A stretch of 62,423 nt of DNA, the filler included, from Asterionella formosa (taxonomy: Eukaryota), in the NCBI GenBank assembly GCA_002256025.1. It is 5 parts of 5 records of this genome, joined end to end, with 100 filler letters (N's around TTAATTAATTAA, not from the genome) between each part and the next. Parts side by side here need not be neighbours in the genome. Positions count along the whole stretch, not along the records: positions 1 to 28,359 come from NKIB01001236.1; 4 more parts are not named here. One strand, 5' to 3'. The translations under genes were made by a program, and so were the position numbers. The notes under the pieces were generated by a model that was given only the letters and a program-made list of their open reading frames with translations, did not search any database and was not told where the DNA came from. Below are positions 1 to 62,423 of the stretch, piece after piece (positions within the stretch are counted from its first letter, which is position 1; each line of letters opens with the position of its first letter).

Positions 1-1035
1 GATATCATGCTGGTTGACGATTCCATATGCGACATTGTAAACTGCATGTTCCGTTTTGCGGACTCCAGTCGAATCCAAGCTCATTGCTCTTGCATATTGT
101 GGTCATTGGCCACACTTCATGAACCTTTCGTAAAGGGCGTGATTGTAACTACAGGCGGATTGGATGCAATCCTTACTGGGATGAGAATTCATCGTCGAAA
201 TGAAATTGTGCAAGAATATGGCTGTAAAGCGCTTGATGCCTGTTTTCCCGCCATGCGGAGGGGATGGATGGACCTGGCGCGGAATGATCTTGCCACTATA
301 GTCCATCGCGCACTTGGAATGAATGGGATGAATGATGAGATTGAAACATCAGCGATGAAGTTTGCGACAAAGCTTTGTGGTCGAGATGACTTTTTCAAAG
401 AAGTATTTTCCGATCCAGCGTGCATCAACTTTGTTGTCGTTGCCATGAATAGTCACATTTGCAATCAAGATTTGCAAATGGCCGGTATAACAATACTTTG
501 GGTTTTGTCATCCTTCGGCAAAAACAAATATATTATTGGTGAAATCGGCGGTCTTCGCGTCATGGTTAATGCGTTGCTGGGACACATCATTGACAAGCAA
601 CTACAAGTGGATGTCATGAAGGTACTAAAGAATCTTGCCACCACCACAGAAAACAAACGAAAGATTCGAGAAGTTCAAGGGGAAACAGCAATTGTGTGCT
701 CCATGTGGGTCAATATGGACACTCCAGACATCCTTGGTGCAGCATTTTCGGCACTCAACAATATTGCGGTTGATACAGAAAATAAGATCATAGCTCCCCT
801 GTCAACGGAGATGATACAGTGTGTCTTATTTGCCATGAGAAAACACCCGCAATCCCTTGCCGTGCAGGAAAATGGTTGTTTCTTGCTCAAAAGTCATACC
901 TTTTCGCCTTCTAATATGGAGATAATGAAACTACGCAAAAAGGAGATCGATGAAGTCCTCATCCTTGCACTATTTAATTTTCGAGAAAAATGTTGTGACC
1001 GAGCTCAATATATTCTTAGCGCGCTAGAATCATAA
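1..1035 (+). CDS. Armadillo (ARM)-repeat protein, probably 5'-partial
   Basis: 342-aa ORF from 7, and the frame is already open at base 1. It has repeated ARM-like units (GGLDAILTGMRIH...VQEYGCKAL; GGLRVMVNALLGH...LQVDVMKVLKNLA; AMRKHPQSLAVQENGCFLL). Confidence 0.75.
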   Translation, partial: DIMLVDDSICDIVNCMFRFADSSRIQAHCSCILWSLATLHEPFVKGVIVTTGGLDAILTGMRIHRRNEIVQEYGCKALDACFPAMRRGWMDLARNDLATIVHRALGMNGMNDEIETSAMKFATKLCGRDDFFKEVFSDPACINFVVVAMNSHICNQDLQMAGITILWVLSSFGKNKYIIGEIGGLRVMVNALLGHIIDKQLQVDVMKVLKNLATTTENKRKIREVQGETAIVCSMWVNMDTPDILGAAFSALNNIAVDTENKIIAPLSTEMIQCVLFAMRKHPQSLAVQENGCFLLKSHTFSPSNMEIMKLRKKEIDEVLILALFNFREKCCDRAQYILSALES

Positions 1036-1067
1036 CTGTAAGTAGAGAAATAATCAATATCACGTTA

Positions 1068-2936
1068 TTATAATATTCTTTTTTTCAATAGAACCAGGAT
1101 GGCATCGTCTCCATCAAGTAAGGATCGATTTGATTTGAAGAATTCTTCCGCTGTGAGGAGGAGTTTCATTTCCCAAAGAGACATTCCCACCAATGCTTGT
1201 TGAACGGAGCACCCCCCTTCTTGAACTTTGCGATCCGCCGAGGCCTTGTCGGTACGACTTAATTTTCGCATTTCTGTGGGTCCAAGTTCAAAATGAGACA
1301 AAAGTAGACTATTGGAAACGGACACGGTAATGCAAGTCGAGTCGTTTGAAATTTGGGCCTTCATGACGTATTTGTATTTTTCCCCACCGGTACCGTCTTT
1401 ATTCTTTTCAATGTTGAAGTATTTTGGTACCCCTTTGGTTTGGGTGTGAACGATAAATACCTGGTTTTGATGAGCTTCGTAGAGGGAGCGATTTGTTCTG
1501 GCCTTTTCCAAGAATTGGACCAAATCATGAAACGACATCACGGCGAAATCTTCGTCCTCTTCTGGTCCTTGTGTCAGGTCAACCATGGCGGCCGTCGTCC
1601 CTGTAGAACTTGTTGATATGGTGGTTGGACTCACCACATTGTGCAATGCTTGTGATGGAGTTGTGGCATGATTGTTGGATGATGGTGCAAAACTGTGCAC
1701 ATGAGGAGGTGCTGTTGTATGAGTCACCTTATAAGCTGTTGTTGGGGTTGCCTTATTAGTTGTTGTAGCATATGGATTAGTGTATGCTGCTGTTGTGGTT
1801 TTGTTGATGAAATTTGCTGTTGACCCAACCCGGTGTGTATATGGATTATTGGAACGACAAGGAGTCGGGGCAGCTGAATTGAGTTGTTCCGCTGGTAAGT
1901 TTGAACTTTGCATTGTGTGCGGTGTGTATGTGTTGGTAGGTCTAGCTTCTGCAAGCAGTGACAGTGGTTGGTGCTGCTGTCTTGTTTGTACATGGTGAGT
2001 GTTGGAAGGAATACTAGTATTTTGTTGATGTTGCTGTGGTTGTACGCCTTGGTGATTCCCTGTGTTGGTTGGTCCTGATATTGGAGCCTCTCCTTCCCCT
2101 TCCTCGTCATTCTCATCATCCAAAATCCCAGTGTCTGGATTCCAAATGAGCGCCTTAATAGTTGGATCCACCCCAACCCCTGCAAGTTTTTGTGCCTGCT
2201 CCAAAGCCCTGCGTTGTAGTTGGACCATCCACTCAACGGCACCTCCCAACACGGTGGTATTTCCTTCATGCAACAGTAGAACTCCTAGTCTCACTTCTAC
2301 ATCAGGTCCCGTGACTAGCAGTTTCATACCAGCACGACTGTTTGGCGACAAATTTAAAATAGGTGAAACTTCCATGGCGACAATGTCAACATGAGGCCAA
2401 TGACCATCCGACAAGTATAGTTTTAACAATCGCTTGGCTTGATTGCCAATAGCTGTAGGCGCTGATTGTGAAGCAGGCCCCAAGGAAATCCGAGATTCGG
2501 CATTGAGACTCACGTCCAAGACTTCTTCCATTTGCAACAAGAGACGGAACTCTGGTGGAAGCAGCTGGCGACAGCTGGCAGGATTGCTAGTATTAGTGTT
2601 GTCCCTTTGCGATTCCGCAATGGCTCGTCGTAAGGCAACGGCCGAAGCATCCTTCGAATGATCATCGGTAGAAGTACTTGTGGCAGACCGAACCACGTTC
2701 CTCAAGTCAGCGTGAAGAATCTGATGAAGCACATTGTCTGGCGAAGTATCGTCATTGGAATTTGCCGTAGTCGATTGCAAATACGATCGACACGCCGTCA
2801 GCCACTCATTGGAGGGAAGGACACCAGCCACGGAATGAAGAGTTTGGTACGATGACAAGGACGACGGGGCAACATCATGATGCTCGGCTGCAGTGCTGCT
2901 ATTGATCGATGCAGCATCAGCCGTGGTCATCATCAT
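1068..2936 (-). CDS. RMI1: RecQ-mediated genome instability protein 1 (BTR/STR dissolvasome subunit)
   Basis: N-terminal WL..C helix and QILHADLR are followed by OB-fold signatures LQMEEVLDVS, RLLKLYLSDG and VAMEVSPI..L...SRAGMKLLV..VRLGVLLL...NTTVLGGAVE. A Q/T/N-rich linker precedes a C-terminal OB-like domain. Confidence 0.88.
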   Translation of the reverse strand: MMMTTADAASINSSTAAEHHDVAPSSLSSYQTLHSVAGVLPSNEWLTACRSYLQSTTANSNDDTSPDNVLHQILHADLRNVVRSATSTSTDDHSKDASAVALRRAIAESQRDNTNTSNPASCRQLLPPEFRLLLQMEEVLDVSLNAESRISLGPASQSAPTAIGNQAKRLLKLYLSDGHWPHVDIVAMEVSPILNLSPNSRAGMKLLVTGPDVEVRLGVLLLHEGNTTVLGGAVEWMVQLQRRALEQAQKLAGVGVDPTIKALIWNPDTGILDDENDEEGEGEAPISGPTNTGNHQGVQPQQHQQNTSIPSNTHHVQTRQQHQPLSLLAEARPTNTYTPHTMQSSNLPAEQLNSAAPTPCRSNNPYTHRVGSTANFINKTTTAAYTNPYATTTNKATPTTAYKVTHTTAPPHVHSFAPSSNNHATTPSQALHNVVSPTTISTSSTGTTAAMVDLTQGPEEDEDFAVMSFHDLVQFLEKARTNRSLYEAHQNQVFIVHTQTKGVPKYFNIEKNKDGTGGEKYKYVMKAQISNDSTCITVSVSNSLLLSHFELGPTEMRKLSRTDKASADRKVQEGGCSVQQALVGMSLWEMKLLLTAEEFFKSNRSLLDGDDAILVLLKKRIL

Positions 2937-3251
2937 GAGGATTCTGTAAGTGATTAGAAATCTACCCGCATATTATGTATAGAATATATATACCGGTACA
3001 TGTGTTCACTTTGAACATGAAAATTAGTACCACATAATGGTGACGGGTATAATGAAGGCTATATGAACCGGTTATAAAAACCTCGCCCTTGTACGGTACC
3101 GGCAGTGGTGCTTTGACATACATATTCCAATGATTAACATGTCCCGATCATTATCCCTATTTTCTCCCATCTCATGATACGCCCTAGTATTCCAAACGTG
3201 ATACCAACACACATACACAGTCAAGGACGATTGTTATTTCATCATGATTAT

Positions 3252-4192
3252 TCAATCACTACGATCACAACAAAGTGATTTATGTTCTGCCCAATCCATC
3301 AGTTGACACTCAATTCCGCAGTCTGGAGCCATAATTTGCATAGGAGTGAAGTTATGGTTTAAAGTGAGAACAAGAATTGTAACATCAGCCAAAGTACACT
3401 CATCCTTTCAAAGACTTACATGTAACTCGTGTACATCGGGCACATTGTTTCATGTGTGTTGATGGTAGGATTGCCTTACAGGTATTGCACTGAAATCTCT
3501 TTTTCTTCCTCCCCCTCGTTACTAGTGTTGAAGTTGTACTACTAGTACTAGTACTAGTACTACTAGTACTAGTACTAGTAGCAGTGTTGGTAGCAATATC
3601 ACAACAACAACCTGACTTTTGATTTCGATTTTCGACAAGGTGACCTCGTTCTCGTTCTCGTTCTCGGTCTCGGTCTTTGTTGTTTATTGATTTCGGCATG
3701 ACAGCATCATCTTCTTGAGCTAAATAGCAAGGCATCATCTTGCCAGAACTGCTATTTGTACACCCATGACCTGCAATTGTGTCCGATTCCGATTCCGCTT
3801 CCATTCTTCGCTGTGATGGTACTCCATTCATAGCTGTGATGCTGCCACAATGATGCAAATGGGCTTCTTCCTTTGATAACTCTTTTCCATGTTTTCGTGA
3901 TCGCTGTAGCTGTAGTTGTTGCTGCTGTTGGTAGTTTCTCTTGATACATTCTTGTGACAAGCTCAGTAGATAATCCGTCTGAAGAGCTTCACGTGCTCCA
4001 GAATGTTCCCAAAGATTAAACAGCGACCAAGCGTCAATGACAGTGTTTACGTTACGATGAGATACAAGGTGACATAGATTTGGCGACTCTTGCTGGGGGA
4101 AAATGGATGAGCCATGACCAGCATCATTGAGAACTTTGAGCGCACTTAGTGAAAAGCGAAGCTTGGATGGTGGTTGATTAGCAGCAATAGTT

Positions 4193-4223
<31 letters not shown>

Positions 4224-5160
4224 AAGTTGTTGATGTTGATGTTGCTGTTGCTGTACCACTCCTTGACTTGCTGCTGCGACCACATACATTTGGCTTGTTG
4301 CTAACAACAATAGTCTTGCCATGAATGTGATTTTGCATGCAACGTAGACATGTCAACCGACATATCGTTCTTGTTCCAATAGTCATTTTGGATCTATTTA
4401 CTGCTGCAATTTGAAGTAGGGGATGAAATAGCATCCAATATTCATCGCCTTTGTTGCACAGCAGGTCATCACCATCATCATGTGGGACGGGCGCTATTTC
4501 GTTGCAAAACGGACACTTTAGCATGGACTCAACACCTGGCCAATCAAATCGACCATTTGGAGGAATTTTGAGCTGCTGCGACTCTTCTTTAGTTCTCATC
4601 ATTGACTTGAAGTGTCTGTAATTGCTTGACGTAAAATGGCACTTGCCTGCCACAGTCAGTGTCACGGCTGGCACACCAGGCATTTTATGATTGGGGTCAG
4701 CATCGCCGTTTTTAATATTCTTGTGATCCACCATCGCCATCACGCGTGGTGTTTCTTCGAGCTGCAGAATATCGCATCCCGGAAAATCAACGAAAAAGCT
4801 TTTCGTTTTGGACCTTTCTTGCCTTGCCTTCTTGTTGTCTTGGAGAATCAGAACTCTTTGTTTAGGAAGGTATTTCACCTTTGGCTGATAGTCGGATGCG
4901 TCGACTGCCAGCAACAGCGAGCAGTTGGCTTCCATCATTCCACAAGTCTCGAGTCCTGACCAACATTTTGTTGTCCTCTCTGTAGCAGCAGGAGGCGCCA
5001 TGATCATTGCTGCTGTGGTGGTGTTGGTGGTTGGTGGTGAAGTGTTGGCGGCTTCAGTCCTCTTGGCTTCAGTCAACTTGTTCTTGTGCGAAAAGTCCAA
5101 GTCATGAAGGGATGATTCTTTGCAGTTGTTAGCATCGTTGTTGCTTGGACAATGCATCAT
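3252..5160 (-). CDS. MYND-type zinc-finger protein (2 exons: 5160-3420, 3322-3252)
   Basis: Splicing a GTAAGT...CAG intron (3419-3323, 97 nt) rebuilds a full MYND finger: CNTC-x9-CARCTRVT|YCGIECQLMDWAEHKSLC. The first ATG is at 5160; the ORF-track start at 5196 is TTG. Confidence 0.8.
3536..3580. repeat. (ACTAGT/ACT)n microsatellite within the MYND ORF
   Basis: gtactactagtactagtactagtactactagtactagtactagta encodes the Ser/Thr tract TSTSTSSTSTSTSST. Confidence 0.8.
4193..4223. repeat. (GTA)n microsatellite encoding poly-Thr
   Basis: About 10 tandem GTA units within the MYND ORF. Confidence 0.85.
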
Positions 5161-6941
5161 GCATGGCAGGCCAAAATCGGAAAAGTGTGAACGCAAAGCA
5201 ATGAAAATCCTGTGTGTGAATTAACGATGGATGATATTCGCCTTTTTGTAATACTAGCCACCACGTAATAGTATACAAATGTTGTGACTGTCGCATCTCC
5301 TTCTTTTGCTGACCGATTGAATGTAGCCTCCCTTGGTATTATTACCCCATGCCTTTTACAATGTCCTCACATGCATCTTACAAAGCCGTTGATTATTTTT
5401 CTTTTCCGATGTCCGGTTAAAAAGTCGGGAATCCCGGACCATTGGGCATTTTTAATCCTTTGAACAAGTTCCTATGAATCTACCAAGAGTGAACAAAGGT
5501 ATGGCTCTCTTTGAGGACCTTGTGAAGGTCGCTATTACTGGATATATAAATATTTTTTATGTACACCGAGAATGTCGTTTATGGATAACTTCATAATAAT
5601 TGAATGACCATTGATTGATATCATCCCGGTAACTGTCAAATTGGACACTTTGGTGATGGTCTTGTTTCGCAAAAACTATACGTTCCCGTATAAGTATATG
5701 TTTTTTATGTGACATCCAAGATAAAGTCATTTTGCCACGTGCTATTGAAACTGGTACCATCAGGGTACCATTTTCAACCATGAATGGATGGGTGAACAAA
5801 AATTGCTACTACACAATTTTCGTAACGCACCTTTGTTAGCATTCTTTTGCACGACGCACGGGAGGAAATCAAATGACCACAAATATCTTGGATTGGAAAA
5901 CGTATGTACAAGGTATGCCTGGCTGGATTGATTTGTTGGAGGATTGAACGAAACAGGAGAATAAACAATTTTGTCCATCTAACAATAAAGCACACCAATG
6001 CAACAAAAGGAAGCTAAAAAGCTAGTAATATTTCCGCAATCCTACTGGCACTGCTGGTGAGCAACAACCCTTTTCACCATGGAGAACAATGTATATTTGC
6101 AGCCAGACAAACAAATAAGACATTTTCCACCACATGACCATAACTACTAGTACACTCTTTTACAATCGGCTACAATCAGGTGTAAGAGCCCAACCAAATT
6201 AACAAGGAACTCAAGGAGCAAGATTGTCTAAAAGGAATAGGGTCAGCTACAAGCAGATGAACAAACCACAAGAATTGACATGGAACTCATCAACCCATCA
6301 AAAGCATCATCAAATTGAGGAATGTTTTTGACAAAATGTCCATCTCACATCCAAATCCAATCCAGATCAATGGTTTCCAGACCATGATATTATTTCAAAA
6401 TTGACAGCAGCACCACAAGCATTGTTGTGGCCAACAAGGAAATCCTCCACCCAATCCAGACATATCCATTTCTCTAGCATACATGGTGAGCAGTGGTGCA
6501 GTCAAAAGGCTTAATCAAAGACCAAAGCTATCACAATTATTTTTACACAAAGAACTTCCACAAGAGGAAGTGACTACCCACCCAACTTTCCATCGCCTCA
6601 CCATAAATGGGGTCATGGAGTGCAACGACAGCAAATCTAGAAATAGACTAGTAGGAATGTGCAATGACAATGATTCATATATAATACTGGAGAAAAAATG
6701 ATAATAAATCATTAATTTCTGATTAAAAATTATCAACCACCTTGCTGTGTGCTACATAACTTAGAGAATCTATCCTTGCCGCAACGAAGGTAATTACATA
6801 TAAAATGGATTCGGACTACCATTTGATTCAATCTGCCACTCCAAATGTTACAGTAATAGCAGAATCATATTTAACATCGATTTTAGAAATGTACATTACT
6901 TGTAACAGCCCAACAGTATTCCCTCATATATGATTCTACCT

Positions 6942-8441
6942 TTATACTTCAGCCGTTCGTCGGTTACTGTTCTTTTTTCGAACATCTCGTTTCTCATGAA
7001 CATTTCTAGTCCACTCCAATGGCAAGTTCTTTTTGTCAACACCCTTGAGTAACTCTCTATACAAGTCTCCATCTGTCGCTTCTCGCAGCCGACTTAATAC
7101 CATGTCCCCTACACATCCGTCTGCCACACATGATTGAAAGACTTTCTTGACCCACTTTTGGCGCATCGGGTCATCAGGTGCCACCAGTCTAGCGCAACAT
7201 TTCAACATGGCACCGTACGTTACATGATTTGGTGAGCCATATTCATCAGAATGACGCAGTTGTTGAAAGGTCGCTAATGCCACTTGAAAGGCTTTTTGTG
7301 GTTCCTTGCGTTCATTAGCGCAACAGCCCAAGACTGAAGTAAATCCATAAACATCTGGACGAAAGCTGCCACCTTTCTGATCGAACAACGTCATTTGACG
7401 ACTAAGAATGGATCGCGCACGGCGATAGGCCCCTTGTTGGAAGGATTTGCCCCATGCCGCAATGACGGAATTGTATAAAATAGTGTCTGGTTCCAACGCT
7501 CTGTTGCCGTTCTTGTATCCCTCTTCGACACGCTTTAATATAAGCTCCGCATGACGTGCTCCGTGCACATGTTTGGCTAGTCCAGTAATGACAGTCGAAT
7601 ATGACACCATATCTGGGACTGGCGTCTTTCCAGCAGCAGCCAATTGTTCCATGAATGCTAATAGCTGTAACGCGCGTGGGACATTGCCTTGTTTGGACCA
7701 CGAGTTCAGAACCGCATTGAAGGATGTGGTGCGCGGCTTAAGTTTGGGCTGCTTCGTGGCTTCGTATAACGCTTCCATGGCACCCAGTAGCTGTTCGGCT
7801 CGTACCGGGGCTTCGGAATGATCGCTTCGAGTCCACGATTGCAAGACGCTGTCGAAGCAATCAGCATCGGGACATGCCAACCGATTCTGCCCAGTTGTGT
7901 ACAAGTCCACCATGTACTCCAGCAGTTGCTGTGCTCGTACACATGAGTAATACGTCGTAGAGTCTTGCAGTTCTGCGGCCTTTCTCCATGCCATAATGAC
8001 AGTCTTGAACGAGGCGAGGTTTGGCTGAATCGCCGGATGCGCCTGCATTTCCATGAGAATCGAATCACATCGCTCCGCCCCTGCCACACCGGATCCGCTC
8101 CTGGCCCATCCCTCCAGCAAGCAGTTGTAGTCGAGTACATTGAGCTCGGCGTCCATGTTGCCAGCCCGGCGCTCATCGACCACCCGCTTCAGGAGCGTTT
8201 CTGCTTGGAGTGCGAACTCTGGATTGGGCTGTTCCAAGTGCGACCAGGCGTCGAGCAGTAAGTGCGATTGCTGAACTTGCGATCTGGACAAGTCGCCTGG
8301 CGTGGTTTCGATAAAGGTAGTTGTCATTTCGTGCAGCCAGGCAAGTTGCTTGTGACGAGGAAGGCCGGACACGACATATGCTGACGAGGTGCTGCTGCTG
8401 CATGCCAGAGCGAGAACGAGGGCGACGGGGCATTTCCTCAT
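6942..8441 (-). CDS. Pentatricopeptide-repeat (PPR) protein, probably plastid-targeted
   Basis: Successive PPR motifs (DYNCLLEGWARSG, SFKTVIMAW, CFDSVLQSW, SFNAVLNSWSKQG, SYSTVITGLAK, LYNSVIAAWGKS, GFTSVLGCCA, TYGAMLKCC). The likely ATG at 8441 gives the signal peptide MRKCPVALVLALACSSSTSSA followed by Y (ASAFAP-type cleavage). Confidence 0.88.
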   Translation of the reverse strand: MRKCPVALVLALACSSSTSSAYVVSGLPRHKQLAWLHEMTTTFIETTPGDLSRSQVQQSHLLLDAWSHLEQPNPEFALQAETLLKRVVDERRAGNMDAELNVLDYNCLLEGWARSGSGVAGAERCDSILMEMQAHPAIQPNLASFKTVIMAWRKAAELQDSTTYYSCVRAQQLLEYMVDLYTTGQNRLACPDADCFDSVLQSWTRSDHSEAPVRAEQLLGAMEALYEATKQPKLKPRTTSFNAVLNSWSKQGNVPRALQLLAFMEQLAAAGKTPVPDMVSYSTVITGLAKHVHGARHAELILKRVEEGYKNGNRALEPDTILYNSVIAAWGKSFQQGAYRRARSILSRQMTLFDQKGGSFRPDVYGFTSVLGCCANERKEPQKAFQVALATFQQLRHSDEYGSPNHVTYGAMLKCCARLVAPDDPMRQKWVKKVFQSCVADGCVGDMVLSRLREATDGDLYRELLKGVDKKNLPLEWTRNVHEKRDVRKKNSNRRTAEV

Positions 8442-9150
8442 GGTGGGCTGTGTGGGTTGCTTTGTGAACGACGCGTTTCGTTGTGCTGACGGAATCGTAA
8501 TAAATGTGCAAGTTTTGTTTGCAGATTTGGTCCGTATGTAGGAATGAAATGACGAGGCGTGACAACTACTCGAAACGAACTTCCCAATACCAAAATGATG
8601 ACAAATGATGACAATGCCGATGAGCAAGCTGCTGAGTCGTCGAAGAAAATAATTCTGATGACTGAAAATAAAATATGCGTATCAAAGCAACGTCGCCTAC
8701 AAAATATATGCCAGTAGTTTGATTTTGTTCATCATCATAGCCAATGAAAAACCGGTACCAGGTAACAGGTACCGGAAATGCGAACTGGTGATGATGAGTC
8801 AACACCTCGTCCATCATGATATTCAATCACAAATCTTGAGTTCCTCAAGCATGTCGGAAGGCAAATTTCACTGCAATGAACCAGGAAGTGATATCACCGA
8901 CGCGTCACGAGGCAACAGCAATTCTGACACCTACCAAGTGGTGATGTCATCATTGCGTCAAGTACATAGGGGCCTCTACGGAACCGTCCTTTGTTGCGTC
9001 GTCAATCAGATTCAATAACCTCCTCAGGTAAGAAAGCTTGACTACCGGGATCGGAACAATTTCCAGATGGTCGTTTAGCATGTAGAAAAGAACTGAGTTC
9101 TTGAAAATTCTGATGTCATGCATGCGTCATGAACAGCTTGGTAGCATTCC

Positions 9151-9173
9151 ACGTCATTATTGACGTCACGTGA
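9151..9173. promoter_or_regulatory. Clustered bZIP (TGACGT/TGACGTCA) and G-box (CACGTG) motifs in the divergent PPR/RPF2 intergenic region
   Basis: acgtca 9151-9156, tgacgtca 9161-9168 and overlapping cacgtg 9167-9172, with further CGTCA half-sites at 8900-9130. Function is inferred only. Confidence 0.3.
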
Positions 9174-9609
9174 TGCATTGAACTTCAATTACGTCCAGCC
9201 TTCAACGGTAAATAAGCCGGGGTATGAGCACTCAATTAATAGCCAAGCAAAATCTCCTGTTCCTCCCTTCTTGGCTTGTTTGTTCCTTTGTTCGTGCTCA
9301 TACAACAACTATGATAACGGATTGCTCCTAATTTTTATCATTCATTTATGATGTACTATGTAGTAAGTAGAGGTCATATGTACTGTATGTAGTATTTCAT
9401 TATTCTTATTTACTTTATTTCAATGTATGTACAGCAAAAAACAAAACAAACTTGCTGGTCAGCGAACAGAATATAAATACCGTATGCTTGCTACATAATA
9501 ACACAGTATGGCCATCACTGGACTACCAGTATATAGATCAACACTTACATTTTATTTTTGATGGCATACACATGAATATACAAAATCAAGTTTCGGTTCT
9601 CGACAAAAC

Positions 9610-10713
9610 ATGGCACCCACTAATCAACAAGCCAAGGCCGCTCGTGCCAAGCAATTGGCAGGAGGCAAGGTCCCCAAGGCCAAAGTACAGCGATATCTGA
9701 AAACGACTGAATCCAAATTGGTCGAACCAGCACGTACCACGTTGTTGTTCAAAGGCATTTCTTGTTCTCAAGGAATGGGAATTGTCCTTAAAGATTTACG
9801 TGCTGTCCAACAACCACATTGCAAATTATTGACCAAAAAGAATGCCTTTAGTGCGTTTGATTCGACCACACAACAATCATTGGAATTTTTGTGTACCAAG
9901 AATGATTGCTCACTCTTTGCCATGGCATCACACAATAAGAAACGCCCAAACAACTTAGTTTTGGGAAGAACCTTTGATCGACAAGTCTTGGACATGGTGG
10001 AATTGGGGATTCTTCGGTACAAGTCCTTGGCAGACTATGGTGGCGATGTTGCTAAGAAAAGGATTGGGAGTAAACCACTTTTATTGTTTTGTGGGGACTT
10101 GTGGTCTCAACCAATCCACAATAAGTTGCAAAATTTGCTTATTGACTTTTATAAAGGCGATACTGTTGATTCTCTTGTCATTTCTGGAGTGGATCACATC
10201 ATGGTCTTTACTATGGCCATGACTAATCAGTCTATCACTACGACACAACAACAACAACAACCATTGGTCCATCAACGAACATATTATGTTCAACTCAAGA
10301 AAAATCCAAGTGGTGGTACTATTCCATTGCCACTATTGGAACCATGTGGTCCTGATATGGATTTTATGGTTCGACGAACTCAATTGGCGTCACCTGATCT
10401 TTGGAAGGCCTCACTCAAACAACCATTGGCTCTCAAGGCCAAAAAGAAGAAGAATCATACTACCAACATCTTTGGAGAAACCATTGGAAGGTTGCATTTG
10501 GAAAAGCAGGATGTTGACAAGATGCAGGGACGAAAATCGAAGGCATTGCGTCGAGCTGATAAGATTTCCAAGGACGAAGAGAAACAAGCTTTGGAAAGTG
10601 AGTTGGGACAAGAGAGGCAAGTTATGGGAGAAGAGTTTAAACAGCATTATGGATTTGAGGAAGAGGAAACGGAGAGAGCCAACAAACGTCGGTTCAAGAA
10701 GAAGGATTCTTAG
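9610..10713 (+). CDS. RPF2: Ribosome production factor 2 (Brix domain)
   Basis: SLEFLCTKNDCSLF..ASHNKKRPNNLVLGRTFD..VLDMVELGI, KPLLLFCG, LQNLLIDFYKG, EPCGPDMDF..RR and GETIGRLHLEKQD..KMQGRKSKAL are characteristic Rpf2 motifs. Confidence 0.95.
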   Translation: MAPTNQQAKAARAKQLAGGKVPKAKVQRYLKTTESKLVEPARTTLLFKGISCSQGMGIVLKDLRAVQQPHCKLLTKKNAFSAFDSTTQQSLEFLCTKNDCSLFAMASHNKKRPNNLVLGRTFDRQVLDMVELGILRYKSLADYGGDVAKKRIGSKPLLLFCGDLWSQPIHNKLQNLLIDFYKGDTVDSLVISGVDHIMVFTMAMTNQSITTTQQQQQPLVHQRTYYVQLKKNPSGGTIPLPLLEPCGPDMDFMVRRTQLASPDLWKASLKQPLALKAKKKKNHTTNIFGETIGRLHLEKQDVDKMQGRKSKALRRADKISKDEEKQALESELGQERQVMGEEFKQHYGFEEEETERANKRRFKKKDS

Positions 10714-11245
10714 ATTACTTCGAATTGTGGTCAGGATACTTGATGTTTCACAGCATAGTGAAGAATTTGTTCCCCTAAGTATTAGTCTTTTCATATTACG
10801 ATATGCAATTACTGGAGGATGATTGCAGTACCACGAGGTCATCCTATAGGGGACCCATCCGTTGGCAAAAAATCAAGTTGAAATGACCTTGGTGATCCAC
10901 CTTAAGTATTTATATAGTTCATGGTCCGTTTCAACTAATGATACAATCAAAATTTTATGGGATTACTCCAGAGTCCACTTTAGCTGAGTACCAAAAATAC
11001 CATTGACCAACTGCGAAATGGGTTCAGTAAGCGTTCGATTTCAGTCAGATATTTTTCTGCAAAGATTTCTAAATTTAAACAGCATGAAAGGCCACATAGA
11101 TAAGAACAAATTGATTGATATTCTTGTTACTTGGTAGTCTACAGGAAATATTCACGGTAATTGCGCATAACTCATCTTTTACAAACACTAGCGAACTCCA
11201 ATCCTTCATCCGCGAAGAAATTGTTGTATCTCCCTCCATGGCCAT

Positions 11246-12013
11246 TTATTCTTTGTTCTTTGGTGGATCTAACTCAAAGTTTTCCCAATCACCCCCAATC
11301 ACCACTGCAGTCTTTTGATACGACGGCTCTAACGCTTCCTTGACAACAAAAGTAGCACAATCCATCTTGGAAATGACTGGTGCAACCTTGTCTTTGCCTT
11401 TCTCTTTTTGAATAAAGTATTCTCCTTTGTTCTTTTGAGTTTCTCCCAAACCCATAGGCCTTACTAACAGGTAGTTTAATTTGGATTGCTTTAACGCCGT
11501 CTCGGCGCCGCTCAAATCACGGTACCCATCCCGAACCACGGTTCGAAACAGCCATGTCAAAATACCCCCAACCCAATGAAATTCCACGGGGGGCCAATCT
11601 TCATTGCAACCCACCGATGTTACGGCTACCACTCGATCAATGTTCGATGTTTCCATGGCACGAATAAGATTCAAGGTACCAGGTGTTCCTTCTCGATGAC
11701 CATAAAATGGCTGACGATTCCCCAGTGCCGACACCACAGTTCCGACATTCGCCATATGCTGACTAGAAATTTCCTCCTTCGATACATCGATAGATACTAC
11801 TTCCAATCGTTTGATATCAGCATCGGAGAATATATGCGGATTCTCGCACGAACAATTCCAATTGGGGTCGTCCAAGAGTGTGGCAGGTGATTTAGTTAGC
11901 ACACGAACGGTACCCTTCCATTGATCTAGGGCAGCACGGACGGCATGCCGTCCGACATCACCAATACCTCCAGGGCTGTACACAATACACAAAATCTTTT
12001 CGGGAGAGATCAT
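11246..12013 (-). CDS. NAD(P)-binding Rossmann-fold protein (atypical SDR, flavin reductase/BLVRB-like)
   Basis: GGIGDVGRHAVRAAL nucleotide-binding loop, VVSALG, RVVAVTSVG, AETALKQSKLNYLLVRPMGL, ISKMDCATFV. Confidence 0.8.
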   Translation of the reverse strand: MISPEKILCIVYSPGGIGDVGRHAVRAALDQWKGTVRVLTKSPATLLDDPNWNCSCENPHIFSDADIKRLEVVSIDVSKEEISSQHMANVGTVVSALGNRQPFYGHREGTPGTLNLIRAMETSNIDRVVAVTSVGCNEDWPPVEFHWVGGILTWLFRTVVRDGYRDLSGAETALKQSKLNYLLVRPMGLGETQKNKGEYFIQKEKGKDKVAPVISKMDCATFVVKEALEPSYQKTAVVIGGDWENFELDPPKNKE

Positions 12014-12499
12014 GGTGACAGGAGAAGAGCTAGTAGTAATGAATATTTAGCTACTGGTGTCGTCTGGCTAATTTTCTAATTTTGTGAGCTTAATTCCGAA
12101 GCAAGGTCCTTCTTGTCTACATCGAACGCCTCATCTGATTCTTTCAGGGAGTATATCCAACACCAAATCAAAAAGTAGATCGTGCTCTGGAGCAAAGGCC
12201 ATACAGACAGGCGGACGGAACACGATAGAACAACCCAATATCACTTTGTCATACAGGTAGTCGTAGACTAGTATCTGGTACCGTACCAATGAACATCCGG
12301 TAAAACACGGTTATTACTTAAGAAAGATTAAGTTAAATATCTCGATTAACGGACCTAGCTGATAAAAATACCGGTATAAATCGAGGGAAGTTGTAATAGG
12401 TTGGTAGGTATTTCTACAAATAATTGAACTGTGCCTATTTTACGAGTGGCGGTTCTTGGCTTGCCGACAAAATTTTTAAATCGGTATGGACATGAATAT

Positions 12500-12542
12500 A
12501 GTTGGTTGCAAGATACTTATAGAAGTTGGTTGCAAGATACTT
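12500..12542. repeat. Short direct duplication (AGTTGGTTGCAAGATACTT x2)
   Basis: A 19-bp unit occurs at 12500 and again at 12524. Confidence 0.75.
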
Positions 12543-12762
12543 CTATTGTAAATACATACATCGGTCCCTGATGTACAATTTTAGTGTTAATAAGTACTTC
12601 TGAGCTCCGGAGTAGGTCGCAAGCTTAGTTTTGTGAATGATGGCTGATGTGGCAACAATGAATCTACTTTACGTATTCTTATTTGGAACGGACGCCTGGG
12701 GCATCTAGTATGTCGTAGAGACCATCATAGCTTGTCAATCAAAGCTAAGAACCATCATGAGA

Positions 12763-14583
12763 TCATCGATTTTTCCTACTTTTTGATTTCTTGCTAGAAC
12801 TATTTCTTCTTGCTACCTCCCCGAAAATCCCCCACTGCTCTTGTAACGGAGGTCGACTCTTTGGACCCTGACGAAACCAAGAAAACCGGCCTTCCTTTAT
12901 TGATTTCTTCTTTGGTGGCAACAACCGTTTAGATTTCTTGACACCACCGCTTTCATCTCGACCTTGAGCCCTTAGGTCATCGATCAGGTCTTGCCCACGA
13001 TTCTTCAATTCCGGCATCCACGACGGCCATACCATTCCCGATACAATAGCAATACTTCCAAGCAGTACAGGTGCAATTGCAAACATACTTCCAACAAGAT
13101 ACACGGTGAGGAGGGCAACGAGTGCGGAACCAAGTTTTGCCCCAACTTCATCAAGCGCAGATTTACTGATATTGATTCGAATGCCTTTCAAGACTTCTGT
13201 CAGCTCCGATGACCCTCCCCCTGTGGCTGCATTCCATATACTCCGTACCAACCGTTGTACCCAATCAGAGATATTGTAATACCACTGTACCACTCGGTAT
13301 TTGGAATACTTGCCAAAGTTCTTGCTTCGTTCCTTTTTCAACGATTTTTCTTCTACCAACCACGCAGTTCGCATCATGGCCAATGCTTTCCGTCCAACTT
13401 CATTTTCTCGTTCCCATTTGTCAAAGGCCTTTTTCCCTTGTTGAAAGCGCGCATTCCACGCATCGATTTTATTGGTGATCTCAAATCGTTGGTCCAATTT
13501 GGAATACGATTTATAGTATTCATAGCTCAATTGTCCTGTTTTATACATGAACCAAATTCCATTGATACCATCATAGATAAGTAAATATGCCTTGGCCAAT
13601 CGTCTACCCATGGCAATGATAATATTCGCCACTGTATTGGTGGGAGTCGTTGTTTCACAATTTTTACTGACCTCATATCCAACAAATCCACCAATGATGC
13701 TCCCCAACAACCACAAGTTGCTTGAAACTGTAACCGAAAGGAGCAATGCAAAAATCATGGATCCTGAAACTGAAGATCCAATTTTAACATTTTGAAATGA
13801 AAGGAGTGATGGTTGTGGAAATGCCACTGTTGATGAACGGCGCATGGAAATGTTGGGGGGTGTTGTTGTTGTTGTTGTCCTACTGGTGGTAGTGCCTCGT
13901 AGTACTAAATCCGTTGCCTTGACATATGATTTTAATATTTGTTCCAATTCACCTAAAGTGAGTGTTTCATTGAGGGCTTTTGTATTGATTGGCGGTGGAG
14001 TTGATGCGATTGTTGTTTTGGGTGATACCATTGACGTTTGTCGTTCTTTTTCAATGTAATCATCCCATGAATCAAGAAAAGCGCCTTGAGGATTTCTGGA
14101 TTGTCTCGTACTGTTGCTCTTGTTTGTGCCATTACGTTCCGATATTATTGAGTTATTTGTTTCGGTGACAGGACTCTCCGTGACATTTGTCACATTCTGT
14201 ATTACAGATGATGGTTGGATGGATTGCTGTACCACCTGCAATGTATCCTCCTCCTGTGGCTTGCTACTCTTCTTCTGATGTTGATTATTAATATTGTTCT
14301 TATTAGTAGCAGTATCATCATAATGGTCTGATACTTCCACGGTTGGATGCTTCCGTTTGTTCCATACATCCCACCGAAAGGGCTTGATGGCATAATTGGA
14401 TACGAATTGCCCATTTTGTCGTTTTTGTTCTGAACGAGTTGTTTCCATAGAATGCAAACTCCTAGAGTTCGAAACGAAGCCTGCCCAGACGCCAATCCCA
14501 TGTTGTTGTAGAAGTATATGTATCATAAAGGCGACAACAAGAAATCGGCATCGGCATCCTGATGATGGTTGGAACCACTTCAT
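12763..14583 (-). CDS. Uncharacterised membrane protein, possibly plastid-targeted
   Basis: 606-aa ORF with a hydrophobic N-terminus followed by ..VWAG-FVS, a long disordered S/T/N region and two pairs of predicted TM helices. No family recognised. Confidence 0.7.
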   Translation of the reverse strand: MKWFQPSSGCRCRFLVVAFMIHILLQQHGIGVWAGFVSNSRSLHSMETTRSEQKRQNGQFVSNYAIKPFRWDVWNKRKHPTVEVSDHYDDTATNKNNINNQHQKKSSKPQEEDTLQVVQQSIQPSSVIQNVTNVTESPVTETNNSIISERNGTNKSNSTRQSRNPQGAFLDSWDDYIEKERQTSMVSPKTTIASTPPPINTKALNETLTLGELEQILKSYVKATDLVLRGTTTSRTTTTTTPPNISMRRSSTVAFPQPSLLSFQNVKIGSSVSGSMIFALLLSVTVSSNLWLLGSIIGGFVGYEVSKNCETTTPTNTVANIIIAMGRRLAKAYLLIYDGINGIWFMYKTGQLSYEYYKSYSKLDQRFEITNKIDAWNARFQQGKKAFDKWERENEVGRKALAMMRTAWLVEEKSLKKERSKNFGKYSKYRVVQWYYNISDWVQRLVRSIWNAATGGGSSELTEVLKGIRINISKSALDEVGAKLGSALVALLTVYLVGSMFAIAPVLLGSIAIVSGMVWPSWMPELKNRGQDLIDDLRAQGRDESGGVKKSKRLLPPKKKSIKEGRFSWFRQGPKSRPPLQEQWGIFGEVARRNSSSKKSKSRKNR

Positions 14584-14759
14584 ACTTCACTTTTGCTGTT
14601 GTAATTTCTGTTTGGATCATCACACAACAGAGTACAACGTCAATGTTTACGAAATAGTACTGCCGGTATACGTACGACGGTTTAGATTTGTATTTGTAAT
14701 CATTGATTGAGCGATGCTGCCTGCCCGTACCTACCCCTGGTACCTAGTGCTGGAACGTC

Positions 14760-14848
14760 CAAGTTGCGGCAATTTTACTGCAGGTATAGATTTAGCTATA
14801 AATTATCCAATATTAAATTATTATTTTAAGCAAAATGACTGTAACTTG
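14760..14848. mobile_element. ~89-bp MITE-like inverted-repeat element, copy 1
   Basis: caagttgcggcaatttt...aaaatgactgtaacttg are imperfect terminal inverted repeats. The element is colinear with 61687-61774, including the internal atttagctat...atattaaatt. Confidence 0.65.
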
Positions 14849-15064
14849 CTGGTATCAGAACCTAGTAGAATGGATCACACCGGTACAAGTATATGAGAAA
14901 AAGCAGCCAACGAGCAAACAAGGTGATCCGCCCACGAGCCCAGGTGATCATTTGGTCACCACGACACAATCACGAGCAAAGTGATGCATTAATTAAAATA
15001 AGAAATTGAGCCACTTCTACCGTACTCTAGTTCCCTATCATAATTATATTACTATAAGTCTATG

Positions 15065-15126
15065 GGGGAACGGCTTAGTGGTTAGCACACCAACCGTGGT
15101 GGCGGGTTCGATTCCTGCATTCTCCA
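15065..15126 (+). ncRNA. tRNA-like cloverleaf (Pol III A/B boxes) with a 4-nt anticodon-position loop; tRNA-derived SINE head or small ncRNA
   Basis: Acceptor GGGGAA/TTCTCC; D arm GCT-TAGTGGTT-AGC (A box); CACCA-ACCG-TGGTG hairpin; T arm GCGGG-TTCGATT-CCTGC (B box); a T5 run begins about 7 nt downstream. No 7-nt anticodon loop, so it is not a canonical tRNA. Confidence 0.7.
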
Positions 15127-15851
15127 CTTGTCTTTTTCATCTAGTCCCTACATACGGTTCCGGGGGGGGGGGTGCGGCTGACGAAAAGACAGGTCCCGTG
15201 ATACCGTACGGACGAATAAAACCGGTATGAATTGTGTCCATCTATTTGGTGGGCCCGAGTGCATTTATTGGATAGCTTTGTGCTATAAAATTTCATTGAC
15301 ATTTTTTTACTATGAGTCGATGTTCAATTGGTACGCTGACTTCGCGAGCGAGGTGTCATTTTTTGGGATCACAGGCGCGCCGGCGTGAATGTAACATTCA
15401 GATACTACAGACCGTCTGTCCCTAATTGTTCTTTTCCATGGGAATGAACCTTTATACAGCTACTATGGTCCTTTATGGGCGAACATCCATACTTGGCCTG
15501 CGTGACATTACTTGCGATATATTTCGGTGGATCAACAAATGCGAAGACTTGACGGGTAGACCAAAAACGCGCGCCGATCCAACATATAAATACCCTCAAG
15601 TTGGTAGATGGTATTGAGCCATGGAAAAATTACCAAATTTTTATTATTTATAAAGAATCTCTATTATACCGGTACATAGTTTTTTACGAAGAAAAAGTGA
15701 ACATCACTCACTTCAGGTTGCCTTGCGCGCTACAAAAAGTGTGCATAACATAACAATAAATCCGTAGCGAGTCTCTATTTTTATACACGTTTGCAGTTGG
15801 AGATTCACCACAACAAACTTTTGTATTGAATATATAAGATTTGCATTCACC

Positions 15852-16808
15852 ATGGGCCTTGAACACCACGTGCCTCTGTATCCAGATGCAACGCCACTTC
15901 CTATTCTGGTCCATGTGACTGCTCCTGCCAGTTTGCCTGCTGGATATACATTTGAAGCCGAGTTGAATGGCGACAAGACGAGAACCTTTACTGTTGAAGT
16001 GGTGAGCACGGACAAACTACACTTTTGTTGGTTCTTGCTTGCTACCCATTGCTAACATGCTTTCCTGTGTCTCGTTGACTTTAGCCCGAAGGAGGTGTCA
16101 AGGAGGGTCAAATGTTTTTGACCCCTTTGCCTGAATCCATGAATGGCTTTCGCCTTGCCATTCCTACTGGTGGCTGGAAAGATGGTTTCTTGGGGTGTTT
16201 CAATGCTGGATTCTGTCATCCATCTATTTGGTGTGCCTTTTGTTGTCCTCAAAGTGCGTAGATAAACGTTCATTCATTCACAATGATATTTCTACTACCC
16301 ATGTATTGCTATATCCCCCCTGTTTGGACGCTCACACACATTTCCTCGTCTTTCTTTGACAGTCCTCATGGCTCAAGTGATGACTCGCATGAACTTGACG
16401 TGGTTGGGTGATCCTGGTCCACGAGTCTCCACTCAAAACACATTCAAGGTTGTATTTACTATTGTGATGAGTTACATTGTGTACTCGACAGCTTTGGAAT
16501 TGGCCTCGCTCGAGTACACGTCCGTCGGTGTCGATTTGCCAACGTATTTGCTTGTCCTCAAGACGATTGGAAGTGTCACCTTTACGGTCTATGCCTTTTA
16601 TAGTCTTTGCAAGACGAGACAAAATGTAAGAGCTAGATATTCCATCCCCACAGCTCAATGTGGAGGGATGGAGGATTGTGTCTGTGCCTTCTTTTGCACG
16701 TGCTGCACAGTCAGTCAATTGGCCCGTCATACTGGAGAATATGAAACCTATCCTGGTGTTTGCTGCTCCGAAACAGGACATCCCAAGGGAACTCCTTCGA
16801 CAGTGTAG
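15852..16808 (+). CDS. PLAC8-family (cysteine-rich, PCR/FWL-like) membrane protein (3 exons: 15852-16001, 16085-16253, 16363-16808)
   Basis: GT-AG introns 16002-16084 and 16254-16362 join the frames to give WKDGFLGCFNAGFCHPSIWCAFCCPQILMAQVMTR...RQNVRARYSIP...EDCVCAFFCTCCTVSQLARH, the PLAC8 signature with two inserted TM helices. Confidence 0.88.
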
Positions 16809-17041
16809 GACTACCGAAATAATGTTGGCAGGGGAAAGAACAGCGAAACGACTGGTTGCCAGCGTATAGTCAGAATATATTATCTCAAAACGACGCAGAA
16901 AGAAAGGAAACTGAGCATTTTTAATAAAAAGTGTCGTACTAGTTGTTTGTATCAATTCACATTACAGAGCCTGACAAGCCTAGAAATGGAATAGCTTTAA
17001 ACATGCATGTAATATTTCATTTTTTCCTTGTGATTTTTTGG

Positions 17042-19948
17042 TTAGGCATGTTCTACCCATGGACCTTGCAATGAAAGTTTCACGTCAATTGGTGGCTTGT
17101 CCTTGCATGTTACAGTAACAGATAACTTGCAAAAGACTTTAATCTCAATTGTACTCCACGTCTTGCTTTTGCTGATCGCAGTCAAACGAATCCGCTTCTC
17201 ACCACCCTCCACTCGTCCCGACTTGTGCACGTATGGTTCAAAGGTAACAAGATCCTTATGCTCGGCCAAAAACACCATGCCCGAAACGCCAATCGAAGGA
17301 ACATAGACTGTAAATGTTGTTTCTCCAACGGATAAGACCACCCCTAACGCATCACGAAGCGGGTGTTTTTTCAGATAGAGTGATAAAAAGACACGATCAC
17401 TTCGGTCTTGCGCATACTTGCTTGACATTTTTTTCTCATTGCAATGAGAACAAATGGATTGAATATCGCCTTGGTCCCAGTGAAATTCATCGACAGTGCC
17501 ATCCAGTGTGGCTTGAAGCAACCGATGAACAATGATATCGGGATACCGGCGAATAGGACTAGTAAAGTGTGTATAATAAGGAATATTGAGTGCAAAGTGC
17601 TTCCATTCTTCTTGATTGAAGTTTCCGGCAGCCATGTATTCGGCAGCTCGCATGGGGACCATTAGCATTTCAGTAACGCATTGCATGACCAATTCGTCAT
17701 CACATTCTCGACCAAGACGACTTAGTGACTGCTGAAGCGTCTGAGATGACTCCAAATCAATGACAAAGCCCTTACCTTCCATGGCGATTTGAACCGCGTT
17801 TTGGAGGCCTTGCATGAGAGGAGGTGGATGATGGCGAAGGCATGCCAAAGGACCCGTATGTGTTATCAATCTCTGAGCAACGAGAAAATTGGCAAGGAGC
17901 ATGTACTCTTCAATCAGCTTATTGGAATCACGAATGGGGTAGGGGGCACATAGGTTGGGCGTTTCTCCATCGGCATCTAGTCGAAAAGTCATTTTGACCC
18001 CTGTTAATGCAATCGCTCCATTGTCAAACCGAAGCTTACGTCGGGCCATGGCCACCTTGTGCATTAAGCGCACATCAGCTGCAACTTGATCCACCGAGTG
18101 GTGTCCTGTGGGACGCCGACTGGAGGGCCAAAGAGTTTCGTCTAAATTGCCATTCGTGTCCAAAATGGTGCCATCAATAATATTTTGTGCCGTGGCATAG
18201 TCCAATCGAGCACACGATTTGATGACGGTCCGCCCATACCACACTTCGTCACCAGTCAACGTCCCATCCATGTTCATGGTCCATACACATGAAAACGCCA
18301 ATCGCTCTACGTTTTCATTCAAACTACATGCCACTTCACATAGTGGGCGGGGCAGCATGGGAAGGACTCGATCCACCAAATACACCGTGGTAGCACGACG
18401 TTGGGCTTCGTTGTCGACAGGATGCTCAGGTTGGACAAAGTAGGAAACGTCAGCAATGTGTACTCCCATTTCAACGGTACCGTTGGGTAGTTGTGTTATG
18501 TGCAAGGCGTCATCTAAATCTCTAGCAGTGGTGGGATCAATGGTAAAGATGCGTTGGGTGCGATAATCCCTCCTACCCACGTACATCTCCGGGGTTGGTT
18601 TCCATCCAATATCATCGTGAGATGTGTATAGGCCGCTAGCCACCACGTCTTGCACATCCTTGAGAACATCACTTTCAAATTCCCCATGATCAACTCCATG
18701 CTCAATTAAAAGTGCCATAGTTTCATCTTCCACATTGCAGGAATGTCCAATGAATTGAACATTTGTGCATGGTGGCCAAACATGTCCCTCCTTCCAAGAT
18801 CCATATACATATTCAGCTCGGTAGATCCCATCCTCTCCTTCCGTTGGTTTAAAGAATGGTGGTGTCAGAAATTGAGGCAACGACTTTTTCGATGGTGTCA
18901 AGAGGTATAGTTTAGTACCATCTCGTCTGGTCATGAATTTCAAGAGGCCGACAATTGTTTTTTTGGGAGTGATTCCGAATGCGGTAGAAGGGTCATAATT
19001 TGGAGTCTGAATTTCGCATGTCAAGTGTAGTGTGGGTGGAAGTACATGTACCACACGCCCCCGACGACGGGGTAATGGTCCTCCAGCAGCAGCCATGTTT
19101 GCCGTGTCCATCATGGGAGAAAAATCGGTACCCCGACGAATGGGTACCAATGGATTCCACAAATGAACTTGGGTGCTATCATCTTGCCACATGTGCTCTT
19201 CTTGGAGTGTCAAAGCAGCAACTTGATTTGCATTGTCAATGTCGTTGTTCTCGTTGTCGACTTCATTGTCGTCCTCCTCGTCTTCATCTTCATTGTCGTC
19301 TTCCTCATCCAAAAGCTTAACAAATACTAAATCTCCGTGCAAGGCTCGGTTTCGTTCCAAATTAGTCGCAACAAGAATATCTTCTTTTGTGGATCCCCGA
19401 TCACATGTAACAAAGGCTGAGGCGTCTTTCCCTGGTACGACTCGAAGTGTCCCTCTCACCAAGTTGTTGCTGGTATACAATGCCATGCATTCCTTGTATG
19501 CCAAATGAGGTGGAAAGGTCTTTTTGTTTGTCTTGTTGTTATTGTTGTTGCTGTTGTTATTGTTGTTGTTGCTGTTGCTTTTGTATGATTTATTTTGCTG
19601 TGCTAGTGGAGAGGATGAGAGTGCTGCTTGCTGTTGTTGTTGTTGTTTGTTTCTGTGTTGACTTCCTTTACTGTTTCGAAGTTTATTCCGTTCCTTTCCA
19701 CGAGTTTTGGCAGCCGCTGCGACTGCTGCAGCTGCTACAGTATCAATAGGCTTTTGTGTTTTGCTACGACCTCGATTCCTTCCAGCCTTGTTAGTAATAG
19801 TTGTAGTCGTAGTAGCAGTAGCAGTCGTATCATGACTCCTTGTGACATTGCCATCATTTTCATTTTCATTCGGATTCACATTCGGATTCACATTCACATT
19901 CAGATTCAGATTCTTGATCAATTCACTGTAGGGTTGTTGCTGTTTCAT
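17042..19948 (-). CDS. DIS3L2: DIS3-like exoribonuclease 2 (RNase II/RNB family)
   Basis: CSD motif RNRALHGDLVFV; RNB catalytic motif IFTIDPTTARDLDDALH (DIS3L2-type); GVHIADVSYFV; HFALNIPYYTHFTSPIRRYPDIIVHRLL; no PIN domain; low-complexity N/Q N-terminus. Confidence 0.92.
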   Translation of the reverse strand: MKQQQPYSELIKNLNLNVNVNPNVNPNENENDGNVTRSHDTTATATTTTTITNKAGRNRGRSKTQKPIDTVAAAAVAAAAKTRGKERNKLRNSKGSQHRNKQQQQQQAALSSSPLAQQNKSYKSNSNNNNNNSNNNNNKTNKKTFPPHLAYKECMALYTSNNLVRGTLRVVPGKDASAFVTCDRGSTKEDILVATNLERNRALHGDLVFVKLLDEEDDNEDEDEEDDNEVDNENNDIDNANQVAALTLQEEHMWQDDSTQVHLWNPLVPIRRGTDFSPMMDTANMAAAGGPLPRRRGRVVHVLPPTLHLTCEIQTPNYDPSTAFGITPKKTIVGLLKFMTRRDGTKLYLLTPSKKSLPQFLTPPFFKPTEGEDGIYRAEYVYGSWKEGHVWPPCTNVQFIGHSCNVEDETMALLIEHGVDHGEFESDVLKDVQDVVASGLYTSHDDIGWKPTPEMYVGRRDYRTQRIFTIDPTTARDLDDALHITQLPNGTVEMGVHIADVSYFVQPEHPVDNEAQRRATTVYLVDRVLPMLPRPLCEVACSLNENVERLAFSCVWTMNMDGTLTGDEVWYGRTVIKSCARLDYATAQNIIDGTILDTNGNLDETLWPSSRRPTGHHSVDQVAADVRLMHKVAMARRKLRFDNGAIALTGVKMTFRLDADGETPNLCAPYPIRDSNKLIEEYMLLANFLVAQRLITHTGPLACLRHHPPPLMQGLQNAVQIAMEGKGFVIDLESSQTLQQSLSRLGRECDDELVMQCVTEMLMVPMRAAEYMAAGNFNQEEWKHFALNIPYYTHFTSPIRRYPDIIVHRLLQATLDGTVDEFHWDQGDIQSICSHCNEKKMSSKYAQDRSDRVFLSLYLKKHPLRDALGVVLSVGETTFTVYVPSIGVSGMVFLAEHKDLVTFEPYVHKSGRVEGGEKRIRLTAISKSKTWSTIEIKVFCKLSVTVTCKDKPPIDVKLSLQGPWVEHA

Positions 19949-20665
19949 CTAGATTGATTTCACTATGTAGTACAACTACTTGTAATACCAGCACCGGTAA
20001 CAACAATAATCAACAATTGATAGAGAGAGAGAGAGATGATGATGATGACAATTAGCAATAAGGAGGACAGTTAGTTACCAGGGGTACCAGTAAAATGGAA
20101 TTATAGCACAGTGCCAGTCGGTACCAGGTACCAGTAGAGAGTAGCAGAGCTATTAGTTATATACTCCGTACTACATCACACGACGGGTATATATATATAT
20201 ATATAAGGCAGCCAACAGCGAAGCAAACGGTTTCAAACGAGCATCAATTCGCTTTTAGGAAGTAAAATGGCGGTCAATAACATACCGGTATACCGGTATG
20301 TTACTTGCTTATTGATGATGTGTGATGTGTACAGTACAGCTGTACCAGCAACAATGGTACAGAAGTAGTTTTTATAATTCTTCATGTATCATGATCATAA
20401 CCGATGCATGATGCTGATGCGGGCATCAATTCATGTTGAAACAATGATGATGTTGGACATAACTAGTTTCATTACCGGTATTAGTCCAGCATGATACCGG
20501 TAGCTAATAATATAAATAAATCTGCCACGATATCTCTGACGACGATATTTATTACGGTACATTGAATCACAATGGCGTGATACCGATAGCCAAACAAGCC
20601 GCAAATAACAACACAAATGACAACAACGACGAAAAAGACGAAGAAACTACAACAATTCAACAAAC

Positions 20666-23600
20666 ATGGTTCCATCACAATCAACTGTAATTTCTAGCGG
20701 CCCCTGCATTCATCAGACCAACTCACGTTCTTATGTCGATTTCATCACCATTCGTCTTTCTGACAATAACAATGACAATAACAATTACTTCAGTAAAGAA
20801 TGGACTGTGGTGGTGGGAGATATTTGTGCCGTTGCATGTGATCAAAGCAAAGGTCACACAACACCTTTTTCGGTTCCATGGTCAGCAGTACAAATCTTGT
20901 CCATTTATTCCACTACCAGTAGTGCCACTACTCCTTCCACTACTACTAGTGCTTCCAAGAAGAAGAAGAAGAAGAAGAAAGAGGACGAAAGCTCAGTAGC
21001 ATCATCAGTACTCAATACCAAAAAGCAACAGCAACCAATGTACAACATGACCATTCGATGGTTTTATCGGTACGAAGAATTGCCAGAAATTGTAATTGAC
21101 AAACTAGGTTCCATTGCATTGGAAGAGGATACTGATACATTCACAGTCTATGAAACCAACGAAACTCAAAGTGACTATCCTCTTGATGCCATACTTGGAA
21201 AAGTTGTCTTTCAGCGTCCTTGTATCAAGAATGCATCATCATCATCATCATCTACTACTACCACTACCACTAGTAGTGTGGTACACTTGACATGTCACAC
21301 CTACATTGATACAGAAACAGGCGAGTATAAACATGTCAAGAAGGATTGGAGGGAGTATCATTTATTTCATGCCATTGTACCTACAGCATTTACCCGAGGA
21401 TTTTGTACTGAACAAGATGAGACATTGATTAATGCCACATTTGCTGCTTTTTGTGGAGATCGATTGAACCTTTCAAAGAATTCCACAAATGAACCATATT
21501 GTGAACCAGCAGTAATAGTTAAACCAACCAGAGACAAGAAGAACAAAAAAACGAATGATACTACCAATATTGCTGCATTTGATCAAGTCATTTTGGAACC
21601 ATCAGCATTTCTGTATGATGCTACCCATGGAAAAAAGAAACAAAGGTATTACAGTTCAGTCAAGATTCCCATTTCTACTCAACATTGTGCCCCTCGGGTA
21701 GTATCTCGCAAGAATAGTGCTACTACAACTACTACTTCTGCTACTTCTTCTCAACATCATTGGAAATTACAAATTGGAGATATCATTTGTCTAAAAACCA
21801 ATACAGATACTATACAGCCTCCTGCTTGTACTACAGAGTGTCGTCTTGCAAGAAAGAAACAAAGTACAAGTACCCCCCACAACAGCAATACTAGTACAGC
21901 TTCAGAGGTACATCAACAACCACAACAGCGACGTGGAAAACAGAAACACTTTCCATTCACTGTACCATGGTCCTATGCACAAGTATTGAATATTTATCAA
22001 CAAGAAAAGTCAAAAGAAACATTAGTAGCCTTGGAAATTCGATGGTTCCTTCGATGGTCAGAAACATCTATACAGCTTGATTCCAACCCTTTCAAAATGG
22101 ACAATGACAATAATAGGGAAGAAATTTTCGAATCCAATATAATTGCATGTGACATTCCAGTATCACAAGTCTTGGGACATGTTCAGGGATGGTTGGGTCA
22201 TCATACAGAACATGGGTGTAGCCAATTTGAGGGTGGAGTCACTTCCAACGGAATGGTACCCACAGTACAAGCACGGTGTCGTTTTGTCCTAATCGGCAAT
22301 AATTTGGATCGCATTCAACCCATCTTTTGTGGATATTTGACACCTAAACAATGGCTTCGATTTATGAGAGAACGAGGGAAAGATGTTTCCAAATTATGTC
22401 AAAAGGACGAGAAATTGGCGTATGCCATTTCATTTACAGTAGATCCAGAACCCAATTGGATGGACGACGATGACGACATGAAATCGGCGGCCACCAATAA
22501 TTCGCTTTTAGTGTGCTCACGACAAGACAATAAAGAATATTTGTCTCAATATATGGTAACACCCCCTTGGATCAACTATTGCAATCCGGACCTGGTGTGT
22601 CATCCAAGATTTCGCAACAACAGCACGGTCCAATGGAATGTGGCGATTGGGGATGTTGTAGCATGTCATCTCATTCCCTCCCAAAAGCAACACTATGGTT
22701 CTGGTCGGCACATATGGTACCCCTACACGGTACCTTGGACCCCCTGCCAAGTCTTGGCAATTGTTCGTGACCGTAGTGTCGGCCACGACGATTGCCAGTT
22801 CGAAGTACGCTGGTTTTCCCGAGCAGATGAGTTGACTCATGTCCCAAACCATCATATGGAAATGAGTCGTCGACTTCATTTGGACCTCGTTTATGAGCTC
22901 ACAGACTCTCCGACAACAATGGTCCACGAGAGTTCGTTTTTGGGGCCAATCACATTCCTTTCGATCGAACAAAGTGGTGCTCAGTTGAGTCTCCCACCTT
23001 CCTTTATGCCACTCAATATACAATTGTATGGAGGAACGTATAATTGCAGGAGTGAAATTCATTCCCCAGACACTGTCGCATGGTCGCCACTAGAATCTGT
23101 AAGACGCGGAATACGAGAAACTAAGACATATGGTCCAACGGAATCAAACAAATTAGAAATTCTCCAGCAACTGGAACCAAGCCTCACTGTTGAAGGAGAG
23201 GTAAGGCTACCAGGAAGACGTGGCTTCCCTTCTGACGAAACTCCTCGAAAGAAGCCACGACGGGATTTACCGTTCAGCAACACTCCAACAAGCAAGGACT
23301 CTTCTACTCTGCTTACGCCTGAGGAGCTCACGTTGGATGAGCTTCGTGTATGGATTTCCGAAATGCCATTCCATGAGGATGTATCTGCCAAACGAAGTTT
23401 CTATACTGAGCTCAATGTCAAACCACCGTATAGCGATTATAGCGTTTTAAACAGGAAGGCCAATGATGAGGTCGTACCTGATGCAAACATACATTGGACT
23501 GTCAAGTTGGGAGATCCCGTCATTGTACACTGGACTACTAGTGCTGGGAAGACTTATTTCGATGAACGTGGTCCCCAAAATGCGTTCTTTCCATTCAAGG

Positions 23601-25601
23601 TCCCGTGGGCAGTGGGGGAAGTGACGAGTATTTGGATGGAGCACCAAAACATAGATGAGCTACCTAGCAAAAACGGTGGCTCCATTTCTCCATTCGATAA
23701 TCGTCGGGGAGAGATCATGATCGAAATCCGATGGTTCTATCGAGAGAACGAGCTCCCTGGAGCAATTAGAAATCGTTCTCTCCATCGTAGTGCATATTCA
23801 AAACAAAGAGAAGAAGTTTTGGAGACGGACCATGTGGATGAGACACCCGCTACGAGTCTCCTGGCGCCAGTCCTTCTGAATCCCTCGCCAGAAGAGGAGG
23901 AAGCGACGAAGAAGCATATTGGTATGCCTGTAGTGAGCTTTGAGTGCAGACGGATGTGGTCTATTTATAGAAAATCACTCATACCGATTGGATCAATGGA
24001 AGGGCGAGTGCTACGAGGACGCATGAACTCTCAGATTTTTGGGAAGAATAAAATTCTTCAACGCGCACTTGATGAATTTCTTGCAGGACCCTCAACACCG
24101 AATAACGAGGACGTGGCGCTCCAAATTAACGAGCCCACCTGGAAATCATCGTTTGAAAAGGTCATCCAAAGGCTAGCTTTGATTGATGCATCTGAGGACG
24201 GTCACGAACGAGGGGCAGCTCTTGTCGGTCGAGAACGCGAGCAGCAGACTATTTCCTCCTTTTTAAGGACTGCTATCGAGGGATTTGATATTGAATCTAA
24301 CGCAGGCGGTGACGCTGCCTCATCGATGCTTATTGGGGGACCACCAGGAACTGGAAAGTAAGTGTACCGTCAACAGATCTGCTACTACATTGAAAGTTCT
24401 GCGAATTAACGTAATAACACTCATACAAATTCCTACCTTTTTATACAGAACTTCAACTGTTTGTTCCATTATTTCTCAGCTCCAGAAAGAACAAGCTACC
24501 GGTCTATTGCCTACATTTGAATTTATTTCTCTGAATGGTATGGAAATGCGTCATCCATTTGAGTCGTATGTTAAGTTCTGGGAGGCCATCTCTGGATGCA
24601 AAGAGAAGAAACCTCCTGAAATCGCACTCGCCATGTTGGATCAATACTTTCGTCTTGGTACGAAAGGTGACGATTCTGCCAGTTGCACAACCTCAAAACC
24701 CGTTGTTGTGCTCCTGCTGGATGAGATTGACTATTTGGTCACCAAGAAACAGACAGTCATTTACAATTTTTTTGATTGGCCAAGGCGAACCCTAGAGAAT
24801 ATTGGTAGTCCCCGTCTGGTGGTGATTGGAATCTCAAACACACTCAATTTGCCGTCGCGATTGAATCCGAGTGTTCAGTCTCGAATCGGGAATAGTCCCT
24901 GTGTCTTCAAAGCCTATACTGCTTCATGTTTGGTGAACATCTTGACGACAAAGATCCAACCCGATTCCACTGCATACCAAGTATTTGACAAGGACGCCAT
25001 TATCTTTTGCGCCCGGAAGGTTGCCTCTGCATCGGGAGATCTGCGTAAAGCAGTCAAGACATGTCAGTCAGCCACTATAGCTGTCATGAAGCAATTTTTA
25101 GATAACAGTCGTGACGATCCTCAATTTGTCAGTAAGGACCAACAACCCATGGTCCGTATCAGGGATGTTCAAAAGGTCCTTCGAGAATCCTTTGGTTCCA
25201 TTGCCACCCAGGCGGTTGCTGCGAGTACGCCATTTCAAGTCCTAATATTGGTGAGTCTGTGTGCCTTGCGCAAAACCAGTGGGAAGACTGAGGGTGGTTT
25301 TGATCTCAAGGACGTCATGACCAAGATGGACGCAGTGGCATTTGCCTCTGGGAATGATCAATATCTTCCCCCACCGTCGGTTTCTGAGACCTTAGACCTG
25401 TTGACCACTTTGGCAGAATCGTCATTGGTTTCCCTCGAAACATCAAAGAGCACGGCAACTTCATTTCGAGGAGGTAGAGGGGGAAGTGGAGGAGCGTTCC
25501 CCCTTGTATCTATTGGGTTTGACCACTTCATGATAGTTCAAGCTTTGAAGGATACATTGCACAAGGAATTGGTCGAAAAACATTTGGGTAACTATTATTA
25601 G
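20666..25601 (+). CDS. ORC1: Origin recognition complex subunit 1 (BAH-like repeats + AAA+ + winged helix; 2 exons: 20666-24357, 24449-25601)
   Basis: A GTAAGT...TACAG intron (24358-24448, 91 nt) splits Walker A, and splicing restores GGPPGTGKT. Other motifs: LVGREREQQTISSFL, FISLNGMEM, Walker B LLDEIDYLVTKKQTVIYNFFDWP, VVIGISNTLNLP, ARKVASASGDLRKA. Confidence 0.92.
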
Positions 25602-25920
25602 GGATATACTTGATATATTACATACGATTGCTGATACCGACAGTAGTTCAAATGGAGCTGTTTCGTCAAGCTTGTAGAGAACCGGTAACTCAGCATGGAA
25701 AAAGCGGTCTTCAAAACACATGAAGGTACAACGCTTCCAGCACTCGGACAACCCTTTTTTAGTACACATGTACAATTATGCTGTGTTGAGCTAAGCTATC
25801 AAAGGTTGAAATAAATGAGTTCGTAAAAGATATGATTCTAAATATTTGATTGAAGGTTATCTAGATTGATTCGTTTATGTATTTGGATTGTGTCAAATCG
25901 CCGTGCAATGATGGTGTTAC

Positions 25921-27141
25921 TTATTTCGCTTCAAGTCTGACGGCAGCCATAAGATTCGACATACTCGGCGCTCGTCCCAATCCATTGGCTTGCATTTCAG
26001 GACAATAAGTTATTCTGTCATTGTTGGAGTATTCCTTGGCGTACCATTGTGCAGTTCGTCGAATGCCCTCTTCAAATGTAACTTTGGATGTATATCCCAA
26101 CATGCGAGCTGCCTTACTCACATCGGCACATGTGTATGGAACATCGCCTGGTTGGTCTGGCATGACTTTAATATTAGCCTTTCGTCCAACATGTACTTGC
26201 ACCAAATCAATAAAGTCCTTGAGGGATGTTCCGGATCCCTTGCCCAAATTGAAGATTTCGTACTTGTGTTGACGATCAATAGATCGAACAATGCCATCAA
26301 CAATGTCGTCAATGTACGTGTAATCTCTGGATGATGAGCCATCACCAAATTGTTGAATCTCCACACCACGACTGATGCGATCAATAAACTTGAATGGGGC
26401 CATGTCTGGTCGACCTCTCGGTCCGTAGACAGTAAAGAAGCGAAGGCCGGTAACGTTGAGCTGATACAAATGATGGTATGTGTATGCCAGCAGTTCACAT
26501 GCCTTTTTGGAGGCCGCGTAGGGTGATACTGGTCGGTCGACCACTTCTGATTCTGAAAAGAAGGTCGACTTGGATCCTCCGTAGACAGAGGATGAGGAGG
26601 CAAAGACAAAGTTTTGAATGCCATACTTGTGAGACAATTCCATTAGTTGTGTAGTGCCCTTAATGTTGGAATGAATGTACACGAACGGGTCGTCAATGGA
26701 GGGTCTGACTCCAGCTCTGGCAGCCATGTGGCATACCCACTGAGGTCGAGTGGATTCAAAGACGTGTTCCATAAAGTCAGCGTCACAAATGTCGCCGCGA
26801 AAGATGGCAACGCGGGCCTTGCCGTATTTTGTGAGGAGCAGATTCAGGTTGGACTCCTTGATTCTTACGTCGTAGTAATCATTGATCTCGTCGACAATCA
26901 CGACATCGTCTCCTCGGTCCAACAGATGCTCAGCAACATGAGACCCGATAAAGCCTGCACCTCCGGTTACGAGAACCTTTTTGTATCCGACGTGAGGAGC
27001 TACGAGTGATGCTTCGTCCTCCCACGATGAGGCCGTGGAAAGCGAGCAGTCGTCGGAGGAGCAGTTCGACAAAGAGACTGTCGTTGCGGGAGAGTCGAGT
27101 TCGACCATGCGCATGGGCTTAGAAGTAGCGGGTGAGTCCAT
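25921..27141 (-). CDS. GAE: UDP-glucuronate 4-epimerase (GAE/CapI-like extended SDR)
   Basis: VLVTGGAGFIGSH, DEINDYYDVRIKE, HMAARAGVRPSI, ASSSSVYG, catalytic PVSPYAASKK, LRFFTVYGPRGRPDMA, RDYTYIDDIVDG, QPGDVPYTCAD. Confidence 0.9.
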   Translation of the reverse strand: MDSPATSKPMRMVELDSPATTVSLSNCSSDDCSLSTASSWEDEASLVAPHVGYKKVLVTGGAGFIGSHVAEHLLDRGDDVVIVDEINDYYDVRIKESNLNLLLTKYGKARVAIFRGDICDADFMEHVFESTRPQWVCHMAARAGVRPSIDDPFVYIHSNIKGTTQLMELSHKYGIQNFVFASSSSVYGGSKSTFFSESEVVDRPVSPYAASKKACELLAYTYHHLYQLNVTGLRFFTVYGPRGRPDMAPFKFIDRISRGVEIQQFGDGSSSRDYTYIDDIVDGIVRSIDRQHKYEIFNLGKGSGTSLKDFIDLVQVHVGRKANIKVMPDQPGDVPYTCADVSKAARMLGYTSKVTFEEGIRRTAQWYAKEYSNNDRITYCPEMQANGLGRAPSMSNLMAAVRLEAK

Positions 27142-27525
27142 TGTGGCTGTGATGGCGGAGATAAGGAAGTGGGTTCTTCACTTTTCCTTTTGCAAGATTG
27201 TGAGAGATGGAACGGAATAATGGAAAATGAAGTCGGAAGAACAAAATGATGACTACGAACGCAAAATTCGGAGAAAAAAATGAAGAGGTCTATTTTACTT
27301 TCCACCTCACCAAGGAAATGACTCATCAGTACGCATTGTACAGAAAGTTTGCGACTACAAATATACATACCAGTATGTATGTGTTGGTAATGGATTAAAC
27401 TAAAATATTTGCACATAGGTATGTACCAGGTGGCCACGTATGTACATACCTGTAATGAAGGCAGCATATTTGCTACGCTCCAGTGCTCAGCCAGATCTGG
27501 GGAATAATCTACACACATGTCAACT

Positions 27526-27958
27526 TACCGGTACCAGGTACGTGGTACCTGGTATCGGGTACGAGGTACCAGGTACTCATTTAAGTGCGCACGACGGAAG
27601 CAAATAGTAAATACATCAGTCGTAGCCACGAGAATGTGTAAAAACGTATGTATGTAGAAGTGGGGGATGGAGAAAGGTGATATCCCTGCACTCTGATTGG
27701 TAGAGAACCCAGTTGACCATGATTGCGTCATTGAAAGATTTGAAATCAGATTCTCAAACCACCACGGCAGCGGATGATTCTAGGGATGGCTCGCTCGGAT
27801 CGGCAAGAGTTCCACTGGTTGATTCTGCTGAGGTGCTTGAAAATGGTTGGCAGCGCCGGCGGTCTTGTGTGGTGCAAAAGAAGAGATTCGGAACAATCAT
27901 ACGTTATGGACGCACTTACTACCGGTAGTTTCCTCGTACCTGGTACCTGGTACCGGTA
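27526..27958. repeat. GGTACC-rich inverted repeat pair flanking ~400 bp (possible MITE)
   Basis: taccggtaccaggtac (27526-27541) is the exact reverse complement of gtacctggtaccggta (27943-27958). Both ends sit within clusters of the same motif. Confidence 0.45.
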
Positions 27959-28359
27959 GTCGGAGTAGAATACTGTAGCAGCTCCTGATCTACCAGGGAA
28001 GGTGGCAGGAGTGGTACCAGGTACCTGGTGGTACCGGGAAACTACTCACTTACTCCCGGTACTCCGGCAACGGAGTAACTGGTAACCAGGTACCACCTGG
28101 TACAGGCACCGACCGCCCTTTCGTGTGAGGCAGGAGGCAGCGAGCAGAACGAGAAAATCCTTTCACAGTCTTCAATCATATGATTGGCTAATATTAATCG
28201 AATCTAATATGACTATCGTACGTACAAGTAAATATTTCATAATACCGGTCTGTAGATCTACCACCGATAATAACTTGCTGAGGTGATAAAAAGGCAGGCA
28301 GAACCACAAGTCCACCTCATCAATTTTGCCGTTCCACCGTCACTATCACAGAAAGTGGT

Positions 28360-28459
28360 NNNNNNNNNNNNNNNNNNNNNNNNNNNNNNNNNNNNNNNNN
28401 NNNTTAATTAATTAANNNNNNNNNNNNNNNNNNNNNNNNNNNNNNNNNNNNNNNNNNNN
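28360..28459. other. Assembly gap with artificial TTAATTAATTAA linker
   Basis: N44-ttaattaattaa-N44, identical at all four gaps. Confidence 0.97.
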
Positions 28460-28862
28460 ATGACCGGAGCAAAAACTTGCCACCAACATCAGATGTATCG
28501 ATATCATCGTTCGTCCGACGAAATATGGACGATGCGACTACATGAATACCTCGAGAAGACAAGCAATCCAACAATCAACCGCATCCGTTAGGCAAAGAAT
28601 CGCTACTGGCGTCATCGCGGAACTGATTTCGCTTCAAACCGGTCATGATAGACGACGATTGGCATAGTGAAAGGTGAATTGCCGGAGTCCACTTTTCAGG
28701 AGACGAACAAAAACGAGGTGAATTCTAGATATAAATTATTAGAATCTGTGTAGTATATAAAATGATTTCCTAAAGTAGACCCCTTGCCGATTTCGGCAAT
28801 CCCAGGGCTGGAAAACCGAGGGGCAATTGGCATCTGTTGTCTTGCCCAAATTCGAACATATG

Positions 28863-28965
28863 AAATATACAAAATATATTTTAATGATGGGCAATATCGG
28901 ACCTTTGGCAATTTTCGAGGTGAAGATAGTAAATATGCAAAATATATTTTATATGATGGGCAATA
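28863..28965. repeat. ~35-bp imperfect direct repeat (possible DNA-transposon subterminal relic)
   Basis: aaatatacaaaatatattttaatgatgggcaata at 28863 and aaatatgcaaaatatattttatatgatgggcaata at 28931. Confidence 0.6.
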
Positions 28966-30487
28966 GTAGGCTAAAATTGACATTTATGCTAAATTCGTGG
29001 GCAGTAGGTAAGCGAATGACGCGAGGATAGCTAGTTTGTGAATTGCCTCAACAATACACTTCTTGGCGGCTACTTGCCTTCTCGTATACATGTGTACTTG
29101 CAGGCAAGAGATCACCTCAGGCGTGTATTGCCTTCAGCACTGCCCCACCTTTCATCCACCACTGATGATTTTGATGTAGTAGATGATTCCAAATGAAGGA
29201 AAAATAATATAGATTACATGTCAATGCTAGTATGATTGATTAGAAAGCTATCACTCTAGCTAATTGGAAAAACAGAAGGGTTTTTCTATTCTAGAATACC
29301 AATATACAAATGCATAGTCATGTTTGTTTTTGATGGTCAGTTTAAATAGGCGTAGTACTAGCTGCGTAAGAATAAGGAATTTACAGGAAAAGTCATGCTA
29401 CTGATATTCAAAAAACTACAGGTGCAGACTAGTCAAGCAACTTCCTTTGATCCTCTGCCTCCTCCTTCGGTTGCCTTTTCTCGTTTTCTTCCTGTATATG
29501 TACAACCGTTATGTACGGAAGTGTAGGAGCAGTCGTCATCTGATGAGTCGCTATCATTGCTCATTTCATCAGGCAGCTACCGGTATGTATGAGCACCCCG
29601 GTAACATAAACCACACAGTCCCATCAAACGATTCAAATGTAAGAATATTCTAGTGCTATATCTATTCGCTAAAAGTTTCGGAGCGAGATTTGACTACCGG
29701 TACCGGCACTCTAGGATTTGGTCGATGCGGTCGGAAAAACCTGAAAATTTCGACTTTAGATAAGAAATTTCTCGACCAAGTGACGTGTCTTGATACTTTC
29801 ATGTGTAATTGGGGTTGGTATTTGGTCGATGCGGTGGAGGAGCACGTAACAATAGAAACCTCGCACATAGTTTCAAAGCAGATGAAAAGGAACAATATGA
29901 CATACTGGTGAGCTATGTCCGGAGCGTTGCGTGCTTCAAAAGAGCTCGCCATGTATCCCTCGTCTATGTACTGCCTTCCTTTCCTTGTACTTACCCTCGG
30001 ATTCCGGGAACAATAACTGAAAGTCCTTCTATTTATCATTATAGCGCGGATGTGAAAGGTAATATAATAAAATGGTCATTTTTCATTGACTTCGAGTATC
30101 AAACTTACTGGTACCCTACCCTCGCCTGTACCACCGGTATGCAGAAGAAGGCATCTTCATTTTGTAACATTTGGCCATCAGCAGGCAGTACTTTACATGC
30201 ACCCGTACATACCGGTATCAATGAGAATATCCTTGTATAATAGTGCGTTCAAACTCCTTGCCTGTTCGAGCTCTCCTGTTGATCCAACGTGCTGCCTGGT
30301 ACTAACCAGCATGTACTACAACCAGGTGGTACTCCAACCCTGGGTTCCAGGAGAGACCACCATCCTGGTACTGGTACCAGGTACCAGACCACCATCAGGT
30401 AAAGTTGCTCATTTATTTTCTCGGTCAACATTTCCTTTCGCCTCGCTCTCGTTGCTGCTTTCACTACCTACAAGGCCAATAGACAAT

Positions 30488-31712
30488 ATGAGCGTCGACG
30501 ACACATACACACCGAAGAATATCTTCCTCACCGGAGGTGCTGGTAAGAGGAAGGGATCCCAATTTACGACTCGATCATCCTAACTCAAAGAAATCAGCGA
30601 AATTGGACCACAGACCTCGCCGCCATTGCCACTCACACTCCTTCGTTTCTCCTGATTGTCACCCACCCGCGTTAGGCTTCATTGCTTCCCATGTTGCTAT
30701 TTTGCTCTGTAACAAGTACCCTGAGTACAATGTTGTCGTTTACGATAAGCTCGATTACTGCTCGTGCCTGGCCAACCTCGACGAGCTCAAAGAGTTGCCA
30801 AACTTCAAGTTTGTCAAGGGCGACATATGTTCTCCCGACCTTGTTTCCTACGTATTCAAGACCGAGGAAATTGACACTGTCATGCACTTCGCTGCCCAGA
30901 CTCACGTTGACAACTCGTTCGGTAACTCATTTGCCTTTACGCACTCCAATATCTACGGAACTCACGTCCTTCTCGAATCTGCCAAGTCCTGTCCCACCAT
31001 GCGTCGATTCATTCATGTGTCCACTGATGAAGTTTACGGAGAGGGAGAAGATTTCGACACTGGTCCCATGACGGAGGAGCACATTCTCGAGCCCACCAAC
31101 CCGTACGCCGCCACCAAGGCCGGTGCTGAATTTCTCGTCAAGTCCTACTATCGCTCCTTCAAGTTGCCCGTGCTGATTACCCGTGGTAACAACGTCTACG
31201 GACCCCACCAGTTTCCCGAGAAGCTCATCCCTAAGTTCACTAACCAGCTGCTCAAGGGACTACCGCTCACAATTCACGGTGACGGTAGCAACACCCGGAA
31301 CTTCCTGTACGTCAAGGATGTTGCGAATGCTTTTGATGTCATCCTTCACAAAGGAACTCCTGGCCATATTTACAACATTGGAGGTAAAAACGAAATTTCC
31401 AACATTGAGGTCGCTAAACTTCTTCTCAATCTCTTGAAGCCGGAAGTTACCGAGGAGGAGGAAAGCAAGTGGATCACTTTTGTACCGGACAGAAAGTTCA
31501 ACGACTTGCGATACACGATCAATTCCACCAAACTACATGAGTTGGGATGGGTCGAAGGCATGAGCTGGGAAGAGGGACTGAAGACGACTGTGGATTGGTA
31601 CAAGAAATACAGCTCACGATACGGAGATATTGATAGTGCACTCGTTGCTCATCCTCGTATCAAGGGAGTTTCTGCTGATTTGGATGATGTCAATACCTTT
31701 GGCGCACATTAA
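30488..31712 (+). CDS. UDP/dTDP-glucose 4,6-dehydratase (stand-alone RHM N-terminal/RmlB-like; 2 exons: 30488-30542, 30676-31712)
   Basis: A GTAAGA...TTAG intron (30543-30675) restores MSVDDTYTPKNIFLTGGAG|FIASH. Other motifs: YDKLDYCS, MHFAAQTHVDNSFGNS, HVSTDEVYGE, PTNPYAATKAGAE, TRGNNVYGPHQFPEKLIPKF, DRKFNDLRY. Confidence 0.92.
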
Positions 31713-31890
31713 ATTTATGGCGTTGCATATGTTTGTCAATTCCTTTGAAACAAATTGTAAGGAGAGAACATGCCGACGAGTTATGAAAAACAAGAGTGGT
31801 AAAACTAACTATACATACTGTAATTATGTCCGAAGTGATCGTATGCCTCGGTGGTACAGCCTTAAGTTGACATTCCCTGTGTTGTTATTA

Positions 31891-33330
31891 TTATCTATTG
31901 CTACTATTAGTAACGGCAATATCATTCCACCAATTTTTGGAACACATTTCTACCAATCGACTTGCCGCTCGTCGGAAGGCAAATGACAGCTCTTTCACAC
32001 TGGCTAGTTCGCCAATGGTTCTCCCGCTGCTCTGAGCAGTGTCAATGCCAAATCGTTCACCCACCTTGATCTCGATGCTGTCGATTGCAGGCTCAATGCT
32101 AGTGCTATTTACAAATAAATTATGCGGGTCTTGAACTGCAGAACAAAAGAGAGCGCATTTTTGTTCGTACAGTTCATCGATCAAGGTAATAAAACGTCGA
32201 GCTCGATTGTGCTCTTTCAAATTCAACAACGGTATATTCTCCAAAATCACAACGTCAAAATGTTGAGCCAAAACACGATAATCAGAGGCACCAAGATCAG
32301 CTTGACAGAGTTCCGCGAATGTAAATCGACCGACAAGTCCTCCTGGATGCGCTTTATGAACCTTCAATATCCGTGTAGCGCTCACTTGCAGGTCAATCGA
32401 CATGGGGATGGTCCCATCAAGAAGAGTGGCGAACATTTTGTCTACAGCTTCCTTGTTATCCATATAAGGATCAATCAGGAAGAAATCATTCGTTTCGTCA
32501 GCCAGCAGCATGCGATAGTCCACTTCTGATTTAAGCTGATGCACAATGCAGTGCCGTTCCAGCAAATCAATAAAGGGCATAAAATATGAGCGGTTTATAC
32601 CTCCCTCATACAATTCGCTTGGTGGCCGATTCGAAGTAGCTACCACAACAGTACCACGTTGAAAAAGGGTTGAGAAGAATTGCGAGAGGATGAGTGCGTC
32701 TGCTACATCCGTTACTTGAAACTCGTCAAAGCAAAGCAGGGTGATCTCGTCTGCAAAGTCGTGGGCGATCCTAAGAATTGGATTATGAGCATCCGACGTG
32801 TCAACATGAAATGATCTTCCTCTCTCTTTTAGGTCCCTTTGCTTCAATAAGTGGATACGTTGGTGGACTTCTTGGAGAAAGGCGTGAAAGTGGACCCGAC
32901 GCTTCTTTTCAACAGGGCATTCCCTATAAAAGGTGTCCATCAGCATACTTTTGCCGGTACCGACTTGGCCATATATGTATAGGCCCCGAGGGATCTGGGG
33001 TGCTATATTCGAAAAAACATTCATAGTTTCTTCTGCCTTTTCCCTGACATCGCCCACTTGCTGCGCTTGACTTTTCTTTTCTAGATGTTCTTGCTCGAGT
33101 TTGTTTCGCGCCCGCACCATGTGAATAATGTCCGCGTTTGAATAGCCCACAAGAGCCTTTTGAAGCTTTGTCAGTCGCTTTGCTGCTCGTGCTTGTGCCG
33201 CATCCGACTTTATTTTTCCTCTTTCAATTCGCTTTTGCAAAACTTCATCGACCCAATTGGGTGCAGAGGCAAAGGCACGACAGGATTTCGAGAATGCTGG
33301 AACACACTTTGAAAATGAAAGAAACGACAT
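31891..33330 (-). CDS. AFG1L: AFG1/LACE1-like (ZapE family) mitochondrial ATPase
   Basis: PRGLYIYGQVGTGKSMLMD, RRVHFHAF, LLCFDEFQVTDVADA, VVVATSNRPP.ELYEGGINR..F.PFI, ARRFITLIDELYE, FAFRRAASRLVEM. The N-terminus resembles a mitochondrial presequence. Confidence 0.93.
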   Translation of the reverse strand: MSFLSFSKCVPAFSKSCRAFASAPNWVDEVLQKRIERGKIKSDAAQARAAKRLTKLQKALVGYSNADIIHMVRARNKLEQEHLEKKSQAQQVGDVREKAEETMNVFSNIAPQIPRGLYIYGQVGTGKSMLMDTFYRECPVEKKRRVHFHAFLQEVHQRIHLLKQRDLKERGRSFHVDTSDAHNPILRIAHDFADEITLLCFDEFQVTDVADALILSQFFSTLFQRGTVVVATSNRPPSELYEGGINRSYFMPFIDLLERHCIVHQLKSEVDYRMLLADETNDFFLIDPYMDNKEAVDKMFATLLDGTIPMSIDLQVSATRILKVHKAHPGGLVGRFTFAELCQADLGASDYRVLAQHFDVVILENIPLLNLKEHNRARRFITLIDELYEQKCALFCSAVQDPHNLFVNSTSIEPAIDSIEIKVGERFGIDTAQSSGRTIGELASVKELSFAFRRAASRLVEMCSKNWWNDIAVTNSSNR

Positions 33331-35008
33331 TATGTCATCAACCGAGCAGCAATGTCGCCGCGCTTGCGCAACGCTAGTTGAGATTTGTGCGAGTGACTGC
33401 TGTTTATAACTTTATAATTGCATCAAAAGGACCAATACGAGTGAGTCAGGCACAACATGGTGGTGACGGTGGTTTGAAACACTAAATTTGTTCTTGGATT
33501 CAATCTTCTTGCCTTTTGCTCATGTTTTTGTTTTAAGAATTCTGTATGTACTTATTACGATAGGCTGAATTCAGACTAGATTCAGTCTGGCCGTTCATTC
33601 CCTTCTTCCTGCCCCTACATACCACGCACCGTACAACGGCCTGTTGTCTCTCGTTTCCCCCCCAAAACAATGAAATTACCTGTCGTACCCCCCTTTGTGC
33701 ATCTGGCGTGATACTCCCAAATATTTTATGTGTACAGAAAAAATAATACAACATAAAGCTATTCTATTATTTCTTATTGATATGTATTTTCGTATGATAC
33801 TGTTCCCTGTAAAGTATCGTTTTCATCACATCCCGTATATTTTTATTTGTATGCACAACAACATGAGAATTGTAGACGATGTAAAATCTTCTTATTCCTC
33901 AGCACTGTAATGGGCAAACTCTGAAATCACAAATTAATTTGTGCCAAAATATTCAACCCAATTTTGTTCCTGATTTGATATATAGGACTTTTCCACAGCT
34001 AGTACTAGTGCAATGAATGCATGTCTAGAAATAGGGAAGTATGAATGGGATAGCTATAATACAGATTATCAATTTATTATTATAGGAAAACACAAGCCCA
34101 ACGAGGCAGGCCATGCCAGAAAACTGATGGAACACAGGAATCTTGGCCAACTGGATTTGTTGTTGGATTCCTGACAATCAAATCCATATTTTTCCTACAA
34201 GGAGGAGTAAAGGAATGAAACAATGCTGGAATACCCAATATCATCCTGATTATTGATTTGTCACATACTGCTAATAGTAGCAATGTGATCATCATCATCA
34301 GGAGAGGAGAGGAGAGTAAAACCGACATGGTAAGTGACTGATGACAATGAATCTATACACATTAGCAACAATAAATATATATGATGATGGATAGGATGCA
34401 CTGCCATGAAAATTTAACTGTTAAGAAATTTGTTCAAATTTATATTTTATGTCAGATAAGAAACGTAAGATATTTCATGTATCAGAGGGCAATGATGATA
34501 TTATGTATAAAATGACCCCAAAAACTTCTGTTGTAACCTTTTTGGCACAACTTCAATTGTTATTCAGTATTTTAAAATTGGTCAATGAACCAGACCTATA
34601 AAACTGGCAGTACATAGCTACATACTAGGTAGAAAGATCGATTTGCTCCTGGAAACAATATAATGGTATCTGGGCTCAACATCAGTCCTTGCTTCTTCTC
34701 CTTGGTGGGTATCAATTTCTCCTGTTGTGAACATTTTGTTAGTTCATCATAATAATGGTGGTGTGTAATAATCTAGTCAGTTCCAACAGGATCTAGTCTC
34801 CTGATGCCCAGAAGCATTGGGGTAGATCAACAACAAAATGCATGAACATGGTAAACTCACAGGTTTCTACCTCGAGTAGCAGTTGCAACATGGCCCTTTG
34901 GGACGAAATCGACAGCTCCAATAGACATTTTGCATTCCAAGGAATGTTTCACTTCATGGGTGTCGTATTCTAGAAAAAGGCACACATAATATGCACCACT
35001 TAACTAAA

Positions 35009-38000
35009 CTACCTTGTTCTGTCTCGTTTCTCGAGAGCTGCAGCAACATCACTTCCAAGTCCCATACCTGCCCAAACAGCATTTCCATTGGGTTCTTCCG
35101 GAACAAAGAAGAAATTCTTTCGGTCCTGTGCCACCTTAGCTATGGCACGAAGTGCAGCTAGGTTAAATCCAACCGCATCGCGGGATTCTGACAGCCGAAG
35201 GCGGACAAGTCTTCGAAGTTCTCGCAACGGAGTCGAAAGAGATCGAGTTGCAACCAGCTGGAACGATTTTAAAAAAGTGAGAGGGATTTAGTATTGATTG
35301 GAAGGATACTGCAACACCATTGGATATGACCTTTTGCTCAGAAATGTGATTGTCCTCAATAACCAAGCGATCAAACACGGGAATTCGGACAGGTAAAACG
35401 TGATCTTCATAGCAGTGTCAGCCGAACTCTTGAACTTGTGCCAACGTACCTGCTTTTGATGCGTCTTAATCATGAAAACGCCCACCCGTGCGCAGATCTC
35501 GATACCTCGACCTGTTCGAAGGAGACTATTCAGGTAATAAATCAAACGCTCCATGTGGCCCAATGGTAATACTAGCAAGCTCTGCTCCAACTCTGCACTC
35601 TTGACGGACCGAAGAACCCAAAGAATATATTGGGAGGGTTCTAAACCCAACAGGAAAGGGTTCATACCTTTCTTTTTATCTGTCCCTTGGCTTTTCTTAA
35701 AAGCAGCCATGTCCTTGAGTTCTTGATCAGCCTTTTCCAAGGCTTCCATGATACGATCGCCAGCTGAAACACTAAGAACACTCCTCTTTACTGCAGCTTC
35801 GCTTTGTGGCTGATCTCCATTGTCATCCACATCTTCATTTTCTAGGCCGTCGCTATCCTTCCTATTCACAATATTTGCAGTGCCATTTTCGTTACGACCA
35901 GAATCAACCTTGTCAAACATATGTTCGAGTCTACGCTCCCTCTCTTCCTCAAGGAACACAATATCTTGGGTTCGCTCCCAGACCCTTACTTGCCGATCCA
36001 TACCTCCCGATACCACGAAGGCACCGGTTCGACTGATAGCAAGGCAGTTGACCTCTGCACAATGTCCATTGAGCAACAAGACCTGTTCGAAACGATCTCC
36101 GTCCCAGTATCGAACGGTTCCATCTTTGCTGGTTGTGAAGAAGTTGTGTGTATGTCTAACAAATTTGAGGTCCGTAATGGAGTCGCCGTGTCCGTGCAAA
36201 GTACGATGTGTATCTCCGAAGTCAAGCCCCCAGATCTTGATGGTCTTGTCTGCACCGGACGAGGCCATAATCGTATCATCGTCACTAGCATCTAACGCCA
36301 ACGCAGGAAGCTTGTGTCCATATAGACTCAGAAAGAATTTAAGAGTATCATCAAAAAAAACTTTAATCGTCGAGTCCAAAGCGGAAACGAAGACCATTCT
36401 TTTTGTCGGGTCTGTTGAATGAGAATACCGTACAGCGACAACATCATCCGACATCTGCAAGGTTCGAGTGTGCACAGCCATAGGGTGACCAGGTTGCTCG
36501 TCGTCTTCTTCTTGCGATTCAATGTCCCAGAATTTGACTGTTTTGTCAGCAGATCCAGTGACAAGTGCGATTGTGTCTTGCTGTGGAGTTGGTCTGCGAA
36601 CGTCCAAACTCCAAATGGCACCGACATGCGCTGTCTCTTCGATAAAGACGACGTCACCAGAAGCAATGTCAAGAATCAAGATATGGCCTTCTCGGGTCCC
36701 CATAGCGACATGCGTGTTTCCTGGGAGAAATGCTGCGCAGAGCCCATAGCAAGCAGCACTCCCCTTTTGGTTCGGGTTTGACGGAGACAGTGACTGCAGA
36801 CATGATCGGCTTGGGACATTCCAAATTTTTGTTGAATTTTTTGACACAGTGCATGCTAGTGTATCATCTGATGAAAGAGCAATTGATCGGATTCCAGTTG
36901 GATGTCCATACATATCCAGAGTGGAAAGCTTTTCTGAAACAACAACGGCATCACTATTGTCGCTTTCCTTCCTTTTCACTAGAGTTAAGACTTCTAATGC
37001 GTTAGTCGAGAGCGCACACACAATGCGTAGTCCTGAACCTTTTTCTTTATAAGGAACAAAAGTAAAGCCTCGAACCTTGTGCGAGGCCCGGACTGTTCCG
37101 TAATATTCAAACTCGTCAGAAGCCTTGATCAGTAGTGGATCCGATGGGTCATCGACGATTTCCAGTTCAGTTTCTTCCTCTTCGGAATCGGGATCATCCA
37201 AAATGCCTCTCTTCTTGCGTACGCTCTCCTCCATTGGGGTCTTTCCCTTTTTTTCTCGACGTCGCCGAAGTCGTCGTTGTCGCTTTTTTTGTGCATCGTG
37301 TGCACCGCGGATCATGTACACGTCAACATCTTTGGCGTTGGCATGCAAAATGCCAACATATTTACCATTTGGATGATAATGTAAAGTCGTCACTTTTTCA
37401 GCAGAAGTTGCGAGGTTGGGTGGAGGAATCAAAGTTCCCATCAAATGGCACACGTCATCCATGTTAGTTGCTTCGCCTTCACCATTCATTTCGTCATCTA
37501 GAATCATAGTTCGTTTCGGTGCTTGTACATTCCAAACTCTGACCTGTCCATCAATACTTCCTGTAACAAGTCTCCATCGTTGCTCGTCTTCTTCATCACT
37601 ACTCGGATGAACTTGTGACAGTGCGCCCGCCCATACTTCTCCTCGATGGCTAGCAATTGTCTGCGTGCAACACTGTCCTTGTAGGTCCCATACTTTGACG
37701 AGGCCATCCAACGAGGTAGTGATCAATCCTTCGAATTTGGGCACGGTAAAGAAAAGAATTTCTGTAATGGCTCCTCGATGTCCCAACAATCTAAAAATAC
37801 CTGTCTCAGCCACCAAGTCCCAAAGAACGACTGCACCGTCGACTCCTCCTGACGCGAGTCTAGTTCCTTGGTCCATTGCAATCGATCGCACCGGAGTCGT
37901 ATGCCCATTCAACACAAGAGGATCTGGTAGTTCAGTGTCACTGTCCCCTAGCAAGGAATGAACTAGACCTTGCGCATCTGACGCGTCAAAGACGCGGACA

Positions 38001-38311
38001 CCACCGTCCACCCACCCAGTAGCAATCTTCGAGGCCCCAACCGCCAGACAAACCACTTCGTCACTATTCAAGGCTCTGCCCGTTCCCACACCACCAGTCA
38101 GCACCTCTGCATGACCCAACTTGAATTCAGGAGTAAGCTGGCGTAGATTGATCCCTAGAATATGCGACCCTGCCGTCGTTAACAAGGGCGCTTTTGGATT
38201 GGCGCTCAGAAAGGCCAAAATGGAATTGGAGGGAGGCGCTTTGGACGACGCCGACACAGTGGTCAGTCCAAAGGCATCAGCGCACTCATAGCGCAGGTAT
38301 GTATGTTCCAT
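35009..38311 (-). CDS. WDR3: WD40-repeat SSU processome subunit WDR3/UTP12/DIP2 (2 exons: 38311-35450, 35257-35009)
   Basis: ATG at 38311 (MEHTYLRYE); tandem WD40 repeats; DDTLKFFLSLYGHKLP; ADKTIKIWGLDFGD; RVWERTQDIVFLEEERE. A GTACGT...CAG intron (35449-35258) joins ..THQKQ|LVATRSL..RDAVGFNLAAL (Utp12 C-terminal domain). Confidence 0.93.
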
Positions 38312-40248
38312 TTGTGGCGATTCGAGAGAGATATAAGGGTTGGTCGCAGCCCCTAGACTGCTGATATTGATTTCGTCCCTATTGCTGAATTTATTCAAAA
38401 ACGCTTTGAGCTCTCTGATTTTGCACCTTGTTCATTTTGCTCCCATCATTACCGTACAATGCTGGTAATGGTCTTTGTGGAGTCCAAATATTATTATTAT
38501 ACATTTGGGGGATGCATCATACCGGTAATGGTGATCGGTGGACAGCACCATCACACCGTTGAAACCCGACGGTCTTGCCGATGTCGGCAACTGTCACTGC
38601 CCCTTTTTGTTTTCGTCAGAGAAGCAACAACCGCATTGGTGAAGTTGAAACACATACCGGTAGCGATTCCTCTTTCCAATCAGGTTATGAGCGTTCCAAT
38701 ATTTTCCGCCTCCAGTGACCTGAATAGAAACATGTACCACAAACTACTTGATGATTGATTCAAGAACACATGGCTGAAGATCATGTATTAAATGCAACAG
38801 TAGAGAGAGGAACTTTCAGGAGACATTCTCTCTGCCCTATTAAATGGACTTAAGGAGGCAAAATCAATAAATGATTGACTATAGACAATTGCAGATATGT
38901 TCACCAAATCCAGGAACAGTGAGGAGGCAAACTAGATACAAACTAGTTTGATTAAATGAATTATTCTGTAAGCAGTCTTCGATCAAACAGCATCTGGACC
39001 TAAAGTTGAGACAGGTCAAGATGAGGCATCAGTAGATTTAGGAAGAGGATGTAGTTTTATCTAGTCAGTTAAGTTGGGAACACAACTGAACCTTGCCTCC
39101 TAGTAGGATCACCTCTATTTTGAAACATGCATCAGCTTTGAAGTTTCAACATTATAAATTTAAATTTATGTTTACATTAAGCTTGCTCTTTTATAAAAGA
39201 AACTATTAGCAAAGAAAGTAAAGCAAACCAAACCAATTTGGCTGTTCCAGGTTCGAAAATTTTAATCTGTCTGTATAATTCTTGAAAGGAAACACTCTCA
39301 TGGATTTTTCTTCCATCGTATTTGCAAGCGCTTTATAATCTGAAAAGGTTTTGAAGATTGCTTTAGTTTTAACAACCAAACAGCAGGGTTATAGAGTTTC
39401 TAAGATGTAAAAAAATGTTTTGTAATAATTAAGAATGGATCATCCTTTTCTTCTGTTCCAAAAAATATCTGGAAAGAAAGATAAATAGAGAAAGAACAGG
39501 TCCATTCTCTTTGTTGCGAAATGGCTTAGTCAGGGGATTTTCCTGTGGGAGAGTTACAGATTAGCAGCATCTTTCAATTCCCTGGTTAGTCAAACTATTA
39601 TCTATATTATATATATATAATCTATATGCCTTAATAGATATATTTAATAAGCTCATCCTAGTACCACTAGACTGCTGCTCTGGTAGTCATGTACCAATAT
39701 GTATATTATGGTATTCATTCAAGCTATACTACCTGGGGGACCAACTTTATTTGTTGTTGTTGAGGAATCCACCTATTAAATGACATATGATCATTGTTGC
39801 AGCCCCTGACTTTTCATGGGGAGAATCTGTATAGGCATCAAGAGCTAAGCAACCTTCCACCAAAATAATGCAATGGTGGCATGAGTTAGTTTTAATACTA
39901 GCTAATAAAGATACAACATCATCCCATAGCTATCTATGTTTTTTAATCAACAAATGAATCAATAAATGATTAGGTGGGGCTAGATTTGCACTGGATAAAT
40001 ATTAACATCAAAAAACATAATAGTCTTTGTCTTATGTCCCAGACTATGATTATGCCAGCATTTTCAACGACCCAAATATCACAACAAGTGGGCATCTGGA
40101 TGAAAGAGAGTGCCATTGATGATAAGCAAGGATAGTTCCCAGTTACTATTCACTGGATCTACCTTCAAGAACGAAAAAAGCATGCAACGCTAAGGTAAAT
40201 TATTAGAGAAAAAGCGTGAAAAAGAAATGGCTGCCAAAAGAGAACCAA

Positions 40249-41259
40249 TTAGCAGCTCCTTCGAAGTGGTTGTGATTTTCTTGACTGTTGACTAGTTTGG
40301 CTCTTCCCTGACTTGATCTTTTCCGGTAATTCCAAGTATAAGCGGCGTGCTAAAATATGATAGTCCAGGTATCGGCGAATATGGTCCAAGAGGTCGACTT
40401 CGACCTGAGGACCGTGTTCATTATGACCAATCTTCTCCATCCAAAAGGGTGTGGCCCGCAAATGCTCCGGGACGGCTTCCAACAAGACTTCGCTATGTAC
40501 AAATGGAACAACAGTGTCTAGTCGGCCATGAGCGATGAAAACGGGACATCTGTAATGCAATACTATTATGTGAGCATTTGAACAACCGTCACAGGCCAGT
40601 CTCGCCAACAACGATCTTACTTACTCCACCTCGTTCATCCGGTCTATATTCGGAAATTTGTCACCTGATACTGTAAAACCAAGATTTACCACCACACGAT
40701 ATACCGAGGCAAAGGGAGAATGAAGAATCAAACCTCCAACTGACTTGCAGGCCCGCGCAGACTTTTGTGCTAGGTAGCAAGAGGGTCCCGACCCAAGAGA
40801 CCGCCCATAGAGCACAATCTGATGCGGAGAAAGGCCAATTTCTTCCGTAAGGTATTCAAAAGCTGCCTCGGCATCGGCGTAGACATTTAACTCACAAGGT
40901 GAGCCTAATATAGAAAAGTTAGAACAGTGACGAGGGCAACGTTTACTACGCTGCACATATCAATAAAAAATAGGGAGTCCCTCACCTGATGACCCTCCAT
41001 ATCCAGAATAGTCATAGGCGAGTACATTCACATTCAGTCCCCGCGAGAGTCGTCGCAGCCATCCATAGCAAATATTGAGGTCTTCTGCATTACCGTGAGA
41101 GTAGAGTATCGTCACATTCGCGCCTCGCTTCTTGACATGAGTCGCTGAGATGGTATTGCCTGTACTTGTTGTCAGCGGAATGATTCGTGACGGAAAGTCG
41201 TAATTAACATGGTTAGTCGGTGGCTTAAACAGAAGCGAATTAATTATTGAGGGGGCCAT
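40249..41259 (-). CDS. ABHD17: ABHD17-like alpha/beta hydrolase (3 exons: 41259-40986, 40904-40625, 40549-40249)
   Basis: TILYSHGNAEDL, NVLAYDYSGYGGSSG|SPCELNVYADAEAAFEYL, nucleophile YGRSLGSGPS, LILHSP, DKFPNID, CPVFIAHGRLDTVV, GHN. GT-AG introns 40985-40905 and 40624-40550 keep the frame. Confidence 0.88.
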
Positions 41260-42244
41260 ATCGGGACGATTCTTATAATTGCAGAATGGAGGAGATCAAG
41301 GAAGGAGGGGACGGAATGGATAACAACTCCTTTCAACAAAAGAGTTTGAACAAGCGTATCACAGGCACTAGCATATCAAACTCCCGCCAAAAACCAGTCA
41401 AGCGCCCTCCCCAAACAACTGCTTGTTTATACACTCCACATTTCTGAAGAAACAACATAAAGCAACGACTGGTTCCATTGCCTCCCTCACTAATATGAGA
41501 AAACAAGCGAACATTCGGCCGGCGCAATCCCACATATTGCTCCTGACACTCCGTACATAGGATACGTTCTGATTGCACTATAGTGCATAGTGAAAAATTA
41601 TTCCAGAAACGGGAACGCAATCCTATCGGCTTGCCGGGCGCAGAACAAATATTTGAATAGCTCATGAGAACATACCATGTATACATACCGGAACATTTGT
41701 TATCTCTTTTCGATTTATCCAACATACTCGAGTCAGCACATGCTGGTAGACCAGCACATAGAGCACACTGTTGTCTGAGAAAAGTAGACAATTTGCATGA
41801 TATAAATTCGCCAGTTGCGCAGGGCAGCAACAAAATTATTACAATGTATGCCTTTTGATGGGGCGGTAGACACAATACACCAGGGTATTGAGACTGTTGC
41901 GGTCTGCTTTTGTATGATGAACGAATGGGCATATACCGGTATACTAATGCATGAATAGTACAGGTAGTGCGGTAACTTTTATCAGAGAAGTTACGGTAGA
42001 AGACGGTTCTTACTATGTATAAAGGAATTAAACTTCTCATTAACGCAACTTGCCAGGTGAGCGATAGTTGGCAGACAGACGGAGCACTCCGGGGAGAAAA
42101 ATCTGAACTTCCCTAGTCCTGCGCCTTCACTTCCGATGCTTTTTCTACGACCATGGAGATCTTACCAGATATGTTTAGGACGGCTCTGAACTACTGGTAC
42201 CGGTAGTTTACTACTCCTGGGCACGTCATAAGACAGCTAATAAC

Positions 42245-44227
42245 CTAAACTCCTAATTTTGGCGAACCCAGAAGGAAAGTCGCAACCCAACTTCGAAGGG
42301 CCGTGTCAGATAAATCAGCAACCCTTGTGTCGCTCTTGAATACCAAGGAGTCATCCTCTTCATCAAAGTTCTCACCCAAGCCACTCATTGAGACCTGCTT
42401 TTCCGATGATGTATCATTGATCAACGTTTTGTGCCCGCCTCTCGACCAGGCCTCGTTGCCAATTGACAAGCTTTGCACAAGATTAAGTTTTGTCAATACA
42501 TCTTGTTTCCTTAAAACATCCCAGACGTCTCGGGTTGAATCCTTTGGAATGACTTCAAACCTCCCGCGTTGGACTTCCCCCTGCATCCCACGTGAAATGC
42601 CATTCGCTCCCTTGGTCCACACCGAAACCCCACTCACAACAAGGAATTCGTCAGGATTTGCCAATCCTTGACTAATAGCAATTGTAACATCGTCTTTGGT
42701 ACACTTCCATATATTGTGTTGATTCTGCCCCACTTCACTTCCAACACCTGCTGCACGCAGGGCCGGGCTGCAATGTAGCCACAACAAAGGCTCAGTGCCC
42801 TTGACGGCATATTGCCCCCCATACCGGACAGGGATGACAATTGTGCGCTTACTTCGTGTCGTCTTGTCAACAAGCTGGATATCGATACCTCGTGCAGATG
42901 GGCGGTTCAAGATGACACCAACACTAACATTCGAGTCATCACTAATGATGAGAACCATGGACTTGTGCATTTCTTGAGTCTCCAGCAAAAATGGTGATCG
43001 TGACTGTGATGAAGCACGGACAATAGTTCCTTCTGCAACATTTTGTCCACGAGCGGTGGCAGCTGCCCTTTTTAACAATTGATCGACAGAGTCCATCGTT
43101 AATGGTTCTCTTGTTGCTAGCGCTCCTTTTGGTGACACTGTGGATTTTCCAGCTCCTCCGCCAGCGTCGGTGGAAAGCAAATGTCTCAAGGCCCACTCCT
43201 TTAGGACAAGGTCATCGAATTCTCCCGTGTATTCTTCCGCGGTTTCTTTTTTCCCAATCATATTCATCAGCAGCGTCCAGGTATCAAGTCCAGCATCTCT
43301 AGGATCAGCTCCTGCGGTTTGTCTTGAAAGTTCTTTTAACAACGTCTGTGAGTCAGTGGCCACCATGTACCATGACTTGCGATCCAACTCTCCCATCAGC
43401 TGCTGGGCCCCCCAACCGGCATAACCACAAAAGACCCAAAAGTCACTAGGAGAAGCAGACCCGGCCTTGACTAGTCGTTTTGCGTTGTCAAAGGTCGTCC
43501 ATTGGATTTCATTCATTACGGTGATGCTAGATCTCCTGACTTCCTCTGACTGTAGAGAATGCAAACAAACAATATCTGGATTAACTGTGTTCAAACCCTG
43601 CACATCACCACCGAACCAAACCCTCCATTTGATGCCTTCATTAATGTCGTCTTCCAGTGTTATATCCGACGGTCGGTTCAATATGATGCCCTTTGTAAAT
43701 GCCTTCTCATCGTGATCCAGCACTAGAATAGCTGCCTTGTGAAAGTATTGCTGGCGAAGGCCAAATCCAACTTCTTGTTCGACACCTCCTAAAATGACGG
43801 CTCCCTGTTCAATGACTTTACCAGAATCGTATGCCCACTGGGATGGGTCTAAGGGTGTCATTCCTTGAATATTCGGCGATGGCACTCTTCTTTGTTTGCC
43901 AGTAGAAGTCGTTGAAAAGAGAGCACCAATTCCGTCCAAGTCGTCACCTCCACCTTCTTGTGTCTGTTGTTGTTCCACATCCTTTTGCATGACGAGCTTG
44001 GCTCGAAAAGCGCGCCAGTCTTGATTGGATACATCAATCTCTTCCTCTTCGTCGTCATCCTTGTCATTATTTGCCTTTGCGTGGAGGGGAGCTGATGGAG
44101 GAACTGTATTATCAAAAGGTACCCCACTAGTCGCTGATGAGCATCGAGTACAAAGGGGAACAAAGGCCGCTGTCGGGAGAACGAAGAGACGGAGGAGAGT
44201 TGCGAGGACACAGAGTGTGATGATCAT
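42245..44227 (-). CDS. Tandem DUF179 (AlgH/YqgE, UPF0301) domain protein, plastid-targeted
   Basis: Signal peptide ending PTAA-FVP (ASAFAP-like); DWRAFRAKLV; domain 1 FHKAAILVLDH...GIILNRP...FGGDV...GYAGWGAQQLMGELDRKSW; domain 2 HKSMVLII...GVILNRP...YGG...GVSVW...MQGEV. Confidence 0.85.
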   Translation of the reverse strand: MIITLCVLATLLRLFVLPTAAFVPLCTRCSSATSGVPFDNTVPPSAPLHAKANNDKDDDEEEEIDVSNQDWRAFRAKLVMQKDVEQQQTQEGGGDDLDGIGALFSTTSTGKQRRVPSPNIQGMTPLDPSQWAYDSGKVIEQGAVILGGVEQEVGFGLRQQYFHKAAILVLDHDEKAFTKGIILNRPSDITLEDDINEGIKWRVWFGGDVQGLNTVNPDIVCLHSLQSEEVRRSSITVMNEIQWTTFDNAKRLVKAGSASPSDFWVFCGYAGWGAQQLMGELDRKSWYMVATDSQTLLKELSRQTAGADPRDAGLDTWTLLMNMIGKKETAEEYTGEFDDLVLKEWALRHLLSTDAGGGAGKSTVSPKGALATREPLTMDSVDQLLKRAAATARGQNVAEGTIVRASSQSRSPFLLETQEMHKSMVLIISDDSNVSVGVILNRPSARGIDIQLVDKTTRSKRTIVIPVRYGGQYAVKGTEPLLWLHCSPALRAAGVGSEVGQNQHNIWKCTKDDVTIAISQGLANPDEFLVVSGVSVWTKGANGISRGMQGEVQRGRFEVIPKDSTRDVWDVLRKQDVLTKLNLVQSLSIGNEAWSRGGHKTLINDTSSEKQVSMSGLGENFDEEDDSLVFKSDTRVADLSDTALRSWVATFLLGSPKLGV

Positions 44228-44984
44228 TCTTGAGGAGAAAAAAGAGCAGGAGTTGCCGCAGAACTATAATAATAATTTAATCCTCATTCAACTGAAGTGA
44301 TCCCGTCATGACGAGATGTGACGGTCATGCCAGATACGATGAGACCCATACATACACCGGTACATGAGCCTAAAATGTACCTGGTACTCTGAGTACATCC
44401 GCCATAAATGTAGTAAAATTTACTTCCGGTGCCGGTTTGGTACCTGGTACCTGATACCAGGTACACTAATAAACTAATGCATGATGTGGACTCCCTACTA
44501 AGAATCCGTTGTCGAAGCTAGATATGTAGTGCTAATTACTCATTATTACCGTGTTGTTGGCAGCTTCTTCAAATTCTACATTTGCATTCTTGCTTGACTC
44601 TTATCTTTGCGCATACTTGTTACTTCTGATGCCAAGAATAGTCAGGAGTCAAAACTCCTTCAAAAAAGAGCAAGACTGATGATATCCACCTTTTTTTTGA
44701 ACTAGTACATGACACCAGGCAAAATTGTAGCTTCTTGATTTGCTGTGAGAACAGCCCTAGTATAGAGTCTCAAACCCATCCTTCACCTGTTGTTGCTATT
44801 GGTTTTCCACCACTCACACCTGCAACTCCTTCTACTACAATAGCTTCTGCAATAACATTATCAAGTTTCATCTCCACCCCAGCTCAGTTTATAAGAATCA
44901 GTCTCACCTGCTCAACTTGATTATTGTTATCACTGCTACTAATAGTGACCCACTATAATGGACTATAAATGTAAAGTTGATACA

Positions 44985-45047
44985 GGGGAATAGCTTAGTT
45001 GGTTAGCTCACCTTCCCAGGTGGTGGGTTCGATTTCAGCTTACTCCA
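44985..45047 (+). ncRNA. Second, more degenerate copy of the tRNA-like cloverleaf element
   Basis: GGGGAAT AGCT-TAGTTGGTT-AGCT CACCT-TCCC-AGGTG GTGGG-TTCGATT-TCAGC TTACTCCA is colinear with 15065-15126. TATA-like actataa lies upstream of both copies. Confidence 0.62.
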
Positions 45048-45314
45048 CCTGCTTTGTCACAATGGAATCATTGTGTTTTGGTATGTGCAATCAGCCATTG
45101 ATAACAAGGAGTGTAATGGTATTCTTACGGGATATGGGGACGGAATCCTCGATCCAGGCAGTCCTATGTAAGGCATTTGCTTGTGTTGAATATTCTTTCA
45201 AGTCGACCACGGCAGAACACAGAACACATAATGTGAATCTCAAAAAGCATCAGCCATCACACAATTTTATAAATTTCAAAAATCTTCACTCTACCGGTAC
45301 TCAAGAATAACATC

Positions 45315-46511
45315 ATGTTACCCGCAGCCAAAAAGCAATCTCCCCCATCCGAGAGCAAAGACTTGGTGATTCGGAATGGCTTTCCGGCGCTCCTGCTGAA
45401 GGACGGATCCGGTCCACTGATCCAAGGCAAGGAGCCCATTCCTCAGCAGCCCTTTGCATCTTTCAACGACGCTGTCGCTTTTGCTGATCCTGCCATCTTT
45501 CTACAAGACTGCGCTCTCGTCTTCACCGCTCGAGCGATGGAAGAAGGAGCGGCGTATTCGGCTGGAACGACCTACTTTATCCCTGCCGTTATGAAACCGC
45601 GGTGTGCGTTGGAAGCGCTTGCGTTGACCATTTTTAACACTCATACCAAAGGATTAGAGGGGATGTTCCGACCTGAACAGAGCGGAGCGGAATTTTGGAC
45701 CCTTGTGATGGATGCTGCACCTCCTAACATCACAGATGATGGAGACGACGATCAAGATGAAGTAGGAGTTCATTTTGATGCTGATTATGGTCTGGAAGAG
45801 CAGATACCCGGTATGTTGTTGCATCCCAGGCTGGCGACAGTCACCTATCTCTCGGATGTGGGGGCACCGACGTTGGTTTTAGAAAAGCAAAGTCCAGCGC
45901 CAGGGACTGACATTATAAAGGAACTTGGTGGAGATGTAGAGAAGGGTTGGTTGTCAGGACCAAAGTTTGGTAAGCATATTGCCTTTGATGGTCGCCTCTT
46001 GCACGGAGCACCAGCCACCTTCTTTCCTGGATTTCACGATATCAAAGTGGAGCAAGGAGAGCCAAATGCGAAACGACAAAAAGTCGAGAAAAATCAAGAT
46101 GACCCAAAACGAATAACATTCCTGGTGAATGTGTGGTTGAATCACTGTCCATTGGATGCCGATTTGCTGGACGACGAGATCGTGGAACAGCTCAAGACAC
46201 CATGGGAGCCATTGAGTCAAGGGGGGGACAACGACACATACAAGCCACCTTTTGAATGGAAATCTAATACACCAGATGAATTGGACAAGTCTTGTTCACT
46301 AGGGGTCTTCTTGCAAGATCCTGCTGGTTCTGAAGAGACTGTTATTTGCAATCACACAGTTGAGATTTGTTACAATGAAAAAATGCAGACGCAGCATGAA
46401 GTGTCAAAGAAAACTGCCGATGGCCGCTCTATTGAAATTACCTTCGAGAAGGGATCTGTCACATTGCGAATTGGGGATAAAGTACCTGATAGTGAAGACG
46501 ATGAAGAATAG
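45315..46511 (+). CDS. Uncharacterised 2OG-Fe(II) oxygenase-like protein
   Basis: GAEFW, HxD (VHFDAD), HPRLATVTYL, distal His in FDGRLLHGA and RITFLVNVW are consistent with the HxD...H...R double-stranded beta-helix pattern. Confidence 0.7.
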   Translation: MLPAAKKQSPPSESKDLVIRNGFPALLLKDGSGPLIQGKEPIPQQPFASFNDAVAFADPAIFLQDCALVFTARAMEEGAAYSAGTTYFIPAVMKPRCALEALALTIFNTHTKGLEGMFRPEQSGAEFWTLVMDAAPPNITDDGDDDQDEVGVHFDADYGLEEQIPGMLLHPRLATVTYLSDVGAPTLVLEKQSPAPGTDIIKELGGDVEKGWLSGPKFGKHIAFDGRLLHGAPATFFPGFHDIKVEQGEPNAKRQKVEKNQDDPKRITFLVNVWLNHCPLDADLLDDEIVEQLKTPWEPLSQGGDNDTYKPPFEWKSNTPDELDKSCSLGVFLQDPAGSEETVICNHTVEICYNEKMQTQHEVSKKTADGRSIEITFEKGSVTLRIGDKVPDSEDDEE

Positions 46512-46855
46512 ATTCGTCGTACACCTGGAACCTATCCGTTCAAATGCCATGTAAGTAGGCATTTTGTTATGAGCTTTTCAGGTGGTCACACTTTCTGAAA
46601 TAAGAGGTCGACTTGTTCAATGAAAGATGATGACACTTTTGTCGTTGATTTTGTGGACAACACATTATTTGATCAATACGCGACATCAATGTTGTTGATG
46701 TATAGGCATGGAACGAGGCGCAAAACAGTTCAGCACTGAATTAATCTAGTAATGGGGATTTTGCGACTTCGTTGACGGATTAGGAATATGATGTTGGAGT
46801 CAATTCAAGTTACTGCAAAGTGGAGAAGAAGTGTATTAATTAGTTCTAAGATGTT

Positions 46856-49800
46856 CTATTTCTTCTTTTTACCTGGTTTGTTGACCTTCTTCTTGCTAAT
46901 TTGTGTTTCGTTCTCTTCGTCGGCAGCCATTTGTTCTGCCATGGCTGAAGCCGCTGCCTCCTCTTCTTCTTTCTGCTTGTCGGCAATGAGTCGACTTCCT
47001 TGTTCAGTACTTAGTTTTAAGTATTTCTCAAGGGAAACAGCGCAGCTCTTTGTTAGCTCATGTTCACGGCCAGCGACAAGAGAATGGATTTGATACGCCC
47101 GTGATACTGTATCTACAGCAGCTTTGTACTGACCAAGCTGTGCCAATAGATATGCAGTGCTCATAATTATCATTCCTTCAACGAGTCGATCACAGCAATT
47201 ACGAGACGACGCTTCCTGGTAGCACCGAAGGGAACTAACACCATTTGATCCTTCGTTGGCGAAGATTGTTCCCAACCTGTGGAAGGCATTAGGTAGTTCT
47301 GAATATCTTGGACCTCCGAGAAGTTGCATAAGGTAAATTGAGGCTCTCAAATGCTTGACACCAGCTTCAATCTTACCATCAGCAATCAAAAAATGAGAAA
47401 GCGTCGAGTGGCCAGTCATTGCATCCGCACAATCGAAACCTTCGATTTGGACAGTAATACTAAGAGAGCGAGCAGCATTAAACACGGCGAGTCCGAATTC
47501 CTTCGCCTCAAAAAGGACAGCGGCCGACAAATCGAGGCATCTTGCAATATTGATGTGAAGATGACTATCCGTAACCCGCTGGAACATATTAGCCGCCTCT
47601 TGCGCGAGCTCCAAAGCAGCAGGCAAGTTGCGGCGAGAATAATGCACATGAGCACCTTCCAGCAAATGTTTCGCTTCAGGAAGCATAATAAATAAAGATG
47701 GCGTGGTGTATAATGGACCGGCTGAACAAACAACAAAACCCTCACCGGGTTGTGCCGCACAGTGTTTCATACGAGGAACGATATCGATGACATCAACTGG
47801 GGATATCGGGAATGAAGCATTCATCCTGCCACCTTCAGTACTATCACCAGTGCAAAGGCATTTCCCACCGATAGCATAGTTCTTGGCAGCAAGTCGGACT
47901 CCAGTCCTCTGGCAAACTCGGCGCAAAAGAGGCACATGCAAAGCTCGTTTAGATTGTCCACCTTGGTTGTATAGCGTCAGTTTGTGGCGGAAGCGTCTTC
48001 CTATGTCCCGTTCAATGTCCTCCCAAACCTCCTTTCTTCCTCTGACCGGTACAGGAACAGCATCACCTCCACCACCCACGTCAAACATCGTCAGACCTGT
48101 GAAATCGTCATCGTCCGGAGCGGTCGATTTCGAGGAGCTCGCTTGCTTACGAATGCGAGTCTCCGTGTCTGCTGCAGTTTCTTCTCCCTCAGAAACAAGC
48201 GCGCTTAGAAATGAAGCAACGATTTGGGCGGGCTGGCTAGCTCCGACGCCACCGTTTTCCGACAAATAAGAATCGAGAACATGCTTCGAAGCTCTTGCAA
48301 TCATTTCTGTCTCAAGCAGTTCCAGCCAACATAGGGGCATCATTCGACGAGGTAGACGAGTTACCTTCTTGGTCTGGACATCAATAAGTGCCAACTTGTC
48401 CTTCTCTTCCTCAACAATCGCTAACGTTGCCAGGCGACCTAGGTATCGGCAGTTGATTCCTCTCTGGTGCAACATGTCAGTCAGAGCACGACCTTCGCTT
48501 GGTAACTGAGAGCCATCACCTTCTTTTACCTGGGTCGTGAGGGCGGGAAGAACAACATCCCAAAGATACATGGATGCCTCACGAACTTGCACCATGTCCA
48601 CCTGTAATTGTTTGACGGCGTCATCGTCCACACCAACAAGTGAACGAAAGTTTGGAAGGAACACGTTGACATTTAATCGTAGTGATTCCAAGTATTTTTC
48701 CTGCTCTTCAGTCAACCCATCAACCATTTCAGGCTTCTCAATTTCTTCGTCAAGTACTTTCTCGTTTCCTTCATCGTGGCTTTCATCTCCCTTGGTTTCT
48801 TCTTCTTTTTCCTCTGGCTTTTCGTCCGACGCTTCCAGATCCCCTGCTTTCGTAGTTGATTCGTCCTTAACGTTTTCCTTCGTCGCCTTTAATTCACTCA
48901 TCTTCTTGCGAGTCAGTTGGGTTACTAGTTCGGACCGAAGTACCGCCAAGATGAATTCGTCATCGTCAAGTGAAGAAGGGACGAAGTGGCGTCCTTTACC
49001 ATGACCGAAATTATTCAAAACTTCTTCCCATTTCCCAGTTCCACCCTCCGACTCGGGTACCCAATTGGCATCTCTTGGAGTAAGCCGTGGCGTATCGAGG
49101 ATATACGTACGCTTATCACTGCCTTGGATTCCTTTGGCCTCAACGGGAGCACAAATTCTGGTAGTCGGGGAATCGTTTTCTGTTTCTTTTAGTGTGACAG
49201 GCAAGGGTTCGCCGGTAGTGGGAGGGTACTTACGGAATTCGTCAATCTCAGCAATCCGTTCATCCGTCAAAGGTTTGGTGGGGACGACTCTAGTCGCCAC
49301 CATAAACGCCTTTCCAAAGTACTTCTCGAACAATTCATGGGTATCCTTGTCCCATGCGAGAGGCGATGAGGCTTCTATGGCTCCATAGAGGAGCCTGTGA
49401 CTATTCTCGCCCATCAAGATACCAGGAAGCACACTTTGGCAAACAAATCGAACTCCCAAATAATCAATCACGACAATTCCGAGAGTGTATAGTCCTTCCA
49501 TATCCATTCGATGGAGAGATGCCATACACTGAGCATCCCTCGAAGCTGACTTTCTCGCTGCCAAATCACCCTTAGAAAGTTTAAACGTCTCCACACCAGA
49601 GTCAACAGCTCGAGAAAAAAATATATTATTGTGCAAATACACATGAGATCGAGCCGACTCATTCGGGTTCATGGGAGAAATCTGGCCATGGAAAATGGCC
49701 TTGGCACCAATCAACGATGCCTCGCCAAACTCCATCATCGCTTTGTGAATCATGCGGGCTCGTTCCACTCGTTCCGTGGTATTGGAGGAAGGCATTTCTC

Positions 49801-51307
49801 GAGCGGACTGGATTTCTTCGTTCCAATCACGGGTTGCGCCGGAGCGAATGTCAAGGCCGAAAGTGTTTGCAATATCCTCATCCGCTCTCGTGGGATTGTA
49901 AGAATGCAATTCATTGTGAGTCCACCCTTCCTCGCTGTCTTTTGAGTCCGGTAACGATACCAGCCAGGAAGGACGGAGAATGACTTGATCTAACCCCTGC
50001 ATGGATGTAGCAGCCGATGGATCCTGAAAGCCTCCAAAATCACCACGGACAGCCACTTGGTACAATGAATGAAGCTGACCCTCCGTTTGTGAGAATTTAC
50101 TTGTCAGTACAGAACGCTCCTTGGCAGCCACCAGAGCAGCTTTCCATGCCAAGCGAAAAGAATCTGAGATTTGCAGGATACAGTCCAAAAGCTCATGAGA
50201 AAAGCAGTGGTTTTGTGCTGGAGACGGATCGAATTTGCAGGGCTCTGTGGAGGTTTGATTAACGTAAAAACCAGTTGGAATAGCAGTGATATTGAAAATA
50301 CTTCCATCGGGCACTGCTATCTCCAAATACGCCAGGTCACCCATCAACCTACGCTGGGACGGGGGAGGATGAAAGCCACTGTAACGAACAGTACACTTGA
50401 CTCGAGTGATTTCATCAAGCTCATTGAGCTTAGCTATACCAGTGTTCACAGTGGAAGTTTCGGTCGAAAGACTGGCGGGTTTGACATCGTCAAGGCCTTC
50501 CATGTGTTCGCTTTTGATTTTGGCCTTGTTTTTAGAACTTCTTTTCTTGGCCGATTTGGACTGATTGACAGTGTCACCATTTTTGTCGATAACTTCAAGA
50601 GCAGATACTTTTCTTGGTACTTCTTCGCCACAAGCAAGGTAAAAGAAATCTTTCAAGTTTGTGGACTCCAAGCCGAGGGGCTTGTCGTCGTTAATACTGG
50701 ATGGCGATGATTCCTTATCGTTACTTTCCTCTTTTTCCTCATCTTGTTTGGGCTTAAGAGAAGTCACGACAGGTGCATTCCCATCTAATAACTGGCGCAA
50801 GCGAAGAATGTGGTCTCTGACACCAGCGACGTCATATCTCTCCAAGACGATACGAAAGCCAGATCCATCCTTCATCCCTTCGCGTAAAAGTGGCGACAAA
50901 TCCCCATATTCATCTAGAACGACACTATTTTTTTCGCTAGAGACCTCTAGACTCTTGAATGACACAGGAACTGCCACGACAGCATTAACGCCTGTATAGG
51001 GAGAAGGGAGTTGATGGTCGTCCTTGTCGAGTGTCGTCCCGGCGACACCGTCAACCTCCAATACGAATCGAAAATTGGTCAAGTGTGCATAGCCGATGAT
51101 TTCAGAGAGTGCTGCGCGAAGGAGCTGGACAGGTTCTTCGGAACTCAATGGAGGAAGCTGCACAACATCTAGACTTTCGTCTCGGTTCAATAGGGTTCCC
51201 TCCTTTTGAAGGGGAGGTAAGATGCAAAGATTCTTAATACTTGGCGACTCTTCCGTGAGAATAGGACCTAGGTCTTCTGCGGTAGTTGCTTGGTTGTCGT
51301 CTGACAT
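46856..51307 (-). CDS. CLU1: Clustered mitochondria protein (CLU1/CLUH)
   Basis: SGFHPPPSQRRLMGDLAYLE, TGFYVNQ, RDWNEEIQSAREMP, YLHNNIFFS, VIDYLGVRFVCQSVLPGIL, KGIQGSDKRTYILD..RLTPRDAN, LHQRGINCRYLG, EMIARASKH and C-terminal TPRs. Likely ATG at 51307 (MSDDNQ). Confidence 0.93.
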   Translation of the reverse strand: MSDDNQATTAEDLGPILTEESPSIKNLCILPPLQKEGTLLNRDESLDVVQLPPLSSEEPVQLLRAALSEIIGYAHLTNFRFVLEVDGVAGTTLDKDDHQLPSPYTGVNAVVAVPVSFKSLEVSSEKNSVVLDEYGDLSPLLREGMKDGSGFRIVLERYDVAGVRDHILRLRQLLDGNAPVVTSLKPKQDEEKEESNDKESSPSSINDDKPLGLESTNLKDFFYLACGEEVPRKVSALEVIDKNGDTVNQSKSAKKRSSKNKAKIKSEHMEGLDDVKPASLSTETSTVNTGIAKLNELDEITRVKCTVRYSGFHPPPSQRRLMGDLAYLEIAVPDGSIFNITAIPTGFYVNQTSTEPCKFDPSPAQNHCFSHELLDCILQISDSFRLAWKAALVAAKERSVLTSKFSQTEGQLHSLYQVAVRGDFGGFQDPSAATSMQGLDQVILRPSWLVSLPDSKDSEEGWTHNELHSYNPTRADEDIANTFGLDIRSGATRDWNEEIQSAREMPSSNTTERVERARMIHKAMMEFGEASLIGAKAIFHGQISPMNPNESARSHVYLHNNIFFSRAVDSGVETFKLSKGDLAARKSASRDAQCMASLHRMDMEGLYTLGIVVIDYLGVRFVCQSVLPGILMGENSHRLLYGAIEASSPLAWDKDTHELFEKYFGKAFMVATRVVPTKPLTDERIAEIDEFRKYPPTTGEPLPVTLKETENDSPTTRICAPVEAKGIQGSDKRTYILDTPRLTPRDANWVPESEGGTGKWEEVLNNFGHGKGRHFVPSSLDDDEFILAVLRSELVTQLTRKKMSELKATKENVKDESTTKAGDLEASDEKPEEKEEETKGDESHDEGNEKVLDEEIEKPEMVDGLTEEQEKYLESLRLNVNVFLPNFRSLVGVDDDAVKQLQVDMVQVREASMYLWDVVLPALTTQVKEGDGSQLPSEGRALTDMLHQRGINCRYLGRLATLAIVEEEKDKLALIDVQTKKVTRLPRRMMPLCWLELLETEMIARASKHVLDSYLSENGGVGASQPAQIVASFLSALVSEGEETAADTETRIRKQASSSKSTAPDDDDFTGLTMFDVGGGGDAVPVPVRGRKEVWEDIERDIGRRFRHKLTLYNQGGQSKRALHVPLLRRVCQRTGVRLAAKNYAIGGKCLCTGDSTEGGRMNASFPISPVDVIDIVPRMKHCAAQPGEGFVVCSAGPLYTTPSLFIMLPEAKHLLEGAHVHYSRRNLPAALELAQEAANMFQRVTDSHLHINIARCLDLSAAVLFEAKEFGLAVFNAARSLSITVQIEGFDCADAMTGHSTLSHFLIADGKIEAGVKHLRASIYLMQLLGGPRYSELPNAFHRLGTIFANEGSNGVSSLRCYQEASSRNCCDRLVEGMIIMSTAYLLAQLGQYKAAVDTVSRAYQIHSLVAGREHELTKSCAVSLEKYLKLSTEQGSRLIADKQKEEEEAAASAMAEQMAADEENETQISKKKVNKPGKKKK

Positions 51308-51848
51308 GGTACAACGGTAATGATTTGAAACAAAAAATCCAGGCGCTGGAATGACTTTGTTAATAATGTGGTGAGAATGGGTGATGGTTGTACACTTTGT
51401 AGACCTGACTTTTCCTGGCTGCACAACTTATAATGATGTACTCCCTAGCTGTGAGAGAGTGTCTGAGTGATAGGGATTGAGTGACGAGACCTGATGGTAT
51501 TTGGAGTTGATTGTAGCCTCGTTGTGAAATTTCAGTTGTGCAAGAGAAGGCGGTGATGTGGTGAGCGAGCGAGGATACCTGTATATCCTGATGTGGAAAA
51601 ATGAGGGGACAGCAGGGCAGAGATGGAGCTAGGGCTAAAGATTTATTAATTAGATAACCGACGGCATGGAAGAACAGGAAAGAGTCTGGAGTTTGGACTA
51701 CAGAATTGTAACAAGACGCTATACGCATTATTTTTCGATTTATTTATGTGAACAGCTATCGTAGATAGAGGTAAACATGTCATTTTGAATACGCACCGGC
51801 CGCAATGTAGAAACACGTCCACCTCCTGCTCGGAGTACCTGGTACTTG

Positions 51849-52260
51849 TGTCAAGAATATTAGCCCGAGTCACAAGGATTGTGGACTCGATTGTAATTGA
51901 ACGAGTCAAATATTGCATTGCCACGTCAATCAGCTGTCTAACGAGATCAAAGATTGAAGATTTCTATGGAAATGTTAAGTGGAAACTCGAAGAGAGTCTT
52001 AGAACGACTTTGCAGGAAGCAAAGATGCATGGAAAGGAAACATTTAGTTTAGCTTATAATTTAATTTGAGTTTTAGATTATCAACCAAGGAAACAGTCAT
52101 GTGTTAATTGACAGCAAGGTCAATTAGTCTATCTAGCAGGAAGGCTAGAAGCAGAGACAAGAGAGAAAGTAAGTGGTACTAGGTAGTACTACGATCACGT
52201 AAGAGTCTACGTGGTGAAGAGAGACCAAGCCTGCGGGAAGGAGTATGGACCATTTCAACA
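51849..52260 (+). repeat. 5' LTR of the copia element (~412 bp)
   Basis: TG...CA termini (TGTCAAGA...TTTCAACA). The start is confirmed by the 3' LTR copy. The end is inferred because the 3' LTR is cut by a gap. Confidence 0.75.
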
Positions 52261-52300
52261 CGCTTTAAAGCGGATAGGTTTGAAAGGGTACTCAAGCAAG

Positions 52301-55300
52301 ATGGGAATTGACGATGAATCGTCAGGAGTGCGGTTGCCAACATTTGATGGTACCGATGCCAAGTGGCATGTTTGGAAAGCGAAGTTTGTGGCCTATGCCT
52401 GCTTCAAAGGTTTTGAAGGAATCCTAATTGGAGACGAAGTATCACCAGGTGAGCGAGAGAGATTCAGCTGGAGTGAAGATTGTTCTGAGCGACAACGATG
52501 AGAAGCGTGCGAAACAAAATAATACGGTTGCCTATGCAAGTTTGATTATGGCATATCAGAGTGGACCATTTGGATACGTAAATGGTGCCAGAAGTGAAGA
52601 GTTCCCCAATGGAAATGCGAAGGAAGCGTGGGACAAGTTAGTATCTATGTACGAGTCAAGTAATATGGAAAATGTGATTGCCTTGTCAGGTCAGTGGACA
52701 AAATGCACGATTAACGAGAATGAGAACCCCGACATTTGGTTTGTGGAGTTGGATAGAATTCGAGAACGATTGAGCTGTACGAGCTCCGCAATATCGGATG
52801 GTGCCTATGTGGCCCATGTTATCAACAACCTACCGGAAGTCTGCAAGAGTTTGGTGGTTGGAAAATTTGCTCTCGCGAGCTCCGAGCTCACGATCCAAGA
52901 GGTCAAGAAGAATGTACGCGACTATTACGATTTGTATGTGCGCGACGAAACCAAGACAAGTAAGAATGGCGAGCAGGCCTTCTTTTCAAAAAGCAAGTTC
53001 AAGGGAGACTGCAGGAAGTGTGGCAAGTATGGCCACAAGGCAGTTGATTGCCGAAGCAAGGGCAATACTACAGAAAAAAGAGAATTAACTCCCGAGCAAC
53101 GAAATAAGAGAAAGAATGTGAAGTGTTATAATTGCCAGAAGATGGGGCACTATGCCAGTGAGTGCAACAATCAACAAAATGCACCAATCAAACAGAAGGG
53201 AGAAGACGCCAACACCACTACGCAAGGAATGTTCGTGGTGACGTGTATTGAGGCAAGGTACAATGAAGAGGTAAATTATACGTGCGTGCATAAGGACCAT
53301 TGGCTACTAGATAGTGGCGCTACGGTACATATATGCAATGATGAGCGCATCATGGAGGACAAGCGCGCAGTGCGTGAAACTGTTCTTGTGGGAAACGGCG
53401 CAGCAATTGTTGCGACTGTATCAGGCACGGTGACCCTTACGACGACAGACAAAGGAAAAGTGTTGAAACTCACCAATGTGCTCTATGCACCGGAGTTCAA
53501 GCAGAACATCATCAGCATTTCGAGAATTATTGATAAGGGAAATAAAGTTATGTTTGACGATGATAAGATGACGATCAGAAACAACAACGGATTTTTGATC
53601 TGCAAACGTGATGAAACGAGGACTATTGGTGCAATGTACCATGGGCAAGCAAGGAACGCCTATTCTAAAGGAAACGGTGTTGGAGGTTGAACAAGAAAGC
53701 GAGAAGCCAACACAACAATCTATCGACTATGATACCAAAGAAGAAGAGAATGAATGGACGAAAGTCGACGAAAAGAAGAAAACGACGAAAGCGATAGGTG
53801 AAACGATCGAGAAAAGAAACGCGAACGAAAATAATGATGTGATTGTTGAAATAAATGAAGCGCATGAAATGCTTGAACATGCATGTGGGGGAAAATGTCT
53901 TCGTGAGACATCGAAATTATTTGGGTGGAAACTTGTGGGAAATTTAAAGGTGTGCGCAGGATGCGCAGCAGCCAAGGCGAAAGCATGCGCAGTACCCCAG
54001 ATGACGCAAGAGAATGCTATGACATCAGGAGAAAGACTGTTTATTGATATTAGCGGATCCTATGCAAAATCCGCTGTGGGAAATCAGTATTGGGTGATGG
54101 CCGTGGACGATTATACAAGGAAACGCTGGAGTTATTTTATCGAGAAGAAAAGTGACATCGGAACTGTCATTGGAGTGTTACTCACAAAACTTGCAGGTGC
54201 AGGACATAAGACAAAATTTGTCCGATGTGATGATGCAGGTGAGAACTCCAAGCAACTAAAGAAGCAAAGTATGTGAAAACCAAGGTGTCAAGATGGAATT
54301 TACGGCACCTCGTACGACTCCGCAGCACGACGGTGTTGTGGAACGTGGTTTTGTTACAGTGCGTCAGAGAGCACTCGCTATGATGCTAAGTGCGAAGTTT
54401 ACAGATGAATATCAGGGGCTATTGTGGGCAGAAGCTGTACATACTGTGACAAGATTGACGAACAGTACAGTGAATTCAGTGACTAAGAAGAGTCCTCATG
54501 ATGTGTTCTATGGAAAAACGAATACAAGGCGGCCCTACAAGCTCTACAGGCAATTTGGACGTGTTGGTTGGGTTACTATAAGAGAAGGTGTCAAGAAATT
54601 GGATGCACGTTCCATCAAGTGTGACTTTTTGGGATACTCAGATGACCACTCTCAAGATACGTATCGCATGTATAATCACGAGACAAATACTGTAGTCAAT
54701 ACACGTGACGTAAAGTGGAGTGAGTGGCATGGAACAAACGTACCAACGGATGGACTAGAGAAAATGTTCAAACCAGTCACCAACCAACAGGATACGGAGA
54801 TACCAGTACGAGAAGATAATGAAGAATTGCATGACGATTTTTATGACGAGTTCGAACCTCGAGAAGTGTCCGATAATGAAGATGAAGATGATGACAAGCA
54901 AGAATTTGGGAGGAAAACTGAACAATCAACTAAGATAGATGGTACTACGAAATACGAGGTTACTGGTACCAATACCCCAATTGTGAAGGCTAAACGTGCG
55001 GATAGTACTCAGTCTAAGCAAGCGAAGTTGGCACGTGAAATGCGAAAATTGGACTCATTGTTCAATCCTACCAGTACGAAAATTGTGAAATTTTCAGGAG
55101 ATACTGAGATGCCTGGTTTTATCGAGGAGGATAACATGAAGGAAGTTTCGAAGAATACACAGGTGAATTTTGTGTACAACGCAAGTCTGGCTTCTGATCC
55201 AGGATTACCAACAAGCTACGATGAAGCAATGGCAAGACCAGACAAGAATGAGTGGATCAAGGCGATCAACAAAGAATATGAAATCTTCCAATCGAGAGGA

Positions 55301-56803
55301 GTGTGGAAAGTTGTCAAACGTGATACTGTTAAGAAGCAAGCACTAAAAACGAGATGGGTGTTTCGAATTAAAGAAGATGTGTTAACCGGGAAGACCATTT
55401 ACAAGGCAAGATTGGTCGTGAAGGGATATGAGCAAATCCCAGGTGTCGATTTTACTGAGACATTTGCTCCAGTTGCAAGCGATGCGACAATCAAAACAGT
55501 ACTCGCAGTGACGATGTACAACGGTTGGCAAGCGGAGGCTATTGATGTGGAAGCAGCATTTCTGAATGCTGACGTCGATGAGGACATTTATATTGAGCCC
55601 CCTCAAGGTTTGATTGGAGTCGATTCCGATACACATGTTTGCAAGCTTGTGAAGGCTATGTATGGGATAGTACAAGCTCCACGATGCTGGTCCAGGACGT
55701 TTGCGAAATGTGTCACCAATAAACCAGGTATGACGAAGAGCAAGATCGACCCTATGTTATTTATGCACCGGAACAAGGATGGACAAATTGATGGTCTACT
55801 TGTTAATTACGTGGATGACGGTATTGTATGTGGGACTCCAAGTGCAGTGGAGTATATGAAAAATGTTATCAAGGAAGATTTCAATATTACCGAGCAGGGT
55901 ATTCTACAGAAACACCTAGGAGTGGAATATGCTTGGAAAGAGGACAAGTATGGTGAATACTGGGAGGTGCAGATGCAGAAATTTCGTATGCAACTTCTAC
56001 ACGAATAGGAGAAGTTGACCGGTCTGAAAATTAAGTCGTACGCAACGCCGGGCGTACCAGGAAAGACATTGAACAAGAATGACGGTGAAGTCATTATGGA
56101 AGGAGAATATCGAAAAATTGTGGGCAAGTTACTATGGTCTACAAAGAAGGATTCGCCGGACTGTGCAAATGCGGTTCGGGAACTATCGGCTCATTTAAGC
56201 TGCCCAGGTGAAGAACAATGGCATGCAGTGGCAAGAGTTATTGCTTACCTATCCAATATGGAGGATAGAGTTCTCAAGTTGCGTAAGCCAAAAGAGATAA
56301 GAGTCATTGCCTACGTGGACAGTGACTGGGCTGCTAATAAGGTTAACAGGAAGAGCACGACTGGCTATCTTGTTACTATTGGCGGGGCACTTATCAGTTG
56401 GCAGTCGAAGGGACAACAATCGGTTACGCTGTCCAGCACTGAAGCCGAGTATGTGGCGATGTCCCAGTGTGGACAAGAGATCAAGTTCATAGCAATGCTA
56501 CTGAATGAGGTTACTGGTGGTAAGGTCATGTTACCAAGTATCCTACGAGAAGACAATACAGGAGCTATTTTTATCGCGAAGAATCAGCAAATCGGAACCA
56601 GGACAAAACATATTGATATTAAGTATCATCATGTAAAGGACATGATTGAGGATGAAGAATTGGAAGTCATTTTTTATAAGGTCGGAAGATAATTTTGCGG
56701 ACATTATGACCAAGAACGTGAAGGAACAGATTCATACGAGATTGTCCGAACCAGTTCAGAGTGGAACGATGTTACAGCCTCTTGAGCGTGGCAATGGGGA
56801 GGA
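52301..56803 (+). pseudogene. Disrupted copia gag-pol polyprotein
   Basis: gag (LPTFDG..W.VWKAKF), two CCHC knuckles (CRKCGKYGHKAVDC, CYNCQKMGHYASEC), protease WLLDSGAT, integrase (H..LEH..CAGC; IDISG, RCDDAGE, VVERGF), RT (YKARLVVKGYEQIPGVDF, YVDD), RNase H (YVDSDWA, STEAEY, EDN, ADIMTK). Frameshifts near 52450, 53640, 54270 and 56680; in-frame TAG at 56006-56008. Confidence 0.92.
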
Positions 56804-56823
56804 TGTCAAGAATATTAGCCTGA

Positions 56824-56923
56824 NNNNNNNNNNNNNNNNNNNNNNNNNNNNNNNNNNNNNNNNNNNNTTAATTAATTAANNNNNNNNNNNNNNNNNNNNN
56901 NNNNNNNNNNNNNNNNNNNNNNN
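56824..56923. other. Assembly gap with artificial linker
   Basis: N-run with a central ttaattaattaa. Confidence 0.97.
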
Positions 56924-57597
56924 CGAAGGAAGCTCATATTTATAGAGCATGTCGATACGCAGCATCAAGTGGCTGACATGTTCACCAAGCCGCTCCCGTT
57001 GGCGGCTTTCCTGCGTCATCGCAAAGCTTTGCAAGGCTGGTAGTACAGGTGTTCTTGATTTGGGCGCAAGTTGCCTGCTCGAATAAGGGAGTGTGAGAAT
57101 TATGCATTTCTCATGTGCCCTTGCTCCCTGGTGCCAGGGGGCAGTGCCATTGGGTATTCCAATGTTTGACGTACGTGTGATGGTGAGGCTGTGGTATTAA
57201 AATGTCTGATGGGTTTCCGGGTTCCCCCCCCTTCATTTTTGCATTGACGATTCGATTTGTAACTTGCTGCCGGATTGGGTCCAAGCGGATGTGGTTGGGT
57301 CTCTTTTGGCAGTTGGTTGATGGCGAGTCATGCTGCGTTGTAGCGATTCTTCTATTGGAATAATAAGGGTTTTTGAGCGATGTGTTCAGTCCACATTCAG
57401 GTATATCTGAATGATGAGGGTCTTCTCGTCTTGCTGCTGTTTGGTGCATGTTAGACAGGCTAGCGCGTTTTTGCAGACGATGCCCAATGATTATGTGACA
57501 TATAATTGAAACTAGACTAATCTGTTATTGATTTGCGTCTTACTTTGGTTATTGTCAAACTGCATTTATTCGTTTGAATATTTGCTGGTTTCCCTCA
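56924..57597 (+). mobile_element. 3' end of a second, different copia element (RNase H C-terminus, PPT, 3' LTR)
   Basis: Translates as IEHVDTQHQVADMFTKPLPLAAFLRHRKALQGW* (stop 57041-57043). PPT gaataagggag 57081-57091 is followed by TGTGAGAA at 57092 (LTR start). The LTR end ...TTTCCCTCA at 57597 is inferred. Confidence 0.78.
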
Positions 57598-58690
57598 GGT
57601 ACTGTCAAAAGGTGGGAGTTGAGCCGCCTGGGCAGTCTTTGCTTTGACTAATAGCTCTTTCCTGGTGTCAGATAGTCCATTGAGGTGCCAGCAATCTGGC
57701 GTCTTATGGTTTGTCCCAAAACAAATACAACAACAAAGGGGATCATGTTTGACACCACACCAAGAGTACTGGCATGCACCATGTGGATTTGCTGAGCGAG
57801 CTCGTTGAATAGCAGAGACAATGAGGGAATGAATAGGATGTTGCGTAGGATCAAGAGATAAGCTGCCAGCAAGAGCACATTCCAAAGTGTGTTCAACATC
57901 AATTGCAGGGATTAATACCTGCGTGTGAGGTGAGGAATGATTACCCAAGTGAATTGCATTGGTCGATCTGTGCGTTCGTGGGGTTGGCAGGTACTGCAGC
58001 AATGATTTAAGTTTCGAATATAGACCTTCAACTTGGAGACGTAGAGGAACTGCGCGCGCTTTCCGATGAGTAGAATAAAGACGTAGATCATCAGATTTGA
58101 GAGAACGCAATGCAAATAATTCTTCTTGAAGGTAGTGAGCATTGGAGCCTAAGCCTTGAAGGTAATGCAATGGGATATCAACTGGCCGAAAGGTAGAATG
58201 CTCAGGATAAAGGTATAAGAGTTCAAGCCATCGCGTATAGTTGGTGTTGTACTTGGTCAGAGCATCAAGGACCGTTTGATTGCCTGAAATGGTATATTGG
58301 GGAGCTGAAGCAGTATGTTGTGCAAAGCCAGGCGCAAAGTTATCACGAAGACCAGGGTGAAAAAGAAGCATTAAGTCTTGTAGTACACCAAACCCATCAC
58401 CTTTGGGACTGTGTTTGTCAAGAATATCTTTAGCTTTATCACCGTGATTGAGGGGTAATACATCTGGAGAGGATAGTACCGCGTACAGTGTATTACTGAA
58501 CCGTTGATGTTCACTATCAAAGTGTTCAGCAGTAGCAGCGATGGAGAATTTAGGCCCAAACAGGATGTGCAAGGAGGAGAGCAAGTCCCCATCGATAGGA
58601 GTCTCACGAAGATCGGCATCATACAGTAAGTCCACAGCTTGCGGAAGTAAATCCATGTGAAAACCAGTGGAGTTGAGGGCAGAACGAAGA
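57595..58690 (-). mobile_element. Gag-like ORF fragment of a third retroelement (opposite orientation)
   Basis: The frame is open from the gap edge (LRSALNSTGFHMDLLP...). It contains a CX2CX4HX4C knuckle (CCICFGTNHKTPDC) near its end and terminates exactly at the inferred LTR end of the neighbouring element. Confidence 0.6.
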
Positions 58691-58790
58691 NNNNNNNNNN
58701 NNNNNNNNNNNNNNNNNNNNNNNNNNNNNNNNNNTTAATTAATTAANNNNNNNNNNNNNNNNNNNNNNNNNNNNNNNNNNNNNNNNNNNN
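58691..58790. other. Assembly gap with artificial linker
   Basis: N-run with a central ttaattaattaa. Confidence 0.97.
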
Positions 58791-59531
58791 GGGGGGAGGG
58801 GGAGGGGGGCATCATTGTCTGCAAATAAAAACTATCATATTTCCATGATGCATCATAGGATTGTGATCATCTGATCATAATTATAATTTTTTGTTCTATC
58901 ATCTAATAATTTTGATAAATGCCCTTGTAATTTAGATAGTAACTCAATTGACTATGTATATTTGATTATTATATGTATTGTTTCTATTAGATTCCTGTAT
59001 TCAAATTTCTTGGTAGGATGATGTACCAGCTAAAGTAACTTAATTTGGCTCGTCATTTCCATCCATCATCACTCCGATTTTTGCAACAACAACGAAATAC
59101 TAGCGATGACAAGTGGAATGATTGTTTGCAATAACGACGTCTTCAATTGTTCGTCAAGTGATCATTATATCTTTGAGTAATCGTCATGTGCAGTGAACCT
59201 GTGTTCATAATCATTCAATTAAGAGTTTACAGTGAAGAAATCATCAAACTTGTAATGGTTCCACACACAGCACACATTGTAAATCCGTTTGTCCAATTCG
59301 TCGACCACCAGCATTACAATCTCGCAAATCAACCTGTAAACAAACACATTCTACTTGTTCTCGATGACATTTTTAATTCTCACATGATACTACATCTACT
59401 ATTGAGATTCAGCATAGAAGGAGATACGAAAATGTGCGTAACAGACTACTGTCCACATAGCTATAATTATAGAATGGTTCTGATTACAATTTCTTTTTTA
59501 TATCGCTCATTTCTGCATTTTGCATGCTGTA

Positions 59532-59975
59532 CTTGTATTTACTATTGAAATTGTCCGCATCTTTGATACCATCAAGAGAGCGAAATCAAGTGCCTCTCTT
59601 CATTGTTGTTTGCTTGTAGGAAATATTTGATATCCGCATTGTCATTTGCTTGTTGGAACTGTCCGTTACCTCATGCCTCCTTGGCGTGTGCGTACACACA
59701 CTGTCGACTTCTTGTTTTCATTGGTATGTGGTTCTTGTATTCACTGTTGAACTTGTCCGCATCTTTGTTACCATCAATAGAGCGATAAGTGGGTGCGTCT
59801 CTTCATTGTTGTTTGCTCCTGGAAAAGTCGGTGTCCGTGTCATCCTCATCAATAGAGAGACAAGTTCTTTCTCTGGAAAAATTTGTACTCGTGGTATCAT
59901 CATTCGCTCGTTGGAACCACTGTCCGTTGCCTCAAACCTGATTAGCGTGTGTGTATGTACACTGTCGACTTGTGT
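59532..59975. repeat. Degenerate tandem duplication (~200-260 bp unit)
   Basis: cttgtatt.act.ttgaa.ttgtccgcatctttg.taccatcaa.agagcga...tctcttcattgttgtttgct at 59532 and 59734; ttggaac..tgtccgtt.cctca...acactgtcgactt at ~59653 and ~59912. Confidence 0.75.
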
Positions 59976-60557
59976 ACATTACAGGAGTGACTTAGCTACT
60001 AAAGTGCGTGTTATAATTTCATACTCTGTAGAACAATGCAGAATACAGTTCCCAATCATCTCATCATGATTGATAAGATGATAATGTGATATCACGATAG
60101 GGTTATATCGATGCATACATCACCAAAGTATGATCCGTAATTTTTAATAAATTATATCACGTAGCTATGATACATTGATCATAGAACTGTAATGATTCCT
60201 TAAAATGTTTACGATATAATTTTGATCAATATATGATCATGTTAAAATAATACAATGACAATAAAATATGATATAATTTGTATGCAATTGTTATCGATAC
60301 ATCAGAGAAAATAAATAAATAAATCATAATTATGTTACTTAATATATAAATTCGACTTTCAATGTAAACAGTAAAAACCAACAGTTAATATGATAGTATT
60401 ATATGGTGGATAGGATCTAAGTATATGGATGCGTTGATATGTACATCACTATAATATGATTTGTGATATGGATTGATGCATATCACATACCGGTATCCTC
60501 AACAACCAGCCATCACATTCATTGTTGTGTCGTTTTTCCTTGTTATAGCTGTATTTT

Positions 60558-60657
60558 NNNNNNNNNNNNNNNNNNNNNNNNNNNNNNNNNNNNNNNNNNN
60601 NTTAATTAATTAANNNNNNNNNNNNNNNNNNNNNNNNNNNNNNNNNNNNNNNNNNNN
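60558..60657. other. Assembly gap with artificial linker
   Basis: N-run with a central ttaattaattaa. Confidence 0.97.
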
Positions 60658-60928
60658 AATTGAATGATACGTGTTGTTGTGCTTCAGTCATTTTTGTCCA
60701 GCTCCTTGAGTTTCTTGATGTTTCTGTTCATTCTTTCATGTGTTTGTAGCATATTTCAAACGCTGTAGTTATGATGTAGCTCAAAGCGCCAGTGCAGACC
60801 GAATTCCGATGCCAGTACATCGACAAATGCGCTCTTCAATTGAATGATGCATGTTGTTGTACTTCAGTCATTTTCGTTAAGCTCCTTGAGTTTCTTCTTG
60901 TTTCCGTTCATTCTTTCATGTGTTTGTA
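60658..60928. repeat. 180-bp-period tandem repeat abutting a gap
   Basis: aattgaatgat.c.tgttgttgt.cttcagtcatttt...gctccttgagtttctt..tgtttc.gttcattctttcatgtgtttgta starts at 60658 and again at 60838. Confidence 0.8.
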
Positions 60929-61686
60929 ACTAATGTCATACAGTGTAGTGATTTGGTAGCAAGAGTGGTCTGATTTGATTGCCGCTGTAAATATACATCG
61001 CCTCCATGGTGAGAGGGGGCGCTTATTAGTGCTAGTAGGATTGCTGTGATAGTGCCAGGATAGTTTCTTTTGTTTATATTTGGATGCTTTGACAACTAAA
61101 GGAAAAATGATTAATTAAAGCAAAAGATCTCAAACAAGGTATATATTAGCTTATAACAATGCCGCAAAAAGAATTTATTGTGAAATAGGTCAGTGACATT
61201 GTACTGAAGAAATACTGTGGGACGTTTTTAGTGAAATACAGCATATTGATACACCATATTCACTTGGCATACAGTTGAGTATTTCGATATTGAAAGGACA
61301 GTATACCAGTATACTGATTCTGCTGACAAAGCAGTATTCTCATTCTCACTCACTCATTCTTTCAGCCTATGAAAACTAAAGATGACGCAGGCAATCATGG
61401 CAGTTATAATAAAGCAATATACAAAATTGATGATGTGATTTTGCGCTTAATGCATACTACATAGCTTTGTTTTTTCATTTTGTTTTTGCTAGCCTTATAC
61501 TAACTATGAACAGGGATTTCGCTCTACAATGCTTTTAAAAGACATGCCGGATTTTTTTTGAGATTCGTACATGATAGTAGCAGTATACTGGCAAGCTAGA
61601 CGAGTAAACTGGCAAAATTTTAGAATAATAGCTACTGGTATGGCATTTGGAAACAAATATAGAATACCAGTATACAGCAGGTACTG

Positions 61687-61774
61687 CAAGTTGCGGTAAT
61701 TGTGCTGAAACTAAATATTTAGCTATCTTTTTCCCATATTAAATTGCTTATTTAAGCAAAATGACCGCAACTTG
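61687..61774. mobile_element. ~88-bp MITE-like inverted-repeat element, copy 2
   Basis: gcaagttgcggtaattgtgctgaa ... ttaagcaaaatgaccgcaacttgc is a 24-bp inverted repeat with 3 mismatches, homologous to 14760-14848. Confidence 0.68.
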
Positions 61775-62423
61775 CTGGTATACTGATACTGCGTCTGGAG
61801 CAGTCTCAGTATCCAATACTCCAGTACACAGCAGTACTGCTTTCCAGTTTACTTTCTTCGACCTCTGGTCCTCATTATACTAGTATGTAAGCAAGTAGTC
61901 AACAGTCGATATACCCCCCGGTATATATATATAGAACATAAGCACTGGTATAGCAGTTTTTTGCTGTTCCAAGGCGCCAGCAGAAGAAAACCTATCCGGC
62001 CGCTTTGCCCGCCTGTCCTATCGATGTGGGGTGCTTGGGGGGCATCATGGGAGAACTCGAACTCCTCCCACCAGTTCACGTATTCAGGGATGTTTTTGAG
62101 GCATCCCGTCATCCATTAATGACCTGGTGTCCAGTGGGGCACCCCGCCCCTTCACCTGGGCGAGGTAGTGTGAAACTTTCACTCATTAAAAAACTGTGTG
62201 CAGCCCCAGTCTTGACCAGTACTCGGTCTGCCCTACCCGTCAGGGCGTTGGCCTGTGGAGCACTGGTATAGCATAATCTTCATTAGTTGACAGTCAATAT
62301 TATTGTGTATAGTATGCATATATACATAAAACTTATCTACTGTACATAAATGCCAGCAGTTTATAATAGTTATATCGGGTCACCTCCGTAGCCAGCGGCA
62401 CAATTTTGACTTTCGGAAAAATG

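Follow-up and report, generated by a model that had tools for sequence, protein, structure and literature searches.

A high-copy repeat with a tRNA-like head in a diatom intergenic region, very probably a tRNA-derived SINE

Genes and repeats of the locus

The window, by which we mean the whole stretch of DNA that was analysed (62,423 nucleotides), is gene-dense and carries long open reading frames (ORFs) on both strands. The element under study is a short tRNA-like sequence present twice in it, here referred to as copy 1 (starting at 15065) and copy 2 (starting at 44985). Copy 1 is inserted between a 606-aa ORF and a Cys-rich gene that begins about 550 bp downstream of it, the 5' end of which was matched with zero differences by contigs of two public RNA runs (X9 and X10). 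A 1522-aa ORF, which we take to resemble a CLU ('clustered mitochondria') homologue, and a DIS3L2-like exoribonuclease each consist of a single long ORF, an example of the paucity of introns in the window. The genes referred to here are:

15853-16808, plus strand: Cys-rich gene with an ATG at 15853 and apparent short introns, presumably PLAC8-like by its motif
17042-19948, minus strand: DIS3L2-like RNB-domain exoribonuclease (Protein Atlas: eukaryotic DIS3L2-like RNase), a single long ORF
46856-51424, minus strand: 1522-aa ORF, a single long ORF

The diatom host given in the first-pass annotation of this DNA holds, as judged from the protein matches of a 398-aa ORF that adjoins copy 2. All nine of its organism-named matches were to diatoms, each at 50% identity or less, and closer relatives at 68-72% identity were listed with the organism not given. 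The diatoms matched were Fistulifera, Skeletonema, Phaeodactylum, Bacillariaceae, Cylindrotheca, Cyclotella (three rows, one of them by the gene-model prefix CCRYP), Thalassiosira and Chaetoceros. Public runs containing the stretch mostly bear freshwater or lake metagenome labels.

The window also holds a MITE-like palindrome of roughly 90 nt (61686-61775), with 36-nt arms that are 78% complementary. A degraded copy of it was found at about 14760-14856, where 14803-14855 is 85% identical to 61729-61781. This palindrome copy is itself high-copy near 14786-14839 (depth of 294,723 in the public DNA run X1) and lies 200 bp upstream of copy 1, in the same intergenic region.

Extent of the repeat at copy 1

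To delimit copy 1, contigs of two public DNA runs (X1, X3) and of the two RNA runs were aligned to positions 14300-15900 at a likeness of at least 80%. For X1, 4081 pieces aligned, some of them on the separate repeat at 14786-14893. Summed X1 depth in the four bins that cover 15056-15271 was 410,819, 567,060, 344,489 and 532,022; it was 62,240 in the bin 15272-15325, and in the flanks it ranged over 788-1756 (bins 15326-15900) and 1088-1532 (bins 14894-15055). The smaller run gave the same picture, with summed X3 depths of 1974-5220 over 15056-15271, 246.7 in the bin 15272-15325 and about 15-17 in the flanks (16.6 for 15326-15900 and 15.4 for 14894-15055). Summed contig depth is not the same as copy number, and other organisms may contribute to these figures. 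Since depth in both runs nevertheless differs from that of the flanks by two to three orders of magnitude, the stretch from 15065 to about 15306 is a high-copy repeat.

Both ends of this repeat could be placed. Loose contig ends upstream of 15065 agree with one another at only 0.41-0.42; flanks therefore vary among the copies and 15065 is the true 5' end, which coincides with tRNA position 1. Downstream of 15279 the family consensus agrees at 0.80-0.87, runs into a T-run and ends ...ATTGAAATTTTT, and depth is back to baseline in the next bin past this tail. Long contigs of both X1 and X3 span the two junctions of the copy 1 insertion. The first-pass annotation had stated that no SINE body or tail is visible. 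For copy 1 this does not stand, as the repeat continues to about 15306 and is enclosed by a target-site duplication; the body was overlooked because copy 2 shares the first 75 nt only. The parts of the element and its borders are listed below, where L005 and L008 are two metagenome relatives described in the next section:

15049..15064, plus strand: left copy of the target-site duplication (TTACTATAAGTCTATG), abutting the head
15065-15306, plus strand: the complete insertion at copy 1, very probably a SINE, about 242 nt (head, trailer, body and T-run)
15127..15139, plus strand: trailer of 13 nt with an internal T5 at 15133-15137, where the homology of copy 2 and L005 to copy 1 ends
15140..15301, plus strand: body unrelated to tRNA, of high contig depth and 81% identical to L008
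15161-15173, plus strand: G11 run in the body, 4-6 G shorter in many family copies
15302..15306, plus strand: T-run tail that closes the element on its 3' side and is a putative Pol III terminator, preceded by ...AAATTTCATTGACA
15307..15322, plus strand: right copy of the target-site duplication (TTACTATGAGTCGATG), abutting the T-run

The T5 run that had been noted just downstream of the head is present at 15133-15137. It begins seven bases past the head, and the family consensus retains it (agreement of 0.79-0.85 among loose ends at 15167). The terminal T-run extends by two further T's that are shared with the right copy of the duplication. The G11 homopolymer in the body of copy 1 is an expanded run, most other copies having fewer G's.

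The duplication is 16 bp long, matches at 14 of 16 bases and exactly abuts both ends of 15065-15306. When the search was restricted to the 46-nt zone of falling depth, none of 5000 shuffles of the upstream 16-mer reached a 13/15 match, and none of 5000 random 16-mers drawn from the window a 12/14 match. An unconstrained search across 390 nt gave 11/12, which was equalled by 8 of 300 shuffles. The TATA-like actataa that had been pointed out upstream of copy 1 falls inside the left copy of this duplication (15049-15064). For copy 2 the best candidate duplications were insignificant (49/300 and 208/300 shuffles), and at L005 a candidate of 10/12 abutting the head is suggestive only, as 19 of 300 shuffles reach 10/12. 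A significant target-site duplication was accordingly obtained for copy 1 alone.

Rfam searches over the body returned nothing relevant, whether on 15100-16100 (E<=5) or on 14950-15250 (E<=10). Translated searches (tblastn) of L008 against 15114-15290 gave minus-strand matches of 64-65% identity that suggested a coding exon; the frames contain stops and this candidate was rejected, the matches being due to the 81% DNA identity within the high-copy repeat. A 19-nt stretch of the body (15237-15255, CCATCTATTTGGTG...) matches 16219-16237 in the coding region of the PLAC8-like gene at 95% (E = 0.1), which is probably chance.

A mobile or repeated element of another class could in principle contain a tRNA-like piece by chance. 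It might be a MITE or other non-autonomous DNA transposon, part of a Helitron, or a solo fragment from a non-autonomous LTR element in which a small-RNA-like segment is present. The tail is T-rich, the partner LINE of the 15065-15306 element is only postulated, and the high-copy MITE-like palindrome 200 bp upstream indicates that this intergenic region gathers DNA elements. However, the ends of 15065-15306 are not mutual inverted repeats, judged by reading the sequence, and the tRNA-like part stands exactly at the 5' end, as it does in SINEs. A duplication of 16 bp is also longer than most DNA transposons produce, and Helitrons insert without any. We give an origin of this kind only a small chance.

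The tRNA-like head and its relatives

The head of copy 1 reads as the cloverleaf that the first-pass annotation had proposed, 62 nt with a tetraloop and without a variable loop. Its parts, and the second copy, are:

15065..15126, plus strand: tRNA-like head of the element, 62 nt, from sequence and minimum free energy (MFE) fold
15065-15071 pairing with 15119-15125, plus strand: acceptor stem, 7 positions
15072-15082, plus strand: A-box-like motif, CGGCTTAGTGG in copy 1 and TGGCTTAGTGG in L005
15073-15086, plus strand: D arm, with a 3-bp stem and an 8-nt loop
15088-15092 pairing with 15097-15101, plus strand: stem of the anticodon-arm substitute (CACCA/TGGTG), with the loop ACCG at 15093-15096
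15102-15118, plus strand: T arm (GCGGG-TTCGATT-CCTGC), the variable loop being absent
15105-15115, plus strand: B-box-like motif, GGTTCGATTCC
15126, plus strand: discriminator A
44985..45059, plus strand: copy 2, decayed, with a head at 44985-45047, a 12-nt trailer and an interrupted T-run

The box-like motifs are named from A- and B-box consensus motifs as we assume them. The proposed cloverleaf is both the MFE and the centroid fold of copy 1 (RNAfold). Its acceptor stem has six pairs in this copy, including G3:U70, and C7 faces A66. At -21.8 kcal/mol, the fold energy lies within the range expected by chance (z = -1.08) and is matched by 29 of 200 shuffles.

Copy 2 was confirmed as a second copy, with 79% identity to copy 1 across 76 columns (blastn). 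Its MFE fold is not the cloverleaf, and three stem pairs are non-standard (5-58, 7-56 and 41-53). An Rfam search, even at E<=10, gave no tRNA match for it. The blastn homology ends at 15139 in copy 1, at 45059 in copy 2 and at L005:1304. The body of copy 1 was not found downstream of copy 2 (score of 20 vs a null of 24.7), and pairwise local alignments of copy 2 and L005 with the copy 1 body and with one another gave no shared body, 182, 120 and 136 of 200 shuffles scoring as high. Copy 2 is probably a relic from an earlier insertion of this head family, reduced to the head and in decay. A covariance model of four heads (copy 1, copy 2, L005 and L008 head A), as the first-pass annotation had proposed building from its two copies, was run over the window and five loci and recovered the two known copies in the window and no additional one, the best other match scoring 9.8 bits (E 0.72).

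Relatives were sought in metagenomes with a pattern that leaves the anticodon-arm substitute free (TAGT, 0-1 N, GGTTAGC, 15-19 N, GGGTTCGATT). It retrieved 15 loci, namely two of this family (L005 and L008), eight of an unrelated tRNA-head repeat and five other sequences. The head of L005, from a marine metagenome, is 91% identical to copy 1 over 75 nt and reads as the majority of the freshwater family at the three major variable positions (15092, 15095 and 15128), and all of its flanks are unrelated to the window. At L008, positions 1-174 are 81% identical over 183 columns to the copy 1 body (window 15113-15292), and the locus outside its head and body stretch is likewise unrelated to the window. 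A body 23-mer and a head pattern each gave 0 loci in prokaryotic genome contigs and in viral contigs, collections of little bearing on a diatom repeat.

L008:1-330 (minus strand) carries two tandem heads, a full-length but decayed head A and, about 30 nt later, a head B that is followed by the SINE body. Head A is of the copy 2 type and has lost the top of the acceptor stem; head B lacks its middle, from the second half of the anticodon-arm substitute through the first half of the T arm. The two heads look like nested or adjacent insertions.

Among the five heads in assembled context, three (copy 2, L005 and L008 head A) consist of the 75-nt head plus trailer only, with the body absent. These short units look like either products of termination at T5 or the ancestral unit that was given a body later.

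That the head is not a canonical tRNA, as had been stated, was borne out. ARAGORN found no tRNA in the whole 62-kb window, nor in the four heads under default or mitochondrial settings; calls at relaxed thresholds (Leu, Cys, '???', Ser) fell on differing strands and registers and were discarded as noise. The Rfam tRNA model aligned to copy 1 end to end but at 18.8 bits, below its gathering score of 29, and the mascRNA/menRNA model RF01684 reached 12.6 bits vs a gathering score of 42.5. Rfam gave no matches at gathering thresholds in the entire window. The loop at the anticodon position has 4 nt, or 6 nt with the fifth pair open, where a canonical tRNA has 7 nt on a 5-bp stem.

The acceptor stem reads GGGGAAY/ATTCTCC and bears G3:U70 and A73. 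G3:U70 (pair 3-60) occurs in three of four heads, and the last base is A in all four. Both are identity marks of alanine tRNA, and they suggest that the head may have descended from an alanine-type tRNA.

One explanation, already named in the first-pass annotation, is that both copies arose in place, as pseudogenes left by deletions in a single ordinary tRNA gene, and are not mobile at all. Neither copy does have a variable loop or an anticodon loop that could be used, and copy 2 is visibly decayed. Against this, the head is repeated at high depth along with a non-tRNA body, the 16-bp duplication encloses the entire 242 nt of copy 1, the identical deletion geometry recurs at loci from other samples (L005 and L008), and ARAGORN detected no intact parent tRNA in the window. 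With a non-tRNA body at such depth and the duplication disfavouring it, we regard this explanation as highly improbable.

Covariation was assessed in the same four heads over 20 pairs, or 80 cells. The structure is paired in 88.8% of cells (9 of 80 unpaired), compared with 88.5% when the 3' partners are shuffled, and 308 of 500 shuffles score as high. A double change occurs at one of the 20 pairs. This is the A-T to T-A swap closing the loop, previously taken as compensatory; the pair is unpaired in two of four heads, and its covariation measures are equalled by 272 of 500 shuffles. In the X1 family depth, 15092 is C in 78%, T in 19% and the A of the window in about 2.5%, and 15097 is A in 20%, C in 3% and otherwise the T of the window. 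L005 combines C with T, and copy 2 combines T with A. Taking L005 as the guide to which bases co-occur in the same copies, the commonest combination is probably C opposite U, with U-A confined to a minor subfamily. What the copies share is a 4-bp CACC/GGTG stem that encloses six free bases. Departures from the head consensus are mostly breaks, and the stem mismatches of copy 2 and L008 head A are uncompensated. There is no sign of selection on the structure of the head.

These observations bear on the possibility that the 75-nt units form a family of Pol III genes, borrowed by the SINE as its head, whose tRNA-like product has no anticodon and is perhaps charged by alanyl-tRNA synthetase through G3:U70 and A73. 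The unit is laid out as a complete Pol III gene, in which a T5 follows the A- and B-box-like motifs and begins seven bases past the head, and the head-only units of copy 2 and L005 both stop at 15139. Three of four heads retain G3:U70 together with A73, and the marine L005 matches the freshwater majority at 15092, 15095 and 15128, but similarity between copies is predicted by recent retroposition and is therefore no argument for selection. Covariation is absent among the four heads, the acceptor and T stems of copy 2 and L008 head A are broken without compensation, and head B of L008 has lost half of the molecule. The cloverleaf is the MFE fold of one head in four (copy 1), those of copy 2, L005 and L008 head A folding otherwise. 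No RNA contig of X9 or X10 matched the head of copy 1 at 95% or more, although these are polyA or cDNA contigs in which a small RNA is undetectable either way. The RNA contigs represented diverged family copies only, embedded in longer contigs, and the sole piece of 99% or more in each RNA run sits on the neighbouring gene.

Since the copies decay uncompensated and a discrete RNA is not in evidence, a Pol III gene family of this kind seems improbable to us. The family of structured Pol III tRNA-mimic RNAs entertained in the first-pass annotation is not supported by the same observations. The fuller proposition, that the 75-nt unit is an expressed, alanine-chargeable but non-decoding Pol III RNA common to marine and freshwater diatoms from which the SINE has grown, has a slim chance of being correct. 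If true, the eukaryotic nucleus would encode in this unit an equivalent of a charged minihelix or of the tRNA-like domain found in tmRNA.

A probable tRNA-derived SINE and its counterparts

Copy 1 is very probably the 5' head of a complete tRNA-derived SINE insertion of about 242 nt in a diatom nuclear genome, with copy 2 as an older head-only relic. We favour a tRNA-derived SINE because the tRNA-related head lies exactly at the 5' end and is joined to an unrelated body and a T-run, and because the element is flanked by a 16-bp duplication, is high-copy and has decaying copies. As in tRNA-derived SINEs, dispersed copies with unrelated flanks share a tRNA-related 5' head and a body, with a flanking duplication. 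Many copies, target-site duplications and a common tail, which had been named beforehand as the signature of a SINE, are seen at copy 1 as high depth, the 16-bp duplication and a shared body and tail. The same features bear out the SINE half of the earlier suggestion of a very short tRNA-derived SINE, but at about 242 nt the element is not very short. A tRNA-derived SINE together with its target-site duplication accounts for all that the first-pass annotation had commented on, from the tetraloop and its compensatory closing pair to the 'TATA' upstream and the terminator downstream.

We infer Pol III transcription and LINE-mediated insertion of the element, and an alanine-type tRNA origin of its head. 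The head would retain an internal Pol III promoter in the A- and B-box-like motifs of its D and T arms, and a source copy may have been transcribed by Pol III from +1 at the position equivalent to 15065. A partner LINE would then have provided the enzymes for reverse transcription and insertion of the transcript, which ends in a U-run, and the 16-bp duplication would have arisen in the process. The short anticodon arm could be the remnant of a region that the promoter can spare, and would drift for that reason, with no designed tetraloop; the fifth pair would usually be a mismatch, leaving the 4-bp stem as the only one family-wide.

Several points count against the SINE reading. The duplication is seen at copy 1 alone, and summed contig depth is an imperfect guide to copy number that other organisms may inflate. 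The T5 kept in the family consensus should stop at least part of Pol III transcription before the body. Three of the five heads are short at the 3' side, with the body absent, whereas LINE-mediated copying usually truncates 5' ends and not 3' ends. The tail is a T-run, in place of the more usual A-rich or simple-repeat tail.

Compared with tRNA-derived SINEs in general, the element shares the short length, the tRNA-related head with A- and B-box-like motifs exactly at the 5' end, the unrelated body, target-site duplications (4-16 bp range) and a large number of dispersed copies, the old ones in decay. It differs in the T-run tail, in the T5 straight after the head and in the diatom host, and its LINE partner is postulated only. 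Rodent ID elements and BC1 RNA are a SINE family derived from tRNA-Ala. The element here resembles them in the acceptor marks of alanine tRNA (G3:U70, A73) and in an anticodon region unlike that of a working tRNA, but its sequence is unrelated, the ID tail is A-rich, and an expressed master such as BC1 is a feature of ID. The mascRNA/menRNA family (RF01684) is similar in its length of about 60 nt, cloverleaf-like form, shortened anticodon arm and missing variable loop. In contrast, the element here does not lie at the 3' end of a long non-coding RNA, and it is multi-copy, flanked by a duplication and devoid of covariation.

In the literature, SINEs were viewed as missing from most unicellular eukaryotes, as cited in passages of PMC5859163 and PMC7466962. 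The tRNA-related AfuSINE2 families of Aspergillus fumigatus (PMC5063351) are an example of tRNA-derived SINEs. Among diatoms, 13 'putative SINE' annotations in Phaeodactylum tricornutum Phatr3 were called the first in a diatom (PMC5859163), and SINEs were reported in Cyclotella cryptica v2, with the remark that their roles in diatoms are poorly understood (PMC7466962). These annotations agree with the present element in host group and element class. They are calls of automated repeat pipelines, and head structure, duplication and a family description are absent from the main-text passages concerned (PMC5859163, PMC7466962); by its depth signal, the family here is also much more abundant than the 13 putative SINEs of Phatr3. 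In passages of PMC12803021 the mention of SINEs is limited to GC content. Searches of open-access text retrieved neither a diatom SINE family described with this head nor a diatom tRNA-like small RNA.

A tRNA-derived SINE is thus an ordinary kind of repeat that is rarely described in detail in diatoms, where well-characterised SINEs are scarce and the papers cited above give automated 'putative SINE' calls only. A defined SINE family, high-copy in a freshwater diatom and with marine relatives, would imply a partner LINE that is active now or was recently. It would offer presence/absence markers for diatom populations and phylogeny, and would scatter Pol III promoter motifs across gene-dense intergenic regions. 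For genome annotation, such heads should be masked as repeats and not reported as novel tRNA-like genes.

The eight metagenome loci outside this family (L001-L004, L006, L007, L012 and L015) belong to an unrelated repeat, probably a tRNA-derived SINE of another organism. Its head is tRNA-like, the A-to-B spacing is as short as here, and a conserved motif (CCACTATTCCATTGGGTAG) lies just downstream. Because a similarly shortened head is found in this unrelated repeat, the short geometry is recurrent in tRNA-head repeats, in line with the statement of the first-pass annotation that shrunken anticodon arms occur in SINE heads.
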